Of a DNA stretch of 64,000 nucleotides, positions 1-64,000 are shown one piece after another; position 1 is the stretch's first letter, and every line of letters starts with the position of its first letter. The translations under genes were made by a program, and so were the position numbers. Source of the DNA: a virus; IMG/VR virus record IMGVR_UViG_3300042864_001285. The stretch is one strand, 5' to 3'. The notes below the pieces were generated by a model. That model was given only the letters and a program-made list of their open reading frames with translations. It was not told where the DNA came from and made no database searches.

Positions 1-1
1 T

Positions 2-1384
2 GTAAAAATTGAATCTGAAACTGACAATGCTTTCCGTGAAAAGGAAAAACAATTGTATTCCGGTGAAAACCGTAAGGATGTGATGTATTCAAACATTCCA
101 GAGATTCTTCTTGAGAATGTGATTGTTGACCACAAAACTCTCATTAAAGAAGTTGTGGATCACAATTCAGATCCAATCCGCAGAGAATGGTTCAACGAAG
201 ATAAAATGCGGGCAAACTTCAGTAAGTTCCGGAACGAATCGAACAAGGTTGTTTCTTACCTTGTGAAAGAATTCGAAATGCGTAAAAATGCTGAACAGCA
301 AACACGTGCAAAAATCTCCAAGACTGGTGAACTGAACCTTTCGAAGATTCACGAATACAAATTCACTGATGACATTTTCGCTAGGCTCACTAAAGTGCCT
401 AACGGCAAGTCTCATGGTCTTGTGATGTTCATTGACTGGTCGGGTTCTATGTGTGACCATATGTCACCGACAGTGAAACAACTCTTGAACCTTGTAATGT
501 TTTGTAAAAAGGTAAATATTCCTTTTGATGTATATGCATTCTCAACTTCTCAACTTCTGAGCCAAGTAAAGTTGAAAACACAGAAACTGAAAGTCGGTGA
601 TTTGCTTGTTCATCCATTTTCACTACTGAATATTCTTTCACACAAAATGAGTGCAAATGAATTCACCAAGATGGCATCATATCTCCTTGATTATGGTACA
701 GGTCGCCGTGGTACATGTTCAAACATGGAACCACCAGAAATTCTTCAACTTGGTGGAACGCCACTGAATGAGGCAGTGATCTCAGCATTCAAAGTTATTC
801 CGAAGTTCAAGGCAGAAAACAAACTTGAAATTGTGAATAGTGTGTTTCTGACTGACGGTGAAGGTTCTACAATCTATGGCCGTATCGATGCTATCGAGGG
901 TGAACGTTACGAATGTTCTTCAGTTGATACTAACTATAAAATGAGAAGTTTCTTCCGTGATCCGACCACTAAAGCATCAGTTGAAGTGATTGAGTGTTCT
1001 GGATATGGTCCACGTGGCGCGGCTCAAACTACTGCACTTCTGAAACTACTGAAACAGCGTACAGATGCAAACGTGATTGGTTTCTATGTTGCGAGAATAC
1101 GTGATGTTCGTCACGCACTTGTAATGTATTCACCGAAGTCGGAAGAAAGTAAAATTGATCACCGTGTGGCAGAGTTCCGTAAGAACAACTTTACGTATCT
1201 AAATAACGTTGGATACGATGAATATTACTTTATTCGTTCAGATAAACTGGACACTGATGAAGATGATGAATTCGAAGTTACTTCAACAACAACCCGTGGG
1301 CTTGTTTCTGCTTTCTCAAAGTACACAAGCAACCGTGTTTCAAATCGTATCGTGTTGAACCGCTTCATTAACTTGATTGCATAA
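2..1384 (+). CDS. vWA-domain protein (CobT-like), 5-prime truncated at window edge
   Basis: The frame is open from position 2 with no upstream stop, so the gene starts before the window. It has the MIDAS-like motif DWSGSM and a later LTDGEG vWA signature. A CobS-like AAA gene lies at 15391. Confidence 0.55.
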   Translation, partial: VKIESETDNAFREKEKQLYSGENRKDVMYSNIPEILLENVIVDHKTLIKEVVDHNSDPIRREWFNEDKMRANFSKFRNESNKVVSYLVKEFEMRKNAEQQTRAKISKTGELNLSKIHEYKFTDDIFARLTKVPNGKSHGLVMFIDWSGSMCDHMSPTVKQLLNLVMFCKKVNIPFDVYAFSTSQLLSQVKLKTQKLKVGDLLVHPFSLLNILSHKMSANEFTKMASYLLDYGTGRRGTCSNMEPPEILQLGGTPLNEAVISAFKVIPKFKAENKLEIVNSVFLTDGEGSTIYGRIDAIEGERYECSSVDTNYKMRSFFRDPTTKASVEVIECSGYGPRGAAQTTALLKLLKQRTDANVIGFYVARIRDVRHALVMYSPKSEESKIDHRVAEFRKNNFTYLNNVGYDEYYFIRSDKLDTDEDDEFEVTSTTTRGLVSAFSKYTSNRVSNRIVLNRFINLIA

Positions 1385-1385
1385 T

Positions 1386-1931
1386 ATGATTAGTATTTTA
1401 ACTGATGTTCTCTCTGAGGACTTCATTCAACAACTCCTAGCATGGAACGAGGAGACAAAGGCTGGTGATGTTTGGGCATCAAACCAGACGAAATGGGTGG
1501 ATGTCCTGAAGTATGCCACAGGAGGCACGATACTTTCGAGGGCGCTTCCGGACGAATGGAAGAATCCAATTTACTATGAGTTAGTAAACCGTGGTAAATT
1601 GGATTATCTTCCATATTCTTCAGCCGCCATTTTCTACATGGGCTTTCCGACCTCTTGTGTGAACTGGCATCCAGATTACGCAGACTATGATGCTATGTCA
1701 ATTTATCTCAATAAAGAATGGGACTCTAATTGGGGTGGTTGGTTTGCATGGACAGAGGAGAATAAGGGCAGAGATGATTATGGTATTAATCCAAAACAAG
1801 GGCAGTTCTATTCTCCGCAGTACAACACAGCCATTCACTCAACAGAAAGAGAATGGCACTCTACGACACCGATTTCAACAACGGCGCCTCTGAGATTGTC
1901 TATCCAGCTTTTCTTCTCTAAGAAGCCATGA
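1386..1931 (+). CDS. hypothetical protein; possible 2OG-Fe(II) oxygenase-like fold
   Basis: The ATG sits 2 nt after the upstream stop. WHPDYAD and IHSTE give a possible HxD...H arrangement, but this is weak. Confidence 0.3.
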   Translation: MISILTDVLSEDFIQQLLAWNEETKAGDVWASNQTKWVDVLKYATGGTILSRALPDEWKNPIYYELVNRGKLDYLPYSSAAIFYMGFPTSCVNWHPDYADYDAMSIYLNKEWDSNWGGWFAWTEENKGRDDYGINPKQGQFYSPQYNTAIHSTEREWHSTTPISTTAPLRLSIQLFFSKKP

Positions 1932-2323
1932 CGGTTCAGAAAAAGCAATTCAAAGCCGCACTTATCAAGTACCGTCAATCTGAGATGGAGAGTGCAGTCT
2001 GGTTCTGGATTAATCCGGGTTCCGGAGCACCACTCTCACCGAAGTTTGAAACACAAGAAGAAGCCGAATTTTGGTTCGAGAGTGTTGTCTCTATACACGA
2101 AGAAACGTATGATTTAATTGACCGCATTAAAAACGGCAAGTTCTACACGTTAAAAGGTAGAATTGACGTTGGTGATGTTATTTCTTCCAAAAAAGCAAAC
2201 GAATGCCCCTTTACAATGCACCTGAAAGATGATATACTCCAGTTAGAAATTCTTGCGACATCCTTTAAACATGCTAAGGAGCGTGCTGAAGAATACTTTG
2301 AAATTCTCGAATGGATAGATTAA
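1928..2323 (+). CDS. hypothetical protein (131 aa)
   Basis: The ORF overlaps the upstream gene by ATGA, and its codon usage is AT-rich like its neighbours. Confidence 0.45.
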   Translation: MTVQKKQFKAALIKYRQSEMESAVWFWINPGSGAPLSPKFETQEEAEFWFESVVSIHEETYDLIDRIKNGKFYTLKGRIDVGDVISSKKANECPFTMHLKDDILQLEILATSFKHAKERAEEYFEILEWID

Positions 2324-2520
2324 TGAATAATTTTACACTACTTGTCTTGCTACTCATCGGTATCGGAGTGTTTGTCTTTGGACCGCTTATCACTATCTGG
2401 TCACTCAACACAATCTTTTCCCTATCGATTGCGTATGAACTCGAAACATGGTTTGCAACTGTCTGGCTTTTAATGGTTACATTTGGTAGTCTGGCTTCTA
2501 CAATCAAAACAAAAAAATGA
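2311..2520 (+). CDS. small membrane protein (2 predicted TM helices)
   Basis: The translation has hydrophobic segments LLVLLLIGIGVFVFGPLITIW and WFATVWLLMVTFGSLA. Confidence 0.4.
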   Translation: MDRLMNNFTLLVLLLIGIGVFVFGPLITIWSLNTIFSLSIAYELETWFATVWLLMVTFGSLASTIKTKK

Positions 2521-2777
2521 TCTCAAAAAAAACAATCGAGATATTCGAGAGTGCTAATCGTGATTATCCGAAAGAAAATACGATCTACACTCCAGAACAA
2601 ATGAAGTATGGTTACACACAAAAAGTAATTGAACTTACACTGAGGAAAGCAGAGAGTGCTGTGGAGAGAGCCGACCTAAGGGGAAAGACATATACGACCT
2701 ACGATAAGGGAATAATGGACTTCTGTAGAAGCCAAATAAAAAAAGAGATTGAAAGCATACTGAATGAACCTAGCTGA
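2517..2777 (+). CDS. hypothetical protein (86 aa)
   Basis: This ORF is co-oriented with its neighbours in an overlapping tandem array. Confidence 0.4.
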   Translation: MISKKTIEIFESANRDYPKENTIYTPEQMKYGYTQKVIELTLRKAESAVERADLRGKTYTTYDKGIMDFCRSQIKKEIESILNEPS

Positions 2778-3003
2778 ATACTTCAAAGAGAACCGATATA
2801 AAGCGAGTTTCGAGATGGGTGAGCGAGTTTCCGGACGGAGCGAAGGTATACCCTTTATTGGTACAGTGGGGAACGACACAGAAATTTCTAAGGAAGAAGG
2901 ACCGAGAGTGACAGTGCATCTCGACCTTCCGTTTCCAAAGACTGGAAGCACCATTCTTTTCGTAAAGCCAAACACCATAAAGAGATTGAAAAGCTATGAC
3001 TAA
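2764..3003 (+). CDS. hypothetical protein (79 aa)
   Basis: The ORF sits in the same tandem array of co-oriented small genes. Confidence 0.4.
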   Translation: MNLAEYFKENRYKASFEMGERVSGRSEGIPFIGTVGNDTEISKEEGPRVTVHLDLPFPKTGSTILFVKPNTIKRLKSYD

Positions 3004-3205
3004 AAGATGGAGTATCACCTTCCCCGGAGAGTTTGGGCAAGATGTTGTAGAGACATTCACAGAGGAACAGATACTGAAGTCCTACTATACGTACTGGTCA
3101 ACTAAGATGATTGAGAATGGTAAAGGTGACGATATATCAAAAGAGAAGTGCATCGAAGACTGGTGCGTAGTCCATTGGGCGTGGGAAAATTCGAAAACCG
3201 TGTAG
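2996..3205 (+). CDS. hypothetical protein (69 aa)
   Basis: The ORF sits in the same tandem array of co-oriented small genes. Confidence 0.4.
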   Translation: MTKRWSITFPGEFGQDVVETFTEEQILKSYYTYWSTKMIENGKGDDISKEKCIEDWCVVHWAWENSKTV

Positions 3206-3361
3206 GGGGTCCGGAGAAAATCCGAGAGGAGAAGAAAACTTGAAAATGTGCTTCCGGCCCCAGAAAATAAATTTAGGGAAAAAAGAGTTTGGGCCATAGC
3301 ACAAAATTACTTACATAGTATTACCTTTAAGGTACAGTGGTCCAGATTTTTAAGCAGGCGC

Positions 3362-3385
3362 CAAGCCAAAAAAAGGACGCCGAAG
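3362..3385 (-). terminator. rho-independent terminator closing the minus-strand operon
   Basis: On the minus strand, a hairpin agggcgc-ttcg-gcgtcct is followed by a TTTTTTT run. Confidence 0.45.
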
Positions 3386-3402
3386 CGCCCTTCCCACCAA
3401 CT

Positions 3403-3513
3403 GGTGTCCAACCTTTAACCTGGTCTCCAGTACACCAGGTCCAGCAACACAACCACCACACCCAACACCAGCACCACCTTGAATGCAAGGTCTTCCCACT
3501 TGTTTTCTGAAAA
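3403..3513 (-). CDS. 36-aa membrane peptide (MSMFSENKWEDLAFKVVLVLGVVVVLLDLVYWRPG)
   Basis: It has a strong SD AAGGAG 4 nt before the ATG and a single TM helix. It is missing from the ORF track because it is under 60 aa. Confidence 0.4.
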
Positions 3514-3528
3514 CATACTCATTACTCC

Positions 3529-3750
3529 TTACTTGTTTGCGTTAATGTAAACCAAGGTACTCATAACCTCTTTTTTAGCCTTGGGGCTGAGGTGGCAGAG
3601 TGTACCAATGAGACCCTCAAGGTAGCCAACGGTGTAAGAGTTGGCGGCGTGGAGTTCCTCGCCACGGGCGAATTGGCGGTCCTGAATGGCAGCCACCAGT
3701 GCCTTGGCCAAGTCTTGATTTGTCATTTTGTTTCCTTTCAAATTCAACAT
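3529..3750 (-). CDS. hypothetical protein, candidate leaderless start
   Basis: The ATG lies 7 nt downstream of the minus-strand -10 CATAAT. An alternative internal start at 3726 has the SD AAGGAAA. Confidence 0.4.
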   Translation of the reverse strand: MLNLKGNKMTNQDLAKALVAAIQDRQFARGEELHAANSYTVGYLEGLIGTLCHLSPKAKKEVMSTLVYINANK

Positions 3751-3757
3751 GGAATGG

Positions 3758-3786
3758 ATTATGGCGGATGGGCGTGAAAATGGCAA
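3758..3786 (-). promoter_or_regulatory. sigma70-like promoter TTGCCA-N17-CATAAT (minus strand)
   Basis: The -35/-10 hexamers sit in reverse complement, followed by CCATTCC and an ATG. Confidence 0.5.
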
Positions 3787-3819
3787 CCTAGTACCTTAGT
3801 TCTCCAGCCAGAGGGAGGG

Positions 3820-4041
3820 TCAATCCAGGAGAACCATATATTCTCGGGCATAATGACGGCGAAACCAATCCAGCCCCTTTTGCATTCTCTTATAATCACC
3901 GACCATTTGGCAACCCATAATGGTATCATATACTGCCACAGCCTCTGGAGATAATGTAATTGATTCTCCAGAGAATGGATTGGTTACCACCTCATTTTCG
4001 GTTCCAACCATGCATTCGAATGGGAGTTTGATTTTGGACAT
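3820..4041 (-). CDS. hypothetical protein (73 aa)
   Basis: It is GC-rich and co-oriented with the 4058-4807 gene. Confidence 0.45.
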   Translation of the reverse strand: MSKIKLPFECMVGTENEVVTNPFSGESITLSPEAVAVYDTIMGCQMVGDYKRMQKGLDWFRRHYAREYMVLLD

Positions 4042-4057
4042 AATGTTTCCTTTCAGT

Positions 4058-4807
4058 TTAAACGGATGCCATCATAATGGCGGGATACTTTACAAAACCA
4101 GTGGTATCTTTTTTGGCTTTGCCTTTGGCATATAAGCCGATAACGGAGCCTTTTGGATCCAGAAAACGGAGGTCCGACTCATCGCCATTAAATACTGGCA
4201 TACTCAGATAATCAGCCGGCATTGGGAGGGTCTTTTTAATACCAAACACCACGGCTACATTATAACCTTGGGCAATAGCCTTTTCAACGTCCGAATCATT
4301 ACCATCGGCGGCTGAGAATGTCAGGTGATAATTGGGATAATCGGCAATTTTACGTCCGAGAATCTTGGTATAATCGTAGAATTGAATTTCAGGGAATGCC
4401 ATGAAAATGTTTTTATATTCCACGCCATTACGGATGGCGGCATACTTTTCAAAGGCTAGGTCCGAAGTGCCATTAAGGCGAATCACTGGAACCATATTGA
4501 TTTTAGCCGATTGTTTAATAGCCAATTCAATATCCTTGACCAGCCATTCCATAAAACCGGTGCGAGCCTCGAAAAACATTTGGGTTTTGCGGATTCGAGC
4601 CTGCTGGATAATGTTGGTGGTTTCACCTTTTTTGAACATACCGCCACGGCCAGCAAGGTTCAGGCAGGCAGCCGTGCAACCTTTGGTCCGTTTGGCGCAG
4701 GTCTCAAAACCGGACAGGTCGGCTGGAGCGAGGTGCAGGATGTAGGTATTGTAACCCTGAGCCAGGCCTTTGAGGACCTTAGGGTTACCAGTGGAGAGTA
4801 AATTCAT
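4058..4807 (-). CDS. hypothetical protein with N-terminal Cys cluster (C-x6-GC-x3-C)
   Basis: The 249-aa ORF in the GC-rich island has an AAAGG SD. It is driven by the minus promoter at 4838-4865. Confidence 0.6.
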   Translation of the reverse strand: MNLLSTGNPKVLKGLAQGYNTYILHLAPADLSGFETCAKRTKGCTAACLNLAGRGGMFKKGETTNIIQQARIRKTQMFFEARTGFMEWLVKDIELAIKQSAKINMVPVIRLNGTSDLAFEKYAAIRNGVEYKNIFMAFPEIQFYDYTKILGRKIADYPNYHLTFSAADGNDSDVEKAIAQGYNVAVVFGIKKTLPMPADYLSMPVFNGDESDLRFLDPKGSVIGLYAKGKAKKDTTGFVKYPAIMMASV

Positions 4808-4837
4808 TTTTTGACCTTTGCTTGATTTGATGGTTGG

Positions 4838-4865
4838 ATTATACCAGAACCAGAGGAAATGGCAA
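4838..4865 (-). promoter_or_regulatory. sigma70-like promoter TTGCCA-N16-TATAAT (minus strand)
   Basis: The reverse complement reads ttgccatttcctctggttctggtataat. Confidence 0.55.
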
Positions 4866-4897
4866 CCATCCGTGGAATAGTTGACCGGCTGGCTGGG

Positions 4898-5140
4898 TTA
4901 TTGTACGCCATGATACCGCAGGAGGGACCGACCTTGGTACCGTACATGGGAGAGGAGCCGCCCACCCATTACATTTTCAGGTCGGACCAAGCCTTGGGAA
5001 GGATGCAACCAAAGCACCGTTCCATCGGCATACACCTGGAAAATAGCCTCTTGACCATGGTACACCTCGGCGTAGAATCCGCCACGGGCTTTCCGGAGGT
5101 AGGAGCGGCAGTGCCGGAGGACTATATGGGGCTGGTACAT
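4898..5140 (-). CDS. small basic protein (80 aa)
   Basis: It lies about 24 nt downstream of the minus promoter at 5172-5199, with AAAAGG before the ATG. Confidence 0.3.
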   Translation of the reverse strand: MYQPHIVLRHCRSYLRKARGGFYAEVYHGQEAIFQVYADGTVLWLHPSQGLVRPENVMGGRLLSHVRYQGRSLLRYHGVQ

Positions 5141-5171
5141 TTTGCAACCTTTTCAATTTACTATGGAATGG

Positions 5172-5199
5172 ATTGTACCAGAACCAGCGAGAATGGCAA
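5172..5199 (-). promoter_or_regulatory. sigma70-like promoter TTGCCA-N16-TACAAT (minus strand)
   Basis: The reverse complement reads ttgccattctcgctggttctggtacaat, nearly identical to the copy at 5436-5463. Confidence 0.55.
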
Positions 5200-5214
5200 C
5201 CATCCTTTGGATAC

Positions 5215-5231
5215 TTGACCGGATTGGTCAA
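5215..5231. promoter_or_regulatory. palindrome TTGACC-N5-GGTCAA (operator-like)
   Basis: This is a perfect 6-5-6 inverted repeat. The same motif recurs at 6197-6213 and 6565-6581. Confidence 0.4.
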
Positions 5232-5428
5232 CCTTTGGCATGGGAGAGACCAACATTCCGAAGGGTGGCAGCCTTGGCTCCAAGGTTGGCGACCGAATAC
5301 TTGGCACCAGCCGACCAAGTCCGTTCCGACCTACGGGGGCGGGCAGGCTTGCAAATGGTAACCAATACACCGTCCAGCAGGTATTGGGCTTGGACCTTGC
5401 GGTCGGTTGGTTGAATTGATTTTATCAT
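5228..5428 (-). CDS. small protein (about 66 aa), candidate leaderless
   Basis: The ATG is exactly 7 nt (CCATTCC) after the minus-strand -10 TACAAT. Confidence 0.3.
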   Translation of the reverse strand: MIKSIQPTDRKVQAQYLLDGVLVTICKPARPRRSERTWSAGAKYSVANLGAKAATLRNVGLSHAKG

Positions 5429-5435
5429 GGAATGG

Positions 5436-5463
5436 ATTGTACCAGAACCAGCGAGAATGGCAA
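5436..5463 (-). promoter_or_regulatory. sigma70-like promoter TTGCCA-N16-TACAAT (minus strand)
   Basis: It is a near-duplicate of the 5172-5199 element and is divergent to the plus promoter at 5505-5532. Confidence 0.55.
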
Positions 5464-5504
5464 CCAATAGTTGACCGGAAGAATGGAGAACTATTGTGCT
5501 ATAT

Positions 5505-5532
5505 TGCCATTCTGGCCTGCTATGATATAATA
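5505..5532 (+). promoter_or_regulatory. sigma70-like promoter TTGCCA-N16-TATAAT
   Basis: The sequence reads ttgccattctggcctgctatgatataat and lies upstream of the 5563 gene. Confidence 0.55.
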
Positions 5533-5562
5533 ACATCATTGTAAACGAAACGAAAGTGAAAA

Positions 5563-5799
5563 ATGAAAGTAGTACAAACGTATTCAAGTGTGGAATGTAA
5601 TGAGTATTCTGTATTCAATTCTGACAATGTTCAGGTTGCATACTATATTGAACACTATGTTCACCCAATTGATGAAGAAGTATTAGAAACCCCGGTCTTC
5701 GAGATATATTATGATTACAATGAAGAAGACGATGAATACGAAAGTTCTCTTATTTCTGAGAATTTTGACGATATTCAGGAAATAATCGATTCGTTCTAA
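5563..5799 (+). CDS. very acidic small protein (78 aa, D/E/Y-rich)
   Basis: It follows its own promoter, then a terminator-like hairpin. Confidence 0.5.
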   Translation: MKVVQTYSSVECNEYSVFNSDNVQVAYYIEHYVHPIDEEVLETPVFEIYYDYNEEDDEYESSLISENFDDIQEIIDSF

Positions 5800-5805
5800 T
5801 CTAAT

Positions 5806-5826
5806 AACCCAGCAACGGGCTGGGTT
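5806..5826 (+). terminator. stem-loop aacccagc-aacg-gctgggtt fused to the next promoter (PeSL-like)
   Basis: An 8-bp stem sits immediately 5-prime of TTGCCT-N16-TATAAT. Confidence 0.4.
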
Positions 5827-5831
5827 ATCTC

Positions 5832-5859
5832 TTGCCTTCCCTGCTGGTTCTGGTATAAT
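5832..5859 (+). promoter_or_regulatory. sigma70-like promoter TTGCCT-N16-TATAAT
   Basis: The sequence reads ttgccttccctgctggttctggtataat. Confidence 0.5.
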
Positions 5860-5952
5860 TGGTACCATGATTCGAAGCGGAAGGCGGGGTGGACGTGGAG
5901 GCTGGGCGTCATAATAATAACCCAGCACTCCGGTCAAGTATATCCAAAATGG

Positions 5953-5980
5953 TTGCCAAACCTGCTGGAACCTGTAGAAT
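5953..5980 (+). promoter_or_regulatory. sigma70-like promoter TTGCCA-N16-TAGAAT
   Basis: An ATG follows 7 nt after the -10. Confidence 0.5.
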
Positions 5981-5987
5981 CCAAGAC

Positions 5988-6200
5988 ATGATGAACACAA
6001 AAACCTACACTGTAGAACACCACGACAAAACCATGGACTTCCATGTGATCCGCTGGTCCCCATTGTCCAACGGTGTCCACACTGGCGAGTCCGTAGAACG
6101 GTTCCAATGTGAGGATGAGGCCATGGAAGTGGCTCGAATCCTGAACCAAGCCGAGGAACTGAGCCTGTACCTGGACCAGTCCTGCGAATTTGATAGTTGA
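5988..6200 (+). CDS. small protein (70 aa), candidate leaderless
   Basis: The ATG lies 7 nt after TAGAAT with no SD. Its stop overlaps the TTGACC palindrome. Confidence 0.4.
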   Translation: MMNTKTYTVEHHDKTMDFHVIRWSPLSNGVHTGESVERFQCEDEAMEVARILNQAEELSLYLDQSCEFDS

Positions 6201-6220
6201 CCATTCCGGTCAAGTATTGG

Positions 6221-6248
6221 TTGACAATACTACCGGAACCTGTATAAT
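6221..6248 (+). promoter_or_regulatory. consensus sigma70 promoter TTGACA-N16-TATAAT
   Basis: Both hexamers are perfect. It is preceded by the palindrome TTGACC-attcc-GGTCAA at 6197-6213. Confidence 0.65.
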
Positions 6249-6280
6249 CCAATCCATATTGTGAAAGAAAAGGAAAGAAA

Positions 6281-6568
6281 ATGTCCCGTTTAATATCTGA
6301 GCGCACCGCCCATGCATGGTTTGATGAGATGCTGGACGACTGTGAAGGTCCGGTGGAACTGTGCGGAATGACCTATTCCGCTTCCGAGGTCCTGCGTGAG
6401 GTCGACCCGGTAGCCTATCGGTGCGGTTTTAACGACTACGTGGATTCCTTGACCGAGGAAGACGTTTTCGTGGAAGGTCTCACCGAGGATGAGATGGAGA
6501 CCGAGGATGAGGATGACGGTCAGCCGGACGAAGCCCAAGAGTGGGCGGATTTTGATGCTGATTGTTGA
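6281..6568 (+). CDS. highly acidic small protein (95 aa; C-terminal EDEMETEDEDDGQPDEAQEWADFDADC)
   Basis: It has an AAAGGAAAG SD and sits directly behind a consensus promoter. Confidence 0.55.
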   Translation: MSRLISERTAHAWFDEMLDDCEGPVELCGMTYSASEVLREVDPVAYRCGFNDYVDSLTEEDVFVEGLTEDEMETEDEDDGQPDEAQEWADFDADC

Positions 6569-6588
6569 CCTGTCCGGTCAAGTATTGG

Positions 6589-6617
6589 TTGCCAGAACCT
6601 GCTGGTTCTGGTATAAT
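6589..6617 (+). promoter_or_regulatory. sigma70-like promoter TTGCCA-N17-TATAAT
   Basis: It is preceded by the palindrome TTGACC-tgtcc-GGTCAA at 6565-6581. Confidence 0.55.
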
Positions 6618-6688
6618 CGATACCATATTCAAAAGCACCTCTCCCGGTGGTGTTTTTCAACATGGTATTGCAATTGAAAGGAAAATTA

Positions 6689-7569
6689 TGATTGAAGTGA
6701 AGTTTGTCGGTGGTAAATACGTTGCCAACATCAATGGCAAGGTGGTCAAGCGTGCCAAAAAGGAACACATGGACTATGTGATCCGCAAGGCTACAGGTGC
6801 CACCGGTGGTGCTCCTGTCAATGTCAAGGAGTCCCGCTTCACCATCAACCAGCGGTTCGGCTTTGTCTCCGACATGGTCGCCATGTTGGTGAAAGGTGAC
6901 CAGTCCTCGGTGGTTGTATCTGGTCCCGGTGGTCTCGGCAAGTCCCATACCGTCACCAAGGCACTGAATGATGCCGGCATGAAGGATGTCACCCTCCTGG
7001 ATGAATTCGAGGTCGGTGGCAAAATCAACACCACCAAGTCCTACCGTGTTATCAAGGGCTACTCCACTCCAAAGGGCCTGTACCGTACACTGTATGAAAA
7101 CAAGGACGGCGTGGTTGTTTTTGACGACTGCGACTCGGTGCTGAAGGATCCAGTGTCTCTGAACCTGCTCAAAGGTGCTCTGGACTCCTACTCCCGCCGT
7201 GTCATCTCATGGCGTGCCGACATGAAGGATGACGAACTCCCACAATCCTTTGAATTCAAAGGCCGGGTGGTGTTTATCTCTAACCTGTCCTCTGATTCGA
7301 TGGACCAAGCCATCATCACCCGTTCGATGGCTGTTGACCTGACAATGACAACGGAGCAAAAAGTGGAGCGTATGCGCCACCTGGTGTCCCTCCCAGAGTT
7401 TATGCCTGAGTATTCGAAGACAGAAAAGTCCGATGCACTGGACCTGATTGACAACCTCCAAGATGAGGTGAAAGAGTTGTCACTCCGTACACTCATCCAG
7501 ACCACTAAAATCCGCAAGTCTGCTGGTGCCAAGTGGAAAGACCTTGCAGAATACACCATCTGCGGTTGA
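6689..7569 (+). CDS. P-loop NTPase / AAA-type ATPase
   Basis: It has Walker A GPGGLGKSHT, Walker B VVVFDDCD and the SD GAAAGGAAAA. Its own sequence is GC-rich. Confidence 0.65.
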
Positions 7570-7590
7570 TTTTTACTATAAAGGAATGAT

Positions 7591-7723
7591 TATGACAAAC
7601 ACTCAAGCATTTGGTTGGAAGTATATGGTGAATTGGTTGGCTCGGAGAGAGCATAAAATTCCTGATATTACATTCACCGCCCGCACCACACACAAAATGA
7701 AAGCGACTAATGAGCAAATTTAA
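7591..7723 (+). CDS. small hypothetical protein (44 aa)
   Basis: An AAAGGA SD precedes the ATG. Confidence 0.25.
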
Positions 7724-7931
7724 AGACTTGATTATCGATATCGAATCGTGCATCACCAATGGTGATACGTTTGAGGACATTATTCAATTCGTTATGACCT
7801 CCACTGGATGTGACGAAAAGACAGCCACGGACCTGGTGTTCGAGGTCGAGGGCAACCTGTGCATGGAGGAGGAACGGAACTATTATGAGGACCAAATAGT
7901 GCTGATTGAAGGATTCTCCGAAGAGGAGTGA
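7710..7931 (+). CDS. small acidic hypothetical protein (73 aa)
   Basis: The ORF is co-oriented with its neighbours. Confidence 0.35.
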   Translation: MSKFKDLIIDIESCITNGDTFEDIIQFVMTSTGCDEKTATDLVFEVEGNLCMEEERNYYEDQIVLIEGFSEEE

Positions 7932-7947
7932 TGTTGCGTAGATGAGA

Positions 7948-7986
7948 CACCTGGTGGTTGCCAGGTGGTCTTTTTTAGAGTACAAT
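7948..7986 (+). promoter_or_regulatory. PeSL-like unit: terminator hairpin cacctgg-tggttg-ccaggtg + T6, with the -35 TTGCCA embedded in the hairpin and -10 TACAAT
   Basis: Stem-loop, T-run and TTGCCA-N17-TACAAT overlap. No ORF follows for about 400 nt. Confidence 0.5.
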
Positions 7987-8295
7987 GGATCCATTGGTTC
8001 GAACAGCAAGACTGGGGGTGGACGTAGAGGCTGCCTGATGGTTTTCCAATGGGCATCCAGCACCACTCTGAGACATTCTGAGACCCACACAGAGCAAAAC
8101 ATTCCAAACCGTGCTGGAACCCACTGGAACCCATTGGAACGTGCGGAAACGTGCTGTCACCTCTGAGACACTCTGTGAAATTTTCAGGCGTTGGCAGCCA
8201 GCAACTAAGACTAAATAGCAACCCAACACTTCCGACACACCGCGACACATCCAGCGACCTACTGACTGACTGGTCAGTTATTAAGGTCCTCAAAG

Positions 8296-8338
8296 ATATC
8301 CACAACTTATCCACAACTTATCCACACACTTATCCACA
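8296..8338 (+). repeat. four direct DnaA-box-like 9-mers (ATATCCACA, TTATCCACA x3) phased 11-12 bp apart
   Basis: Three exact matches to TTATCCACA begin at 8307, 8318 and 8330, and a one-mismatch copy begins at 8296. Confidence 0.6.
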
Positions 8339-8381
8339 GTCTCTTTTATACAACAGACGAAGTTTTCCGCAAAATATTCCA

Positions 8382-8409
8382 TTGCCATTCCTACCAGTAC
8401 CGCTATAAT
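8382..8409 (+). promoter_or_regulatory. sigma70-like promoter TTGCCA-N16-TATAAT
   Basis: An ATG follows 7 nt (ACCATCC) after the -10. Confidence 0.55.
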
Positions 8410-8416
8410 ACCATCC

Positions 8417-8659
8417 ATGACACAAACAAACACACCCAAACAATTCATTCAAGTCTCCGCACATAAGGACTCCAATAACTTTGCTCACTGGAGCAACCTG
8501 AGCCTAATGGCAAGCATGGGTCTGAATGCTGAACAAGCCCTCCGCCGTCTCCAGGCTATGGCTGATAACTATGCACTGAACGGATACACCATCGAATGGA
8601 TTCGGAATGATTTTGATTCGTTTGATGAAGAAATGTATGGAGATTTATTCAATGTATAA
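8417..8659 (+). CDS. hypothetical protein (80 aa), candidate leaderless
   Basis: It follows the promoter directly. From here onward the sequence is AT-rich. Confidence 0.5.
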   Translation: MTQTNTPKQFIQVSAHKDSNNFAHWSNLSLMASMGLNAEQALRRLQAMADNYALNGYTIEWIRNDFDSFDEEMYGDLFNV

Positions 8660-8867
8660 AGTTTCAAAACAAAACTATTTTCCCACTCTGAATTCTGCAT
8701 TAGAATCAGAAGGATTATTGGAATCTTGGGAACTTAACTTCCCTCCGCTCTCTTACGATTCTTCTTTCTCATATACTTTTGATGATGGTTCAAAGCACGG
8801 TCATTATGTTTCTCTCTATCGGGATTCTGATGGTCGTTATGAGCGCCCTGTTCATTATAAGCGGTAA
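8652..8867 (+). CDS. hypothetical protein (about 71 aa)
   Basis: The ATG overlaps the upstream stop. Confidence 0.35.
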   Translation: MYKVSKQNYFPTLNSALESEGLLESWELNFPPLSYDSSFSYTFDDGSKHGHYVSLYRDSDGRYERPVHYKR

Positions 8868-8870
8868 TTA

Positions 8871-9002
8871 TGTTTGATTTTTTTGGCTTTATACTTAATA
8901 TACTTAAAGCGGTTTTCATTTTTCTTTTTGTATTCATGTGGACAATCTTTATAATTCCCATATTTTACCATTTATTCAAATTCTTATTTCTCAATACTTG
9001 AC
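8871..9002 (+). CDS. 43-aa hydrophobic peptide (MFDFFGFILNILKAVFIFLFVFMWTIFIIPIFYHLFKFLFLNT)
   Basis: It overlaps the upstream stop by TAATTATG and is predicted to have 2 TM helices. It is not in the ORF track. Confidence 0.3.
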
Positions 9003-9030
9003 CGGACGGATGGAGAACTTTTCTAGTAGG

Positions 9031-9058
9031 TTGCCATTCTCTACGGAACCTGTATAAT
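9031..9058 (+). promoter_or_regulatory. sigma70-like promoter TTGCCA-N16-TATAAT
   Basis: TTGACCGG occurs at 8998-9005, just upstream. Confidence 0.55.
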
Positions 9059-9090
9059 TCTCTCTATTGAAACACAACAAGGACTTTTTT

Positions 9091-9258
9091 ATGAAACAAT
9101 ACTCTGTTTATTTTGACGGTTCATTCATTGAAGCTACTGGTTATTTTGAATCAGTTTCCAAGGTTCGTGCATTCTTGAAACTCCGTTATTCTAATACTAA
9201 CGGAATGACATTTCAAGCGGTTTATCCTGCTCTTGAACAAACTGTTTATGAGGTTTAA
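9091..9258 (+). CDS. hypothetical protein (55 aa)
   Basis: The SD ACAAGGAC precedes the ATG. Confidence 0.4.
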   Translation: MKQYSVYFDGSFIEATGYFESVSKVRAFLKLRYSNTNGMTFQAVYPALEQTVYEV

Positions 9259-9259
9259 T

Positions 9260-9454
9260 ATGAAAATTACTACTGCGATTTCTATCCTCGAAAAGGAACG
9301 GAACTTTCTCTCTATTGGTTTTCTTGAAGTCTTACAGGACATTCAGAAACATGGTCGTATGGTCTATTCTGAAAAGACTATGGAAGCGTTTTCTGTCTTT
9401 ATGGACGAAGGTGCTAAACTCTTTGCAACCGTTGATGAAAATGAGGAAGAATAA
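9260..9454 (+). CDS. hypothetical protein (64 aa)
   Basis: It overlaps the upstream gene by TAATATGA. Confidence 0.4.
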   Translation: MKITTAISILEKERNFLSIGFLEVLQDIQKHGRMVYSEKTMEAFSVFMDEGAKLFATVDENEEE

Positions 9455-9586
9455 TGTTTGTTATATCTGAAAAATTTGGTTTTCTCTATGAAGTATTCTA
9501 TTCTGGTACTTTTCTTGAAGCATTCTATACTCTCTCTGATGCTGAAGAATATGTAAACTTCACTAAATTTGAAATGGAGAATTATT

Positions 9587-9808
9587 ATGGCGCATGAAGT
9601 TTTCCGTTTCTGGTCACGGAGAGATACTGCCGCAGTGTTCACTAACATACCAGTTCATCTCCTGGATGAGTTTCGGTCCTATTACCCCGGTAAATACAAA
9701 ATCCGTTACCGTGGTCCACGTTCCCATCGGAGGAATGATTCTTGGATGAACCGTGCATCATATTGTCTCATGAAGGATGCAAAAACATTCTCGGCTTACC
9801 GTTATTAA
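9587..9808 (+). CDS. small basic protein (73 aa)
   Basis: The ATG follows an AT-rich leader. Confidence 0.35.
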   Translation: MAHEVFRFWSRRDTAAVFTNIPVHLLDEFRSYYPGKYKIRYRGPRSHRRNDSWMNRASYCLMKDAKTFSAYRY

Positions 9809-9823
9809 TAGGAGTATATAAAA

Positions 9824-10017
9824 TGAACGAACGAATTCTAGAACTTGCTGATAAGGCTGTTGAAGACATGCCCTCTGGTCCTTGGAACATTCCTGATGAA
9901 TTTTGCAAAAAATTCGCCGAGTTGATTGTTCGGGAATGTGTCAATGTTGTTAGTAAAGCAACTGCTAGTCCAACTGGATATCAGGCTCTTATGAAACATT
10001 TTGGAGTTGAAGAATGA
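9824..10017 (+). CDS. hypothetical protein, paralog A
   Basis: It has an AGGAG SD. The FAELIVRE...KHFGVEE pattern is shared with the next gene. Confidence 0.45.
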
Positions 10018-10244
10018 ATGAAATAATGAAAGAACTTTCAAATATTGCATACATGAACCACATGGAGAGGAATCCACATTCTTCTTTTGGTCGCCGATAC
10101 GATTATGATAAAGAGTTCGCCGAGTTAATTCTCAAAGAAACTATCTCCGTCCTACAAAAACGGTTCATGGGTGATTTGAACCGTGAGGACATGGAAGTCC
10201 GTAGGTGTATTGCAGACGTAAAAAAACATTTTGGGATTGAATGA
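10014..10244 (+). CDS. hypothetical protein, paralog B
   Basis: It overlaps the upstream gene by ATGA. The FAELILKE...KHFGIE pattern matches the upstream gene. Confidence 0.45.
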   Translation: MNEIMKELSNIAYMNHMERNPHSSFGRRYDYDKEFAELILKETISVLQKRFMGDLNREDMEVRRCIADVKKHFGIE

Positions 10245-10408
10245 TGGACGAACAAACTAAAGAATATTTTGATTATCTCGTTGCACTACGGGATTCTGGT
10301 GCCACCAATATGTGGGGTGCGGCACCGTATCTGGAAACTGAATTCGGTATTTCTCGCACCGAAGCTAGGAAGGTTCTGGTTGCATGGATTGAATCATTCA
10401 ATAAATGA
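10241..10408 (+). CDS. hypothetical protein (55 aa; YLVALRDSGATNMWGAAPYL motif)
   Basis: It overlaps the upstream gene by ATGA and is not in the ORF track. I preferred it over the antisense ORF 10273..10458. Confidence 0.35.
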   Translation: MMDEQTKEYFDYLVALRDSGATNMWGAAPYLETEFGISRTEARKVLVAWIESFNK

Positions 10409-10423
10409 GAACTTCTAGCTGAC

Positions 10424-10452
10424 TTGCCAAGTACCAAGGACTCTGGTACAAT
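10424..10452 (+). promoter_or_regulatory. sigma70-like promoter TTGCCA-N17-TACAAT
   Basis: The sequence reads ttgccaagtaccaaggactctggtacaat. Confidence 0.5.
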
Positions 10453-10482
10453 AGACACACAAACACTTGAAAAGGAAATCTC

Positions 10483-10893
10483 ATGGGTACACGTTCACTC
10501 ACTTTTGTTTATACCGACCATTATGGCTCTACCACTGGTCCTGAGCCTATTATCAATATGTACCGCCAGTTTGACGGCTACCCAACTGGTCATGGCTCCG
10601 AACTATCCGCATTCTTGAATCAGTTTGAAGCCATCACCAATGGTATTCCTGTTGGTGATACACGGAAACTGGCTAATGGCATGGGTTGCTTAGCCGCCCA
10701 ATTGGTAGCACATTTTAAAGTTGGTGCTGGTGGTTTCTATCTCTACCCAGTTTCATCCGATGATTGTGGTCAAGAATATGAATACCACATTTACTCCGAC
10801 CGTATCACCGTTTTTGGTTGGGAACGTGAGCACCTGTTTACTGGTCCATGGGTTCAATTCACTAAATTTTGCACTGAAAAGGAGAATGCATAA
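10483..10893 (+). CDS. hypothetical protein (136 aa)
   Basis: The SD AAAAGGAAA precedes the ATG. Confidence 0.5.
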   Translation: MGTRSLTFVYTDHYGSTTGPEPIINMYRQFDGYPTGHGSELSAFLNQFEAITNGIPVGDTRKLANGMGCLAAQLVAHFKVGAGGFYLYPVSSDDCGQEYEYHIYSDRITVFGWEREHLFTGPWVQFTKFCTEKENA

Positions 10894-11123
10894 TGCCGTA
10901 CGTAAACACCTATGTTGATTCTGAGGATATTCTTGATGAACTCTCTGATGATGAACTTATTACCGAACTGGAAAAACGGGGTAAGGACTATAATCTAAAT
11001 TTTGTTGATGGTGATAAAATGAAAGAGGTTCTCCAGTCACTCTATGAAAAGCGTAGGATTGGTAACGATTATCAATCTGAACTAGACCAATTGATTTACG
11101 GCATTCTCGGTAAAGTTATTTAA
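10893..11123 (+). CDS. hypothetical acidic protein (76 aa)
   Basis: It overlaps the upstream gene by TAATG. Confidence 0.45.
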   Translation: MPYVNTYVDSEDILDELSDDELITELEKRGKDYNLNFVDGDKMKEVLQSLYEKRRIGNDYQSELDQLIYGILGKVI

Positions 11124-11134
11124 AGGAGTATATT

Positions 11135-11554
11135 ATGGATGATTTTGATTTTGAAGATGGTCCGATTGTCATTTCATATGATAATGTGATGAGGGCGAAG
11201 GACTTTCTACCCATTACCCGTACACTGGCAATGGACCTCTCTGAGTCTGGTTATATTCGACCAGGTGATTTTCTAAAGGCACTCACGGATTCGGATGTAG
11301 ATGCACTTCTAAAAATTGCCGATAATGAGGAAAACCCACGCCTTTCGGAAATTCTATTGATTTCGGAGATGCTAGCCACCGGTGAAGGCCTCGAACAATC
11401 ACAAGACTCCGATGGGATTACACTCCGTATGAATTCATTCTGTGGTTTCCTTGCTATTGAAGGACTCTCCCGTAAAGGGTTAGTGAAGGTTTACCATGAG
11501 AATATCTCATTTGGCGAAGATTTTGGAAATAAAATTATTGTGGAAAAACTATGA
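11135..11554 (+). CDS. hypothetical protein (139 aa)
   Basis: The SD AGGAG precedes the ATG. Confidence 0.5.
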   Translation: MDDFDFEDGPIVISYDNVMRAKDFLPITRTLAMDLSESGYIRPGDFLKALTDSDVDALLKIADNEENPRLSEILLISEMLATGEGLEQSQDSDGITLRMNSFCGFLAIEGLSRKGLVKVYHENISFGEDFGNKIIVEKL

Positions 11555-11781
11555 CTGTACCTGTAGAACGTACTAGTGCGGTGATTCGAACTGAAAAGTT
11601 TCTTATCTCACTACTTGATCCAAAGAAAACACCACGTGTGCCTCTATCCGTTCGGAGGGATGCAAAGTCACTGCTCCGTCATTATCCATCGGAGTTTGAT
11701 ATGAATACGATTGCCGACCGTGAGGATGGTGTTGGTAACAAGATGTGTATTCACAAGATTTTTGGTAAGGATTATAAATGA
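11551..11781 (+). CDS. hypothetical protein (76 aa)
   Basis: It overlaps the upstream gene by ATGA. Confidence 0.45.
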   Translation: MTVPVERTSAVIRTEKFLISLLDPKKTPRVPLSVRRDAKSLLRHYPSEFDMNTIADREDGVGNKMCIHKIFGKDYK

Positions 11782-12215
11782 GATTTTTTCTTGATACTGA
11801 ATTTAATGGCTTTGGTGGTAAACTAATGTCGATGGCTCTGGTGCCAGAGAATGATTCTAAACCCGAATTCTATGTGGAACTGGAGATGAATGACCAGCTG
11901 GACCCATGGGTGCGCGAGAATGTGGTGCCTCACCTTTTTCAGCCTCCGGTTACTCGGCAAGAGTTTCAACTCTCATTCTCAAGGTACCTCCTGAATATTG
12001 AATATGACGAAATCATAATCGTTGCAGATTGGCCAGATGATATTCGATATTTCTGTGAAGCAATGATTACAGGTCCCGGTGAGAGAATTGTAATGCCAAC
12101 GAATATTAAGTTTGAACTCAACTTTAGTATTGAGTATGAATCATTGGTGCCACATAATGCACTTCATGATGCAAGAGCGATTCGTGATTCTTATATGAAA
12201 AGAGAATATAAATGA
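11778..12215 (+). CDS. DEDD-type 3-prime to 5-prime exonuclease (Rv2179c-like small exoribonuclease family)
   Basis: The N-terminus MRFFLDTEFNG carries the Exo I D-x-E motif. HNALHDA near the C-terminus is the H-x4-D motif. Confidence 0.55.
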   Translation: MRFFLDTEFNGFGGKLMSMALVPENDSKPEFYVELEMNDQLDPWVRENVVPHLFQPPVTRQEFQLSFSRYLLNIEYDEIIIVADWPDDIRYFCEAMITGPGERIVMPTNIKFELNFSIEYESLVPHNALHDARAIRDSYMKREYK

Positions 12216-12553
12216 GCCTTGATGTAAATTTGATGGTGGTGCAACCGGTGTCGATTTATTACAATAATATCACACACAATCTAGGTAAAATGGCCGGAGA
12301 GGTTAAACTCTCAAATGGCCTGTCACTGTATGATGTGATGTGGCGACCTGATGAGCACTCCTTGAAGTTTGCGAAAGATATATCCGAACTCCTGGATGAA
12401 GGATGGAATATTCTGCTATCTGACCCGGAACATTTTAAGACCTTTAACCCTGAGAATGGTTGGGGTTCATATGATGGTCTTCAGAATTTTGTATACAAGT
12501 ATCGTAATGCATGTTTCGATAATCCTGATGCTGAACTGAGTATATCAAGATGA
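12212..12553 (+). CDS. hypothetical protein (113 aa)
   Basis: It overlaps the upstream gene by ATGA. Confidence 0.45.
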   Translation: MSLDVNLMVVQPVSIYYNNITHNLGKMAGEVKLSNGLSLYDVMWRPDEHSLKFAKDISELLDEGWNILLSDPEHFKTFNPENGWGSYDGLQNFVYKYRNACFDNPDAELSISR

Positions 12554-13023
12554 ACAAAAAACCTAAACTATACATGCTGGTCGGTGTACCAGGTTCTGGA
12601 AAGTCCACTTGGGTGAAGAACCAAGAGTTTTGGATGAAAGATTGTGCGTACATTTCCACCGACAAGTATGTGGAAGAATGGGCTGAAAGTGTTGGTAAAA
12701 CCTATACCGAAGTGTTTGAAGAATACATGCCCGTAGCCGTTACAAGGATGGCAGGTGCCGTGAATGCCGCACGTGATGTGGGAAAGGACATTATCTGGGA
12801 CCAAACCTCTACCACTATTGCCACAAGGGCGAAGAAATTCCGAATGCTCCCGGAATATTATGCGATTGCTGTGGTTTTTCGGATCCCAGAGCCGGAAGAA
12901 CTCCAGAAAAGGCTTGCCAGCCGACCTGGAAAAGTGATACCATCGGAGGTACTACAATCTATGATTGATAGGTGGGAAGAACCCACATTGGAAGAAGGCT
13001 TTAATGAAATTTGGAGAACATAA
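12550..13023 (+). CDS. P-loop kinase resembling the N-terminal 5-prime kinase domain of T4 polynucleotide kinase (no phosphatase domain)
   Basis: Walker A VGVPGSGKST is present. The segment KVIPSEVLQSMIDRWEEP parallels T4 Pnk KAVPIDVLRSMYKSMRE (recalled). Confidence 0.5.
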   Translation: MNKKPKLYMLVGVPGSGKSTWVKNQEFWMKDCAYISTDKYVEEWAESVGKTYTEVFEEYMPVAVTRMAGAVNAARDVGKDIIWDQTSTTIATRAKKFRMLPEYYAIAVVFRIPEPEELQKRLASRPGKVIPSEVLQSMIDRWEEPTLEEGFNEIWRT

Positions 13024-13217
13024 TGACAGAAAAACTTGAAATTGATTGTGAAACGGCTGACCGTATTACTTTGTTGGCACTCAAAGACCACAGAAAATAC
13101 CTTAAAAAGGAATTGAAACGCCACAGGAAGGGTGAATGGTTGCATCCAGAGGATGTTGTGTACAATACACAATTACTTGAAGCACTGGATGTTATTATTG
13201 ATTATTATGGTGGTTAA
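13023..13217 (+). CDS. hypothetical protein (about 64 aa)
   Basis: It overlaps the upstream gene by TAATG. Confidence 0.4.
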   Translation: MTEKLEIDCETADRITLLALKDHRKYLKKELKRHRKGEWLHPEDVVYNTQLLEALDVIIDYYGG

Positions 13218-13418
13218 ATGAAAGAGCCAATCGTAAAATCTGATATCAATCGACACCTTCATGCCATGCTAGGCCGTTCCGAACTGGTTGATGGATGGTG
13301 GGATTCACCAAACAAGGCATTTGATGGTAAAACACCTAATGAGGTGTACCAAACTGGTGCGGAAGGTCGGCTGAGTGTTTATCAATACGTGATTGGTTGT
13401 TCCGATGAGCATTGGTGA
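13218..13418 (+). CDS. DUF2384-like (Xre/MbcA/ParS antitoxin toxin-binding domain) orphan protein
   Basis: GWWDSPNKAFDGKTPNEVYQTGAEGRLSVYQYVIG matches the W..PN.aLgG.TP.e...t..G...V...L..i..G signature as I remember it. Confidence 0.45.
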   Translation: MKEPIVKSDINRHLHAMLGRSELVDGWWDSPNKAFDGKTPNEVYQTGAEGRLSVYQYVIGCSDEHW

Positions 13419-13490
13419 AATGTTGTAAAAAAACAACAAAAGGCAATCTTTATGGTTGCCTTTTTTTTATATATGGTATATAATAGAGTT
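13419..13490 (+). repeat. PeSL-like cassette, copy 1 (two hairpins + T-run + TTGCCT-N17-TATAAT)
   Basis: The hairpin aaaggcaa-tctttatgg-ttgccttt is followed by T8, then TATAAT at 13479-13484. It is nearly identical to the copy at 14895-14975. Confidence 0.65.
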
Positions 13491-13509
13491 TTCAATAATT
13501 GGACCTAAA

Positions 13510-14895
13510 ATGGCAAAACAACATAGTGTAACAGTAGCGTTGAATCGTACAATGAAACTTATTTCCACCAATATGCGGTATTTTAGGGAAAGAGTTGCTC
13601 TTGATACATCTTTTCAATCTGAAAGTCGATGGGAAGAAAAACAAGCCACAGCATATATGACCTCACTTATTACTGGTATGGCACCATCAAAAATTGTTGT
13701 TGCTAATATCAAAGAGTGTATGGACAAATGCATGGTAGAATCAAAAGATTATGAATACTACAATGATTGGCTTCAAAAAGGTTTTGAATGGATTTCCATT
13801 GACGGAAATAACCGTACTATCACAATCGACCAATATCTGAATGGTTCTGTTAAATTAAAGCATGGTCAATATCCATTGCCCAATGGTGTCGTTGATATCA
13901 ATGATAAGAATGACACATACAAAAAGCATCCAAAAATTCTTTTAGATTTTATTGAAAGTAGTGTCGAGATTACTGTTGCTGAGTATGTTTCTGCCACACG
14001 TAATGATTTGTCCAATATTTTCATTAACGTGAATGATGGTGTTTCACTGAATGCACAAGAATTACGTAATGCACGTTTGGTGCCATTTGCTGGTTGGGTG
14101 CGTGACACTGTAAAGAAACATAAGAATGAATTCCGTAAAGTATTTACCACGGAAAAACAAGAGAAGCGCCGATTGATTGACGATTTTGTTGTTGGTCTTG
14201 CCATCTATTCTTCTTTTGGTGCTGAACATGGTGTTGCAAAATCTGATAAAGATAATGCATATGAAGATGATTCTGTTGTATCAAAACAAACTAAGAATGC
14301 AAGTTCTAGTATTGATTCGATGTGCAAGATTGTCAAGAAACATGCAACAACTGGATTTAAAGACCATTCGACAATGTTGAATTTCTATATGGTGATTGAT
14401 TATCTCCGTAAAAACAATTTTGGTATTATCGATGACGCAAAACTATTTCAATGGTTTATGCGTACAGAGAATCGCCGCCTTGGAAGTAAAAAGATTCTGG
14501 TAGAATCTCCAAAATCAGGTGAACTCCGTACATATGCATCATGTTGCAATACAATGTCAAAGTTAGAATTAACGGCACGTTATAAAGCCATTATGGAAGA
14601 CTTTGAAATTATTGAAAGCGGTATCGTAGCACAACGGGACTCTGAACGCCTTTTCACACCACAACAAAGGTATGAAGCATGGGCACGCCAAGCTGGTGTA
14701 TGTCCAATAACTGGTGAACATATTCCAGAGGAGGAAATTAACGACCATGAAAAATGGGCGGCAGACCACATTGTTCCACACACCTTTGGTGGTCCATCCA
14801 AAGGTACCGATGGTACAAATAACTGCCAATTGGTTGCGAAGTCTGCCAATCTTAAAAAAGGTAGTAAAATGACACTCGGAGAAGTTCTGGTCTAA
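13510..14895 (+). CDS. DUF262 (ParB/GmrS-like NTPase) + C-terminal HNH/His-Me nuclease fusion; GmrSD-family-like or free-standing HNH endonuclease
   Basis: IDGNNRT matches the DGQQR DUF262 motif. The C-terminus CPITGEH...DHIVPHTFGG...NCQLVAKSANLKKG is an HNH pattern. I placed the start at the ATG at 13510, downstream of the promoter, rather than at 13456. Confidence 0.6.
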   Translation: MAKQHSVTVALNRTMKLISTNMRYFRERVALDTSFQSESRWEEKQATAYMTSLITGMAPSKIVVANIKECMDKCMVESKDYEYYNDWLQKGFEWISIDGNNRTITIDQYLNGSVKLKHGQYPLPNGVVDINDKNDTYKKHPKILLDFIESSVEITVAEYVSATRNDLSNIFINVNDGVSLNAQELRNARLVPFAGWVRDTVKKHKNEFRKVFTTEKQEKRRLIDDFVVGLAIYSSFGAEHGVAKSDKDNAYEDDSVVSKQTKNASSSIDSMCKIVKKHATTGFKDHSTMLNFYMVIDYLRKNNFGIIDDAKLFQWFMRTENRRLGSKKILVESPKSGELRTYASCCNTMSKLELTARYKAIMEDFEIIESGIVAQRDSERLFTPQQRYEAWARQAGVCPITGEHIPEEEINDHEKWAADHIVPHTFGGPSKGTDGTNNCQLVAKSANLKKGSKMTLGEVLV

Positions 14896-14975
14896 GTGTT
14901 GTACCAAAACAACAAAGGCAATCTTTATGGTTGCCTTTTTTTTGGTTTCTGGTATAATAGAGTCTTATTCAATGT
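14895..14975 (+). repeat. PeSL-like cassette, copy 2 (direct repeat of 13419-13490)
   Basis: The hairpin aaaggcaa-tctttatgg-ttgccttt is followed by a T-run, then TTGCCT-N16-TATAAT at 14931-14958. Confidence 0.65.
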
Positions 14976-14987
14976 GAAAGGCATGTA

Positions 14988-15239
14988 ATGCGTACAAAAC
15001 AACTGATTTGGGGTCTGAATAACACTCAGAAGTTCCGTGCTATCGTGAATGGTGTTGGCTTCATTATGAAGGTGAAAGACCTTGAAGATAAATTTGTGTT
15101 CACCACACAGAGGGTTGCAGTATGGAATGCATTGGCAACCTGTGCAAGAGAAAACGTTAGTGGTTTTGGTACCACATACACCTACTATGATGAAAAGATG
15201 GTGGCCACTAAGGTGGATATACAGGTGAACCTTCTTTGA
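14988..15239 (+). CDS. hypothetical protein (83 aa)
   Basis: It lies downstream of the copy-2 promoter. Confidence 0.45.
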   Translation: MRTKQLIWGLNNTQKFRAIVNGVGFIMKVKDLEDKFVFTTQRVAVWNALATCARENVSGFGTTYTYYDEKMVATKVDIQVNLL

Positions 15240-15347
15240 AGGATGGACATACCTACTTATGCAACAAACAAGAATGGAAAGAGGTTAATATGGATATAAA
15301 CTGGTACATGATTGTTGTCTCCATGCAACATGTCTACCAAAAAATGG

Positions 15348-15376
15348 TTGCCATCTGGCAAAAACTGTGATATAAT
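15348..15376 (+). promoter_or_regulatory. sigma70-like promoter TTGCCA-N17-TATAAT
   Basis: It shares the ggttgcc and tataataga motifs with the PeSL copies. Confidence 0.5.
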
Positions 15377-15390
15377 AGAAACACCTTGTT

Positions 15391-16554
15391 ATGGAGAACT
15401 TTATGAATCGTAATGCAAAAGCATTCGTCCAAGCCGCATCTGAGATTTTCGGTGAGAATGCAATTTTGAGCCGTGACCAAATTCAACGTGTCGTTGATGA
15501 ACGGTCTGTTCCTTATCCCTTCTGGTTTGTCACTCGCCAAGAGTTTCGTTCTGGTCGTGGCCAATACCTTCTTCCTAATGCACCAAACGCCGTGTCATGT
15601 GATGTTGCAGTTGAAGAACCTGCCGTTGTCGAATTGACACAAACTGCCACTGTCCATGTTCTCCGTCAAAAGAAACTTGAAGACCATGCAGATACTTCTA
15701 TCCCTGAAAAATACCAAGGCTATGTCCCCTTTGGTTTCTACAAAGACCTGACCTCCATTGTACTCTCACAGGAATTCTTCCCTGTGTTCATTACTGGTAT
15801 GTCTGGTAATGGTAAGACACTCATGGTTGAACAAGTGTGTGCCACACTCAAACGTGAATGTATCCGTGTGAACATCTCCGTTGAGACTGATGAATCTGAC
15901 CTGATTGGTGGTCCAACACTTATCGATGGTAACGTGGTGTACCGTGATGGTCCTGTGATGACTGCCATGAAACGTGGTGCAATTCTCTTGATTGACGAAG
16001 TTGACCGTGGTTCAAACAAACTGATGTGCCTTCAAGGTATTCTTGAAGGCAAACCTTACTTCAACAAAAAGTCTGGTGAATACATCTATCCAAAACGTGG
16101 CTTCAACGTTGTTGCAACTGCTAACACCAAAGGCCGTGGCTCTGAAGAGGGTCGTTACCTGTCACAGATTCTTGATGATGCGTTCCTTGAGCGTTTCAAC
16201 ATCACCGTTGAACAGGAATATCCTGAAGCCAAGGTTGAACTCAAGATTCTCAAACCATTGTTGAATGATGATGAGTTTGCCGAGAACCTTGTGAAGTGGG
16301 CTGACGTTATTCGTAAAACATTCGCCGAAGGTGGTGTTGATGAGATTGTCTCCACTCGCCGTTTGGTACACATTGCAAAGACTTATTCAATCTTCAAAGA
16401 CCGTTCGAAGGCAATTCAACTCTGTGTGAATCGTTTTGACCAAGAAACCAAAGATTCGTTCCTTGACCTGTACTCGAAAGTTGATATCAAAGTGGCGGAG
16501 GCAAACACTGCACCTGTGATGCCGACCTCACCTGATGATGAAGTGCCATTCTAA
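15391..16554 (+). CDS. cobS: CobS-like MoxR/AAA_5 ATPase
   Basis: Walker A GMSGNGKT and Walker B LLIDEVD sit within an AAA_5-like core. The length is 387 aa, typical of phage cobS. Confidence 0.6.
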   Translation: MENFMNRNAKAFVQAASEIFGENAILSRDQIQRVVDERSVPYPFWFVTRQEFRSGRGQYLLPNAPNAVSCDVAVEEPAVVELTQTATVHVLRQKKLEDHADTSIPEKYQGYVPFGFYKDLTSIVLSQEFFPVFITGMSGNGKTLMVEQVCATLKRECIRVNISVETDESDLIGGPTLIDGNVVYRDGPVMTAMKRGAILLIDEVDRGSNKLMCLQGILEGKPYFNKKSGEYIYPKRGFNVVATANTKGRGSEEGRYLSQILDDAFLERFNITVEQEYPEAKVELKILKPLLNDDEFAENLVKWADVIRKTFAEGGVDEIVSTRRLVHIAKTYSIFKDRSKAIQLCVNRFDQETKDSFLDLYSKVDIKVAEANTAPVMPTSPDDEVPF

Positions 16555-16570
16555 ACTGTGGTATTTTTCC

Positions 16571-16609
16571 AACAGAGTGGTTGCCACCAGACTGTCACTC
16601 TGTTACAAT
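16571..16609 (+). promoter_or_regulatory. PeSL-like: hairpin aacagagtg...cactctgtt with TTGCCA in the loop, then TACAAT
   Basis: A 9-bp stem encloses TTGCCA-N17-TACAAT. Confidence 0.45.
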
Positions 16610-16643
16610 TGAATCTGGTAAACTTTTTCTCAAAGGATATATT

Positions 16644-16961
16644 ATGCGTACTACCACTAAAATCAACCGTCACGAAAAAATTGCTTGCGTTATGCTCTCT
16701 GGCAAGCCTGTCTCTCCCGCTGAGATTGAGGCTTGCTTCAAAGGCAGTGACCAAGAAGGTGTTCTCTATCGCCTCTCCACAAACATCTACAACATCCGCA
16801 AAGATGGTGGAATTGTCCGTGTTTACAAAGATGGTCGAAAAGTGACTGCATATCAGTTGGTAAACTTTGACGAATTCTCTCCTGAAGGTCGTTATATCGG
16901 TAAAACTAAAACCGCACAAGTTGCCGTACAAGTAACCGAACAAGTTGCTGAGACTGTGTAA
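16644..16961 (+). CDS. hypothetical protein (105 aa)
   Basis: The SD AAAGGA precedes the ATG. Confidence 0.45.
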   Translation: MRTTTKINRHEKIACVMLSGKPVSPAEIEACFKGSDQEGVLYRLSTNIYNIRKDGGIVRVYKDGRKVTAYQLVNFDEFSPEGRYIGKTKTAQVAVQVTEQVAETV

Positions 16962-17572
16962 TGGCAATCAATACTCCTAATTGGGGTATTGACCCATATA
17001 CCGATATCAATTTCACATATAAAGATATTGATATAGACCACATGAATCATATCAAAAAGGTTTTGTTTGCAAAATTAAATTTATTGTTTTCTGGACTTCC
17101 AAGTGAATTGAGTGGCTTTCTACGTGACAAAGCAATTCTCACGGGTGGTGCAATTTCTTCACTCATGCATGATGAACCACCTAAAGACTATGATTTGTAT
17201 CTACAGGACAAAAATGACATAATGTTCTTCAAACAATATGTCAATGACATGAATAAAGATTTTATTCAGGACGCCGATGAAAAATATGTTGAAGTGCAGG
17301 TCGAAGGTAAATTGGTGACTGCAAATGCCACCACATTTAAAAATGGCCTTCAAGTGATTACACTTGCTACTGCTGATTCACGAAGCACATTTGATTTTGT
17401 GCATTGTATGCCGTGGTATAAAATTTCAAGCCACACACTTTACATTTCGAAGAAGCAATACAATGCAATTCTAAACAAACAATTGATTAAGAATCCGCAT
17501 AAAAATGCATTTGCACTTTCACATAAACGTATTGAAAAATACACTGCCAAAGGATGGAGTTTCCCTAAATGA
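16961..17572 (+). CDS. nucleotidyltransferase-fold protein (pol-beta superfamily minimal motif)
   Basis: LTGGAISS followed about 15 residues later by DYDLYL fits the hG[GS]...DhDh pattern. Confidence 0.4.
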   Translation: MAINTPNWGIDPYTDINFTYKDIDIDHMNHIKKVLFAKLNLLFSGLPSELSGFLRDKAILTGGAISSLMHDEPPKDYDLYLQDKNDIMFFKQYVNDMNKDFIQDADEKYVEVQVEGKLVTANATTFKNGLQVITLATADSRSTFDFVHCMPWYKISSHTLYISKKQYNAILNKQLIKNPHKNAFALSHKRIEKYTAKGWSFPK

Positions 17573-17745
17573 TTCGTATTATTTTTGCATTCATTGTGGT
17601 CTTTTTGATTTTCTTTTTCGGAATCAAAGTGTTCACCCAACTAAGTGGTAAAGAAAAGTGGGTTCTAACAAAACTATTTGCATATAGCATGGTCTGTGCT
17701 ATAATCACTGTTGTGTTCCTTGCTTCTATTGTTGTTCTCTTTTAA
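17569..17745 (+). CDS. 58-aa membrane protein with 2 TM helices
   Basis: It overlaps the upstream gene by ATGA and is not in the ORF track. It lies immediately upstream of the SPFH gene. Confidence 0.4.
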   Translation: MIRIIFAFIVVFLIFFFGIKVFTQLSGKEKWVLTKLFAYSMVCAIITVVFLASIVVLF

Positions 17746-17754
17746 AGGATTATT

Positions 17755-18567
17755 ATGTCTCGCTTTCTGAAAATTTCTGTTATCGCCGCCGCTGTTGCTA
17801 TGACTGCCGCATGTACCCGTATTGAAACGGGTGAGGTTGGTGTTCGTGTTGGCTTTGATAAACAAGTTCAATCTGGTGAATTGCTTCCAGGTTCTTTCAA
17901 CCAAACTTTGATTGGTAATGTACTTACATTCCCCGTTAAGGATGTGAACGTGGTCTTGGAGAATATGACTCCAGTGGCTAAAGACAACTCTACCATGAAA
18001 GACTTTGATGCTGTAGTTGTTTACAACATCAATCCACAAACTGTTGCTGAATTGTACTCCACTAAGAATAAAAGTTTCCACGCTGAATTCAAGGGTGATA
18101 CATATGTGATGTATAATTATGTTGTGCAAAATGCTCGTAATGCTATCTACAAAGCCGCTCGAAAGTATGAAGCATTGGACATGGCAGATGCCCGATCCGA
18201 CATGGAGAACTTTATCAAGGACGAAATCGTTCGCAACTTGGCAGAAGAAAAGTTGGATGGTCCCATCACTATCAGCCAAGTTATGATTCGTAGCGTTGTA
18301 CCTGCTGATTCTGTTGTTGCATCGGCTAACGATTTGGTTCGTTCAAAGAATGAATTCAAACAAAAGACTGTTGAAGTTGAAACTGCAAAGAAAGAAGCTG
18401 AACGTATTGCCGCTTTGAATTCAAATGCTGGTGCTATTCAATACATGGATGCTCAAACACGTATGACCCTTGCTGAAGCCGCTAAGATTCAAGCACAAGG
18501 TATCGCCGCCTTTAAGGGTAACACATTGGTGATTGGTGCTGGCGCTAACGTGAACGTAGGTAAATAA
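17755..18567 (+). CDS. SPFH/Band-7 (prohibitin/stomatin-like) domain lipoprotein
   Basis: The N-terminal signal peptide ends in a lipobox-like AAC. The SPFH-like core is followed by a coiled-coil tail. Confidence 0.55.
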   Translation: MSRFLKISVIAAAVAMTAACTRIETGEVGVRVGFDKQVQSGELLPGSFNQTLIGNVLTFPVKDVNVVLENMTPVAKDNSTMKDFDAVVVYNINPQTVAELYSTKNKSFHAEFKGDTYVMYNYVVQNARNAIYKAARKYEALDMADARSDMENFIKDEIVRNLAEEKLDGPITISQVMIRSVVPADSVVASANDLVRSKNEFKQKTVEVETAKKEAERIAALNSNAGAIQYMDAQTRMTLAEAAKIQAQGIAAFKGNTLVIGAGANVNVGK

Positions 18568-18758
18568 TGAAACTCAAATGCGGACCAAAAGACTATTCCG
18601 GTAAAATGCAATGGCACGATTGGTTCGCATGGTTTCCTGTTACTGTGGCAAACAACGACTGTCGATGGCTTGAAACTGTTGACAGGCGTGGTAACATAGA
18701 GTACACTATGGATGGTCGTCCTTATTGGAACTTTGAATACAGAGCAAAAGGAATTTAA
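18567..18758 (+). CDS. hypothetical protein (63 aa)
   Basis: It overlaps the upstream gene by TAATG. Confidence 0.4.
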   Translation: MKLKCGPKDYSGKMQWHDWFAWFPVTVANNDCRWLETVDRRGNIEYTMDGRPYWNFEYRAKGI

Positions 18759-19100
18759 AATGGAATTTTTTCACTTCTATCTTGATGCATGGAAATTTTG
18801 TACAGACAATCACATTGATACAAACAATATTAAGCGCCAAGATTGGGCGACATGGGTGGTAGAAGTAGATGCGCCGGAGGAGATTTAAAATCAACAAAAG
18901 CAGGTCTGCCGTATCCAAAAGAATTGATAGATGGCTTGCTGAAATTGGAAGAGGTGAATCACGGAGTGGTTCCAGGAAAACTAGAAAAAAACATGTTATA
19001 TGGGCTGGCATCAACAATATGTCTAAATTTAGAGCAAAAAGAATTGGTCACAAAACACCACCAAAAAGATTACTGTGGTGGAAAAATGAAGGTATACAAA

Positions 19101-20098
19101 TGAATGATAATAACGGTGAAATTTTCTTAGGTGCAAATGATATTGCGGACCTGCTCATAAGCAAAATTTTAAAAGAGCGTTCTGAACGCCAACTTGAAAC
19201 CTTTCAAACTAGGTTGAGCATGTATGCGACCAAAAAAGAATGGTTGGATTACATCGACACAATTCAGGATCTCCGCCGTTTTCAATATGAAAATGGAACC
19301 GGATATTTCTTTAATGATGATTCTTTGTCTTATTTGTTTTTCAACATTCACTCTACACACGTATCTGTTGAACTTGTGGGTGATGATGAATTTGTTGAGA
19401 AGTATGAAAAACAATTCGAAAATGATTTTGAGTTTGTAACGAACCAAATCGAATGGATCTATGCCGCTGATGGTTCTTCTATTGAGATTCCACTCCGCCA
19501 TGACCGTATGCCAGTTGAAGAAATGTATCCGTTTCTTGAAGATCAAACACTCGCTGAATTCTATGACAACTTCATGCATTCATCTGCATCTATTCTGTTG
19601 TTGATTGGACCACCAGGTACTGGTAAGACTACATTCATTCGTGGTCTACTACAACACTCTGAAGCATCCGCTATTGTGTCTTATGATTCAAACGTGTTGG
19701 AAAAAGATTATGTGTTCGCCAACTTTATTGAAGGTGAAAAGAACGTTCTCGTTCTCGAAGATGCTGATATGTTCTTGAAAGCACGTGCTGAAGGTAACAC
19801 AATGATGCACAAGTTTCTAAACGTTGGTGATGGTCTTGTGACTACACGAAACAAGAAACTCATTTTCTCAACAAACCTCCCATCTGTTCGTGATATCGAT
19901 CCTGCACTGATTCGTCCAGGTCGTTGCTATGACATTATACACTTTGAAGAACTGACACAATCACAAGCTGAAAAGCTGGCAACAAAAGTTGGAACTAAAT
20001 TGAATCGTGAACGTATATCATGGTCCATTGCCGATGTGTTTTTTGAACAAAACACAAACATGAAAAAGCCTGTAGAAAGAAAAATGGGGTTTATATGA
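19101..20098 (+). CDS. classic AAA+ ATPase
   Basis: It has Walker A GPPGTGKT, Walker B VLVLEDAD and the Arg finger region RPGR. I placed the start at 19101, after the SD AAGG. Confidence 0.55.
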
Positions 20099-20295
20099 GA
20101 TATGAAATTTCTGATCAGTATCAACAATATCAATATTTTCTCGATGTTGAAGATATTCGTGAACTAAAACATGTAACACTTTCGATTAAATATCAAGGTG
20201 CTAAGTTTCCTGATGCCATCCAGTCTAAGGTTGAGTTTTTCCTGAACCCTGGTGAATGGAATCGACTGGTCGACACTCTGGCTAGCATTAAGTGA
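20095..20295 (+). CDS. hypothetical protein (66 aa)
   Basis: It overlaps the upstream gene by ATGA. Confidence 0.4.
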   Translation: MRYEISDQYQQYQYFLDVEDIRELKHVTLSIKYQGAKFPDAIQSKVEFFLNPGEWNRLVDTLASIK

Positions 20296-20300
20296 CCTAG

Positions 20301-20331
20301 GCGCTCCAGGACGTTCCTGGTGCGTCTTTTT
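20301..20331 (+). terminator. rho-independent terminator
   Basis: The hairpin gcgctccagg-acgtt-cctggtgcg is followed by TTTTT. Confidence 0.5.
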
Positions 20332-20365
20332 CTGTTGTTTTTTTGCAACAAACGTGAAATAACAC

Positions 20366-20394
20366 TTGCCATTCTACTTGGTTTATGTTATAAT
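20366..20394 (+). promoter_or_regulatory. sigma70-like promoter TTGCCA-N17-TATAAT
   Basis: The ATG at 20400 lies 5 nt after the -10. Confidence 0.5.
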
Positions 20395-20399
20395 ATATT

Positions 20400-20657
20400 A
20401 TGAACGCAAATTATTTTCGTATGTTAATCTCAGATGAGATTCGTGAAACTATCATGTGGTCCGGTCTCGCTGAAAATTTCCGTGATATCCGAACCAAAGA
20501 AGTTGATTCAAAAGGTAAAACCTTTTATCGCCTGAAAATGATTGAAGGTGAGATTTTGGTGTATTCACCGAAGGTCATCTATATCAATGGCCACAAAACC
20601 CATTCGGTACATGAGGCTAAACGGCACCTTCAATACAACTACATTGAAAAACTTTAG
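20400..20657 (+). CDS. hypothetical protein (85 aa)
   Basis: It follows the promoter directly. Confidence 0.45.
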   Translation: MNANYFRMLISDEIRETIMWSGLAENFRDIRTKEVDSKGKTFYRLKMIEGEILVYSPKVIYINGHKTHSVHEAKRHLQYNYIEKL

Positions 20658-20774
20658 ACATGGCATTCTATGGAATCCATGTTGCACTGCAACAAAAACT
20701 CCTATATAATCTAAGTAGTAACGCTAATGTAGATTACTATTTTTATTAACCCTCGCTAAATTTAGGAGAAAAAA

Positions 20775-20993
20775 ATGTTCGCAACAGACACATTCATCGA
20801 TACCGTCCAAGGTTCTAAAAAGTATTTTGTATCCGCTTTCATTACTGATGAAAAGATTCGCAAGCCATTAAATGCATTTGTTGATGCACAAACTGCATTC
20901 ACAAAACAAATCTTCAAATCATTTACTGAAGTTTCGAAACATATAACAGACGAAGCTACAAATGCTGTTCAAAAAGCGGCTAAAGCTGTCTAA
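20775..20993 (+). CDS. hypothetical protein (72 aa)
   Basis: The SD AGGAG precedes the ATG. Confidence 0.45.
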   Translation: MFATDTFIDTVQGSKKYFVSAFITDEKIRKPLNAFVDAQTAFTKQIFKSFTEVSKHITDEATNAVQKAAKAV

Positions 20994-21097
20994 ATAATTG
21001 GAGACAAACATGTCTTTAATTAAACAAACATTGGAAATGATTTGCGATTTTCTAACTGAATTTCGTAAGAATCCAAAGAATACAGGAATGTACTAAA

Positions 21098-21262
21098 ATG
21101 CAAGAAAAAATTGAACAAGAATTTGATAAGATGATTGCTGAAATGCAAGCATTGGAAAAAAGAATTCAAGAATTGAATGTTAGTGGTATTCGTGTGAACG
21201 AAGAATTATCCGCAACAGTTGAAATTTTAAAGAATCAGATTGATGCCGTGACACCTAAATAA
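21098..21262 (+). CDS. small coiled-coil protein (54 aa)
   Basis: The ATG follows GGAATG. It is not in the ORF track. Confidence 0.3.
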   Translation: MQEKIEQEFDKMIAEMQALEKRIQELNVSGIRVNEELSATVEILKNQIDAVTPK

Positions 21263-21344
21263 ATCATCTGAAACAATTCTGGTTTTATTATGGACAATTT
21301 TGAGTTATTCCTGGAACAGGTAAAGATATATCAAGAAATCGAAG

Positions 21345-21399
21345 AACGCCGAAAAAAGAGGCTTTATGCCTTGACATTCGGCGTTTTTTGTTTTATAAT
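21345..21399 (+). promoter_or_regulatory. PeSL-like: hairpin aacgccgaa...ttcggcgtt enclosing TTGACA, then TATAAT
   Basis: TTGACA-N17-TATAAT has both consensus hexamers. Confidence 0.55.
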
Positions 21400-21436
21400 G
21401 TCAGTTGGGTTTTATTTTTTTTATTGAGAGGTTATT

Positions 21437-21745
21437 ATGTCTACATTCGTTGAAGTTAATTCGATTGCACCTAAAAACTGCAAACTCATTGTCAATCTTG
21501 ACAATATCATTGAGATTGCTCCACTTGTTGCTGGTGGTTGTGTTCTTTATTTCTCCGCAATTGAAGCTGGCGGTCCACGTACCATGACGGTATCTGATGA
21601 CTATAAAGCATTCATGCAATTTGCAATGCAAACAGTTTCTGCTGATGATATTGCGAAACGTTTTCCCAAAGCAAAGCCTAATATGTCAAACATCAAAGCA
21701 CAAGAGGAAGGCAAGGGTGTTGAGTTTGATATTCCAAAATTATAA
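21437..21745 (+). CDS. hypothetical protein (102 aa)
   Basis: The SD GAGAGG precedes the ATG. Confidence 0.5.
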   Translation: MSTFVEVNSIAPKNCKLIVNLDNIIEIAPLVAGGCVLYFSAIEAGGPRTMTVSDDYKAFMQFAMQTVSADDIAKRFPKAKPNMSNIKAQEEGKGVEFDIPKL

Positions 21746-21750
21746 AATAA

Positions 21751-22038
21751 ATGAATAATTTATTTTTAGGTATATTTGGATGGATCAAAGATGATTATCG
21801 TACTCATCCTATTCGGTTTGCTATTGAGTTGCTTGCTTGGGCTATTTCTATTGGCTGTTCGATCACCATGGCTCTTACTGTGCCTAACCCACCACTTTTG
21901 GCGTTATACCCTATCTGGATTATTGGTTGTTCTCTGTATGCTTGGGCTGCTTATACTAGGAAATCTTTTGGGATGCTTGCTAACTACATGTTACTTGTAA
22001 CAATTGATTCAGTTGGTTTGATAAGAATGATTATGTGA
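21751..22038 (+). CDS. membrane protein (95 aa, multi-TM)
   Basis: The translation contains hydrophobic helices. Confidence 0.45.
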   Translation: MNNLFLGIFGWIKDDYRTHPIRFAIELLAWAISIGCSITMALTVPNPPLLALYPIWIIGCSLYAWAAYTRKSFGMLANYMLLVTIDSVGLIRMIM

Positions 22039-22049
22039 GTTATATGTAG

Positions 22050-22232
22050 ATGAAGTACAAACTTAATCAATATCTGAAATATTGGTGGAGCCTATGGGCA
22101 AAAGCGTTAGGTGAAAAAGCACATCCCAATGACCACAAAGCCGATAAGGTTGCCATCATACGCACTCTTATTGTATTATTGTATATCATCACAAATTTTT
22201 TTATTATTGCAGGCGTAATCCGCCATTGGTGA
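22050..22232 (+). CDS. small membrane protein (60 aa)
   Basis: The C-terminus has a TM helix. Confidence 0.4.
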   Translation: MKYKLNQYLKYWWSLWAKALGEKAHPNDHKADKVAIIRTLIVLLYIITNFFIIAGVIRHW

Positions 22233-22236
22233 AAAC

Positions 22237-22782
22237 ATGAACATCTTTTATCTTGACCCACATCCAAAAACTTGTGCTGAGATGCATATCTCAAAACATG
22301 TTGTAAAAATGATTATTGAGTATGCACAACTTATGTCTACTGCACACCGTGTACTTGACGGTGAAGAATACATCGATGCATCATCTGGCCGTAAAATCAA
22401 ACGCTGGCGCCTTGATGATGAACGTGAGCAACAGTTGATGAAAGCCTCACACATCAATCATCCTTCTGCTATCTGGTGCCGTGAAAATCTTGCAAACTAT
22501 ATGTGGCTCTACCGCATGTGGCTACACTTGCTAGAAGAATACACGTTTCGTTACGGTAAAATTCATGCATGTGCAAGGCTCAAAGATGCCCTCCGTTTTC
22601 CTCCAACCAAAATTGCAATCGGTGACTTCACTGAACCGACACCAGCGATGCCAAATGATATAAAAATTCCAGGTAATTCCTTGGCGTCTTATCACAACTA
22701 CTACAATATTTCGAAGCGTGGCTTTGCAACATGGCAAGGCAAAATCAATTCACGCCCAACTCCAACATGGTATCAACAATGA
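22237..22782 (+). CDS. denV: pyrimidine-dimer DNA glycosylase (T4 endonuclease V / DenV-like)
   Basis: The C-terminal RPTPTWY parallels T4 EndoV RPTWY (recalled). The size and N-terminal region are broadly compatible. Confidence 0.4.
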   Translation: MNIFYLDPHPKTCAEMHISKHVVKMIIEYAQLMSTAHRVLDGEEYIDASSGRKIKRWRLDDEREQQLMKASHINHPSAIWCRENLANYMWLYRMWLHLLEEYTFRYGKIHACARLKDALRFPPTKIAIGDFTEPTPAMPNDIKIPGNSLASYHNYYNISKRGFATWQGKINSRPTPTWYQQ

Positions 22783-23048
22783 GAAATACACAAACGGTGA
22801 TGGCCGTACTTCAGGAAGAATGTGCAGAAGTGATTCAAGCTGTATCTAAAATCAATCGTTTTGGTATGCACGGTGAATGGCAAGGCGTCACAAATAGACA
22901 GTCACTTGTTACAGAGATTGGTGATGTTTTAGCAATTATCAAAGTATTGATGGAAGAAACCGATATAAATATCACTGAGAACGATTTAAATGTCGCCATT
23001 CAGGCCAAACTTAAAAAACTTGAAATATTTTTACCATATGATACTTGA
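22779..23048 (+). CDS. mazG: MazG-like nucleoside triphosphate pyrophosphohydrolase
   Basis: It overlaps the upstream gene by ATGA. The EExxE-type motif QEECAEVIQA is present, and the size is about 89 aa. Confidence 0.55.
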   Translation: MRNTQTVMAVLQEECAEVIQAVSKINRFGMHGEWQGVTNRQSLVTEIGDVLAIIKVLMEETDINITENDLNVAIQAKLKKLEIFLPYDT

Positions 23049-23619
23049 TAATTTTTTCCCATCTACGATTGGTCGAGAAGACCATCCAGAATGGGTTGAT
23101 GTTCTTTTACCTAAAGTGAAGAACTATTTCGAAACACAACCATCGAATCAAGATTTTTATGCGAATGGTAAGACCACGCATAACATGAACTTAGATTTGC
23201 CTACGCATCCGGACTATGCCGAATTCTGTCAATTCATTATGGGTAAGGGTCGCAACTTTCTGGAACTACAAGGTTACGATCCAGGTCCAATCAAATTTAA
23301 TCCATACTTCTTTTTGAATCATTTCAAAGAAGGTTCGGCACATCCAAAACATGTACACTCACAATGTACTATCTCAGGTATTTTCTACCTGCAAACACCA
23401 CCAGGCTCCGCTGACATTAGGTTTTCACCTAATCAACCATTCAGAGATTTCTTTGATTACATGTTTCATGTAAAAGATCCAACCAACTGGTACGCATACA
23501 AACACTTTGATTACAAACCATATCCAGGTCTCTTGATGATGTGGCCTGCATGGCTTTACCATGAAGTGATGCCAAATCAATCCACCGATCCACGTATTTC
23601 AATTGTATTTAATTTATAA
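23038..23619 (+). CDS. 2OG-Fe(II) oxygenase superfamily protein
   Basis: HPKHVHSQ...ISGIFYL and a C-terminal HEV place it in the double-stranded beta-helix family. It is a common cyanophage accessory gene. Confidence 0.5.
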   Translation: MILDNFFPSTIGREDHPEWVDVLLPKVKNYFETQPSNQDFYANGKTTHNMNLDLPTHPDYAEFCQFIMGKGRNFLELQGYDPGPIKFNPYFFLNHFKEGSAHPKHVHSQCTISGIFYLQTPPGSADIRFSPNQPFRDFFDYMFHVKDPTNWYAYKHFDYKPYPGLLMMWPAWLYHEVMPNQSTDPRISIVFNL

Positions 23620-23900
23620 TGCCTACCTACACATTCAAAAACTCAAACACAGGTGAAGTTGAGGAACATATTCTTAAACTATCCGAATACGATAAATTCA
23701 AAGAAGATAACACACATCTGGAGCGTTACTTTGCTTCGGAAGATTTGCCTAGGTTCTCCGATGCGGCTCGTATGAGCGTTCCAGGAACCAAGTCTTACGA
23801 TTCTGCATTCGAGAAAGGGGTTATTCAACGTATTAAAGAGTCTGTCCCAGGAAACACGTTAGCAAAATCACACAAAACGAAAATGGGCAGGGAATGGTAA
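23619..23900 (+). CDS. hypothetical protein (93 aa)
   Basis: It overlaps the upstream gene by TAATG. Confidence 0.45.
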   Translation: MPTYTFKNSNTGEVEEHILKLSEYDKFKEDNTHLERYFASEDLPRFSDAARMSVPGTKSYDSAFEKGVIQRIKESVPGNTLAKSHKTKMGREW

Positions 23901-23923
23901 TCAACTAACAACAAGGGGTATTA

Positions 23924-24694
23924 ATGGCCAGTAGAAAATCTCCGGTACAAAAAAGAAATGATGTTATTAGTATGGATGAATATACACATACACATCAACC
24001 GGCAATAAACAATACACTAAAAATCAAATTAGATCATCTAAAAACGTTTGAGCCATTAACAGAAAATCAAAGGTTATTCTTTGATGCATACAAAAGAGGA
24101 GACTATTTCTTAGCACTCCATGGTGTAGCAGGCACCGGAAAAACATTCTGTGCATTGTATAAGGCACTAGAAGAAGTTCTCGATAAAAATAATCCATTTA
24201 AGAAAGTTATCATTGTTCGTTCTGCCGTACAAGGTCGGGAAATCGGTCACTTGCCAGGTGATGTAACGGAGAAAATGGAGATTTATCAACAACCATATGT
24301 TCAAATTTGTGATACACTTTTTGGTAGAAAAGATGGTTATCAAAGGTTGGCTGAACAAGGTTTTGTAGAATTCATCTCAACCTCATTCATTCGGGGTATG
24401 TCATTTGATGATGCAATTATTATTGTGGATGAAATGCAGAACATGACATTCGAGGAAATTGATACTGTAATGACACGTGTTGGTTACCGTTCAAAGATTA
24501 TTTGGTGTGGTGATTACCGCCAAACAGACTTAAACAAGAAGAAGAATGATGTATCTGGTATTCTCAAATTCTTTGATGTTGCATATCACATGAAAGCATT
24601 TACAAAGATTGAATTTACTGTTGATGATATCGTCCGTAGTTCTCTCGTTAAAGATTACATTATTGCCAAACTTAAATATGAGGATGCAGAATGA
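23924..24694 (+). CDS. phoH: PhoH-like ATPase
   Basis: It has Walker A GVAGTGKT, Walker B IIIVDEMQN and the PhoH-typical GDYRQTDL. Confidence 0.75.
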   Translation: MASRKSPVQKRNDVISMDEYTHTHQPAINNTLKIKLDHLKTFEPLTENQRLFFDAYKRGDYFLALHGVAGTGKTFCALYKALEEVLDKNNPFKKVIIVRSAVQGREIGHLPGDVTEKMEIYQQPYVQICDTLFGRKDGYQRLAEQGFVEFISTSFIRGMSFDDAIIIVDEMQNMTFEEIDTVMTRVGYRSKIIWCGDYRQTDLNKKKNDVSGILKFFDVAYHMKAFTKIEFTVDDIVRSSLVKDYIIAKLKYEDAE

Positions 24695-24939
24695 GTACCG
24701 AACATGATAAAATCAAACACAGCAAACGCATTCATGCTGATGAAACGGCAATAAAAAAACAGGTGAAGATTGCAAAGTCTCATGGTATTGAAGTGAAAGA
24801 GCCACACAAGCTGGCGAAACACCATGCATTAGACTGTGGTCGACCTGGTTGTATCATGTGTGGAAATCCACGCAAAATTTGGAAAGAAGAAACGATACAA
24901 GAGAAACGTTTCAAACAGATTGAGGTTGAATTAGAATAA
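24691..24939 (+). CDS. hypothetical basic protein (82 aa)
   Basis: It overlaps the upstream gene by ATGA. Confidence 0.45.
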   Translation: MSTEHDKIKHSKRIHADETAIKKQVKIAKSHGIEVKEPHKLAKHHALDCGRPGCIMCGNPRKIWKEETIQEKRFKQIEVELE

Positions 24940-24940
24940 T

Positions 24941-25600
24941 ATGTTTACACATTGCCCACCAATGGTCCTTCCTGACCTAAAATCGGAAACACACTCTGAC
25001 GGTAAACGTTATTACACCTCTCCGAGCGGTAAGCGTTTACCATCGGTCACGACCGTTGTTGGTGCAATGAAAAAGCAAGCCATCATGGAATGGCGGAATC
25101 GTGTTGGTGAAGTAGAAGCCAACCGAATTTCAAAACTTGCCACCGGTCGTGGAAATCGTGTGCATGATCTTGCAGAACGGTATCTAAAGAATGAAAAGAT
25201 TGATTGGGTTCGTGAAATGCCTGATGCTGTGGAGATGTTTCGCACACTGATTCCACACATACAAAAAATCAATAATATACATTACATAGAACAAGCACTC
25301 TGGTCTGAACGCATCGGTCTGGCTGGTCGTGTTGACCTGATTGCTGAATGGGATGGTGTTCTATCGGTTATTGACTTTAAAACATCGAAAAAGATTAAGA
25401 AATCGGAAGACATTCAAGATTATTTTGCACAATGTACTGCATATTCTGGAATGTATGAGGAACATGTTGGTGTCTCCATTGACCAGATTGTGATTGTTAT
25501 GGCTGTGGAAAATGAAAGTCCACTCATTTTTATTGAGAAAACTGATGACCACATCGGAACATTAGTGGAACATATTGATTTTTACCATAAAAACTCTTGA
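24941..25600 (+). CDS. PD-(D/E)XK nuclease (RecB/Cas4-like exonuclease family)
   Basis: GRVDLI...IDFKTSKK gives the D...D/E-x-K motif, and a QxxxY motif (QCTAY) is also present. Confidence 0.55.
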   Translation: MFTHCPPMVLPDLKSETHSDGKRYYTSPSGKRLPSVTTVVGAMKKQAIMEWRNRVGEVEANRISKLATGRGNRVHDLAERYLKNEKIDWVREMPDAVEMFRTLIPHIQKINNIHYIEQALWSERIGLAGRVDLIAEWDGVLSVIDFKTSKKIKKSEDIQDYFAQCTAYSGMYEEHVGVSIDQIVIVMAVENESPLIFIEKTDDHIGTLVEHIDFYHKNS

Positions 25601-25636
25601 CAACTAAATAAAGAACCTTTATAATAAAGGTTATGG

Positions 25637-25867
25637 TTGTATGAAGCAACTAGAAACGGATTCAAGACGCGGGGGCAGTGCCCGCCAGGTCCACCACAAG
25701 GATTTTATGTGGATGATACAGATAAACTAAAAGAGTTACAAGAAAACTTGGCCAAGGATCTAGTTCAACTAGAACAGAATAAATCAGTAACTGAAAATCA
25801 GTTAGATGATATAACCGAAATATACTCTAAAGTTTATGATATCGTTTCCAAAATAAAATCTTTATGA
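25637..25867 (+). CDS. possible small coiled-coil protein (TTG start)
   Basis: There is no in-frame ATG near the start, so this is weak. Confidence 0.2.
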   Translation: MYEATRNGFKTRGQCPPGPPQGFYVDDTDKLKELQENLAKDLVQLEQNKSVTENQLDDITEIYSKVYDIVSKIKSL

Positions 25868-26003
25868 TGGGCCTGACACAGGATCGATTGGGTCAAGAGT
25901 ACAGAAGTGGACAACTCACCAGAGTAGGTGTAAAAACTAAATCAAAGTAAAAGCAAACGAAAGTCGCTTTTTGATGGCTGCTTGATAGCCATCTAGGGTT
26001 TTT

Positions 26004-26041
26004 GACAGTTTATCCTCGTAACAGAATTAAACTGTCTTTTT
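26004..26041 (+). terminator. rho-independent terminator (gacagttta...taaactgtc + T5) overlapping the 3-prime end of the GIY-YIG gene
   Basis: A 9-bp stem is followed by a T-run. Confidence 0.45.
26013..26027 (+). repeat. 15-nt direct repeat TCCTCGTAACAGAAT (left copy)
   Basis: An identical copy lies at 26491-26505. The pair brackets the GIY-YIG gene. Confidence 0.6.
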
Positions 26042-26416
26042 GGTATATTGATTGTTTGATGATTTACCCACTTTGGCCTTGGACATTTTCTGCAAAGTTT
26101 CTTTTGAGTAAATGTTCTTTTTGCCCTTATTCCAAGGTGATGAACCGGAAGGACGACCATTTTTTAGATTGTAGTATTTTTTACCGAATTCAGATTCTTT
26201 AATCATGCGAAGAAATCTAGCTTCCTCTTTTATAGCAGACTTCCTATCATTAAAGGTTTTGATTATTTTACGTTTGAAGTCGTTGGGTCTATATTGATGT
26301 TCTCCGTTAAACCAGCGTGATGAAGACACATAACTATCTGCTATGTCACCCTCATGCACACCAACATAGAACATTTTTCGGCTTTTGTCGAACCAGACGT
26401 ATAAAAAGTATTGCAT
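26027..26416 (-). mobile_element. free-standing GIY-YIG homing endonuclease (Seg-like) with C-terminal NUMOD/NKG-type DNA-binding repeats
   Basis: YLYVWFDKSRKMFYVGVH...R...E is the GIY-YIG core. SPWNKGKK is present, and the protein is 129 aa. Confidence 0.6.
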
Positions 26417-26490
26417 TATAATCCTCCAAGATATAATGTATTTAGCAAATGCGAACTTTCAAGAACGCATTTGCAGGGTTTCGGTTGGTT

Positions 26491-26505
26491 TCCTCGTAAC
26501 AGAAT
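26491..26505 (+). repeat. 15-nt direct repeat TCCTCGTAACAGAAT (right copy)
   Basis: It is identical to the copy at 26013-26027. Confidence 0.6.
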
Positions 26506-26532
26506 AACCAACCACCACAACGAAAGGAAATA

Positions 26533-27087
26533 ATGCAAAGTAAACCAATACTTTTAAGCATACTATTTTCCGCAGTCATTATAACGTTGTCAATGGTAAA
26601 TATAAACTTATACAATTTACCATTCAAGGCCAGTTTTAGTTCTCTAGACAGAGAAACACAAAAACAAATAACATGCCTTGCCGACAATATTTATTTCGAA
26701 GCCGCACATGAACCTCTCAAAGGTAAGAAAGCTGTTGCTTTTGTCACCTTCAATAGAGTCATGTCTGGCAACTATGCTGATGATATTTGCGGAGTAGTTT
26801 ATCAAAAAACCGGTAGTGTTTGTCAGTTCTCTTGGTATTGTGAAAGCAAACATACCAATAATCGCTTGACAATTAGAAGCACTTCATTGTATAATGAGAT
26901 TCAACAGTTAGCTGTCAATATGGTTGTCAATTTTGAACGTTATGAAGACGTTACAAATGGTGCAACATATTACCATGCAGACTACGTGAATCCTCAATGG
27001 AATTTAAAAAGGATAGAGCAAATTGGAAGACACATCTTTTACAGAAGCAACAAAGACAAAATTGACAGAAACAAAGGAATCATCTAA
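26533..27087 (+). CDS. SleB-like cell-wall hydrolase (Hydrolase_2 family) with N-terminal TM/signal anchor
   Basis: LADNIYFEA...AVAFVTFNRV...ICGVVYQ...CQFSWYCE matches the SleB catalytic-domain pattern. Confidence 0.55.
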   Translation: MQSKPILLSILFSAVIITLSMVNINLYNLPFKASFSSLDRETQKQITCLADNIYFEAAHEPLKGKKAVAFVTFNRVMSGNYADDICGVVYQKTGSVCQFSWYCESKHTNNRLTIRSTSLYNEIQQLAVNMVVNFERYEDVTNGATYYHADYVNPQWNLKRIEQIGRHIFYRSNKDKIDRNKGII

Positions 27088-27088
27088 G

Positions 27089-27304
27089 ATGAATAAAGAA
27101 GTTATCACAGTAATCATTTGTATCACAGTAGCGATATGTTCTTCTATTGCCGCTTTTACAATTTACAATATCAATGATCGAAACAACATGGCAAAGAACA
27201 TTGAATCGGCTATTCAAAAAGGAATTGATCCGATTTCAGTGAAATGTGCATATGAAACAAATACAAATGCAGTTTGTATTGCGTATTCAATGGGCAAAAA
27301 ATAA
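27089..27304 (+). CDS. small single-TM membrane protein (holin/spanin candidate)
   Basis: It has an AAGGA SD and the TM helix VITVIICITVAICSSIAAFTIY. It is adjacent to the hydrolase. Confidence 0.4.
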   Translation: MNKEVITVIICITVAICSSIAAFTIYNINDRNNMAKNIESAIQKGIDPISVKCAYETNTNAVCIAYSMGKK

Positions 27305-27525
27305 TGGCTACGAAAGAGGAGCAACGGAATTTCTCGGCCATCATCGAAGAAATCGTAAAGATTAAGAGAATTGGCTATATGGATGCGGTACTACTTCATT
27401 GTCAGGAGACCGGATTTGAAGTGGAGATTGCGGCAACACTCCTTACTACACCGCTGAAATCTAAAATTTCTGATGAAGCACAAGCCGCAAATATGATTAA
27501 GAAAGTGAATAAGTTGTTCATATGA
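27304..27525 (+). CDS. hypothetical protein (73 aa)
   Basis: It overlaps the upstream gene by TAATG. Confidence 0.4.
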   Translation: MATKEEQRNFSAIIEEIVKIKRIGYMDAVLLHCQETGFEVEIAATLLTTPLKSKISDEAQAANMIKKVNKLFI

Positions 27526-28130
27526 ATGAAGCCGGTGGGTTTGAAGCATATGCGTTGTTTCATGCATTGAAACTACATTTCACTTCAAAATATGATTATG
27601 TGAAGTATTCTGGTAAGACAAATGTAACCAAAGAACAATTCATGCTCCGTAAGGATAAGTTTCAATTCTATAAACTATCCCGAAAATACAAGCGTGATGA
27701 ACTCTTTGGTTTCTTTGTCTCCAATATGCTAGTGAATCCGAAGATATGGGTGGGTGACCTCCTGTCCGAGGATGCCGAATCTGAGTACAAGGTGTGGCAA
27801 AAAACTCAACAATCTCTTTCCTATGTGTTCGAACAGGACCTCCACAGGCTGTTTGATTCGGTAAATAATCCGGAAGAATTACTGAAAGTGGTTGACGGGC
27901 AGTACCCCTTGTTGTATAATCTTTATATGCAAGGAAACACCACTAAAGAGACTTTAATTATCTTAAATGAGTTGTTAAACTTTTTGCCGATGTGGGTGAA
28001 AAAAATTGAAGATGACATTATCTTTCCAGAATTCGTAAAGAGTTGTGAGAAGTATAAACCATTTCTAAATTTTGATAAGCCTAAAATGCTTGATACACTC
28101 AAGAAAAACTTAAATCTGATCACAACATGA
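27522..28130 (+). CDS. gp59: gp59-like helicase loader
   Basis: KYDYVKY, RKDKFQFYKLSRKYKRDEL and IWVGDLLSEDAE parallel T4 gp59 KYDVIKY, RRDKYFFQKLSEKYKLKEL and AWIGDISDADA (recalled). Confidence 0.65.
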   Translation: MNEAGGFEAYALFHALKLHFTSKYDYVKYSGKTNVTKEQFMLRKDKFQFYKLSRKYKRDELFGFFVSNMLVNPKIWVGDLLSEDAESEYKVWQKTQQSLSYVFEQDLHRLFDSVNNPEELLKVVDGQYPLLYNLYMQGNTTKETLIILNELLNFLPMWVKKIEDDIIFPEFVKSCEKYKPFLNFDKPKMLDTLKKNLNLITT

Positions 28131-28606
28131 TTGATACAATATACATTGATATGGATGGCGTCATTGCCGATTTCTCGAAACGTTACAAGGAAAAGTTCCG
28201 TGTAACACCAGAGGAAACACGGAGCAATAAAGAATTCAATGGTTACTTTAAAAAGTTCATTGATGATGCAGAATTCAGCACACTTGATTTGATGTCAGAT
28301 GCGGAAGAACTGTTGCAGTTTTTGCATGAGTTGGATGTACACAAAGAAATTCTTTCGTCAACTGCACGACCTGAAAATCACGGAATGATTGCACCACAAA
28401 AACAAATGTGGTTGCTCAAGCACAACATTCACTATAAGGCAAACCTTGTTCCAGGTAAATCACTGAAATACAAGTACGCCACACCCAATTCCATAATCAT
28501 CGATGACACTCAATCTGTTATTGATGATTGGAACAAAGCCGGCGGTATTGGTATTCTTCACACAGATGCCAAATCTACCATCGCAATCCTCAAGATGTAT
28601 CTTTGA
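28127..28606 (+). CDS. HAD-superfamily phosphatase, NT5C-like 5-prime(3-prime)-deoxyribonucleotidase
   Basis: The N-terminus IYIDMDGVIADF carries HAD motif I DxDGV. The protein is about 159 aa. Confidence 0.5.
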   Translation: MIDTIYIDMDGVIADFSKRYKEKFRVTPEETRSNKEFNGYFKKFIDDAEFSTLDLMSDAEELLQFLHELDVHKEILSSTARPENHGMIAPQKQMWLLKHNIHYKANLVPGKSLKYKYATPNSIIIDDTQSVIDDWNKAGGIGILHTDAKSTIAILKMYL

Positions 28607-28688
28607 GTGTGCCTATATAATTCATACATTATGAAATATGTGGATAATTCGAAATACATTTAATACAACGTCATACAAGGAAAATACT

Positions 28689-29564
28689 ATGTCTTCATTC
28701 GCAAATCTCAAGAGCAGTTCTAGTAACCTAGACAAACTCGCCAAGGCTATTGAAAAACTCAATTCAGCCGAAACTCCCACCAAAGATGACAATTTCTGGA
28801 AACCAGAAGTCGATAAAGTCGGCAATGGTTATGCAGTTATTCGTTTCTTGCCTCAGCCATCGGTTGATGGTGATGATGCACTCCCGTGGGTAAAAGTATT
28901 CAATCACGGTTTCCAGGGTCCTGGTGGCTGGTACATTGAAAACTCTCTTACAACCTTGAATCAAAAAGATCCAGTTTCTGAATACAACTCTCAGTTGTGG
29001 AACTCTGGCATCGAAGCAAACAAGGAAGTTGCACGTAAACAAAAGCGCCGTCTGTCTTACATTGCAAATATCTACGTTGTTGAAGATTCTAAGAATCCTC
29101 AGAATCAAGGTAAAGTGTTTCTGTACAAGTTTGGTAAGAAAATCTTTGATAAGATTAACGAAGCGATGAATCCTGCTTTCGAAGATGAAAAGCCACTCAA
29201 CCCATTTGATATGTGGGAAGGTGCAAACTTCAAACTCAAGATTCGTAAAGTTGAGGGTTATCAGAACTATGATAAGTCTGAATTTGAGTCACCATCTGCA
29301 TTGTTGAATGACGATGCAAAGCTAGAAGCTATCTGGAAGAAAGAATACTCACTCAAAGAGTTTCTGTTGCCAGAAAACTTTAAGTCTTATGATGAGTTGA
29401 AGGCTCGCCTAGACAAGGTTCTCGGCCTTGATGGTTCACCAGTAGTTGCTAAGACTACAGTTGAACAAGCTAAAGCAATGCCACGTAAGCCAGTGATGGC
29501 GGATGCCGGTATTGCCGAAGATGATGATGATTTGGCTTATTTCTCTAAGCTAGCCGAAGAATAA
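28689..29564 (+). CDS. gp32: gp32 single-stranded DNA-binding protein
   Basis: GNGYAVIRFLP, NHGFQGPGGWYIE, GKVFLYKFGKKIFDKIN and WEGANFKLK parallel the T4 gp32 core (recalled). An acidic C-terminal tail is present. Confidence 0.75.
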   Translation: MSSFANLKSSSSNLDKLAKAIEKLNSAETPTKDDNFWKPEVDKVGNGYAVIRFLPQPSVDGDDALPWVKVFNHGFQGPGGWYIENSLTTLNQKDPVSEYNSQLWNSGIEANKEVARKQKRRLSYIANIYVVEDSKNPQNQGKVFLYKFGKKIFDKINEAMNPAFEDEKPLNPFDMWEGANFKLKIRKVEGYQNYDKSEFESPSALLNDDAKLEAIWKKEYSLKEFLLPENFKSYDELKARLDKVLGLDGSPVVAKTTVEQAKAMPRKPVMADAGIAEDDDDLAYFSKLAEE

Positions 29565-29613
29565 ACCTATCGAATTCGATAGGTTTGAAGCCCGCCGTGT
29601 GCGGGCTTTTTTT
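29564..29613. terminator. convergent-gene terminator: perfect 22-nt palindrome (centre GAATTC) + GC hairpin gcccgc-cgtgt-gcgggc + T7
   Basis: It sits between gp32 (+) and the minus-strand structural operon. Confidence 0.6.
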
Positions 29614-31084
29614 ATACTGGCGACATATAACCCTGCATCACATGTGCAAGTATCGGTGTCGTATCTCTCACTGTTGCGGTAGCAGGAATAGGCCTGTCAG
29701 GTAAATCAACTGAACTCGATGATGATGAAATAACAGGTGCAGCAGAGCCAGATGAACCAGAATCGTAACTTTGCAAATTCAAATTTTGATTTTCATCTAC
29801 CGCTTCATTCATTCTATTTGAAACAGGTGCTGCTGGAACCGGTGTTACAGTTTCAGGTATTGGTATACTCTTTATACCCATAGGTTTCACACCAAAAGCC
29901 GCTTTGCCTCCAGTTTCCTGTTCTAATTGCCTTGCTCTGTAATCATCTAAAGCAGCAGTGCCCCGGCCGGCTTCGGCGGTAGATTCTTCTACACCAGAGA
30001 GTAAAGGCTTAGCCGTTGTTGTGACTTTTGGTGTACCATCTGGATTATGAGTTTTACCGAACTCTCTATCCCAATTTCTAGCTCTGTCTTGATTTTTTCC
30101 TCCTGTTGTGTCGGGTCTAGGTGGAACAGAAGGTAACTGTGTTTCTGTTCGTAGTGGAACTTTAAGACCTTTTTGTGAGGCAATTTCTTTAAGTGTAGTT
30201 TCTCCGCCAAGATTTTGTAATTCTTTGAATGAGATTTTACCTTCTGCAAAATCATCTAATGCTTTTTGTGCCTCGTCTGGACCTTCTGTTATTCTTTTAG
30301 CGAGAAAATCATATCCACCCATACCTTTAATGTCATACTCGGAACCCATCAATGCTGCCTGAGCCCTTTCTGGTGTAAGTACCTTAGTATTTGGCATAAA
30401 ATCAGCTATTTTTTGTAATCCGTATGCTGCGGCTAAAACTGCACCTATAGTAAGAGTAAGTGGATTAATTAAAAACGGCACTAAAAGTTTCGCAAGAGAT
30501 AATAGTTTTTTTGAATTTTTAAATAAATCAAATAAACCTCCACCATCTTCTTCTTCTTTTTTGCTAACCAATGTTGTTGTACTACCCAAAGAAGTATATT
30601 CTTTTAATACTTTTAAGAACTCATTGTGTCTGCGTTGTTCTTCAACTTTTTGTTCTTCGGTAAATTGTTTGGCGGTATCTTTTCTTTTCATATCATCTTC
30701 ACGGGAACTCTGCATAAAGGCTAACATTCTGTTCAATACTTCAACAGCAGAACCGCCTAGCCCTCCACCCGGTGTGGACATTGATGATGGCATTTGTGTA
30801 TAACCAGACCTCTTGTTCTTATCACCAGCAAAGTAATTAATATCAGACTGTTTACGTCCTGTAAGTCTACCGAGAATTGCAGGTGCAAGTCTACTACCAC
30901 CTGTCATAAACTTTGCAATATTCATTGGATCAAATTTCTCTTTGATACCAGTTGCGCTTGCCTTGAACTTTGATGATATTGCACCAGAGAGTGAGGAGCC
31001 AATGCCTTTACCTGATGTTATATTATCAGTCATCATAGATGAAAGAGATTTACTTCTAATGTTGCTTGCTACTCTGTAATCCAT
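29612..31084 (-). CDS. virion/tail internal protein, tape-measure-like paralog 2 (TM helix, P/T/S-rich C-terminus)
   Basis: The N-terminal 90 aa are homologous to the 31086-32999 product (FDPMNIAKF.TGGS.LAPAI.GRL). A hydrophobic helix LLVPFLINPLTLTIGAVLAAAYGL is present. Confidence 0.5.
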   Translation of the reverse strand: MDYRVASNIRSKSLSSMMTDNITSGKGIGSSLSGAISSKFKASATGIKEKFDPMNIAKFMTGGSRLAPAILGRLTGRKQSDINYFAGDKNKRSGYTQMPSSMSTPGGGLGGSAVEVLNRMLAFMQSSREDDMKRKDTAKQFTEEQKVEEQRRHNEFLKVLKEYTSLGSTTTLVSKKEEEDGGGLFDLFKNSKKLLSLAKLLVPFLINPLTLTIGAVLAAAYGLQKIADFMPNTKVLTPERAQAALMGSEYDIKGMGGYDFLAKRITEGPDEAQKALDDFAEGKISFKELQNLGGETTLKEIASQKGLKVPLRTETQLPSVPPRPDTTGGKNQDRARNWDREFGKTHNPDGTPKVTTTAKPLLSGVEESTAEAGRGTAALDDYRARQLEQETGGKAAFGVKPMGIKSIPIPETVTPVPAAPVSNRMNEAVDENQNLNLQSYDSGSSGSAAPVISSSSSSVDLPDRPIPATATVRDTTPILAHVMQGYMSPV

Positions 31085-31085
31085 T

Positions 31086-32999
31086 TTAGTTTCCTATTCT
31101 CGGATTTAATTCACCCAATGGTGCTGAAGGTGATTGTATAGTTTTTTGTTTATTTGTAGTGTTGTTTTGAATAATCACTGGAGAACCACTTGCTGAACCT
31201 TGTGACATATCTTTTTTCATGTTGGCATTTTTCATAGAAGAATCATTTAATGAAGATCCAACAGTAGTATCATTTGTTTGTAATTTTGCTTTTGATGCTC
31301 GGTCGGCATCTAGAGCCACACCAACTTCTTCAGGAGAATTGTGTGCTTTATTACCACCAATACCAGAATAATACGATGAACCCTTTTTTAATTCAACCCT
31401 CACCTCTTTTATTGATCCGTCTTTTTGTTTAATCTTATCTATTCTATATGTATCAAAGGGCACACCAACTGAAGCAAACTCTTTTGAAAGTTGTAAAATT
31501 GCCTCATTTCTTGCATCTATTCCATTAGTTTTACCTTCTATGTAATTTGATACTTTTTTACGATTTATATCAATTAATCCTTTAGAAAACAAATGATCTT
31601 GCACAGTAGGTGTTAAGTAAGTGGTATTTGGATCTATCTTTAATTGTTCTATGAGACCTCGCATAGTTTTAGGTATAATTTGATACCTGCCCACTGCAAA
31701 TAAACGGTCTGGGTCATCGATTGGTAATTCTGATCTTCTAAGATATTCCGAAATTGTAATTTTACTAAAATCAACAGGTGCAATTGCTCCAAGAATTTTA
31801 TTATCTTTTGTACCTCTATTGTAGGCATTATATTCATTACCAGCAAAAGATTTTCCAGCAGAAGCGGTGCTTTCATATTTGGCAATATTGGTAGCCAAGG
31901 CTTCTTTTCCAGCGAGAACGGCTGTCACGGCGGCCGCACCAGTAATTACTTTTGAAGCCGATGGTTGTGTGGTTGGTATGGGTTCTTGTTTTTTTGCCGT
32001 ATCTGCGGCTTTTTTAGCATCAGCCGCATCCTTAATTCGTTTAGCATCAGCCGCATCTTTGGCTTTCTTGGCCGCATCAGCCGCATCTTTGGCTTTCTTG
32101 GCCGCACTGGCGGCATCAGCGGCATCCTTAGCCTTCTTGGCCGCACTGGCGGCATCAGCGGCATCCTTAGCCTTCTTGGCCGCACTGGCGGCATCAGCGG
32201 CATCTTTGGCATCTTTGGCTTTCTTGGCGGCATCGGCCGCATCTTTGGCATCTTTGGCTTTCTTGGCGGCATCGGCCGCATCTTTGGCATCTTTGGCTTT
32301 CTTGGCGGCATCGGCCGCATCTTTGGCCTGTGTGACTGGTTTTGGTGCTGTTTGTGCCGGCGGTGATGTTTGTGCAGGTGGTTTTGGTGCTGTTTGTGTG
32401 GGTGTGGAAGGAGTCGATGGGGTTGTTTCAGCCTTTTCTTGAACCTGTCGTTTCTTGGCTTCTTTAGCCATGTCTTTCATGGCTTTACGTTGTTTTTTTA
32501 TTGCATCCCTGAATACATTCATCACTTCTTTGTGATTATCTTCTTTCATGTATTCATTCATTTCATTATATGAATCGAATGTATCTTGTTCCTCTAAGTC
32601 CTTTTCCCTGGAATCTTGCATAAAGGACACAATTTTTTCTAATATTTCGGTGGCCTTTCCAGATCGACCACCACCCATACCTGAATTGAACTTCTCATAG
32701 TAGTTTGGGCGATGACTTCCAGTTTCATATTGTTTCTTGCCGGTGAAGTATCGAATGTCTTGTTTACTTCTACCCATGAGGCGACCAACGATTGCTGGTG
32801 CAAGTTTGCTACCACCAGTGAGGAACTTGGCGATATTCATCGGATCAAATCTCTCTTTCATGGCCATGGATTTGGCCATTGACCTATCTGACATAGTTCC
32901 ACGGAGAGATGAGACAATACCCTGGCCTGATGCCAGTCTATCTGTCATTAAATTAGCGAAGCCTTTTTTTCTTATTCTGGCGGCATCGTAGTAGTTCAT
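31086..32999 (-). CDS. tape-measure-like protein with TolA-like K/A/D 11-aa repeats and C-terminal SLT-like lytic transglycosylase motif
   Basis: About 20 AKKAKDAADAA repeats run from 31990 to 32340. AVGRYQIIPKT resembles the SLT GLMQIMPxT motif. It occupies the position of T4 gp29 relative to the hub genes. Confidence 0.5.
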   Translation of the reverse strand: MNYYDAARIRKKGFANLMTDRLASGQGIVSSLRGTMSDRSMAKSMAMKERFDPMNIAKFLTGGSKLAPAIVGRLMGRSKQDIRYFTGKKQYETGSHRPNYYEKFNSGMGGGRSGKATEILEKIVSFMQDSREKDLEEQDTFDSYNEMNEYMKEDNHKEVMNVFRDAIKKQRKAMKDMAKEAKKRQVQEKAETTPSTPSTPTQTAPKPPAQTSPPAQTAPKPVTQAKDAADAAKKAKDAKDAADAAKKAKDAKDAADAAKKAKDAKDAADAASAAKKAKDAADAASAAKKAKDAADAASAAKKAKDAADAAKKAKDAADAKRIKDAADAKKAADTAKKQEPIPTTQPSASKVITGAAAVTAVLAGKEALATNIAKYESTASAGKSFAGNEYNAYNRGTKDNKILGAIAPVDFSKITISEYLRRSELPIDDPDRLFAVGRYQIIPKTMRGLIEQLKIDPNTTYLTPTVQDHLFSKGLIDINRKKVSNYIEGKTNGIDARNEAILQLSKEFASVGVPFDTYRIDKIKQKDGSIKEVRVELKKGSSYYSGIGGNKAHNSPEEVGVALDADRASKAKLQTNDTTVGSSLNDSSMKNANMKKDMSQGSASGSPVIIQNNTTNKQKTIQSPSAPLGELNPRIGN

Positions 33000-33141
33000 C
33001 TAATTTTGCTCTCGTTTATCTTTTGTTTAATCTTCTGATTTTCTTCCTCAATATATTGTATAAGCATACCAACATATACATCACGTTCCCACGGTATCAT
33101 ATTCTCAAGTTCCGTAAGACTGTACTTATGGTGTTGCATCA
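32996..33141 (-). CDS. possible 47-aa protein overlapping the downstream start by ATGA
   Basis: It is not in the ORF track. There is no clear SD. Confidence 0.2.
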
Positions 33142-33189
33142 AAGAGAAATTAGTTTTGTAATAATTTCTCAAATTATCATGACCAAATG

Positions 33190-33915
33190 TTAACCGAAAA
33201 AACTTTCCAGTCCTTCAACGTCAAGAGTGTGTTCGAAGCCGCAACGTGAACACTTCATTTCAATTTTCTTTTCTATCTTTGGAAGATTTGCAAAGAAGTC
33301 CTCAATTTTGGAGAATTGTTGTTGATTGAGAGATTCAATGAATTCAACAATCTCCTTCGACTCAACTTCTTTTGCATAATAAAACTGTTCACCATCATAG
33401 ATGTATTCTACAGATTCAGCAATCATTTCAAATGCAATATCAGAAACACTTGTTAAATTGGATAATTTACTCAATATGGAAAACTCTGGATATTTTAGTT
33501 TAATCGAAATTGTTTCATTGAGTTGTATAACATCATTACCCTCCACTACACCTGAGACTTTAATGTCCAGTAAGTTCAGTGAAGTTTCCATGATGTTACC
33601 GCAAACTTTTTCATCAACTGTGTTATCACAACGGTATTTGTTTTCGACAACTTCACCGACAGACCTCGCACGGAGTTGCAAAAAGTAAAATTCAATATCG
33701 ATAACAGGAAGTTTCTCGATATCAATACCCTCTGTAACTGTGCAGTTATTTAGAACCTGTTTTACATTTTGTTCAATTGATTCCCTTTCTCCAGATTCCA
33801 TTGCCATGAGAAGATTCTTTTGCTCTTTCACAAGGAAAGGACGAAAGCGAATCTTCTTTTTTGATAATGGTAACTCCAAGTCATAAATCGGTGTGTCGAT
33901 TTTTGGTAAAGCCAT
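33190..33915 (-). CDS. baseplate hub-associated protein (gp26/gp51-like?) with C-terminal CxxC zinc ribbon
   Basis: TATAAATT and GGAG precede the ATG. The assignment rests only on its position next to the tube and hub genes. Confidence 0.35.
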   Translation of the reverse strand: MALPKIDTPIYDLELPLSKKKIRFRPFLVKEQKNLLMAMESGERESIEQNVKQVLNNCTVTEGIDIEKLPVIDIEFYFLQLRARSVGEVVENKYRCDNTVDEKVCGNIMETSLNLLDIKVSGVVEGNDVIQLNETISIKLKYPEFSILSKLSNLTSVSDIAFEMIAESVEYIYDGEQFYYAKEVESKEIVEFIESLNQQQFSKIEDFFANLPKIEKKIEMKCSRCGFEHTLDVEGLESFFG

Positions 33916-33931
33916 AATTTATATCTCCATT

Positions 33932-34600
33932 TTAAGGTGTAAGTCTATCTTCAAATTGTTGTCGTGTTTCAAACGGCTGTTGAACTAAGTCTCTACCTAG
34001 TAAAGACTCTGTTTGTATCTGTGAAGCAAACAATGAATTCGCAATAGTGGTTTCCAGCAATTCCATTCCAAGTGCTTCAAGAGAATTATTTCTCCAACTT
34101 GTGTATGCGAATGTTACAGTAAGTTTGTGGTGTCCATCTGACGACCAATCTAAATCCATCTGATTTACTGCAATCGGAAATGTGTCCAACATTGTAATAG
34201 AATATGACAGTTGATTCTTAACATCATATTGATTCACTGTGAGTGGAACAGCATAATCCGCTTTGTACTTTAGGTTGTAGTTGATTGTTGGATTGATCCA
34301 GTTCAACCATGCATCAAAGAATTTCTTTTCCGCCATATCATCACCGACAATGAATGTGAGACTCGTATCATTGTATGTTGTTTGATATGGAAACTTTTCT
34401 TCAACACCGTAAATTTTCATCGTTGTTGTTGAGATTGAACGACCAGGAAGTTCTGCGTTTTCACAACGCATATTCAGTGTTCTTCCAATTCCTCTGTATG
34501 GTAGAAGACCAATTGGAATTGGAACGTTTACGTCAAACCTACTTGGTCGTGCTAAGTCTGTATTAAAACTTGCTTTGAATTCTGCGATTGATCCTGCCAT
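33932..34600 (-). CDS. tail-tube family protein (gp19/gp54/gp48 fold)
   Basis: The N-terminus FNTDLARPSRFDVNV parallels gp19 FESGDFARPNLFQVEI. LDWSSDG...LTVTFAYTSW parallels LDWDSNNE...FEVTLALDYWE (recalled). Confidence 0.5.
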   Translation of the reverse strand: MAGSIAEFKASFNTDLARPSRFDVNVPIPIGLLPYRGIGRTLNMRCENAELPGRSISTTTMKIYGVEEKFPYQTTYNDTSLTFIVGDDMAEKKFFDAWLNWINPTINYNLKYKADYAVPLTVNQYDVKNQLSYSITMLDTFPIAVNQMDLDWSSDGHHKLTVTFAYTSWRNNSLEALGMELLETTIANSLFASQIQTESLLGRDLVQQPFETRQQFEDRLTP

Positions 34601-35202
34601 TAGTATACCCTACTTTGTGCTTTGGCTACCGATTCAGCATATACTTTAGAAATCGGTGCGCCCTTGAAAACGGCTGTGGGAAGAAATAGTGCTGTCTCCC
34701 ACTCTGGTGGTTGAATCGTCAGAATTTTAGATTTAATTTGACTATTCAGGTAACGCTTCAAACAAGGCCTAAACTCTTTGAAATTCTTCGATGCAGTTAG
34801 AATATCATAGGTTATACGAAGGCGTTTAGGTTCATCATTTTCATTTGTAATAGCAAAATTCATGAGTTTGTCCATGAACACAGCACGATACCTTGGAGGT
34901 AAATAATGCATGTTTAGACCTATGAATCCTTCAGCATCACGTTTAAGTGGTATCACCAAAGGAAATATGTCGTAGTAGGGTAAATCACCCTTAGTTAATG
35001 GATCGTAGAAAAAGTGATAAAGCCCACCTATCTGAAATCGGCCACCTTGCCTACCTTTTTCTTTTTCTATTTCTCTCGCCAATTTGATTGGAGATTTTAG
35101 GTCACGCATCTGGTTTTGTAACCACGTGACAGATTTTCTAGACAAGAATTCTTGTTCCAGAGCCGTTTTTTGTTGAGTAAGTTGTGTAAGTGTTGAAGCC
35201 AT
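34600..35202 (-). CDS. structural protein, possibly tail completion (gp3-like)
   Basis: The size and its position between the tube-family gene and the gp4-like gene support this. No diagnostic motif was found. Confidence 0.3.
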   Translation of the reverse strand: MASTLTQLTQQKTALEQEFLSRKSVTWLQNQMRDLKSPIKLAREIEKEKGRQGGRFQIGGLYHFFYDPLTKGDLPYYDIFPLVIPLKRDAEGFIGLNMHYLPPRYRAVFMDKLMNFAITNENDEPKRLRITYDILTASKNFKEFRPCLKRYLNSQIKSKILTIQPPEWETALFLPTAVFKGAPISKVYAESVAKAQSRVY

Positions 35203-35209
35203 CCACTAT

Positions 35210-36355
35210 TTAGTTTAGCCTTGGATGTATTTTTGTGAGCCAATCCAACTCTGTGCGACTATCGTTCCTTGTGTACCAGCCCGTACCTTTGGAAACATCA
35301 ATAATAGACTCAAAATATTCCTTATACATTGAGCCAATTTTACGAAAGTTGTAGTTCTTCTCAGCCCATTCCCGACACGCTTGTGGTGAAATTGTATCAA
35401 TATTCTTAGCCGCCCATACAAATTGTTCAAATGTGCGGCAACGGAAACCAGTAACTCCGTGCTGTACAGTCTCTGTAAATGCACCCCAATCAACCGTGAT
35501 GACAGGTGTTCCAGAGAGCATCGCCTCGATTGCTACATAACCAAAAGGCTCGTTATAGATTGTGGGGCAAAACAATCCTTTAGCTCCAGCCATTAGACGT
35601 TTACGGGTTTCAACATCAGCATAACCAACATATTCAACGTGAGCAGGCCATGTATCACCAAGATTACAATCTTGCGGTCCATAGCTTGTTCCAGCCAGCA
35701 CCAACTTAACGCCAAGTTGTTCACACACTTGAGCCGCAATATCAACACCTTTTGACCATACCATACGACCACACATCAGAAAATAATCTTCTTTCTTTTC
35801 AGTGTATTCGAATTCACTCAGGTCAAAACCAGATGGGATGACAACATCATAGAACTTATATTCAGCGGTTGCAACTTTGTCTGGACCTTGAAGACCGTGC
35901 ATCACTGCATACGATTCATATACTTTGTATGGTGCAAATGAGGACGGATAACCGATAGAAGGTTCAACGCAGAGCAATTCTGCATGTGCATCACAAACTG
36001 GTTTCTGTGCTATACCAAAAAAACAAAGGATAATGTCGTGTGGTTGTTTACGTTTTCCAATCTCTTTGATACAGTTTTCATTGAATGTTTTAAAAACTTC
36101 ATCTTCCTGATTGTATTTCAGTCCTTGATTCTTCCAGTCATATATACCATAAACCTTCTCGTTCAATGCACGTGTTGTGACAGTGACATGTTCATCACAG
36201 ATAACGTCAGAATCTTCACGACCATAATGAATGACATGCATTCCCATGTCTTTGTACATTTTACAGAAGTTAATCACTTTTTGAGTAAACGCACAAACCG
36301 TATACTCTTTTGTCGATGCCGTATGCGGAACCGACAATACATGGAGTCTAATCAT
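35210..36355 (-). CDS. GT-B glycosyltransferase (GT1/GT4-like)
   Basis: The C-terminal EPFGYVAIEAMLSGTPVITVDWGAFTETV matches the E-x7-E / EAMxxGxPVI nucleotide-sugar-binding signature. Confidence 0.6.
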   Translation of the reverse strand: MIRLHVLSVPHTASTKEYTVCAFTQKVINFCKMYKDMGMHVIHYGREDSDVICDEHVTVTTRALNEKVYGIYDWKNQGLKYNQEDEVFKTFNENCIKEIGKRKQPHDIILCFFGIAQKPVCDAHAELLCVEPSIGYPSSFAPYKVYESYAVMHGLQGPDKVATAEYKFYDVVIPSGFDLSEFEYTEKKEDYFLMCGRMVWSKGVDIAAQVCEQLGVKLVLAGTSYGPQDCNLGDTWPAHVEYVGYADVETRKRLMAGAKGLFCPTIYNEPFGYVAIEAMLSGTPVITVDWGAFTETVQHGVTGFRCRTFEQFVWAAKNIDTISPQACREWAEKNYNFRKIGSMYKEYFESIIDVSKGTGWYTRNDSRTELDWLTKIHPRLN

Positions 36356-36789
36356 TTTAATCCTAAATCATATTCTGTTAACACTTTAAAAGTCCAGCCA
36401 CGATCAAGACAGTATTCAGTTGCTGATTTCCATTTTGCTTCGTTGATTCCCCAAGTAACCACCTCTTGGATGTATTGTTTTGTGACTTTCTTCTTTTTCT
36501 CTGGTGGTTTAGTCTGTTTTGCTGGTTTTACTTCGATAATCATCACTCGGATTGTATCATCTTTTTGCTTAACTTTCACGTAAAAATCAGGAAAATAACG
36601 GTGAACACGGTTATCTACCGGAGATTTATATGGTATAGAGAACTCCTCAGAACCCCATTCGATAATGGTATCATTCGAGTCGAGCCAGTTCATCACTCGG
36701 CACTCCCATGTCGAACGATAAATGATATTTTTTGGGTCTCCACGATACTTTTGTGGGTTCCGAGGTGTAAATCTTCCACTGTATGCCAT
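36352..36789 (-). CDS. head completion protein gp4-like (PD-(D/E)XK-like core)
   Basis: YFPDFYVKV...IIEVKP is a PD-x-D...E-x-K pattern. The gene is about 145 aa and divergent from the baseplate operon, as T4 gene 4 is to 53-5. Confidence 0.35.
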   Translation of the reverse strand: MAYSGRFTPRNPQKYRGDPKNIIYRSTWECRVMNWLDSNDTIIEWGSEEFSIPYKSPVDNRVHRYFPDFYVKVKQKDDTIRVMIIEVKPAKQTKPPEKKKKVTKQYIQEVVTWGINEAKWKSATEYCLDRGWTFKVLTEYDLGLK

Positions 36790-36796
36790 ATAAATA
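36789..36796 (+). promoter_or_regulatory. T4-type late promoter box TATAAATA
   Basis: An exact TATAAATA lies about 35 nt upstream of the first plus-strand baseplate gene. Confidence 0.4.
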
Positions 36797-36830
36797 TGTA
36801 TATTACCTTTCTAAAATAACAAAAAAAACC

Positions 36831-37838
36831 ATGCCAATATCTATCCCAACCTCAATAGCAGGTATTTCAGTACCAGGTACCATCAACGGTCCTCTCCAGT
36901 TGCTGTATGGAAATAAGTATGAATTTGGAACTTATAGATATCCAAGAAATTTGGGTACAGATCCGACAAGAAGCCATGTAATTAGATTTACAAGCATGAA
37001 GCCGGATCCAAATGCTCAGCCAGCATCGGCCACGAAAGCCGTTGAGGTGGGCAGATTGCTTGGTGGGGGAGAAGTGTCGCAAGCTGGAAAAGTTGCCGCA
37101 GATGCAGTTAATGAATTGGTTGCGGCTGATGTTCAAAGAATACAACATGCAACAATTTCATTGTATATTCCAGACACAGTGAATGTACAATATTCGACAA
37201 ATTACAGCACTGAAATTGGGCTTACCTCAACGTTGGGTAGACCATTTTTTCTCGCACAAGCGGGTACATCGTTGGTAGATTTAGTTAAGAATAGAGGGGA
37301 TTCTGTTGAAAAGTTTGGAAATAATGTTGCTAATGATCCATATTTAAGGGCTGAGGCCGCAAGACGTTTAGGTACAAAACTCGGTTTGCGTGGAGATTTA
37401 CAACCACTTGCGCTAAGATCATTGGGTCAAGCATTTAATCCACAGTTACAAGTTTTATTTCAACAAGTAAATTTCAGGTCTTTCCAATTCGATTTCTTGT
37501 TTACACCCTACAGTAAAGAGGAAACAGAAACAGTAAATAAAATCATCAAGACTTTTAAATTTGCGGCCGCACCTGAAATCAAAAAAGGTTCTTTTGGTTT
37601 TGCAGAATCTTTATTTGTTGATGTTCCATATCCTTTTGAAATAGAGTTCTTGTACAAAGGAAAAGCAAACCCATACGTACACAAAATAGGTCGTAGTGTT
37701 TTAGAAAATATATCAGTAGATTATGGACCAAACGGATGGGCAACATTTAATGACGGATCACCTGTGCAAATAAGAATGTCACTTCAATTCACAGAAACTG
37801 TCATTGTTGATAAAAATAGAATTGGAGAAGGTTTCTAA
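36831..37838 (+). CDS. baseplate tail-tube cap/initiator family protein (gp48/gp54-like)
   Basis: The C-terminal FDFLFTPYSKEETETVNKIIKTFKFAAAPE resembles the conserved tube-family C-terminus. Confidence 0.4.
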   Translation: MPISIPTSIAGISVPGTINGPLQLLYGNKYEFGTYRYPRNLGTDPTRSHVIRFTSMKPDPNAQPASATKAVEVGRLLGGGEVSQAGKVAADAVNELVAADVQRIQHATISLYIPDTVNVQYSTNYSTEIGLTSTLGRPFFLAQAGTSLVDLVKNRGDSVEKFGNNVANDPYLRAEAARRLGTKLGLRGDLQPLALRSLGQAFNPQLQVLFQQVNFRSFQFDFLFTPYSKEETETVNKIIKTFKFAAAPEIKKGSFGFAESLFVDVPYPFEIEFLYKGKANPYVHKIGRSVLENISVDYGPNGWATFNDGSPVQIRMSLQFTETVIVDKNRIGEGF

Positions 37839-38488
37839 TGTATTATTTCGACACATTACCTAAAATAGTTACTCCGGACCAAAATGGTTATCCAATATTG
37901 ATGACCAATCTTTTGACTAGAGCCGCACTGGTTCAAGAATTGATAAACAATCCAATGCTTTTTTATCAATATGCAATACAAGAAGGTGATACACCAGAAA
38001 TCGTTGCAGACAAATATTATGGTGATCCATTTAAATACTGGATCGTATTGTTCTCAAATCAAATTTTAGATCCAATTTGGGAATGGCCAATGCCATATGC
38101 ATCGTTTCTAAAATACATTGATGCAAAATATATAACAGAAGCTGAAGCTGAGAATAAAACACCATTTGAATACGTAAACACAACAGTTTATCAATATGAA
38201 AAAGTAGTTACAACAACAGATAAAACAACCGATATATCAACGATAAAAAAAGTATCTATAACGCAAAGTGTTTATAATGCACTTTCAGAATCTACAGTAA
38301 CATATGATATACCGGATCCTCCAGTTGCAAACGGAACACAATGTATTGTATCAACAACAAAAAATATTGTAACATTATATGATTATGAAGAAGATTTGAA
38401 TGAATCTAGAAGACAAATAAAATTGTTAAATGAGGTCTACATTGGTGAGATGGAAGAACAACTTAAACTTCTGATGAGAGTTGAATAA
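37838..38488 (+). CDS. baseplate wedge protein gp53-like (LysM-like segment)
   Basis: YAIQEGDTPEIVADKYYGDPFKYWIV is LysM-like. The gene sits immediately upstream of the hub and gp5 genes. Confidence 0.35.
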   Translation: MYYFDTLPKIVTPDQNGYPILMTNLLTRAALVQELINNPMLFYQYAIQEGDTPEIVADKYYGDPFKYWIVLFSNQILDPIWEWPMPYASFLKYIDAKYITEAEAENKTPFEYVNTTVYQYEKVVTTTDKTTDISTIKKVSITQSVYNALSESTVTYDIPDPPVANGTQCIVSTTKNIVTLYDYEEDLNESRRQIKLLNEVYIGEMEEQLKLLMRVE

Positions 38489-39915
38489 TGAATAAAATTG
38501 AAGTTGCTGGTGGATCGTCTATTATTGCTCCTAAGCCACAGGAAACTGTGCAAACTGCTGGTTTAGTTTTAGCCGACCAGTTCAGTCTTGACGAAATATA
38601 TTTGATTACATCATCCGGTAAAACAAGCCTCAAAAACATGTTCATAGAAGTATCTTTTTATGAAGATATTTTTAAAGGTATAATGAGTGGTAATGTTTTA
38701 ATCACAGATTCTATTAGTCTAATTGATAGACTTGCCATGACAGGATTCGATTATTTAAAACTTAAATTTAAAAAATCCACAAAAGTATCAGAACAATATG
38801 TGACTGAAAAATACTTTAGAATTTACAGAGTGTCTGAAAGAATCTTGAACAATAATTCGACAGAAACATACACATTACATTTTTGCTCAGAAGAACTTTT
38901 ACTTTCAGAACAAACTAAAATAAGTAAATCATATTCTGGAAAAAAAATCTCAGATATGATTTATGACATACTTTATAATAAATTGAAAATTGATAAAAAA
39001 TATATTAGAATGCAGGAGACTGATGGGCTATATGATTTTGTAATACCATATAAGAAACCAATTGAAGCTATTAACTGGCTTGCAAGTTATGCAAAACCTG
39101 TCGGTAAAGACGGTGCAGATTTTTTATTCTTTGAAAATTCGGAAGGTTTTAATTTTTATTCATTGCAAAGTTTATTTACACAAAATGCATACACAAGGTA
39201 CTCATATATTCCCAGAAATTTAGGCAAATTACAAAACACAGGAGAACTCGGCAGAGATATCGTTGGTATTAAATCATACGTTTTCTTAGATACGTTTGAT
39301 AGTTTATATGGTACTGTAACCGGTGCATTTGCTAATAGAGTAATTACTATCGATCCGTTGACAAGAACCTATAGAGATACGGTGTTTGATTACTTAAAGT
39401 ATTTTAACAAATCTAAAAATTTAAATAATAGTCCAATAATACCACAACTTAAAAATAGGTTAGGCAAAACCGCAAATGAAAATTATGATGCGGTTTTAAA
39501 GGTATTGACTTCAAATGCCAATCAAAAGAAGTCAATAGGTATCAGTGATGAACCTTGGAATGTGGCAAATGATGTAAGAGTGGAAAATTATGTGCCAAAT
39601 CGAACAGCACAACTTTCACTTTCTCATTATTCGAGAATAAGATTATCCGTTTCTGGCGATCCAAATTTAACTGTTGGAATGATAATTCAAATAATTTTAC
39701 CATCCAAAAGAAGTGCTGATGGATCTGGAAATTATGTTGGAGAAATTGATCCGATAAATTCTGGAAAATACATGATTACGGCTGTTAGACATATTATAGA
39801 CCATCTTGGTAAATATGAATCTATACTAGAAGTTGTAAAAGATAGTTACGGAGCATCAGTGAACACTTATACAAATTCTGGTGACATGGAGAAAGCAATA
39901 AAGGGTGATGTATAA
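38488..39915 (+). CDS. baseplate hub protein (gp27/VgrG-N-like)
   Basis: It precedes the gp5 OB-domain gene and is about 475 aa. The call rests on position only. Confidence 0.35.
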   Translation: MNKIEVAGGSSIIAPKPQETVQTAGLVLADQFSLDEIYLITSSGKTSLKNMFIEVSFYEDIFKGIMSGNVLITDSISLIDRLAMTGFDYLKLKFKKSTKVSEQYVTEKYFRIYRVSERILNNNSTETYTLHFCSEELLLSEQTKISKSYSGKKISDMIYDILYNKLKIDKKYIRMQETDGLYDFVIPYKKPIEAINWLASYAKPVGKDGADFLFFENSEGFNFYSLQSLFTQNAYTRYSYIPRNLGKLQNTGELGRDIVGIKSYVFLDTFDSLYGTVTGAFANRVITIDPLTRTYRDTVFDYLKYFNKSKNLNNSPIIPQLKNRLGKTANENYDAVLKVLTSNANQKKSIGISDEPWNVANDVRVENYVPNRTAQLSLSHYSRIRLSVSGDPNLTVGMIIQIILPSKRSADGSGNYVGEIDPINSGKYMITAVRHIIDHLGKYESILEVVKDSYGASVNTYTNSGDMEKAIKGDV

Positions 39916-40949
39916 TGTCAGATTTTAAAAATAGAATTGGGCACGATGATTTCGTTTGGTGGATTGGTGTCGTTGAAGACCGTGTTGATCCATTAAATGT
40001 TGGTCGTTGTAAGGTTAGAATTTTTGGTTCACACACAGATAACTTACAAGAAATTCCAACAGCAGAGTTACCTTGGGCAACACCATTATATCCAGTTAAT
40101 GATTCTAGAACATTTTCCGCACCAATGGAAGGTGATTATGTTTTTGGCTTCTTTATGGACGGCCTATCATCACAAGCACCAGCAATGCTGGGTGTATTTC
40201 CTGCTATACCACAGCAAGATGTTGATGCTGTTGAGGGTAAAGGTTTTTACGCCAAAGCCAAATATACCAACTCAACACTAAATGAATCTGATGCAGTAAC
40301 ACCTATTGTTTACACTGACACACCTGCAATGAAACCGGTACGTGTAGGTGAGTCAACGGCTTCCGCACCATCGAATACATATAAGGGTACAGGAATTGAA
40401 AAGTCGGATAATTCACGGGCACACGTTTGTGATATTCCAGGTGTAATAAAATACCAGGCGGCAGTTGAGGCTTTAAAAAATTCCACAATATTTCAAGCAA
40501 TACGAAATAAAATTGAGGCTCTCACGTCCGGTGCTGCGGCATCATCACCAATAACAACACAAATATTGTCGGCTATTAAAGTTTTACGTGGAATTTTAAA
40601 AACAATTAACGAATTACTAGACTTTATTAATAATGTTATAAAAACAATAGCGGAATTTATAGCAAAAGTGCAACAAACAATTGCATGGTTTTTAAGCCTG
40701 CCTGCTAGATTACTTCAACAATTCAGTGATTGTTTGGCTAGTTTGTACGCCGCTTTGGCTGGTGTGTTTACCTCCGATGTAGATTCGGAAACCAGTACCT
40801 TCTCGCAACTTATAACCGAAGGAACTGTGTTAATTTCGGATGTTACAAAAACTATAGCTAATACAACAACAACAATCGCCAGTGCCTCCACCTTAGTATC
40901 TACGGCAGAAACAACTTTGAATCCGAACTCTTATTCAGGAAGAATTTAA
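39915..40949 (+). CDS. gp5: gp5-like baseplate hub protein: N-terminal OB-fold only, no lysozyme domain
   Basis: FVWWIGVVEDRVDPLNVGRCKVRIFGSHTDN...LPWATP parallels the T4 gp5 N-terminal OB domain (recalled). The C-terminal half is predicted helical. Confidence 0.45.
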   Translation: MSDFKNRIGHDDFVWWIGVVEDRVDPLNVGRCKVRIFGSHTDNLQEIPTAELPWATPLYPVNDSRTFSAPMEGDYVFGFFMDGLSSQAPAMLGVFPAIPQQDVDAVEGKGFYAKAKYTNSTLNESDAVTPIVYTDTPAMKPVRVGESTASAPSNTYKGTGIEKSDNSRAHVCDIPGVIKYQAAVEALKNSTIFQAIRNKIEALTSGAAASSPITTQILSAIKVLRGILKTINELLDFINNVIKTIAEFIAKVQQTIAWFLSLPARLLQQFSDCLASLYAALAGVFTSDVDSETSTFSQLITEGTVLISDVTKTIANTTTTIASASTLVSTAETTLNPNSYSGRI

Positions 40950-40951
40950 TT

Positions 40952-41728
40952 ATGGCAACACAAGCACAACTAGACCAACAAATTCTGGACACAAAACCGG
41001 ATGATTATTCATGGAATGAACCTCCATCAGATTGGAATGCTTCTCCTCCACTAAATAAAGTAATTGGTACGGAGTCTGGGCACTTTATCGAACTTGATGA
41101 TACACCAGAATACGAAAGAGTGCGTATTCAACATAGAACTGGCACATTCACTGAGATACAAGCAAACGGTCAACAAATCGTTAAAATTTTAGGTGATAAG
41201 TATGAAATCATAGCAAATGATAATAATGTTCTCATTAAGGGTATCTGCAACATTACGATAAACGGAGACTCTGTTGTACATGTACTAGGTGACGCATACA
41301 GTAAAGTCGAAGGTGATTCATATCAACAAGTGAATGGTAAAACAAAAGTAAATTCGACAGATAAGGTTGAAATCACATCAGGTGGAGATATTTCACTTTT
41401 TGCTGGTACCGCAACGGGTGTAATCACATTAAGAGCCGCTGAAGCCGTTAATATACAGAGTGATTTAAATGTTTCGGGCTCAATCATTTCGAAACAATCA
41501 GTTTCAGCGGTTGAAAATGTAACAGCCGGCATGAAATTAAGTTCAAATCTTGGTATCGATACTCTTGGACCAATATTTGGAGCAGTAAGTCTTTGGACAC
41601 CACTCACACAGGGTGCTATGGTGAGAGATACTTTAGGTACGATGATGACTATGCGAATGCAATACAATTCACATATACATAAAGCACCAAAGGGTCCAAC
41701 TTCCACACCTTTACGTAAAATGTTATAA
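40952..41728 (+). CDS. central spike beta-helix protein (gp5 C-terminal-like)
   Basis: It contains repetitive V/I-x-G-D beta-strand repeats (VLGDAYSKVEGDSYQQVNG...) and a C-terminal HxH. Confidence 0.45.
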   Translation: MATQAQLDQQILDTKPDDYSWNEPPSDWNASPPLNKVIGTESGHFIELDDTPEYERVRIQHRTGTFTEIQANGQQIVKILGDKYEIIANDNNVLIKGICNITINGDSVVHVLGDAYSKVEGDSYQQVNGKTKVNSTDKVEITSGGDISLFAGTATGVITLRAAEAVNIQSDLNVSGSIISKQSVSAVENVTAGMKLSSNLGIDTLGPIFGAVSLWTPLTQGAMVRDTLGTMMTMRMQYNSHIHKAPKGPTSTPLRKML

Positions 41729-41739
41729 TGGAGATTTGA

Positions 41740-42606
41740 ATGGCAGGAGCAAACGTATTTAACAGATTAAGTTTCAGTTTTGATACAGGTAAATTCGGTG
41801 ATGCAATTTACTTGAGTCAAGATACGAAAAACTTTCTAAACACACAACCCATATCGCTTGAGACATGGCAAAAAAATGACTTGGCCAATGGCACAATCAT
41901 TGCAACAAATTACTACAAGAATCCAGTTTTGAATGTATGTAATCAACTTCAATCTAGTACACAAAATTTGTACAACGTAATGGTGACGATTGTTACATAC
42001 GATACGGCTAATGGAGCAGGATTAGAATCATCGGCAAACACACTTTTATCCGAAATTAATTTATTCAAGCAACATACATCAAATGTCGCTGGTGTGACAA
42101 AAGCTGAATCTACCGTTCCAGAAGACGGTTCCCCTGTTGTCGAATATCCCGACTATGATACCGCTGTACAGGTAGGACAAAACTTATTGATGTTATTGAA
42201 TAACACCGATGGTATTCAAGATTCAACTCCGTTGCTAGGAAACATGACAAGTTTATTCATGGGAGATGAGATTGCTTCAAATAACGTAATTATTACTGCT
42301 GATTATCCAACGCTGAATTCTTCAATTTATTTGGATGGCACTGGAAATTTAGCATCAAACATATCGACCACACAAGCAAATTCGATAATTTCCCACTTAC
42401 AAACTGCGAGTGGAATGTTAAGTACACGAAGACTCCATGATTGGAACTTTTATCAACAAGGCCTAATATTACTGGAAGACTCTAATAAGGTTGATAATTT
42501 GGAAAATGTTGGAAATACACAACTGTATCTAATTAACAACCTCATAGGTACAGACAGTTATAAGCAAAAACTTTCATCTAATACTGCGAACACTAATACT
42601 TCATAA
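41740..42606 (+). CDS. virion structural protein (288 aa)
   Basis: It lies inside the baseplate operon. Confidence 0.4.
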   Translation: MAGANVFNRLSFSFDTGKFGDAIYLSQDTKNFLNTQPISLETWQKNDLANGTIIATNYYKNPVLNVCNQLQSSTQNLYNVMVTIVTYDTANGAGLESSANTLLSEINLFKQHTSNVAGVTKAESTVPEDGSPVVEYPDYDTAVQVGQNLLMLLNNTDGIQDSTPLLGNMTSLFMGDEIASNNVIITADYPTLNSSIYLDGTGNLASNISTTQANSIISHLQTASGMLSTRRLHDWNFYQQGLILLEDSNKVDNLENVGNTQLYLINNLIGTDSYKQKLSSNTANTNTS

Positions 42607-42696
42607 AATTTCGAAAATCTTGTTCCGGCCCTAGAATTTTTTAGCGCAAGTTCTTGGTTTTGAAAAAGTCATTTTACTCCTACGATAAATAATAAA

Positions 42697-43092
42697 ATGG
42701 TACAAACACTTAAAAAACTTTACTCAGATATAGATTTCAATTTCACTAGGACTCCTGGTAGAAATGATATCGCCTTGAGTTATGATGAAATGGCGGTCAT
42801 TCGTTCTGTCCGCTATTTACTTTTGACCAAAAATTATGAAAGACCATTTCAACCAAACATTGGTAGTAGAATCGAACAGTTGTTATTTGAATCAATTGAT
42901 TTTTTAACAGCACGAGATTTAAAAACTGAGATAGAAACCACTATCAATAACCATGAACCAAGGGTTAGATTGGTGCAGGTCACCATCGATGAACAGGTAG
43001 ATAACAATGCTTACAGTGTGGGAATAGAGTTTTTTATTGGAAATAATGTACAACCCACAGCAATCAATTTAATTCTTGAGAGAACACGATAA
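42697..43092 (+). CDS. gp25: baseplate wedge protein gp25 (GPW/gp25 family)
   Basis: The 131-aa protein has the GPW/gp25-type pattern (GSRIEQLLFE) and sits directly before gp6. Confidence 0.6.
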   Translation: MVQTLKKLYSDIDFNFTRTPGRNDIALSYDEMAVIRSVRYLLLTKNYERPFQPNIGSRIEQLLFESIDFLTARDLKTEIETTINNHEPRVRLVQVTIDEQVDNNAYSVGIEFFIGNNVQPTAINLILERTR

Positions 43093-45161
43093 TGGCAACA
43101 GCTAATTCAGGCCTACAGATTACGAATCTTGATTTTGGTGGTATTAAAGCTAGTTTAAAGGCTTTTCTATCTCAACAAGACACACTCAAAGACTATAATT
43201 TTGATGGTTCAGCACTCTCTGTTCTTGTCGATTTATTGGCATATAATACACAGTACAATGCATACTATTTAAACATGGTAGCAAACGAAATGTTCTTAGA
43301 CTCAGCTATTCAGCGTGGTTCTGTCGTTTCACATGCTAAACTATTAAATTACATTCCACAATCAGCAGTTGCACCAAAGGCTTTAGTTCATATCACAGTA
43401 AACGGTGTAACAACACCTACACTTACTTTACCAAAGTTCGCATCTTTCATTTCCGAAGCCATCGATGATGTAAATTATACATTCCTTACAACAGACTCAA
43501 CAACAGTAAACGTAACTTCAAATACTGCAACATTTACCGACATTATTATTTCACAGGGTATTGCATCATCATACAGTTTTACATACAATAGCACAACAAA
43601 TCCAAAACAATTATTTGAAATTCCAGACTCCGCTGTTGATACATCTACATTAATCGTTTCTGTGCAAGAATCTTCTTCAAATGCTGCGTCAGTAACATAT
43701 AATCTTTCAACAAACTACATCAATTTAACACCATCAAGCACTGTATATTTCTTAGAAGAAGGTATGAATGGAAAATATAACCTTTATTTTGGTGACGGGC
43801 TATTAGGACAATCTCTCGTAAACGGAAACATCGTTAATCTCACATACATTACAACATCTGGCACCTCAGCCTTTGGTGCAAACTCTTTCACATCTATGTC
43901 TAGTGTTGGTGGATTTTCCAATACTGTAGTAACATCTATTTCATCGGCAACACAAGGCTCAGACAAAGAAACAATCGAATCAATTAAATATACTGCACCT
44001 AAAGCATATGCGGCACAAGGGCGTGCTGTGACAAAAGAAGATTACATCTATCTAATTCAAAACAATTCTACCAATTTACCAATTGATTCCGTATCTGTTT
44101 GGGGTGGTGAAGAAAATGATCCTCCAGTTTATGGTCAAATTTTCTGTGCAGTTAAACCAGCCGGCGGTTTTACATTGACACCAACACAAAAAGAAAGACT
44201 TATTTCTGAAGTTATCAGACCAATTTCAGTCCTTACTGTGACACCAACAATTGTTGATCCTGATTATACTTACGTTAACATAAACACAAAAGTTTTATAT
44301 GATCCAAAGAAAACTACTTTGACTGGTGGACAAATTAAGGGTCAGGTTCTCACACAAATAAACCAATTTTCATCAGATACACTCAACACATTCAATTCGG
44401 TTTTTAAACTTCCTGAATTAATTTCTTATATTCAAAGTGCTGACACCTCTATTATAACAAATGAATGTTCTATAAGATTACAGAAAAAATTCTATCCAAA
44501 ATTAAATTCTAGATCAACATACATTTTTGATTTTGGTGTTCCCTTACAGAGAAATTATTATAACGCTGGTTTAAATAGTTCTCCAGATTTTTCTGAATCT
44601 GATCCAACAGCCGTTTCCGGGGTAAGAAATGGAATTTATTTTGAAGAGGTTCCCACAACAACTGGTGGTATTGCAACCATCAATGTTTTAAATCAGGGTT
44701 TCGGATACACAAAAATACCAACTGTTACTATAACAGGTGACGGAGAAGGCGCCACAGCATTTGCAGTCTTAGCATCTGGTCGAGTGAACAGTATTGTCGT
44801 TACAAATCCCGGCTTCAATTACACGGAGGCGTTCGTAACAATAACACCACAGGACGGAGACACTTCAGGTGGGTTGGCATATGCATCACCAATTTTGGAG
44901 GGTGTCGAAGGTACACTAAGAACATATTATTATTTAAATAATATCAAAACTATTTCCAATGCTAATGCAGGAACAATTAATTATTCCACAGGTAAAGTTA
45001 CACTTATAGATTTTTCACCACTAACGGTCAATAATGATTTAGGTCGTTTTACAATTTCTGTGGTACCAGATTCAACCATTGTTTCATCTACATATAATAG
45101 AATTATCGCTACAGATAGTTTTGATCCAGAAGCAATCACAGTAAATGTTAGTATACAATAA
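43092..45161 (+). CDS. gp6: baseplate wedge protein gp6 (baseplate J family)
   Basis: It overlaps the upstream gene by TAATG and is 689 aa. The N-terminus has the baseplate J-like pattern. Confidence 0.55.
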   Translation: MATANSGLQITNLDFGGIKASLKAFLSQQDTLKDYNFDGSALSVLVDLLAYNTQYNAYYLNMVANEMFLDSAIQRGSVVSHAKLLNYIPQSAVAPKALVHITVNGVTTPTLTLPKFASFISEAIDDVNYTFLTTDSTTVNVTSNTATFTDIIISQGIASSYSFTYNSTTNPKQLFEIPDSAVDTSTLIVSVQESSSNAASVTYNLSTNYINLTPSSTVYFLEEGMNGKYNLYFGDGLLGQSLVNGNIVNLTYITTSGTSAFGANSFTSMSSVGGFSNTVVTSISSATQGSDKETIESIKYTAPKAYAAQGRAVTKEDYIYLIQNNSTNLPIDSVSVWGGEENDPPVYGQIFCAVKPAGGFTLTPTQKERLISEVIRPISVLTVTPTIVDPDYTYVNINTKVLYDPKKTTLTGGQIKGQVLTQINQFSSDTLNTFNSVFKLPELISYIQSADTSIITNECSIRLQKKFYPKLNSRSTYIFDFGVPLQRNYYNAGLNSSPDFSESDPTAVSGVRNGIYFEEVPTTTGGIATINVLNQGFGYTKIPTVTITGDGEGATAFAVLASGRVNSIVVTNPGFNYTEAFVTITPQDGDTSGGLAYASPILEGVEGTLRTYYYLNNIKTISNANAGTINYSTGKVTLIDFSPLTVNNDLGRFTISVVPDSTIVSSTYNRIIATDSFDPEAITVNVSIQ

Positions 45162-48118
45162 TGACTACTGATTTCGCCAAAAAAACCTCGTTAAAGGTTC
45201 CTTATCAGCTACCTGAGTTTATCAGGTCGGACGATAACTATCAAACATTTGTTGCATTTATCCAGGCATATTATGAATGGATGGAACAACAAAACATAGG
45301 TTTAGGTAAAGAAGGTGTCATCTATGGCACACAGAATCTTTTAAACTATCAAGATTTAAATTTTGTAGAACCTGGTGAAACATTTAATAAGTTTATTGAT
45401 TACTATATCAATCAATTTTTACCAAATTTTCCCGTAGATTGTCTTGCGGACAAAAGCAAACTGATTAGAGCGGCTAAAGAACTATACTCACGTAAAGGTA
45501 CACCAGCATCTTATCAATTTTTGTTCCGTGCTTTATACAATTCCGATGCCGATATTTTCCTCACACGTGATGTTATTTTCAAGGCATCTGATGGTAAATG
45601 GTACGTATCAAAAAGTCTGAGGCTTGCCACAAACGATGAACAATGGCTTTCAATTGAAAACTATAGATTATTTGGTGTAACTTCAAAATCCATTGCTACT
45701 ATTGAGAGGGGTGTTTCTGTTGGAAATAGAACAGAAATTTACATTTCAAACATTGAAAGACTTTTTCAATCAGGTGAAGATGTTGTTGTAGTTGATAACA
45801 ACAATCAAATTTTATATTTTAAAGATTCTAAAGTTGTTCCTGAAAACACAGTTGGTGCAACAAAACTACAGGCAAAAATCCTAGGTTCTATTTCTGCCAT
45901 CAACATTGATTCTAAAAAACGTGGACAACTTTATAAGGGCAGATCCGATACATATTCTGGAGACCCAGTAGTTTTTTATGGTGGTCTAAACACACCAACA
46001 GGTATTGGTGCATCAGCATTTGTTTATGAAACAACATCAGGTTCTCTCCGTGATATTACTCTTGTTGATGGTTCATATGGGTATAGACAAGATCCAAACA
46101 CATTCATTAGAATATCTGGCGGTGGAGGTTCAGGTGCTATTGCAAACGTTTCTTCTGTTGATCCTGCCGGTGAAATAAATGTCGCATTTATTCCACAAAA
46201 CTTCATGAGCAACTCACTATTTGCTGCAACAAGAATTGATGCAAGTTCTTATCCATTTTTCCCAGCAAACGTGGCAGCAAACTCAGTGTGTTCTCTCGCA
46301 AATGCATTTACATTTACCGGATTCTCAACATATCCAATTGCTACCGTTTTATTAAACAATGGTGGTGGAGGATACACCTCGCTACCATCAGTCAGAGCAT
46401 TTTCATTATTCGATACAACTGATCCGCAGACAACAGAGAACTTGAAAATAAAAGGTTATCTTGCAAGTCTTGGTATTCTAGGACCAATTCAAATTGTTAC
46501 ACCTGGAACAGGTTATGCAAACGGTGATATCATCACCTTCACCAACTCTGCTGGTGGTGTAGGTGCAAATGCGAACGTCACTGTTAATGCAACAGGTTCA
46601 ATTATTAAAACTGAATATAATTTCTCAAACACAACAACAAATGTAACGACATATCCAAAAGGAGGTTTGGGATATATACAGACAAACCTACCGACATTGA
46701 ATGTTGTATCATCTGGTGGTTCTGGTGCAGTTATTAGAGTGAACACTGTTCTTGGTGATGGTGCTCAATTAACTCCAGTGTCTGATGAACGTGGTATCGG
46801 TGCGATTACATCGTTTGTTATTGAAAATTTTGGTGAAGATTACATTGAAGCACCTAGAGTTTCACTCAAAGTTCGTGACTTGGTTGTTACGAACGTTTCA
46901 CCCACAAATATCATTAAGAACGGTGATTTAATTTATCAAGGTGCAAACGTAAATACTGCCGTATTTAAAGCATATGTTGATTCAATTACATTGTTAGAAT
47001 CTGATGCCATTCAGGCAAATTCAAAATATGTTCTAAGAGTTTATAACTACAGTTCAAATACCAAAACAAACCTCCAGTTAAAGTCTACAGACCGTGCTTT
47101 GGGTGCAAATCTTTTCCTTGATTTAGCGAATACCTACACAACACAAAACGTATCCTCTGGTGAATTCATCTATCAAAATGGTATCAGAACATATGGTAAC
47201 GGTGCGGCTGTGGCAACAGCAAAGTTCTTAAACGGTTTGATTATTGGTACAGGTCAATATCTGAATGATGATGGTTTCCCAAGTTCAAATCAAATTTTGG
47301 AGAATGAAGACTATAATAATTTCACCTATAATTTGGTTGTACAGAAGTCATTTGATGCGTACAAAGAAGTTCTTTATAAATTATTGCATCCATCAGGCAC
47401 AAAAGTTATTCCAATCAATGCGCTTAAGTCTCAAGAAACAATTGATATTCATAAAGAATCATTCCAATCTAATACACATACATTAGGTTTTTATACTGGT
47501 GATCCAGGTTCAAATGCAGCTATGTATTCTACTTTCGAGAATACAAGTAACAACATTATTAAATTTGATGCGTTGGTTGGTGCAAACATTGCAAACATCG
47601 CTTTACCAGGCTCATTAGTTTCTTTGATATATGGATACGGACCAAATGTATTCTCGGAAATTATTTCTGTGAATCATGTAAGTAACACCGCTGTGATTCG
47701 TGACAATGTATACTTATCTTTTGCAAACGTTGCAACAGCAAACGTTCTCACCTCCAACAATAGAATAAATATACGGTCAGTGACGAATCAGTATGATGTT
47801 ATCAACAACGGTGAGTACAGTAACACGGCAAACAAGATGCGTGATATTGTGTTTATTGGAGATAGAATTAGAGTTGTAAATGGTGCAAGTACATTCCACG
47901 GTACAGTAACGTATGTTGAATATTCAAACAACGTTATTTTTGCCAACACAACAATACCATTCTCATCCAATTCTGCAAACATTTCAATTGGTAGAACATT
48001 AGTAACATCGAATGTAGAATTCTATAACTCTCTTGGTACAATCTATTATCCAGAACTGTTAACACAGGATAATAGAGAGATTACGACACAAGACGGAAGA
48101 ACAATAATTTTAGGATAA
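45161..48118 (+). CDS. large baseplate wedge protein (gp7-like by position)
   Basis: It is 985 aa and follows gp6. Confidence 0.35.
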   Translation: MTTDFAKKTSLKVPYQLPEFIRSDDNYQTFVAFIQAYYEWMEQQNIGLGKEGVIYGTQNLLNYQDLNFVEPGETFNKFIDYYINQFLPNFPVDCLADKSKLIRAAKELYSRKGTPASYQFLFRALYNSDADIFLTRDVIFKASDGKWYVSKSLRLATNDEQWLSIENYRLFGVTSKSIATIERGVSVGNRTEIYISNIERLFQSGEDVVVVDNNNQILYFKDSKVVPENTVGATKLQAKILGSISAINIDSKKRGQLYKGRSDTYSGDPVVFYGGLNTPTGIGASAFVYETTSGSLRDITLVDGSYGYRQDPNTFIRISGGGGSGAIANVSSVDPAGEINVAFIPQNFMSNSLFAATRIDASSYPFFPANVAANSVCSLANAFTFTGFSTYPIATVLLNNGGGGYTSLPSVRAFSLFDTTDPQTTENLKIKGYLASLGILGPIQIVTPGTGYANGDIITFTNSAGGVGANANVTVNATGSIIKTEYNFSNTTTNVTTYPKGGLGYIQTNLPTLNVVSSGGSGAVIRVNTVLGDGAQLTPVSDERGIGAITSFVIENFGEDYIEAPRVSLKVRDLVVTNVSPTNIIKNGDLIYQGANVNTAVFKAYVDSITLLESDAIQANSKYVLRVYNYSSNTKTNLQLKSTDRALGANLFLDLANTYTTQNVSSGEFIYQNGIRTYGNGAAVATAKFLNGLIIGTGQYLNDDGFPSSNQILENEDYNNFTYNLVVQKSFDAYKEVLYKLLHPSGTKVIPINALKSQETIDIHKESFQSNTHTLGFYTGDPGSNAAMYSTFENTSNNIIKFDALVGANIANIALPGSLVSLIYGYGPNVFSEIISVNHVSNTAVIRDNVYLSFANVATANVLTSNNRINIRSVTNQYDVINNGEYSNTANKMRDIVFIGDRIRVVNGASTFHGTVTYVEYSNNVIFANTTIPFSSNSANISIGRTLVTSNVEFYNSLGTIYYPELLTQDNREITTQDGRTIILG

Positions 48119-48121
48119 AAA

Positions 48122-49690
48122 ATGGCAACAGTAAAAATCACGGACTTACCAGCAATTACTACAGTCAATTCCAACACGGCAAATACCGTGCTGGTTGGTG
48201 TTGACATTCCAACCAATATTACTGGTAAGATTACACTCACAACACTGGCTGCCGGTCTTTATTCAAATAATAACCTTGTTGTTGGTAACAATCACACAGT
48301 TTTACCAAATGTTATAGCACAGTTCACAGGAAATTCCAGTGTGTACACGCAAGTTAACCATGAGAACTTGAATCCAAATGGTTCGGGAGACTTTGTTATT
48401 ACTGCTGACGATGGTAATGACACAGACCATTTCTTGGACATGGGTTTGAATGGTTCGGCATATTCGGACCCAACATTCTCAGCAACAAAAGAACATGATG
48501 GTTATCTGTATATTTCATCTTCAGGAGCTAACAAAGGTAACTTAGCGATTGGTACAACAAACGCAACAGGTAAAGTTAACTTTGTTGTTGGCGGTCTACA
48601 AACACAAAACATTGTTGGCTACATCGACTCGACTGGTATCTGGTCAAACTCAATCAACTCAGTTGTGACTGCAAATGCCACATCAGCTAACTCAGTAATC
48701 AATACAAGAGTGTCGGCAAACGTTGCTACTCTCCGTGGTGAAATTACCTCCAACGTTTCAACACTCAATGGCTCTATTACTTCCAATAACACAACACAAA
48801 CTACTTTTGCACAAGCCGCTTTCAACAAAGCAAACTCGGCAATCGCAAATACTAATGGTGTACTCACTGCTGGTGATTTTTATATATCAGGTGATGGCTT
48901 TGTCAATGGAACATTTGTATTAGCGAACTCAACATTCGGTGCAACAGAAGCGGCACTCACCATCAAAGCAACAGCAACTGTGCAACCGCTTTCTCAATCG
49001 GGAACAATGATACATGTTACTGGTAGAGCAAATATACCTGCTCGTATCATATATGATTCATTCAGTACAGATGGTTCGGCTTATAGCTTAGTTGCTGGTC
49101 GTTCTGCACGTGGTACAGTAGCATCACCAACAGCAACACAGAACAATGATGTGTTGATGCGAATGGCTGGTAACGGTTGGGGCACAACAGGTTTTGCACC
49201 ACTTGGTGTTGGTCGTATTGATGTCGTTGCAACAGAAAATTACACAGACACTGCACGTGGTTCGAAAATTGTTTTCTATAATATTCCGAATGGTTCGAAC
49301 ACTGTACAAGAAATTGCATCTTTCAATGGCGATGCTGTACACTTTGACGGTTATGTTTACCCAGAAAAAGGTTTCATTTATGCACCCCGTCTTTTTGCAG
49401 CCGCACAAACTGCAATTACAATTGACTTTGCAAACAATGCTGTTCTCCGTGCCAACGTTGCAGCCGATTATGCGGTGTCTTTCTCAAACTTTGTTCCAGG
49501 TAAACAAGTGGAACTTTGGATGACAAATACTTCGGGGTCAAACAGAACTTTCACACACGGTTGTTCAGCACTCAACTCAACAACAAACTCAACTACGTTC
49601 GTACACCCATCAACATCAACAATCGTTGCAAAGTATATGTGTTTCGGAACAGATACTGCGAACGTTCTTGTTCAGGTTGTAGGCGCTTAA
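48122..49690 (+). CDS. baseplate/fibre structural protein (522 aa)
   Basis: The fibre-like N-terminus MATVKITDLPAITTV is followed by N/T/S-rich beta-repeat composition. Confidence 0.4.
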   Translation: MATVKITDLPAITTVNSNTANTVLVGVDIPTNITGKITLTTLAAGLYSNNNLVVGNNHTVLPNVIAQFTGNSSVYTQVNHENLNPNGSGDFVITADDGNDTDHFLDMGLNGSAYSDPTFSATKEHDGYLYISSSGANKGNLAIGTTNATGKVNFVVGGLQTQNIVGYIDSTGIWSNSINSVVTANATSANSVINTRVSANVATLRGEITSNVSTLNGSITSNNTTQTTFAQAAFNKANSAIANTNGVLTAGDFYISGDGFVNGTFVLANSTFGATEAALTIKATATVQPLSQSGTMIHVTGRANIPARIIYDSFSTDGSAYSLVAGRSARGTVASPTATQNNDVLMRMAGNGWGTTGFAPLGVGRIDVVATENYTDTARGSKIVFYNIPNGSNTVQEIASFNGDAVHFDGYVYPEKGFIYAPRLFAAAQTAITIDFANNAVLRANVAADYAVSFSNFVPGKQVELWMTNTSGSNRTFTHGCSALNSTTNSTTFVHPSTSTIVAKYMCFGTDTANVLVQVVGA

Positions 49691-49702
49691 TAGGATTATA
49701 TA

Positions 49703-51079
49703 ATGTCAGCAAATAATGGAATTGTAACATATCAAAACGGCACATATCAAACTACTGCCGTTTATTATTCACCTATTGCATCTGTTGCAATAACCGGCCA
49801 AGCACTCGGCACTTTTTATTGTTTCCTATCCCGTGTGAAATCTTGGCCAACAGAATCTTTACCGCCTGCGCCTACACAGGATCAAAAGTATTTAAAAGAA
49901 ACATTTAAAAATATGTTTGTTGCGAAAAAAATAACATCTAATGATATGTCTCCTGTCGTTGAAAGAATCGACTGGACTTCAGGAGAAGTTTATGATTATT
50001 ATAGAGATGATGTTGATATGTTTGCACTCGACACGAACGGAACTATTTTAAAACGTTTCTATGTTAGAAATCGTTTCGACCAAGTTTTTAAATGCCTTTG
50101 GAATAATAATGGTGGAGTTACAACAACAGAACCATACTTCGAGCCAGGAACTTTTAATGCAAACCAGATTTTCCAAGGTGCCGATGATTATAAATGGAAA
50201 TACATGTACACCATTACTTCTGGTAGTAAACTAAAGTTTATGGATGATGCATGGATGCCAGTTCCAATAACCTCTCGCATACCAAATCCATTTTCCACGT
50301 TTGCTGGTTCCGGTAGTATCGATGTAATTAATGTAACAAATGGTGGAACAGGATATGATCCTTCGAATGCTACTATTACTGTCACTGTTACTGGTGATGG
50401 GCTTTATGCAACAGCAAATGCTACAGTAGTTTCAAATTCTATAACAGATATTGTTGTAGCAAATACTGGATCAAATTATTCATATGCAAACGTAACGATA
50501 TCATCGTCTTTAGGTTCAGGTGCCATAGCTATTGCGCCAGCATCACCCATTGGTGGACATGCATATAATCCTATATCTGAACTAGGTACTAGACATATTA
50601 TGATGACTGCAAGATTTACCAAGGAAGAAGGTGGTAAATTACCCACCGATATTGACTTCAGACAACTTGGGCTTCTTGTAAACCCATATGCTTACTTCGG
50701 AACTACAACCGGTATAGCAAATGCGGAGATTTACAAAACGACCACCGATTTTGTTATGTCACAAGGTTTTGGTTTATATACGCCAGATGAAACAGTGTAT
50801 CAATCTCCGAATGGTTTATTGGCTTCAGCAACATTTACTGCAACAGTTTTAAGTTTTGATTCTGCACCCAATACTTTAAGGCTAATAAATACACAGGGAG
50901 TTGCCAATAATAGTGCGTTAATTTATGGCGCATCAACGGGAACAGCAAGAGTTGTTGTTCAACAACAAACACCAGATTTTATACCGTTTTCAGGTTATTT
51001 AACTTACTTAGAAAATAGAGAACCAGTACAAAGAAACACAGATGGTTCGGAAATATTTAAATTGGTTTTAGGATACTAA
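49703..51079 (+). CDS. structural protein (458 aa)
   Basis: It lies in the late operon and has a TVTVTGDG...VVANTGSNYSYANVTIS beta-repeat region. Confidence 0.4.
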   Translation: MSANNGIVTYQNGTYQTTAVYYSPIASVAITGQALGTFYCFLSRVKSWPTESLPPAPTQDQKYLKETFKNMFVAKKITSNDMSPVVERIDWTSGEVYDYYRDDVDMFALDTNGTILKRFYVRNRFDQVFKCLWNNNGGVTTTEPYFEPGTFNANQIFQGADDYKWKYMYTITSGSKLKFMDDAWMPVPITSRIPNPFSTFAGSGSIDVINVTNGGTGYDPSNATITVTVTGDGLYATANATVVSNSITDIVVANTGSNYSYANVTISSSLGSGAIAIAPASPIGGHAYNPISELGTRHIMMTARFTKEEGGKLPTDIDFRQLGLLVNPYAYFGTTTGIANAEIYKTTTDFVMSQGFGLYTPDETVYQSPNGLLASATFTATVLSFDSAPNTLRLINTQGVANNSALIYGASTGTARVVVQQQTPDFIPFSGYLTYLENREPVQRNTDGSEIFKLVLGY

Positions 51080-51088
51080 AGGACAAAA

Positions 51089-54000
51089 ATGCTTAACTTC
51101 AATGTCGATCCATACTACGACGATTTCGATCCAAACAACCATTACCATAGAGTTCTGTTCCGTCCAGGTCGTGCAGTGCAGGCTAGAGAATTAACACAAT
51201 CTCAAACCATACTCCAAGACCAGATTAGTAAGTTTGCTAATCACATTTTTAAACAGAATACTCCTGTTTCCGGTGGCCAGGTTACAATAAACACAAATGC
51301 CGTTTATTTGAGACTGAATACCACTTATAATGACAATGATATTACAGCATCAGATTTTTTAAATCAAATCATTACAGACGGTACTGGTACAATTTATGCT
51401 AAAGTTGTAGCTACAGAAGAAGCAACATCCACAGATTCTCCAACACTTATTGTTACATACCTATCAGGTAAACAATTCTCCGCTTCTGATATAATCTATT
51501 CATCAACCACATCAACAACGGCACAAATTGTTCCAACCGATTTTACGGGACTATCTTGTACGGCGTCCGTTTCTGAGGGTGTTTTCTACATCATAAATGG
51601 TTATTCTTTCTCTGATGTACAAAATGATGATGGAACATATTCACGTTACTCAATTGGTAACTTTGTTTCTCTACAACCACAAACTATCATTGTTCAAAAA
51701 TATGGAAATACACCAACGAAACGTATTGGTTTATCCATTTCCGAATTTGTTTCCGACTATGTGACAGATCCAGCTTTGTTGGATCCTGCTGTTGGTGCCA
51801 CAAACTATCAAGCACCTGGTGCAGACCGTTACACAATTACGTTAACATTGGACACCAAAAATCTTACTCTTGGTTCCGATTCTGGATTTATCGAACTCAC
51901 ACGCATTACGGAAGGCACAGTACAGCGCCTTGTTGATGGTACAGTTTATGGTGTTATCAACGATTACTTTGCAAAAAGAACATATGATACAAACGGAGAC
52001 TTTGTTGTTCAAGATTTTAAAGTTATTCCAAAAGCGAACACAACAGCAGGCAGTTCAAATACAACATATCAATTGCAAGTTGGTAAAGGTGTTGCATACA
52101 ACAAAGGTTATCGTGTAGAAAATACACTCGATACGACACTAGAAACGACACGTGCTAGAACCACCGCATCGATTAACAATAACTTCCTGTCTGTAGATTA
52201 TGGTAACTTTTTGTATGTGAACAACGCAAATGGTGTGTTTGATACCTCTGCGATTGTTGCTGTTGATTTTCACTGTATCAACGCAAACAGTTCACTTGTG
52301 ACAACAAACACAACAACTTATAATTCAACTAAAGTTGGTTCAGGATACCTACGTGGATTGTCACACTATTCTGCAACAGATGCCGCAAACACACAATCAT
52401 ATGTGTATAAAGCATATGTCTCCGATTTCCAAAGTTCTGTATTGACCGGCGCCGTATCTTCCGCAACACCTGCGGGTAACGTTGTTTTCACTGACACAAC
52501 CGGTAAGTTTAATGGAACAGTAGCAAATACCTACTTCAACGTAACACTTACAATTGATTCTGGACCAGGTGCTGGTTACTCTGGAAGAATTGTTAGCTAT
52601 AATGAAGCGACAAAAACTGCAACAGTTGAAAATCCTTTCACAGTTGCACCAACTTCAAGTTCAACCTTCTCATTGAGGTTTGATACTAAAAATTATAACA
52701 TGATGGTTGTTCCAACTTCCACAGGTTTCAATAGGTCTGCATCTGCTGGTATTGATCCTATTGTCGGTAAAGTGCCAAACAATGTAAGCAACGGAAATAC
52801 AACTCTCTTTAACGGTGTATCTCCGGAACTATTGTTCAATGTAGGTTATCCATATCTCTTTAACTTGTCTGACACATCTTACAGTTCTTGGAAAACAACA
52901 AGAGCAGTTTCGTTTGCATCTGGTGTGGCGCAGTTCAACTTAGGCACTGCCGATTTAACATTTAACGGCACATCATCCGCAATTCAATCTTCGTCTGAAG
53001 TACAGACTAACTGGATTGTTGTTGTTACTGATGGACAATCTAGTGGTTTTGGTACAGGTAACGTTATCAACTTCACAACAGGTTCGGGAACACGTAAGAT
53101 CGAACTAGATTCAACGAAAAAGATTGCTACACTCACAGCAGGATCATCCACATTTACTGCTACAATCATTGCAAAAGTTGCAGTCACAAACGCTGGAACA
53201 ACATCACTTGCATTGAAATCTAAAAATCTTTTCACAGCAAATACAACTGGCGTCAACTTAACTGGCACAAACGTTGGTGGCGTTCGTGTTGACTTAACCA
53301 ATGCACAGGTTTACATTCCATATGTAAACTTGGTTACTCCAGGTTCAAAACAATCATTGTATATCTCTGACGTTAAGCGAATCGTTAAAATTATTGATAC
53401 TGGAACACCAACTACTATTCCAACAAATGCAATGTTGACGAATTCTGCATATGATGTTACCAATAATTTCTTGTTTGATAATGGTCAAACAGATTCATAC
53501 TATGGTCATTCATCATTTAGATTGAAACCTGGTGGACCTCAACCTAAAGGTGCATTATTAGTATTGTTGGACTATTATCTACATTCTGGTGGTGATGGTT
53601 ATTTCTCAGTGAACTCATACCTTGGTGCTGGAGATGGTGGTGTATCAACCAGTCCAGAAAACTATGCTGAAATTAGTTCTTATACAAGTAAAGCCGGTAC
53701 AACATATACGTTGAGGGATGCAATTGACTTCAGACTTTCACAAGTGAATGCACAATCCACTTTTGCTTTCCGATATTCTGGTTCAATTGCAACAACTGGT
53801 GGTACACTTCTACCACAAGATTTGTCAAATTTCATAACCGATTACACATATTATCTTGGTAGAAAAGACCTGCTTGTTCTAACAAAAGATAATAATTTTA
53901 CAATTGTTAATGGTAAACCAGCAAACAATCCAACTTTCCCGACAACACCGGATGGAAGTTTGCTACTAGGAAAAATTACACTCGATCCTTATACCGCATA

Positions 54001-57000
54001 TTTACCAGGTGATTCAAATTACCGTGTTATGCCAAACCTTTCATTTGAAAAGGTACAACACAGACGTTGGGCAATGTCTGATATTTCGGACCTACAAACA
54101 CGTGTTAACAATATTGAATATTACACTTCACTGAGTTTGTTGGAAAAACAAGCGGCAGATTTGCAGGTGCCTGATGCAAGAGGTTTGAATCGTTTCAAGA
54201 ACGGTATTCTTGTTGATAACTTCACAAGTTTTTCAACAGCAGACACAGGAAATTCAGACTATTCCGCAAAAATTAATAAACGTCTTTCGTTAATGACTGC
54301 AACAGATTGGGTTTTGAATGCTCCTTTGTTTGCTAAAGATGGTTTCAATGCATATGGAAGTCTTTCTGCGGCCGCACAAACAACATTAGGATACAAATAC
54401 CACACATCAACTGGTGGCGCTTCATCATTAATCACTTTACCGTACACAACAGCCAATTTGGCTGTACAAAAATTAGCGAGTAGCACTGTCAGTTTGAATC
54501 CATTTGCAGTTACTATTGGTGAAGGCTTACTTGATATTAATCCGCCTTTGGATATGTGGATTTCTACAACGAGAGATCCAGATATTCTTATCACTGATCC
54601 AAATATGTCAATCTATCAGGCAGGTACAACCCTCAATCAGTTGGCGGCTACGGATTGGCAAGGAATTGCTGGCACAACTTATAGCGCAACAACTCAGGTT
54701 GGAAATAGAGTTACAGTAAGTACATACCAGAGTCAAGCACAACAAACCATTTCTGGAAACTATGATAAAGTTTCATCATTGAATGGAACTTATTTGACCG
54801 ATGTGACCTTGTTGCCATATATTCGTGGCCAAAATTTAATTGTTCGTGCGAAAGGTATGAAGATTAATACCCCTGTTTCCGTATTTTTTGATAATGTAAA
54901 AGTAAATGATTATTTTATTCAGCCAAATGCAATAACATTAACAAATGTTAACGGAACATTCGATGAAGGTGATGTGGTAGGTTTCTTCACAGCAGGAACA
55001 TTTACACCAACAGGTCGGGTTTTATCTGCAACGAAACTGAGTTCGACTTCTGTAAGACTGTATATTTCTTCTGATAAAAAATCATCTACATACAGCACAA
55101 ATGCGATAATGCAGAATGCGAGATTTGACCAAACTGGAACATACATAGCTAATACAGCTTTTGGAACATATTCGAATGCAACAGCTACACAAATTTCTTT
55201 GAGTGGTGAAATTCAAGCATCAACCGGATCAGCATCAACTTTACCTGGTGGCGGAACATATTACTCCAGTGTAACATCACTTACACTTGGTCCAACAGCA
55301 TCTTCTGTAACAGATTTTTATGTTGGTTCGAAAGTTAATATCACCACCGTAAATCAAAGAGCGATTGTAACCAGAGCAGTAATTGGACAACAATGGGTGG
55401 GTGATTGGGAAAGTGCAGCGTGGCTTGAAGATGTTTACGGTGATATCACAACATGGGAGAATAAAAATGAATATTATTCTGCCACAATTACAGCATACAA
55501 TGGTACAACAAAAGTTGCCACACTTGGAACACCAGTAAATATTTCTCTTGGCACAAACCAAACAACCTTTGGTGCACCTTCCGTAAGAGGTAGAATTAAT
55601 TCTGGTTATTCTATTTCTGGAACAACATTCTTAATTTCACAGGCTGGAAGTTTAGGACAAGTTCCTATGCTCTCAACGGACGAACAGGGTAATTTTTCAG
55701 GCATTTTCCAAGTGCCGGCCAACACATTCAAGACGGGTGATAGACTGTTGAGGGTTGATAATCGATCAACTGATTTTGATCCTAATTCGGCTACAACATT
55801 TGCACAAGGTATTTTTACTGCATCCTCACTTGCAACAAAGAGTCAGTCACTAAATTTTGGTGCTACAGTGCAGGCGGCCGCCAAGTCTACCGTGTTCACA
55901 TCAATACAGAATCGTGATAATGTATTAATTAATCAATTTTCTTACACTGTTGATCCTGTTGCACAGACATTCATCATTGATAAAGCAACGTATCCAAATG
56001 GTGCATTCATCAGTTCTATTAAGGTTTACTTCAAATCTAAACCAACTGCAACAAATTCACCGGCAGTGAGATTGTTTATTACTGATACTGTGAATGGTTA
56101 TCCTGATGGTCAAGCACTTGATGGAACATTGGTGGTTAGGACTGCACAGCAAATTAATGTTTCAAACGCACCTCAATATTTGGATGCTTCAACATATACG
56201 GAATTCACATTTGATGCTCCCGTTTATATCAGACCAGGCAATTTGTATGCATTTGTGTTACAAACAACAACTCCGGATTATGAAATTTGGGTTGGTGCAC
56301 AAAATGCTATTGCAGTTCCTTCTTCAGTTAAGAATCTTCCAACTGATGCAACACCAACATCACTGACAAAAATTGGTGGAACACCATATATTGGCTCATT
56401 ATTTGAATCTCAAAATGGTATTACTTGGACTGCCGATCAAACAAAACAAATGATGTTTGTAATTGATAATTGTGTGTTCAATACATTGTCTGCACCAACA
56501 GTACAGTACATCGTACCAAAACAAGTACCAATGAGAAAATTGATAAACACAGATTTGGAATATTTTGCAAACACAGGAAATAATTTGACAAACTTGGATG
56601 GTAACTACTTTGGTAGAGATGTTCGTGCTGATGCCTTTAACGTAACGGTTACTGATTTCACCCCAACAGGAACATCACTCTCTTATACTTACACATCTAG
56701 ACTATATTCAGACTATTCAACCGATTCAACAAGAGATGTTCAGCCAGGCAGATATGCTACTACAATGCAAGATCATATCTATTTGGATGATGGAAAAGGT
56801 CCAAGAGTTATTGATAGTAATTCAGCATCTTCGTTTGTATTAACTGCATCAATGACAACAACAGATAAGTATGTTTCTCCTGTTGTTGCTGATGATGGAA
56901 CATCTGTTTATGTTATCAAGTATTCCATTAATAATATGTCGTTGGCTAATACAGATATTAATGTGACATCCGGTAATACCATTGGTGTAACAGCAAACTA

Positions 57001-57652
57001 TTCTTCAACACCACCAGCAGTTACAATCTCCGCACCAACAGCAGGTGATGGCACACAAGCATTTGCTACCGCAAACTTGGTATATAACCCAGCAACAACT
57101 GGTTTCTATGTTGATAAGATTAATATTACAACTCCAGGCTCCGGTTATATTGAAACACCAACAATTACTATCGCATCAAACGGTACAATTTCTGCCACAG
57201 CAACCGTTTCGGGTGAAACGTCAGCCAAAGGTGGTAACGGATTGGCAAGATATATAACAAAACCTGTTGTATTGTCCTTCGATAACATATCCGGTGATTT
57301 GAGAGTATACTATACTGCATATAAACCACTAGGTTCACAAGTTTATGTTTACTATAAAGTATTGAACAATAACGATACTGTTGCTTTGAATGACCAAAAC
57401 TGGAAATTAATGACGAATATTGGTGAATCTCCAAATTCATTCTCATTAAGTCGAGAAGACATTAGAGAGTATGTTGCTGCACCAGGTACTGGTGGCCAGG
57501 CAGATAATCAAATTTCTTATACAAGTACCAGCGGTTCCACATTTACAACATTTGGCCAATTTGCAATTAAGATTGTTCTTGCAACATCAGATACAACAAA
57601 GACTCCAATCGTGCATGACCTACGTGTTCTAGCGTTACCATCAGGTATTTAA
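51089..57652 (+). CDS. giant virion structural/fibre protein (2187 aa)
   Basis: It is a single uninterrupted ORF with the SD AAGGA. Its T/S/N/G-rich composition is typical of fibre or adhesin proteins. Confidence 0.55.
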   Translation: MLNFNVDPYYDDFDPNNHYHRVLFRPGRAVQARELTQSQTILQDQISKFANHIFKQNTPVSGGQVTINTNAVYLRLNTTYNDNDITASDFLNQIITDGTGTIYAKVVATEEATSTDSPTLIVTYLSGKQFSASDIIYSSTTSTTAQIVPTDFTGLSCTASVSEGVFYIINGYSFSDVQNDDGTYSRYSIGNFVSLQPQTIIVQKYGNTPTKRIGLSISEFVSDYVTDPALLDPAVGATNYQAPGADRYTITLTLDTKNLTLGSDSGFIELTRITEGTVQRLVDGTVYGVINDYFAKRTYDTNGDFVVQDFKVIPKANTTAGSSNTTYQLQVGKGVAYNKGYRVENTLDTTLETTRARTTASINNNFLSVDYGNFLYVNNANGVFDTSAIVAVDFHCINANSSLVTTNTTTYNSTKVGSGYLRGLSHYSATDAANTQSYVYKAYVSDFQSSVLTGAVSSATPAGNVVFTDTTGKFNGTVANTYFNVTLTIDSGPGAGYSGRIVSYNEATKTATVENPFTVAPTSSSTFSLRFDTKNYNMMVVPTSTGFNRSASAGIDPIVGKVPNNVSNGNTTLFNGVSPELLFNVGYPYLFNLSDTSYSSWKTTRAVSFASGVAQFNLGTADLTFNGTSSAIQSSSEVQTNWIVVVTDGQSSGFGTGNVINFTTGSGTRKIELDSTKKIATLTAGSSTFTATIIAKVAVTNAGTTSLALKSKNLFTANTTGVNLTGTNVGGVRVDLTNAQVYIPYVNLVTPGSKQSLYISDVKRIVKIIDTGTPTTIPTNAMLTNSAYDVTNNFLFDNGQTDSYYGHSSFRLKPGGPQPKGALLVLLDYYLHSGGDGYFSVNSYLGAGDGGVSTSPENYAEISSYTSKAGTTYTLRDAIDFRLSQVNAQSTFAFRYSGSIATTGGTLLPQDLSNFITDYTYYLGRKDLLVLTKDNNFTIVNGKPANNPTFPTTPDGSLLLGKITLDPYTAYLPGDSNYRVMPNLSFEKVQHRRWAMSDISDLQTRVNNIEYYTSLSLLEKQAADLQVPDARGLNRFKNGILVDNFTSFSTADTGNSDYSAKINKRLSLMTATDWVLNAPLFAKDGFNAYGSLSAAAQTTLGYKYHTSTGGASSLITLPYTTANLAVQKLASSTVSLNPFAVTIGEGLLDINPPLDMWISTTRDPDILITDPNMSIYQAGTTLNQLAATDWQGIAGTTYSATTQVGNRVTVSTYQSQAQQTISGNYDKVSSLNGTYLTDVTLLPYIRGQNLIVRAKGMKINTPVSVFFDNVKVNDYFIQPNAITLTNVNGTFDEGDVVGFFTAGTFTPTGRVLSATKLSSTSVRLYISSDKKSSTYSTNAIMQNARFDQTGTYIANTAFGTYSNATATQISLSGEIQASTGSASTLPGGGTYYSSVTSLTLGPTASSVTDFYVGSKVNITTVNQRAIVTRAVIGQQWVGDWESAAWLEDVYGDITTWENKNEYYSATITAYNGTTKVATLGTPVNISLGTNQTTFGAPSVRGRINSGYSISGTTFLISQAGSLGQVPMLSTDEQGNFSGIFQVPANTFKTGDRLLRVDNRSTDFDPNSATTFAQGIFTASSLATKSQSLNFGATVQAAAKSTVFTSIQNRDNVLINQFSYTVDPVAQTFIIDKATYPNGAFISSIKVYFKSKPTATNSPAVRLFITDTVNGYPDGQALDGTLVVRTAQQINVSNAPQYLDASTYTEFTFDAPVYIRPGNLYAFVLQTTTPDYEIWVGAQNAIAVPSSVKNLPTDATPTSLTKIGGTPYIGSLFESQNGITWTADQTKQMMFVIDNCVFNTLSAPTVQYIVPKQVPMRKLINTDLEYFANTGNNLTNLDGNYFGRDVRADAFNVTVTDFTPTGTSLSYTYTSRLYSDYSTDSTRDVQPGRYATTMQDHIYLDDGKGPRVIDSNSASSFVLTASMTTTDKYVSPVVADDGTSVYVIKYSINNMSLANTDINVTSGNTIGVTANYSSTPPAVTISAPTAGDGTQAFATANLVYNPATTGFYVDKINITTPGSGYIETPTITIASNGTISATATVSGETSAKGGNGLARYITKPVVLSFDNISGDLRVYYTAYKPLGSQVYVYYKVLNNNDTVALNDQNWKLMTNIGESPNSFSLSREDIREYVAAPGTGGQADNQISYTSTSGSTFTTFGQFAIKIVLATSDTTKTPIVHDLRVLALPSGI

Positions 57653-57653
57653 T

Positions 57654-57881
57654 ATGTTAGTTGACGTAAGAGAATCTAAATTTGTACGTGACACTAAATC
57701 TATGGCGCTGTTGAACAAAGACAGTGCCGCTAGAGATGAATATTATTCTAAAGTTAGAATGATGACCTTGCAAAAAGAAGAAATAAATAACATAAAGACT
57801 GAGATTGCGTCAGTGAAATCTGACGTAAATGATATCAAAGAACTACTGAAGCAATTAATAGGCAAAGGCAGCAATGGCTAA
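57654..57881 (+). CDS. small coiled-coil protein (75 aa), possible fibre assembly factor
   Basis: It is heptad-rich and immediately precedes the fibre gene. Its stop overlaps the next ATG. Confidence 0.4.
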
Positions 57882-60800
57882 TCAAATTACACCTCTAAGT
57901 TATGCCAACACGTTTGGTGATTGGGTAACTACAACCAATAAAGTGTTGGCGGAAACCAATGATATTGGTGCGAACAATTATACCAAAAATACCGGTACTT
58001 TTATTATCAATTCCGCCGGAACTGGTTTACAAGTTGCAAATGATGCAATTGTTCAAGGTTCTTTTCAAGTTACTGGCACCGGTTCTTCTGCGACAATTCA
58101 GAATAACTTAACAGTTTCTCAGGGCACAATATTTGCGGCGAACACAATAGGTCTTGGACTTAACGTTGCAGGTGTGGCTAACATCGCAAACTTACAGGTT
58201 CTAGGGACGGGCTTGAATAATGCAGGTGGTCCTAGCCTTTATGTTGCAAATAATACTATCCTTAATGGTAACACAACACTTGCAAACAATTTAGTTGTTG
58301 GTGGTAATACAAGAGTTGCCAACATTATTTCAAATACTTGGGTACAATCCGCAACACTTTATACATCAACAGCTTATACACAAAACTTAACTGCAAACTT
58401 AGAAATTAATGCTGGTTGGGCAAACGTTGCTGGTGCAGTTAACGCAAGAACAATTTCAGCTAACGTATCTGTTAACACAGCATCATTATATACATCCAGT
58501 AATGCGTATGTAATGTCGTTGAATTCGAATTCATACGTTACCACATCTAATGTATATTCATTGACGGCTAACGTTGATAGTTTATCGGCTAACGTTTTTG
58601 TTAACACCGCCACGTTATATACGTCTAGCAATGCATATGTAATGTCATTGAATTCTAATAGCTATGTTACAACAACGGAGGCATTCACTACAAGGCTTCA
58701 AGTTGGTAACATGGTTGCCAACACTGGTATTACAACTGCTGGTCTTGTTGCCAATAACACCGTGGTAACAGCCGGTTTAGTTGCCAATAACACCGTGGTA
58801 ACAGCCGGTTTAGTTGCCAATAACACCGTGGTAACAGCCGGTTTAGTTGCCAATAATACGGTCAACACAAACTTCTTAAGTGCTAATTCATTTGTTAACA
58901 CAGCATCATTATATACATCCAGTAATGCGTATGTAATGTCATTGAATTCTAATAGCTATGTTACCACATCCAATGTATATTCATTAACAGCCAACGTTAA
59001 TAGTGTGTCAGCTAACGTTTTTGTTAACACGGCCACATTATATACGTCTAGCAATGCATATGCAATGTCGTTAAACTCCAACAGTTATGTTACCACAACA
59101 GAAACATTTACAACCAGATTACAGGCTGGTAATATTGTTGCTAATACTGGAGTTATAACAACTGCCGTTGTTGCCAACACGGGCGTTGTGACCGCTGGTT
59201 TAGTGGCTAATAGTACCATTGTGACCGCTGGTTTAGTGGCTAATAGTACCATTGTGACCGCTGGTTTAGTGGCTAATAGTACCATTATAACTGCTGCTCT
59301 GGTTGCTAATACTGGTGTTAATACAAATTTCTTGAGTGCCAATTCTTTTGTCAATACAGCTTCACTCTATACATCTAGCAATGCATATGTAATGTCGTTG
59401 AATTCGAATTCATACGTTACCACATCTAATGTATATTCATTGACGGCTAACGTTGATAGTTTATCGGCTAACATTTTTGTTAACACTAGAATTGTTTATG
59501 CGGATACGGCAAACATTAAAGGTATTACTGCTAACTCATACGTTAACACTGGCATTCTCTATGCTAATACCGTAGATTCAACAACATTGGCCGCCAATAG
59601 TTCCATCACATCACTTGGAACTTTGAACGTTGCTGGATCGGCAGTTTTGGCTGGTCAATTGAATGTAGATTCCGTTTCCGCCAACACAATGGTGAACACA
59701 GCATCATTATATACATCCAGTACTGCGTATGTAATGTCATTGAATTCAAATTCATATGTAACAACAACAGAATCATTCTCCACCAGAATTCAAGGTGGAA
59801 ATATTGTTGCTAACACTGGATTAATTGGTGGTACAATCACGGCTAACACTATACTATCTGGTGGTTCTGCTAACATTGTTGGTATTGCTAACGCAAACAC
59901 TATGAACACTGGCACATTGTCTGCGGTGACAACAGTTATTGGTGGTACAATCACTGCTAACACACAACTAAATGCCGATTCGGCTAACATTGTTGGCCTA
60001 CTGGATGCCGGCTCCGCTAGAATTGCTACGATAATTGCCAACACATCCTTAGTCGGTGGTACAATCACGGCTAATACCCAATTGAATGTTGGTTCAGCTA
60101 ACGTAGTTGGTTTATTAGATGCCGGCTCCGCTAGAATTGCTACGATAATTGCCAACACATCCTTAGTCGGTGGTACAATCACGGCTAACACCACACTCTC
60201 TGGTGGTTCAGCAAACATTATTAACGCTATCAATGCCGCTTCGGCTAATATTGTTGGTATTGCTAACGCAAACACTATGAACGCTGGTTCAATTTCAGCA
60301 GTCACACATGTATATACGAACAGATTAACATCCAATGGTATAGCTAACCTACAATCTGCAAACGTACAATATATTTCTGTTGTTGATAACATTAACGTAA
60401 AGTTCTTGACTGCTAATACAGACATTTACACTGCAAATATCAACGTAAATAACATCTTTGCAAACAACTCAATTATTGCTGGTAAAGATTTAACTGTTAA
60501 AGGTAACTTTGTTATCGATGGTGGCACAGTTTATAACTCCGCAGAGTTTGACTTGTACGGTGCAACACCAATCACAGCATCACAAACCGCACAATTCGGT
60601 GTACAACGACAGTTATCGACAACTTCTGGTATAACACCAACAAACTTTGTTGGTGATGGAACTACAACTGTAACATGTAACCATGCCGGTGCAGTTACAG
60701 TAGCCACTGGACAATCCATAACAGTTGCAGGTGCAACAGGTACACAACAAACTAAATTGAATGGTACTTGGACTGTAACAAATGTAAACTCGACTTCATT

Positions 60801-63800
60801 TACTTTTGTTGTTACTGTTAATGTTTCAGCGGGAACACTTACAACAAATCTTGGAACAAGTACAATTGGTCCAGCTTTCTCACCAAATGCTTATATTAGA
60901 TTTGATAATGCTGATAGCATGTGGAAAATACGTGAGATTTCTGGTGCTAACCCTAACACATTTAATACAATCGTTACTGAAAAGTATACAGCTAACGTAA
61001 ACAATGCTGGTATTGTTCAGTTGAACGACACTGATACAAGCACAAGTACAACACAAGCCGCTACAGCAAACAGAATCAATCAGATGAGGTTGGATGTAAA
61101 TTCAAGAATTTCTTCCAACGTTGTTAACTCCGGTGCAGTTCTTGGTGTTGCACAACAGTATTCAACAACAATTACAGCCGCAGACCCTGGTGCAGGTTTC
61201 TTCCGACTGAACAATGCTACAATTTCTTCTGCAACCGCTGGTTACTTTGATAACCTTGACACATATGGTAATGATATTTCTACCATACTTACAGAATGGG
61301 GTCAATCAAACAGTGCAATCAAAGGTTACATCAGACTTTCTGTGTTTGGTTCACCAACATCGAAATATGCAGTATTTGCTATAGGTACAGTAACAGATTC
61401 AACAGGCTTCAGAACAGTTGTTCTCACATACGTTTCTGGTGTGGGCACATTCACTGACAATGATTTAGTGATGGTGCAATTCACTAGAGCAGGTAACATT
61501 GGACCACAAGGACCTATTGGACCAATCGGACCTATTGGACCAATCGGACCTATTGGACCAATCGGACCTATTGGACCACAAGGACCTATTGGACCACAAG
61601 GACCTATTGGACCAATCGGACCTATCGGACCACAAGGACCTATTGGACCCATTGGTAATACTGGACCACAGGGACCCATCGGACCAATCGGACCCATCGG
61701 ACCACAAGGACCTATTGGACCAATCGGACCTATTGGACCACAAGGACCTATTGGACCAATCGGGCCTATCGGACCACAAGGACCTATCGGACCCATTGGT
61801 AATACTGGACCACAGGGACCCATCGGACCAATCGGACCTATTGGACCACAGGGACCTATTGGACCAATCGGGCCTATCGGACCACAGGGACCTATTGGAC
61901 CTATTGGACCTATTGGACCACAAGGACCTATTGGACCTATTGGACCTATTGGACCTATTGGACCACAAGGACCTATCGGACCCATTGGTAATACTGGACC
62001 ACAGGGACCTATTGGACCTATTGGTAATATTGGACCACAGGGACCTATCGGACCCATCGGACCTATTGGACCTATTGGACCAATCGGACCTATTGGACCA
62101 CAAGGACCTATCGGACCCATAGGTGCACAAGGTACCACAAGTTTCAACGTATGTAATACAACAAACATTGTAAGTTGTATAAGTGGCACAGGCGGTGGAG
62201 GTACCAACAACTTCTTTGCTGGATTCTGTGCTGGCCGCTGCAACACCACTGGCGGCGACAGTAACAACTTCATTGGTCGCTGTGCTGGTTTCTTCAACAC
62301 CACCGGTAACTACAACACCTTCTTTGGTAACTCTGCTGGTCTCTGCAACACCACTGGCAGAGACAACTTCTTTGCTGGTCAATGTGCTGGTTTCAGCAAC
62401 ACCACCGGTAGCTACAACACCTTCATTGGTCGCTGTGCCGGCCGCAACAACACCACTGGCTCCCACAACACCTTCATTGGTCAAGGTGCTGGTCAATGCA
62501 ACACCACTGGCGTCAGCAACAACTTTATTGGCAGGTATGCTGGTCTCCGCAACACCGGGGGCGTCAGCAACAACTTCTTTGGTCGTTATGCTGGTCAATA
62601 CAACACAACCGGCAGCAACAACAACTTCTTTGGTCAAGATGCTGGTCTCTGCAACACCACTGGCTCCCACAACACCTTCATTGGTCAAGATGCTGGTCGC
62701 TTCAACACAGGGGGCAACCACAACAACTTTGCTGGTAATTGTGCTGGTCGCAGTAACACCACTGGCTGCTACAACAACTTCTTTGGTATCTGTGCTGGTG
62801 CAAGTAACACCACCGGCAGCTTGAACAACTTCTTTGGTCGTTGTGCCGGCCGCAACAACACCACTGGTAGTAACAACAACTTTTTTGGTTCATATGCTGG
62901 TCGCTTCAACACCACCGGTTGCAGCAATATTTTCATTGGTAACGATGCTGGTTACTGCAACACCACTGGCAGCTTCAACAACTTTTTTGGTTTCTGTGCT
63001 GGTTGCAAAAATACCACTGCTTGCCACAACACGTTTATTGGTTACCGTGCTGGTCTATACAATACCACTGGCGAACATAACTTCTTTGCTGGTTTCTGTG
63101 CTGGTTTCACCAACACCACTGGCAGCAACAACAACTTCATTGGTCGGAGTGCTGGTCTCTGCAACACCACCGGCAGTCACAACAACTTCTTTGGAGAAGC
63201 TGGTCGCTTCAACACCACCGGCAGCTACAACAACTTCTTTGGTTGCTGTGCCGGCCGCAACAACACCACTGGTAGTAACAACAACTTTATTGGTTATGAT
63301 GCTGGACGTTACAACACCACTGGCGCACATAACAACTTCTTTGGCCAAGCTGGTCGCTGCAACACAACCGGCAGCTACAACAACTTCTTTGGTGTCAATG
63401 CTGGTCTCAATAACACCACTGGTAGTAACAACAACTTTTTTGGCCAAAGTGCTGGTCGCTTAAACACCACTGGCCGCTACAACAACTTCTTTGGTTACTA
63501 TGCTGGTCGTAACAACACCACTGGCTGCCACAACACCTTCATTGGTTATGGTGCTGGTTGCTGTAACACCACAGGCGCCGATAACAACTTCATTGGTCAA
63601 TATGCCGGGCGTTGCAACACTACTGGCTCCAACAACTTATTATTTGGATGCGTTTCTGGTGTAGGCGCCGCTGGTCTTGCCAACATTACGACAGAATCTA
63701 ACCGTATTATTATGGGCAATTCTGCCCATACTTGCGCCCAAATACAAATTGCATGGACCGTAGTTTCTGATATTCGTGATAAGTGTGTATTCAGACCTGT

Positions 63801-64000
63801 ACCACATGGGCGTGGCTTCTTCCAGAAAATCAATCCAATCGAGTTCGCATTTAAAGATCGAACCACTGGTTGTTTAACAGATGCTGAAGGAAAAACACGT
63901 TACGGTTTCTCTGCTCAAGAAATTCTTGAAGCTGAAGGTGATCACAACGTTATTGTTTCGACAGAAAATGTTGATAAATTACAGATCACTAATGATTATA
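57877..64000 (+). CDS. tail fibre with collagen-like triple-helix region, 17-aa NTTG repeats and C-terminal S74 intramolecular-chaperone-like domain (3-prime truncated)
   Basis: Frame 1 is open from the ATG at 57877 to the window end. It is absent from the ORF track only because no stop falls inside the window. GPI/GPQ triplets run 61492-62133. Sequences SDIRDK and [10 protein letters not shown] are near the end. Confidence 0.65.
58474..59700 (+). repeat. tandem near-identical units of about 420-455 nt, with two internal 3 x 33-nt triplications, inside the fibre gene
   Basis: Units begin near 58474, 58897 and 59353, and a diverged copy begins near 59695. Triplications lie at about 58771-58869 and 59186-59290. 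Confidence 0.6.
61492..62133 (+). repeat. collagen-like G-X-Y region (about 71 triplets; GPI, GPQ, GNT)
   Basis: Uninterrupted Gly recurs at every third residue. Confidence 0.7.
62200..63640 (+). repeat. about 28 tandem 17-aa (51-nt) repeats, consensus NNFFGxxAGxxNTTGSx
   Basis: The period is regular, consistent with a beta-helix or beta-solenoid fibre shaft. Confidence 0.6.

Follow-up and report, generated by a model that had tools for sequence, protein, structure and literature searches.

The 64-kb window analysed here, meaning the whole stretch of 64,000 nucleotides, is best read as DNA of a T4-like environmental myovirus with a permuted tmRNA gene; its nearest deposited relatives are a pelagimyophage and cyanomyophages. 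In our estimate (probability about 0.7), a Seg-like GIY-YIG endonuclease cassette has inserted into the tag-coding region of this tmRNA gene and spreads together with the complete gene, cleavage by the enzyme being a prediction. The evidence comprises the tmRNA gene and its hairpins, the modelled fold of the endonuclease and the selection acting on it, the association of the two genes in relatives, empty and alternative alleles at the same site, and the mosaic ancestry of the locus.

The permuted tmRNA gene

A permuted (two-piece) tmRNA gene occupies positions 25635-26036 of the plus strand, between the nuclease gene and the endonuclease gene. RF04321, the sole Rfam family detected in the window, matches 25635-25985 at 91.3 bits against a gathering threshold of 47 (E 5.7e-18), with model positions 1-213 all matched, and an alignment to RF01850 continues through the terminal hairpin. 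The sequence-only reading had placed the endonuclease ORF between the nuclease and SleB genes; this holds on the SleB side, whereas on the other side the tmRNA gene intervenes after the nuclease. That reading had overlooked the tmRNA gene, on which the interpretation of the whole locus turns.

A putative sigma-70-type promoter, TTGACA-17-TATAAT (25597-25625, plus strand), agrees with the consensus at 12 of 12 positions and ends 10 nt before the tmRNA start. The acceptor piece (25635-25696; RF04321 positions 1-63) supplies the 3' half of the tRNA-like domain with its CCACCA end, and is identical in contigs L089 and L174-L179. It is followed by an intervening segment (25697-25868), seen as an insert in the Rfam alignment, which is ~80 nt longer than that of relatives and unlike those of L044 and L089; in known two-piece tmRNAs this segment is cut out during maturation. 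The coding piece (25869-26036), matched by RF04321 up to the tag stop and by RF01850 through the hairpin, is 100% identical to that of L174/L176 up to 26036. It starts with the 5' acceptor strand GGGCCUG, which pairs with CAGGUCC-ACCA to give an alanine-type acceptor stem with G3 opposite U (G3-U70) and the CCA end present. The tag ORF (25953-25985, GCAAACGAAAGTCGCTTTTTGATGGCTGCTTGA) encodes ANESRFLMAA*, with a GCA resume codon at its start and a terminal ..AA-stop, and is accompanied by helix 5 (25973-25993), AGGGTTTTT at 25995-26003 and the terminal hairpin at 26004-26036. A putative pseudoknot would pair AGGG (25995-25998) with UCCU in the hairpin loop (26013-26016).

The T-loop is GGCAGUG, not the canonical UUCGANU, and ARAGORN makes no tmRNA call at this locus. 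The non-canonical loop means that the function of the predicted tmRNA is not assured; it is a lineage trait, since it is also present in seven other contigs. Intron families, including Intron_gpI, gave no Rfam match in 25600-26900 even at E up to 10, and no riboswitch was found among the Rfam families searched in the window. The listed 76-aa ORF at 25637-25867 overlaps the tmRNA gene; in terms of annotation, this "ORF" and the "intergenic repeat" are an RNA gene and its tail.

The repeats as loops of tmRNA terminal hairpins

The 15-mer TCCTCGTAACAGAAT occurs as exact plus-strand matches at 26013-26027 and 26491-26505, bracketing the endonuclease gene as first described. With up to 2 mismatches allowed, no third match appears in the 64-kb window (0.14 matches expected; two or more in 1 of 100 shuffles), and the 14-mer core of the repeat gave no further convincing match there with 3 mismatches allowed. 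Copy 1 overlaps the endonuclease stop codon by 1 base, while copy 2 ends 75 nt upstream of its ATG. Both copies form 15-nt hairpin loops, each hairpin being preceded by AGGGTTT, yet the stems differ (GACAGTTTA/TAAACTGTC versus GGTTGGTT/AACCAACC). Copy 1 forms the loop of the hairpin that terminates the intact tmRNA, with arms at 26004-26012 and 26028-26036, and copy 2 that of a displaced hairpin with arms at 26483-26490 and 26506-26513. Our model of this terminal module, R1, recovers exactly two copies in the window, at 41.7 bits (copy 1) and 64.8 bits (copy 2). R1 was built from a fixed-geometry subset and is too narrow for L008- and L097-type modules, which were covered by regex scans instead; a MAFFT alignment of the module variants was inconsistent with the hairpin structure.

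Exact matches to the 15-mer are found in at least 120 viral contigs, nearly all within tmRNA genes; in the literal sense this runs against the initial proposal, according to which the repeat should not be a common motif elsewhere. A contiguous stem of at least 6 bp surrounds the 15-mer in 111 of the 120 viral-contig matches listed, with many different arm sequences, and the permuted tmRNA ends at the 15-mer in 45 of the 60 loci scanned. In the stem of the terminal hairpin, pairing is 100% and 7 of 8 pairs co-vary. The 15-mer is the conserved loop of the phage tmRNA terminal hairpin, and the two copies are identical because this loop is strongly conserved while the stems are free to co-vary. 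The suggestion of a duplicated regulatory sequence does not describe what the repeats primarily are.

The other suggestion, of a duplicated insertion or target site, was right in tying the duplication to the insertion, but the 15-mer, being the tmRNA loop, is not a short target-site duplication. A transposon-style origin, in which insertion of the endonuclease gene created both 15-mers through a staggered cut and subsequent fill-in, would account for the identical direct repeats around the gene and for the single copy at empty sites. However, the 15-mer pre-exists as the tmRNA loop in more than 100 genomes, and the adjacent arms differ between the copies yet are self-complementary, which fill-in would not give. 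Furthermore, the 480-nt insert lacks a transposase, and the duplicated unit reaches AGGGTTT and the tag remnant: it spans ~40-100 nt, comprises the resume codon, tag remnant, AGGGTTT and hairpin, and is imperfect, with unlike stems. GIY-YIG homing is not known to generate target-site duplications of this type. We consider the transposon-style explanation effectively refuted.

The endonuclease

The endonuclease gene (26027-26416, minus strand) encodes 129 amino acids. Its recognition as a free-standing GIY-YIG ORF was supported by a match to phrog_314 ("homing endonuclease", E 3.7e-12), by the Pfam matches of its relatives and by its modelled fold; its orientation is indeed opposite to that of all its neighbours, as the genes from ~21.4 to 29.5 kb all lie on the plus strand. 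Its final codons (KTV*) are the complement of the 3' arm of the proximal hairpin. The window protein itself matches PF01541 at E 0.022 and 15.5 bits, under the cut-off of 22.6, and PDB sequences searched with a profile yielded no GIY-YIG match; among 14 close relatives, Pfam GIY-YIG was matched in ten (best E 2.9e-5) and NUMOD3 in nine. Annotated Seg-like endonucleases, those of RB16 and GAP161 among them, share 30-46% identity with it.

The AlphaFold2 model has a mean pLDDT of 81, and of ~90 across residues 1-75. Its strands span residues 3-10, 15-22 and 47-55, and its helices residues 34-42 and 58-71. The top three Foldseek matches in the PDB are to the I-TevI catalytic domain (probability 0.94-0.98, TM 0.60-0.62, with a weak E-value of 0.1), followed by Slx1 and BH0048. 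The model hence predicts a GIY-YIG fold with the beta-beta-alpha-beta-alpha core. No variation is seen at Y6, Y17, G19, R43, E65 or N83 among 25 sequences with identity down to 53%, and Y6, Y17, R43, E65 and N83 are probably equivalent to the I-TevI catalytic residues. A dN/dS of ~0.1 indicates that the protein is under selection.

The leader of the gene (26417-26446, minus strand) carries a putative RBS, GGAGGA (complement of 26423-26428), and a late-promoter-like box, TAAATA (complement of 26439-26444); at the position equivalent to this box, L148 has a perfect TATAAATA. The leader is 85-87% conserved with relatives, although dS is 0.6-0.9. A promoter scan places a TTGAAA -35-like box for the endonuclease inside the loop of the tag-remnant hairpin described below.

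A displaced tmRNA 3' fragment on the SleB side

The hairpin of copy 2 belongs to a 3' fragment displaced from a second tmRNA allele. On the plus strand at 26445-26474 lies a decayed tag remnant (psi-tag), identified by its homology to GCAAAC-...-TTCGCATT of canonical tags, which was traced via L097, L008, L148 and L042. It is followed by the displaced terminal module (26475-26513, plus strand), consisting of AGGGTTTC and the hairpin at 26483-26513, which in turn is joined to the SleB leader. Together with the SleB leader, this module aligns contiguously, at 82-88% identity, with the module and SleB leader of the endonuclease-free L044, L178 and L179. A displaced fragment was found in every endonuclease lineage inspected, and it starts at the resume codon.

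It could be argued that the distal module is retained as a selected functional element, i.e. a processing, stability or attenuation signal of the SleB transcript, an insulator or operator of the endonuclease promoter, or a decoy for a tmRNA-loop binder, and that the two loops are identical through independent selection on both. In endonuclease-free genomes the module sits 10-25 nt ahead of the RBS of the next gene, and distal hairpins keep perfect stems and the exact loop across endonuclease lineages with dS of 0.6-0.9 or saturated. In addition, the psi-tag has been reshaped into a perfect 9-bp hairpin (GCAAATGCG...CGCATTTGC), perfected through paired changes relative to L008, and the stretch of leader and psi-tag is 85-87% conserved. 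Repeated renewal of the module from recipients at each homing event, however, predicts the same pattern; moreover, the displaced fragment of L148 equals the canonical native alleles except in mid-tag, and the distal module is diverged or absent in L023, L121, L150 and L158. We find this proposal rather doubtful as the explanation of the repeats, while noting that it is compatible with insertion by homing and not exclusive of it.

Mosaic ancestry of the locus

Comparison of identity levels along the locus gives it a mosaic ancestry. The mature tmRNA parts of the window, including copy 1, are 95-100% identical to those of L174/L176, whereas the flanks of L174/L176 are 45-60% identical. The nuclease gene is closest to that of L044 (70-90% identical), as are the distal module and SleB leader (82-88%). 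Compared with L178 and L174, the window has junctions that coincide exactly with module boundaries.

We had considered that the proximal hairpin was borne by the cassette and the distal one was native. This was dropped, as the mosaic analysis found each copy to be contiguous with its own flank; the two copies are therefore better described as the tails of two tmRNAs of different lineage.

Association with the tmRNA, empty sites and other cargo

At 27 of 27 distinct loci, the endonuclease lies tail-to-tail with the tmRNA tag; this set comprises the distinct loci with an endonuclease of at least 50% identity and sufficient flanking sequence. The comparison with relatives proposed at the outset was productive: the endonuclease is polymorphic for presence and absence at a fixed site, and L044 and L178 are endonuclease-free empty sites with a single copy of the 15-mer. 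The canonical endonuclease-free allele (L044/L002 type) reads ...GCAAACGAYNNNNNNTTCGCATTRGCAGCCTAAACRCTGNYTAGGGTTTC-hairpin. Seven contigs without the endonuclease share the tmRNA of the window (95-100% identity) with flanking genes at ~50%, and one of them is a clean empty site. In L174-L176 the endonuclease-linked hairpin is present and the gene absent, a state that could be either loss or pre-insertion. No same-lineage empty site for the backbone of the window was found in the viral or metagenome contigs scanned. Against deposited phages, megablast of the region gave no match and the distant mode matched the nuclease gene only; this arrangement was not found in any of them.

Two readings were set aside. 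L104, and from its similar pattern probably also L056, had seemed a perfect empty site, but L104 does bear the endonuclease, on a contig whose end is cut off. The FLMAA, YRIAA and synonymous-ALAA tags found beside the endonuclease had been taken for recoding that confers immunity; this was withdrawn, as the same tags and loops occur in many endonuclease-free tmRNAs. The idea was an ascertainment artefact, because the first endonuclease-free set had been selected on the exact loop; FLMAA and AANDSRFALAA tags belong to natural tmRNA clades, found also without the endonuclease.

Both repeat copies also occur without the endonuclease, which in the literal sense goes against the sequence-only reading. 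In L089, L177 and L179 two modules surround a 74-aa plus-strand ORF, and in L115 two modules 245 nt apart enclose a 55-aa ORF with a signal-peptide-like start. As the modules here flank other cargo (L089, L115), duplication at the site is not strictly dependent on the endonuclease. These loci are what a module-mediated shuffling of cassettes would produce, with AGGGTTT and the hairpin as the recombination joint, through which any gene with a module copy could enter behind the tmRNA, and the endonuclease as mere cargo, not placed by its own nuclease activity; the coincidence of the window junctions with module boundaries fits equally. Mobile cassettes bounded by stem-loops have been described in T4-type phages, and the module-cargo-module loci may be likened to them. 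Nevertheless, these are the only two kinds of two-module case in ~117 endonuclease-free loci, against at least 30 two-module loci that carry the endonuclease. The tag remnant begins at the resume codon, which argues for insertion within the tag rather than at the module; the shared homology amounts to only ~8 + 15 nt, broken by the mismatched stems, and no chimeric mismatched hairpins were seen. We judge shuffling unlikely as the origin of the arrangement.

Proposed mechanism and its implications

We favour insertion by homing, in which the predicted enzyme would cut tmRNA genes that lack the endonuclease, in the tag-coding sequence or close to it, a location that we infer from the positions of the junctions. 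Donor-templated repair would bring in the endonuclease along with a functional tmRNA 3' end from the donor, and often the whole tmRNA gene. The imported 3' end would keep trans-translation intact, and the recipient's tail would remain as the displaced fragment. This fragment and the tmRNA body on the opposite side would then provide homology arms for the next homing event.

A broader version may be put forward tentatively, as possible though not probable: tmRNA 3' ends would be a general hotspot of cassette exchange, with the conserved terminal module as the landing pad. The Seg-like endonuclease would carry the module and tag remnant as portable homology arms, home into any tmRNA phage whatever lies downstream, and drive whole-tmRNA replacement between phages that are ~50% identical, while the same duplication would capture unrelated cargo (L089, L115).

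If insertion by homing is confirmed, the tmRNA gene of environmental T4-like phages joins the list of homing sites, as a natural case in which the host RNA gene of a free-standing endonuclease is preserved through a replacement 3' end that the endonuclease brings, and not through an intron. It would also offer a mechanism for the transfer of identical tmRNA genes between phages with ~50% identical flanks, which bears on the inference of host switches from phage tmRNA phylogeny, as done for phage Melnitz. Finally, it would provide a compact 129-aa GIY-YIG nuclease whose natural target is long and highly conserved.

Comparison with known systems

Two-piece tmRNAs have been reported in marine and aquatic myophages, for example the OM43 phage Melnitz and pelagimyophages (PMC9004378). 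The window shares with them a T4-like environmental myovirus background and a permuted ssrA that follows an early-type promoter (PMC9004378). The Melnitz work reported a glutamine riboswitch and no endonuclease (PMC9004378), whereas the window has an endonuclease cassette and a duplicated tail, and no riboswitch was found in it.

Group I introns, some with LAGLIDADG endonuclease genes, reside in the T-psi-C loop of bacterial tmRNA (PMC11915505). In both settings, homing-type selfish elements exploit the conservation of tmRNA while its function is preserved. The introns are, however, self-splicing and lie in the tRNA-like domain of standard tmRNA genes, whereas in the window a permuted phage gene is occupied at its tag and 3' end, and duplication rather than splicing would preserve function.

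In ssrA islands, which employ tyrosine integrases (Islander), the tmRNA gene is regenerated and a displaced 3' fragment is left behind (PMC4383910). The locus in the window is similar in that the insert regenerates the tmRNA 3' end, the original end is displaced and imperfect direct repeats mark the insert: the regenerated tmRNA ends at 26036, and the tag remnant and module lie at 26445-26513. It differs in its lytic-type phage host genome and in the size of its insert (480 bp, one gene), as well as in lacking an att-type identity block and a tyrosine integrase, the 480-nt insert holding the 129-aa GIY-YIG ORF only. Double-strand-break repair (homing) is the likely mechanism of insertion, rather than site-specific recombination.

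A close parallel is T4 SegB. This GIY-YIG homing endonuclease, encoded within the tRNA gene cluster of the phage, spreads itself and neighbouring tRNA genes, and its recognition site contains the conserved T-psi-C stem-loop of RNA genes (PMC2330249). Both are free-standing GIY-YIG enzymes encoded among stable-RNA genes in T4-type phages (PMC2330249), and the window protein is distantly homologous to annotated Seg-like enzymes. Just as RNA genes next to SegB are carried along by homing, the tmRNA gene in the window appears to have been co-transferred. In contrast to SegB with its tRNAs, the host gene is a permuted tmRNA, to which the endonuclease gene runs antisense, reaching into the terminal hairpin, and the RNA gene keeps a second 3' end that is displaced and partly decayed; the protein, of predicted activity, has only 129 aa and one NUMOD3-like motif. 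The locus is precedented by SegB with its tRNA genes and by the ssrA islands, and an endonuclease in a phage tmRNA gene is a new variation on them.

The repeat and its two hairpins

The 15-mer TCCTCGTAACAGAAT lies on the plus strand at 26013-26027 and again at 26491-26505, bracketing the minus-strand ORF as the sequence-only reading had described. The window holds no further match at up to two mismatches (0.14 expected), and allowing three mismatches on its core gave nothing else convincing. Both copies form the loop of a plus-strand hairpin, with arms GACAGTTTA/TAAACTGTC at copy 1 and GGTTGGTT/AACCAACC at copy 2; AGGGTTT precedes each, and fold prediction returned the expected hairpin in both cases. 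Since the same loop sits on differing self-complementary stems, these sequences point to a conserved structured element and not an insertion scar. The proposal that the 15-mers are a duplicated target site is not borne out, and a transposon-type target-site duplication is excluded as the origin of the repeats.

The repeat is also common outside this genome, one of the findings that the sequence-only reading had said would refute it: at least 120 loci in a viral contig collection carry the exact 15-mer. A contiguous stem of at least 6 bp surrounds the motif in 111 of the 120 matches listed, among which the arms take many differing sequences (GGTAGGTT, GACAGGTT, GGTGGGTT, GGTAGCTT and others) and GAAACCCT comes after the motif on the complementary strand. 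These 111 stems are the unbiased evidence for pairing; in a hand-picked set of 17 modules (prefix plus hairpin), pairing is 100% and both partners vary in seven of eight stem pairs. Searched with a covariance model of the prefix and the complete hairpin (stem, loop, stem), the window yields two copies and no more, the distal one (64.8 bits) included in the training set and the proximal one (41.7 bits, E 7e-9) outside it.

Other repeat families were also observed. Promoter-like units of ~28-51 nt with the pattern TTGCC...N...GGTATAAT are repeated at 4818-9067 and 14931-14958, in both orientations and at least eight copies (families D10-D13); they suggest an early promoter cluster or the borders of cassettes among small ORFs. 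Some large ORFs contain long repeats, both tandem and interspersed, at 61390-63729 (periods 9/18 nt and 51 nt), 58441-59819 and 59807-60306 (units of 114-129 nt) and 32005-32368 (9/30 nt), which probably encode repetitive fibre or collagen-like structural proteins.

A permuted tmRNA gene ends at copy 1

The motif is a conserved hairpin because a tmRNA gene ends there. The Rfam permuted two-piece tmRNA model RF04321 matches 25635-25985 at 91.3 bits (gathering score 47) and stops at the tag stop codon; this new model leaves out the protruding 3' end by design (PMC11915505), which is why the terminal hairpin falls outside the match. With the older beta-proteobacterial two-piece model the alignment continues through 26037, and copy 1 falls on a 15-nt-loop hairpin that is part of that model. 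A sigma-70 promoter (25597-25625) matches consensus at 12 of 12 positions, the encoded tag is ANESRFLMAA, and both the G3-U pair and the CCA end are present in the acceptor stem. A listed 76-aa ORF (25637-25867) overlaps the gene.

Of 60 motif loci, 45 have a permuted tmRNA called by ARAGORN; ANDSRFALAA is one of the tags, and the motif sits at the 3' end of these genes. ARAGORN did not call the gene at 25635-26036 in the window, probably owing to a non-canonical T-loop (GGCAGUG versus UUCGANU); the T-stem is intact. As seven viral contigs (L089, L174-L179) share this same tmRNA sequence, the T-loop is a lineage trait rather than a sequencing error. A pseudoknot may in addition join the 5' part of the 15-nt loop to the purine-rich prefix, at 25995-26016 and 26475-26494 in the window: candidate clade-specific compensatory pairs, read from the sequences, are AGGG/UCCU in the window, GAGUU/AACUU in the clade of L008 and GGGGA/UUCCU in that of L097, and are present in 17 of 17 consensus-type sequences with no both-sided change.

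The intervening segment of the tmRNA gene (25697-25868, ~170 nt) is ~80 nt longer than, and unrelated to, its counterparts in L044 and L089. It holds an open frame, part of the 76-aa ORF (weak phrog_1173 match, E 0.006), with a possible GTG start near 25709 after AAGGA; this could be a nested small gene or chance. Marine and aquatic myophages with two-piece tmRNAs have been described, and 50 of the 53 such tmRNAs among deposited phages are aquatic (PMC9004378). Among the viral contigs, L055 (6233-6631) and L061 (5013-5467) carry permuted tmRNAs inside arrays of 17-21 tRNA genes, with an unusually long tag of 27 aa (ANVNKTVTVSGKNVKFSARTAKEALAV) ending in AV, not AA. A potential amber suppressor, an ARAGORN tRNA with anticodon CTA (labelled Pyl), lies at 4655-4744 of the 167-kb viral contig L038, within a 22-tRNA array.

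The endonuclease and its association with tmRNA

Between the repeat copies, the 129-aa ORF (26416..26027, minus strand) runs against its neighbours, which are all on the plus strand. It is assigned to the GIY-YIG homing endonucleases. Alone, the protein falls below the Pfam GIY-YIG threshold; it matches the phrog_314 homing-endonuclease family (E 3.7e-12), and among 14 relatives Pfam finds GIY-YIG in 10 and NUMOD3 in nine. Residues Y6, Y17, G19, R43, E65 and N83 are invariant among homologues down to 53% identity. The three best PDB matches of its AlphaFold2 model (mean pLDDT 81) are the I-TevI catalytic domain (probability 0.94-0.98, TM 0.60-0.62), with other GIY-YIG proteins ranking next. 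The relatives that have an annotation share 30-46% identity with it and are Seg-like endonucleases from T4-type phages; its database family comprises 147 environmental, essentially unannotated proteins. With dS 0.6-0.9 to its nearest relatives and dN/dS ~0.1, it is a maintained gene, not a decaying one.

A tmRNA tag lies tail-to-tail with the endonuclease in all 27 distinct loci that had a homologue of at least 50% identity and enough flank, compared with one of six for more distant homologues; these loci were found through the protein, not the motif. The endonuclease typically sits between two modules (30 loci), versus one module in about 90 endonuclease-free loci, and the 3' arm of the proximal hairpin, read on the complementary strand, contains its last 2-3 codons and stop (KTV* in the window, AS* in L008).

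A displaced tmRNA fragment and the likely target

Beyond the endonuclease start, every lineage inspected has a tmRNA 3' fragment beginning at the resume codon. That of L148 reads GCAAAC-ATTTCAG-TTCGCATTGGCAGCCTAAACGCTGACTAGGGTTTC-hairpin and equals canonical endonuclease-free alleles such as L002 except for a replaced tag middle (GACTCACGT). L042 and L159 retain ...GCATTAGCAGCCTAA-helix 5-AGGG, and the 73-88% clade that includes the window shares an extra deletion leaving ...TTCGCATTTAC-TAGGGTTTC; in the window, the tag remnant (26445-26474) now forms a perfect 9-bp hairpin. With the left boundary falling at the resume codon and the lesion affecting codons 3-5, the original insertion is placed inside the tag-coding sequence, where we infer, with moderate confidence only, that the most likely cleavage target also lies. 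Alternatively, by analogy with SegB, which recognises the tRNA T-psi-C motif (PMC2330249), the enzyme might recognise the conserved terminal module.

In endonuclease loci the functional 3' end comes from a non-canonical clade and the displaced fragment from the canonical one, and in the initially compared locus set the endonuclease never directly followed an intact canonical tag. This pattern is consistent with, not proof of, the canonical tag as target. We considered whether the unusual tags beside the endonuclease (FLMAA, YRIAA and a synonymously different ALAA) reflect immunity recoding and rejected this: variant-loop scans showed that these 3' ends represent natural tmRNA clades, present in many genomes that have no endonuclease, and the FLMAA tag occurs in L178, where the endonuclease is absent.

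Alleles at the site and mosaic ancestry

An empty site was sought among endonuclease-free relatives and found in two. L044, whose backbone is the nearest to that of the window (amino acid identity 79% for the nuclease, 86% for the helicase loader and 68% for SleB), has the order nuclease, tmRNA, single module, SleB, with the same hairpin-to-SleB leader as at the window's distal copy. Scanning for the window's tmRNA allele gave seven contigs, identical over 110 of 110 upstream positions and all without the endonuclease; in L178, a clean empty site, a single native module runs straight into SleB. In L174, L175 and L176, a single module with the stem and the AGGGTTTTT prefix of the window's proximal hairpin, which elsewhere adjoin the endonuclease stop codon, leads directly into the SleB leader; this could be an endonuclease-loss footprint, a conversion tract limited to the hairpin, or the state before insertion. 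No same-lineage empty site for the window's own backbone was found in the viral and metagenome contigs scanned.

Some relatives carry two modules without the endonuclease, the other finding that the sequence-only reading had said would refute it. L089, L177 and L179 have a 74-aa plus-strand ORF (MSKTPFEIRMNLLEMAKDL...) between modules (302 nt apart at 4087-4420 of L089), the second of which lacks a tag remnant and has a degenerate prefix (AAGAAGGTTTC). These alleles, those of L178 and L174-L176, and the window give at least four states on one tmRNA background. L115 has two modules at 4627-4918 on the minus strand, the first of native type and the other 245 nt downstream of it (stem GGTAGTTTA/TAAACTGCC, loop TCCTCGTAACGGAAT); the 55-aa ORF between them has a signal-peptide-like N-terminus. 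Such cargoes support cassette shuffling by module recombination, independent of the nuclease; shuffling, however, leaves unexplained both the tag remnant and the predominance of the endonuclease, which is the cargo in at least 30 loci when just two further kinds of cargo were seen. The 74-aa ORF likewise comes after the tmRNA in a number of further relatives (L008, L066).

Homing of the endonuclease cassette into the tag-coding region, spreading with a complete tmRNA, would accommodate the mosaic. In 40-nt windows, identity to L044 is 70-90% across the nuclease gene, 82-88% over the distal module and SleB leader, and only 60-80% in the mature tmRNA parts; identity to L174/L176 is 45-60% in the flanks and 95-100% in the mature tmRNA parts, up to the proximal hairpin end at 26036. 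By this pattern, the complete tmRNA gene with copy 1 is a foreign block in an L044-like backbone, and copy 2 belongs to the SleB side. Co-conversion during homing would yield just such an arrangement.

In most lineages the distal module has retained the exact loop, on stems that vary in sequence and are perfectly paired, despite dS 0.6-0.9, at which a neutral 23-nt stretch (AGGGTTTC plus loop) would change. Recipients may supply a fresh distal copy each time homing occurs, or else the distal modules are functional in their own right, a role compatible with homing. Renewal would fit the L148 fragment, which is native-identical, and the distal module and flank of L097, which match the endonuclease-free L072 at 92% identity over 98 nt.

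Comparison with known systems

Mobile elements are known in tmRNA genes: integrase islands target them (PMC4383910), and group I introns, a few with LAGLIDADG endonuclease genes, occupy their T-psi-C loop (PMC11915505). In the literature searched, whose coverage was incomplete, no phage tmRNA gene is described as carrying a free-standing GIY-YIG cassette. Integrase islands in ssrA regenerate the gene and leave a displaced fragment (PMC4383910), resembling the present locus in outcome but not in mechanism. SegB carries tRNA genes along (PMC2330249), much as the tmRNA block of the window would have travelled as a co-converted RNA gene.

What the first reader, a model, noticed from the sequence alone, without database searches (positions are those of the whole stretch)
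29612..32999. Paralogous pair of tape-measure-like proteins; one carries TolA-like K/A/D repeats and an SLT-like domain
The two adjacent minus-strand genes share an N-terminal 90-aa domain and then diverge. The 637-aa protein has about 20 copies of an 11-aa AKKAKDAADAA repeat (33-nt periodicity at 31990-32340), a TolA-like extended helix. It also has a C-terminal AVGRYQIIPKT motif resembling lytic transglycosylases. The 490-aa paralog has a TM helix and a P/T/S-rich tail. The lysozyme normally carried by gp5 is absent here (gp5 is OB-only), so the cell-wall-digesting activity may have moved to this ejection or tape-measure protein.
Basis: partly seen in the sequence, partly recalled or inferred. 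Interest (0 to 1): 0.6.

Follow-up and report, generated by a model that had tools for sequence, protein, structure and literature searches.

The report
Paired tail-core proteins, one carrying lysozyme
An uncultured marine T4-like phage has two adjacent sister genes where T4 keeps its tail tape-measure gene, and one of them carries a lambda-lysozyme-like cell-wall-cutting domain that related phages swap for at least six other wall-cutting domains, which probably replaces the lysozyme missing from the tail spike.

Summary
Two translationally coupled minus-strand genes, A (637 aa) and B (490 aa), share about 165 N-terminal residues (44% identity, E 6e-43). A's repeat unit is 13 aa (39 nt) in about 8 copies, not 11 aa in 20 copies. 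Near-identical relatives differ in length by 13-aa steps.

The genes sit directly after gp26 and gp51, in the hub cluster where T4 encodes gp29. All 63 IMG/VR loci with enough upstream DNA keep the A-then-B order. Relatives of A keep the N-domain and the C-terminal tail but exchange the enzyme: GH19, VgrG3-like, SLT, GH24, Phage_lysozyme2 or glucosaminidase.

B is helical, has one transmembrane segment like T4 gp29, and varies less in length than A.

In cyanophage S-CREM2, the two genes in the same slot carry muralytic domains and were detected in virions by mass spectrometry.

Best reading: both are tail-hub or tail-lumen proteins of the tape-measure class. A delivers the wall hydrolase; B inserts into the membrane and is the likelier ruler. 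This is a new variant of a known kind.

The parts
31086..32999 (-). Gene A (637 aa): N-domain, low-complexity linker, lysozyme-like domain, conserved C-terminal tail
   Evidence: ORF list. Domain partition by phmmer on homologues. Coordinates checked.
32490..32999 (-). A, N-terminal helical domain (aa 1-170), shared with B
   Evidence: BLASTP A vs B gives 44% identity over 168 columns, E 6e-43. hhalign of the A family vs B gives E 4e-36.
32334..32444 (-). A, P/T-rich spacer (aa 186-222)
   Evidence: Read directly from the sequence.
31995..32333 (-). A, K/A/D tandem repeat (aa 223-335): 13-aa (39-nt) units, about 8-9 copies, copy number variable between strains
   Evidence: TRF finds period 39 with 7.1 copies at 89% match, and period 78. 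Relatives of 611, 624, 637 and 650 aa differ only here.
31290..31904 (-). A, lambda-lysozyme-like muralytic domain (aa 366-570). Putative catalytic Glu376 is at nt 31872-31874. The GRYQ motif (aa 437-440) is at nt 31680-31691.
31089..31274 (-). A, conserved C-terminal tail (aa 576-637), kept even where the enzyme domain is exchanged
   Evidence: phmmer finds the tail in 40+ homologues with different middle domains. hhalign of the A tail vs the B tail gives E 5.5e-4, which is only suggestive.
29612..31084 (-). Gene B (490 aa): N-domain, long helix, transmembrane segment, helical domain, P/T/S-rich conserved tail
   Evidence: ORF list. AlphaFold2 predicts a nearly all-helical protein. 181 homologues align over the full length.
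30590..31084 (-). B, N-terminal domain paralogous to A (aa 1-165)
30416..30505 (-). B, single strong hydrophobic (transmembrane-like) segment (aa 194-223)
   Evidence: Kyte-Doolittle scan. T4 gp29 (aa 227-259) and the putative tape measure of HTVC008M (aa 122-147) each have one comparable segment.
30035..30397 (-). B, confidently predicted compact helical domain (aa 230-350), fold unassigned
   Evidence: pLDDT 91-98 across most of this stretch (aa 231-350), with one lower block of about 77. No PDB or BFVD match carries a name.
29615..29869 (-). B, conserved C-terminal tail (aa 406-490)
   Evidence: A tail HMM built from 57 B-family members recognises the divergent L004 homologue, E 2e-20.
32996..33172 (-). 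Small gp51-like ORF (hub assembly catalyst); its stop overlaps A's start codon (ATGA)
   Evidence: ORF. The equivalent 47-aa gene in L004 has a weak Pfam Gp51_C hit. Junction sequence.
33190..33915 (-). gp26-like baseplate hub gene, immediately upstream in the same operon
   Evidence: Pfam T4_baseplate E 5e-60 and phrog_150 'baseplate hub'.
29587..29609 (.). G+C-rich hairpin followed by a T-run, between B and the convergent gp32 gene; likely the operon's terminator
   Evidence: Terminator scan finds a 9-bp stem with 6 G-C pairs.
39915..40949 (+). gp5-like spike protein with an OB domain and no lysozyme domain. It is context for the proposed relocation of the enzyme.
   Evidence: Pfam Gp5_OB only; PHROG hits cover only the N-terminal part of 'hub and tail lysozyme' profiles. 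The rest of the sequence is helical.
26533..27087 (+). SleB-like Hydrolase_2 protein with a hydrophobic N-terminus. It is the likely true endolysin, so A is not needed for lysis.
   Evidence: Pfam PF07486 E 4e-22; PHROG 'endolysin'. Conserved in L003 and L004.

Best explanation
A and B are late, co-transcribed and translationally coupled structural genes. They occupy the place in the baseplate-hub cluster (gp2, gp54-like, gp26, gp51, A, B) where T4 encodes gp29.

I propose that both are tail-internal proteins of the tape-measure class. Their shared N-terminal helical domain, and possibly a related C-terminal tail, would dock them at the same sites in the hub and tail tube. Both would be expelled through the tube tip after sheath contraction.

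B has one transmembrane segment, as T4 gp29 does. It is almost entirely helical and varies less in length than A. It is the likelier ruler and the likelier inner-membrane-inserting subunit.

A is the enzyme carrier. A flexible low-complexity spacer (here a 13-aa K/A/D repeat, in relatives a P/A-rich repeat) links the N-domain to a lambda-lysozyme-like muralytic domain near the C-terminus, which is the end that leaves the tail first. That domain would cut the peptidoglycan locally, doing the job of the lysozyme domain that gp5 lacks in this phage.

The enzyme module is an exchangeable cassette between conserved ends.

Shown: paralogy, gene position and its conservation, the fold, the conserved catalytic-type residues, cassette exchange, and repeat-number polymorphism.

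Inferred: location in the virion, ejection, enzymatic activity, and which paralog sets tail length.
For: Paralogy: (E 6e-43).

Operon structure: an ATGA overlap with the gp51-like ORF and one nucleotide between A's stop and B's start; a terminator after B.

Synteny: gp2, gp54-like, gp26, gp51, A, B is conserved in 160-170 kb contigs. All 63 IMG/VR loci with enough upstream DNA have the pair, and the other 17 of the 80 loci are truncated by contig ends. HTVC008M has a 'putative tail tape measure' in the same slot.

Cyanophages: they carry two large proteins in the slot gp26, gp51, X, Y, gp27-like, and in Syn19 and S-SZBM1 the two are paralogous.

Virion evidence from a relative: in S-CREM2, X and Y carry GH19 and a lambda-lysozyme-like domain plus GH24. 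Both were detected in virions by mass spectrometry, with peptide counts per unit length close to those of the trimeric spike and hub proteins (PMC10665884).

Precedent: the homologous domain sits near the C-terminus of a bona fide tape measure in the myophage Magia. That gene follows the frameshifted chaperone pair (E 7e-11).

Cassette exchange: GH19, VgrG3-like_C, SLT, GH24, Phage_lysozyme2 or glucosaminidase sit between the same N-domain and tail.

B: helical with one transmembrane segment, like T4 gp29. 11 of the 13 weak PHROG hits recorded across 57 B-family members are to 'tail length tape measure' families. B lengths have SD 36 aa against 90 aa for A in paired loci.

gp5 lacks a lysozyme domain, and a separate endolysin candidate exists.
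Against: There is no detectable sequence or profile homology to T4 gp29. Similarity to the HTVC008M tape-measure family is weak (E 0.026).

The PHROG tape-measure hits are weak (best E 2.7e-4). The window's own B has none.

There are no virion data for this phage. In S-SZBM1, the virion proteome listed the neighbouring gp27-like protein but not the two proteins in the slot.

Across cyanophages the lengths of the slot proteins do not scale simply with tail length. S-SZBM1 has 893 and 780 aa for a 114 nm tail; S-CREM2 has 1565 and 1456 aa for a 418 nm tail.

A folded lysozyme domain is bulky for a tube lumen.

The window covers only about 40% of the genome, so another tape-measure candidate could lie outside it.
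Confidence: 0.55

Rival explanations
1. A alone is the tape measure, a tape measure with an embedded C-proximal lysin as in the myophage Magia and many siphophages. B is a separate accessory hub or membrane protein (for example a gp28-like or pilot protein) that merely shares a docking domain.
For: The Magia tape measure has the homologous lysozyme-like domain at the same relative position. A lies directly after gp51. A's median length of about 590 aa is close to T4 gp29 at 590 aa. A has conserved N- and C-termini flanking a variable middle.
Against: A's length is much more variable (417-802 aa, SD 90) than B's. Its spacer switches between helical K/A/D and proline-rich composition, and copy number varies between near-identical strains. 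These are odd properties for a ruler. A has no strong transmembrane segment, whereas T4 gp29, the HTVC008M tape measure and B each have one. The weak PHROG tape-measure hits were found with B-family members.
Confidence: 0.2
2. A and B are not tail components. They are ejection (pilot) proteins packaged in the capsid, as the S-CREM2 authors assumed for their two virion 'endolysins'. They would be injected ahead of the DNA, like T7 gp14, gp15 and gp16.
For: [quoted passage not shown] T7 gp16 is a precedent for an ejected protein with a transglycosylase domain (my own knowledge).
Against: The genes are embedded in the hub assembly operon between gp51 and the gp27-like gene or the operon end, not among head genes. 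The closest structural and sequence relatives of the enzyme domain are tail proteins: the A-1(L) hub, the Magia tape measure, the BcepSauron 'tail protein' and the PSS2 tail protein. Myophages deliver DNA through a tube that must be plugged by a tape-measure-class protein.
Confidence: 0.1
3. A and B form a lysis cassette, with A as the endolysin and B as a holin-like membrane protein, and are not virion proteins.
For: A has a muralytic domain and B has a transmembrane segment. Database annotators called cyanophage equivalents 'endolysin' or 'lambda lysozyme'.
Against: Both proteins are several times larger than holins and endolysins. They share a 165-aa N-domain, are translationally coupled to hub genes, and keep this position in all 63 loci. 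The positional equivalents are in S-CREM2 virions. The phage has a separate, conserved SleB-like endolysin with a hydrophobic N-terminus.
Confidence: 0.03

Closest known systems
Tape measure proteins with embedded muralytic domains (Burkholderia myophage Magia TMP; mycobacteriophage TM4 TMP; T5 Pb2)
   Same: A large, mostly low-complexity or helical tail-module protein with a wall-hydrolase domain near the C-terminus. Magia's domain is sequence-homologous to A's (E 7e-11). In TM4 the motif promotes infection (PMC1796659, seen).
   Different: Those phages have a single tape-measure gene preceded by a frameshifted chaperone pair. Here there are two paralogs, no chaperone pair, a T4-type hub-cluster context, and an enzyme module exchanged among at least 7 folds.
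T4 gp29 (tape measure and hub protein) together with the T4 gp5 lysozyme domain
   Same: Same gene neighbourhood (gp26, gp51 and the hub genes). Similar size (590 aa). One central hydrophobic segment, as in B. The function proposed for A's domain is that of the gp5 lysozyme.
   Different: No detectable sequence or profile similarity. T4 has one such gene. T4's lysozyme is a GH24 domain inside gp5, whereas here gp5 has no enzyme domain.
Synechococcus phage S-CREM2 gp208 and gp209, and the cyanophage pairs Syn19_014/015 and S-SZBM1 893-aa/780-aa
   Same: The same slot (gp26, gp51, X, Y, gp27-like). Two large adjacent proteins, paralogous to each other in Syn19 and S-SZBM1. They carry muralytic domains, including the same lambda-lysozyme-like type, and N-proximal transmembrane segments. 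The S-CREM2 pair was detected in virions.
   Different: They are 1.5 to 3 times longer. The region the cyanophage paralogs share with each other is a different, more membrane-proximal segment. Its similarity to B is weak (best HMM E 7.5e-5 in a 229-sequence database, hhalign E 0.006). In S-CREM2 both partners carry enzymes.
Phage lambda lysozyme R (GH104 lytic transglycosylase)
   Different: About 15% identity. A has extra beta-hairpin insertions. A's domain is embedded in a 637-aa structural protein rather than being a free 158-aa endolysin. No sequence-family match in Pfam or the PDB.
Baseplate hub gp15 of Anabaena myophage A-1(L) (PDB 8kea)
   Different: There the enzyme domains are fused to the gp27-like hub barrel, not to a tape-measure-like protein. 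A-1(L) has a separate conventional tape measure, gp13.

Membership tests
Tape measure / tail-lumen protein class | Gene located in the tail or hub module at the position where the lineage encodes its tape measure | tested here: met
   The order gp2, gp54-like, gp26, gp51, A, B is seen. HTVC008M has a 'putative tail tape measure' in the same slot. T4 has gp26, gp51, gp27, gp28, gp29.
Tape measure / tail-lumen protein class | Protein length proportional to tail length | not testable with these tools
   This phage has no morphology data. The cross-phage check is inconclusive: S-SZBM1 has 780 and 893 aa for 114 nm, S-CREM2 has 1456 and 1565 aa for 418 nm. B's length is narrowly distributed (SD 36 aa); A's is not (SD 90 aa).
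Tape measure / tail-lumen protein class | Predominantly alpha-helical or extended, with hydrophobic membrane-active segment(s) | tested here: met
   B is nearly all helical with one transmembrane-like segment at aa 194-223. A has a helical N-domain and a low-complexity spacer, but only a weakly hydrophobic Ala/Gly-rich segment (aa 346-365).
Tape measure / tail-lumen protein class | Sequence or profile homology to an established tape-measure family | tested here: inconclusive
   T4 gp29: none. PHROG tape-measure families account for 11 of the 13 weak hits (best E 2.7e-4) recorded across 57 B-family members, and the window's B has none. HTVC008M tape-measure family vs B: E 0.026.
Tape measure / tail-lumen protein class | Physically present in the virion tail | not testable with these tools
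   The only evidence is indirect. The positional equivalents in S-CREM2 were found in virions by mass spectrometry. The S-SZBM1 equivalents were not listed.
Lambda-lysozyme-like (GH104-type) lytic transglycosylase | Lysozyme-like fold superimposable on lambda R | tested here: met
Lambda-lysozyme-like (GH104-type) lytic transglycosylase | Catalytic Glu at the end of the first helix, and the G-R-Y-Q motif | tested here: met
   Glu376 (in KYES) and G437-R-Y-Q440 are invariant in 21 homologues. hhalign aligns GRYQ with lambda R's GRYQ. The equivalence of the Glu is inferred from its position in the helix, not from a residue-level superposition.
Lambda-lysozyme-like (GH104-type) lytic transglycosylase | Significant match to a curated sequence family model | tested here: not met
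   No Pfam, NCBIfam or PDB-sequence hit for the domain. hhalign to lambda R gives E 0.002 at only 14% probability.
Lambda-lysozyme-like (GH104-type) lytic transglycosylase | Transglycosylase chemistry (1,6-anhydro-MurNAc product) | not testable with these tools
   Needs an enzyme assay.
T4 gp29 family | Detectable homology to T4 gp29 | tested here: not met
   hhalign of the A family, of the shared A/B N-domain alignment, and of the HTVC008M and cyanophage profiles against gp29 all gave probability below 1%.
TolA | Homology to TolA domains rather than shared composition | tested here: not met
   No TolA family hit in Pfam. Relatives replace the K/A/D repeat with P/A-rich repeats, so this is a compositionally free spacer.

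The most novel reading that the evidence does not exclude
Marine T4-like phages (this pelagimyophage-related lineage and the Kyanoviridae cyanophages) build the core of the tail from two paralogous tape-measure-class proteins rather than one. An example would be a 3+3 heteromeric bundle joined through the shared N-domain. One subunit would specialise in membrane insertion and length setting. The other would act as a delivery arm for an interchangeable wall-hydrolase cassette that is tuned to the host cell wall by recombination.
Probability: 0.25. Interest if true: 0.65.

Novelty: new variant of a known kind. Interest (0 to 1): 0.5.

Why it matters
A comparative study of pelagimyophages and cyanomyophages reported that it could not identify the tape measure in these abundant ocean phages (PMC7029224). 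The corresponding cyanophage genes are annotated 'hypothetical', 'endolysin' or 'lambda lysozyme'.

This analysis gives a concrete, testable candidate pair for the tail core. It explains how phages whose gp5 spike has no lysozyme can still breach peptidoglycan. It also shows that the wall-cutting module is a hot spot of exchange, with at least 7 enzyme types between conserved ends, so it is a plausible determinant of host-wall adaptation.

The B-family profile, which includes the N-domain shared with A, finds 1077 clusters at 50% identity. Better annotation would therefore affect many metagenomic viral contigs.

It also suggests reinterpreting the two virion 'endolysins' of S-CREM2 as tail-hub proteins.

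Tried and rejected
- Megablast of the region against GenBank phages found nothing. tblastn of B against phages found nothing.
- Pfam, PHROGs and NCBIfam on the window's A and B gave nothing usable.
- Sequence searches of the PDB with A's domain, its family profile and the B-family profile returned only chance hits.
- hhalign of the A family against T4 gp29 and the HTVC008M tape measure found no relation, and the shared A/B N-domain alignment also found none against these or the S-SZBM1 slot proteins.
- BFVD Foldseek with the B model returned only uncharacterised proteins from uncultured phages.
- An exact-sequence lookup of contigs encoding A returned nothing.
- Using published tail lengths (S-SZBM1, S-CREM2) to decide which protein is the ruler was inconclusive with two data points. 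In S-CREM2 a 2668-aa virion protein (ORF124) also fits 418 nm at 1.5 A per residue, although its high peptide count argues for a higher-copy component.
- The idea that A and B also share their C-terminal tails remains only suggestive (hhalign E 5.5e-4, probability 30%).
- The lysis-cassette reading and the TolA-homology reading were considered and rejected. The reasons are given under the rival explanations and the membership tests.


Full report
**What is in the window**

The window comes from an uncultured T4-like myophage. The region around the finding encodes:
- gp32 (28638-29564, + strand);
- on the minus strand, a gp4-like head-closure gene, a glycosyltransferase, gp2 (34600-35202), a tail-tube-fold gp54-like protein (33932-34600), gp26 baseplate hub (33190-33915; Pfam T4_baseplate E 5e-60), a small gp51-like ORF (32996-33172), and then the two genes of the finding;
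- further right on the plus strand, gp48, gp53, a gp27-like 'tail protein', gp5, gp25, gp6 and other baseplate genes.

The nearest cultured relatives by gp6 are Pelagibacter phage HTVC008M and the Methylophilales phage Melnitz, at only 36-42% identity. The DNA has no near match in GenBank phages.

**Check of the observation**

They are true paralogs. BLASTP aligns residues 1-165 of A with 1-162 of B at 44% identity, E 6e-43. So the shared domain is about 165 residues, not 90.

The genes are tightly coupled. A's ATG overlaps the stop of the gp51-like ORF (ATGA). One nucleotide separates A's stop from B's ATG. A strong hairpin with a T-run at 29587-29609 follows B.

The K/A/D repeat is real and lies at nt 31995-32333 (aa 223-335). 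Tandem Repeats Finder gives a 39-nt period (7.1 copies, 89% match) and a 78-nt super-period, not 33 nt. At the protein level there are three AKKAKDAKDAADA units, three ASAAKKAKDAADA units and some shorter degenerate units.

Near-identical relatives in public data are 611, 624, 637 and 650 aa long. They differ only by whole 13-aa units.

The AVGRYQIIPKT motif is at aa 435-445. B has one strong hydrophobic segment (aa 194-223) and a P/T/S-rich tail.

**The enzyme domain of A**

No Pfam, PHROG-function, NCBIfam or PDB-sequence search recognises the domain. In particular it is not a member of Pfam SLT.

tblastn finds 30-35% identical stretches in many T4-like cyanophages, annotated 'lambda lysozyme', 'endolysin', 'lysozyme-like domain protein' or 'hypothetical'. 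It also finds the domain in tail proteins of other phages.

I built an AlphaFold2 model of aa 345-585 from 21 homologues. It is confident (pLDDT 86.9, pTM 0.82).

Structure searches gave these results:
- Foldseek: lambda lysozyme is the top hit, probability 0.99.

In the alignment of 21 homologues, Glu376 (in KYES, at the end of the first helix of the fold) is invariant. So are the G-R-Y-Q motif, a Q-D pair and an E-x-A-S motif. hhalign places A's GRYQ on the GRYQ of lambda R.

The domain is therefore a divergent lambda-lysozyme-like muralytic domain. By analogy with lambda R it is probably a lytic transglycosylase, but its chemistry has not been tested.

**Architecture and family of A**

Homologues from metagenomes show a four-part plan:
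1. A conserved N-domain (aa 1-170).
2. A low-complexity spacer. It is A/K/D-rich as here, or P/A/K/T-rich as in the 170-kb contig L003, which has about 170 residues of PAPAPKPP-type repeat.
3. One enzyme domain.
4. A conserved 60-residue C-terminal tail.

The enzyme domain is not constant. Members whose N-domains are 70-86% identical to the window's carry GH19, VgrG3-like_C, glucosaminidase, GH24 or SLT instead.

I checked this in an independent set of 50 unique A-type proteins, each taken from next to a B gene in IMG/VR contigs:
- VgrG3-like_C: 10
- GH19: 9
- SLT: 3
- GH24: 3
- Phage_lysozyme2: 3
- glucosaminidase: 1
- the window's lambda-lysozyme-like type: 11
- no assigned domain: about 10

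Every identifiable module is a peptidoglycan glycosidase or transglycosylase. This is strong comparative evidence that the function selected at this position is cutting the glycan strands of the cell wall.

**B and the pair**

B has 181 homologues in the word-indexed search, mostly aligned over the full length. A profile search of 1.84 billion cluster representatives finds 1077 clusters at E <= 1e-3. None of them is annotated.

AlphaFold2 predicts a nearly all-helical protein:
- a helical N-domain (aa 1-90);
- a 50-residue helix (aa 112-164);
- the hydrophobic segment;
- a confidently predicted compact helical domain (aa 230-350);
- a disordered tail with short helices.

T4 gp29 and the annotated putative tape measure of HTVC008M also have exactly one strong hydrophobic segment. 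A has none above threshold.

Across 57 B-family members, 11 of the 13 weak PHROG hits recorded are to 'tail length tape measure protein' families (best E 2.7e-4). The window's own B gives none.

I surveyed 80 IMG/VR loci found with the B profile. All 63 loci with at least 1.5 kb of upstream DNA have an A-type gene carrying the N-domain immediately upstream of B, separated by -19 to +10 nt. The other 17 are cut by the contig end. In these pairs A ranges from 417 to 802 aa (SD 90) and B from 423 to 581 aa (SD 36).

A profile-profile comparison of the two C-terminal tails gives E 5.5e-4 (probability 30%), aligned in register at the extreme C-termini. The paralogs may share both ends, but this is only suggestive.

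**Comparison with cultured phages**

HTVC008M has the order gp2, tube-like, gp26, gp51, a 110-aa ORF and a 687-aa 'putative tail tape measure' in the same place.

T4-like cyanophages have gp26, gp51, X, Y and then a gp27-like gene:
- Syn19: X is 1548 aa, Y is 1212 aa.
- S-SZBM1: X is 893 aa, Y is 780 aa.
- S-CREM2: X is 1565 aa, Y is 1456 aa.

In Syn19 and in S-SZBM1, X and Y are paralogous to each other in an N-proximal region that includes a transmembrane segment (E 5e-9 and 3e-8). One or both carry muralytic domains:
- the lambda-lysozyme-like type in Syn19_014, the S-SZBM1 780-aa protein and S-CREM2 gp209;
- GH19 in S-CREM2 gp208;
- GH24 in S-CREM2 gp209.

S-CREM2 gp208 and gp209 were detected in purified virions with 73 and 71 peptides. 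That is about 4.7-4.9 peptides per 100 residues, like the trimeric spike and hub proteins gp210 and gp211 of the same phage (PMC10665884). The authors filed them as encapsidated 'endolysins'.

In S-SZBM1 the virion proteome listed the gp27-like neighbour but not the two slot proteins. That proteome was shallow: the tail tube protein was represented by one peptide.

The Burkholderia myophage Magia has a conventional tape measure, identified by the frameshifted chaperone pair upstream. It contains the homologous lysozyme-like domain near its C-terminus (E 7e-11 to A, 1e-25 to the S-SZBM1 780-aa protein).

Profile comparisons connect the HTVC008M tape-measure family to the region shared by the cyanophage pairs (probability 52%, E 1.5e-4). 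They connect B to both more weakly (E 0.006 and 0.026). All three alignments place a charged helix followed by the hydrophobic segment in the same register.

None of these families shows any similarity to T4 gp29.

**Interpretation**

The position, the coupling to hub genes, the conserved ends, the tail-protein affinities of the enzyme domain and the S-CREM2 virion data all point one way. A and B are virion proteins of the tail hub or tail lumen, the class to which tape measures belong.

The gp5-like gene has an OB domain followed by a helical region, and a separate ORF carries the C-terminal trimerisation-like part. Neither has a lysozyme domain. A SleB-like hydrolase with a hydrophobic N-terminus (26533-27087) is available as the endolysin, and it is conserved in relatives.

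The most economical model follows. The wall-digesting activity needed at entry is carried by A, near the C-terminal end that leaves the tail first. In phages where this has been resolved, the tape measure's C-terminus docks at the spike or hub (A-1(L), PMC10966104). B is the membrane-active partner, varies less in length, and is more likely to act as the ruler.

The variable spacer of A, with strain-level changes in copy number, behaves like a flexible tether rather than a measuring rod.

Virion location, ejection, enzyme activity and the assignment of the ruler are all inferences.

**Novelty and score**

Tape measures and tail-tip proteins with muralytic domains are well known, so the principle is not new. 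Three things are new relative to what I could find:
- the identification of candidates for the tape-measure slot in pelagimyophage-like and cyanomyophage lineages, where a comparative study reported it could not identify the tape measure (PMC7029224);
- the conserved two-paralog arrangement;
- the cassette-like exchange of at least seven muralytic folds between conserved termini.

I rate it a new variant of a known kind, of moderate interest (0.5). The more novel reading is a heteromeric tail core built from two paralogs. The evidence does not exclude it, but it is untested.

Noticed in passing
window 39915-40949 and 40952-41728 (+): The gp5 equivalent is split into two ORFs in different reading frames. 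The first is a 344-aa protein with an OB domain and a helical region. The second is a 258-aa protein resembling the gp5 C-terminal trimerisation (beta-helix) part. Neither has a lysozyme domain. A related 170-kb contig (L003) also has a gene of about 338 aa with only an OB domain.
   Followed up: partly
window 26533-27087 (+): A SleB-like cell-wall hydrolase (Pfam Hydrolase_2, E 4e-22) with a hydrophobic N-terminus. It is probably the phage's real endolysin, possibly of the signal-anchor type. It is conserved at the same place in L003 and L004.
   Followed up: partly
window 29587-29609: A hairpin with a 9-bp stem (6 G-C pairs) flanked by T-runs lies between the convergent gp32 gene and gene B. 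It looks like a bidirectional terminator.
   Followed up: no
window 35210-36355 (-); L003 4022-5785; L004 4166-5833: A glycosyltransferase gene sits inside the structural operon between gp4 and gp2. In relatives it is a longer fusion (555-587 aa) with a methyltransferase domain. It may modify virion or host glycans.
   Followed up: no
A-family homologues (P0001-P0076): A/K/D-type spacers (about 103-222 aa) tend to be longer than P/A/K/T-type spacers (mostly 86-155 aa, with outliers of 208 and 255 aa). This could compensate for the different rise per residue of a helix and a polyproline stretch. I did not correct for phylogeny.
   Followed up: partly
L090 (Synechococcus phage S-CREM2, OR473000) 5484-14555: The two 'endolysins' detected in S-CREM2 virions, gp208 (GH19) and gp209 (lambda-lysozyme-like plus GH24), lie in the slot gp26, gp51, X, Y, gp27-like. 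They are probably tail-hub or tape-measure-class proteins rather than encapsidated lysins. S-CREM2 has a 418-nm tail, so it is a good system for testing which protein sets tail length.
   Followed up: partly
window 51089-57652 (+): A 2187-aa ORF follows the baseplate wedge genes, at the position of the 'VrlC protein' of HTVC008M. I did not examine it.
   Followed up: no
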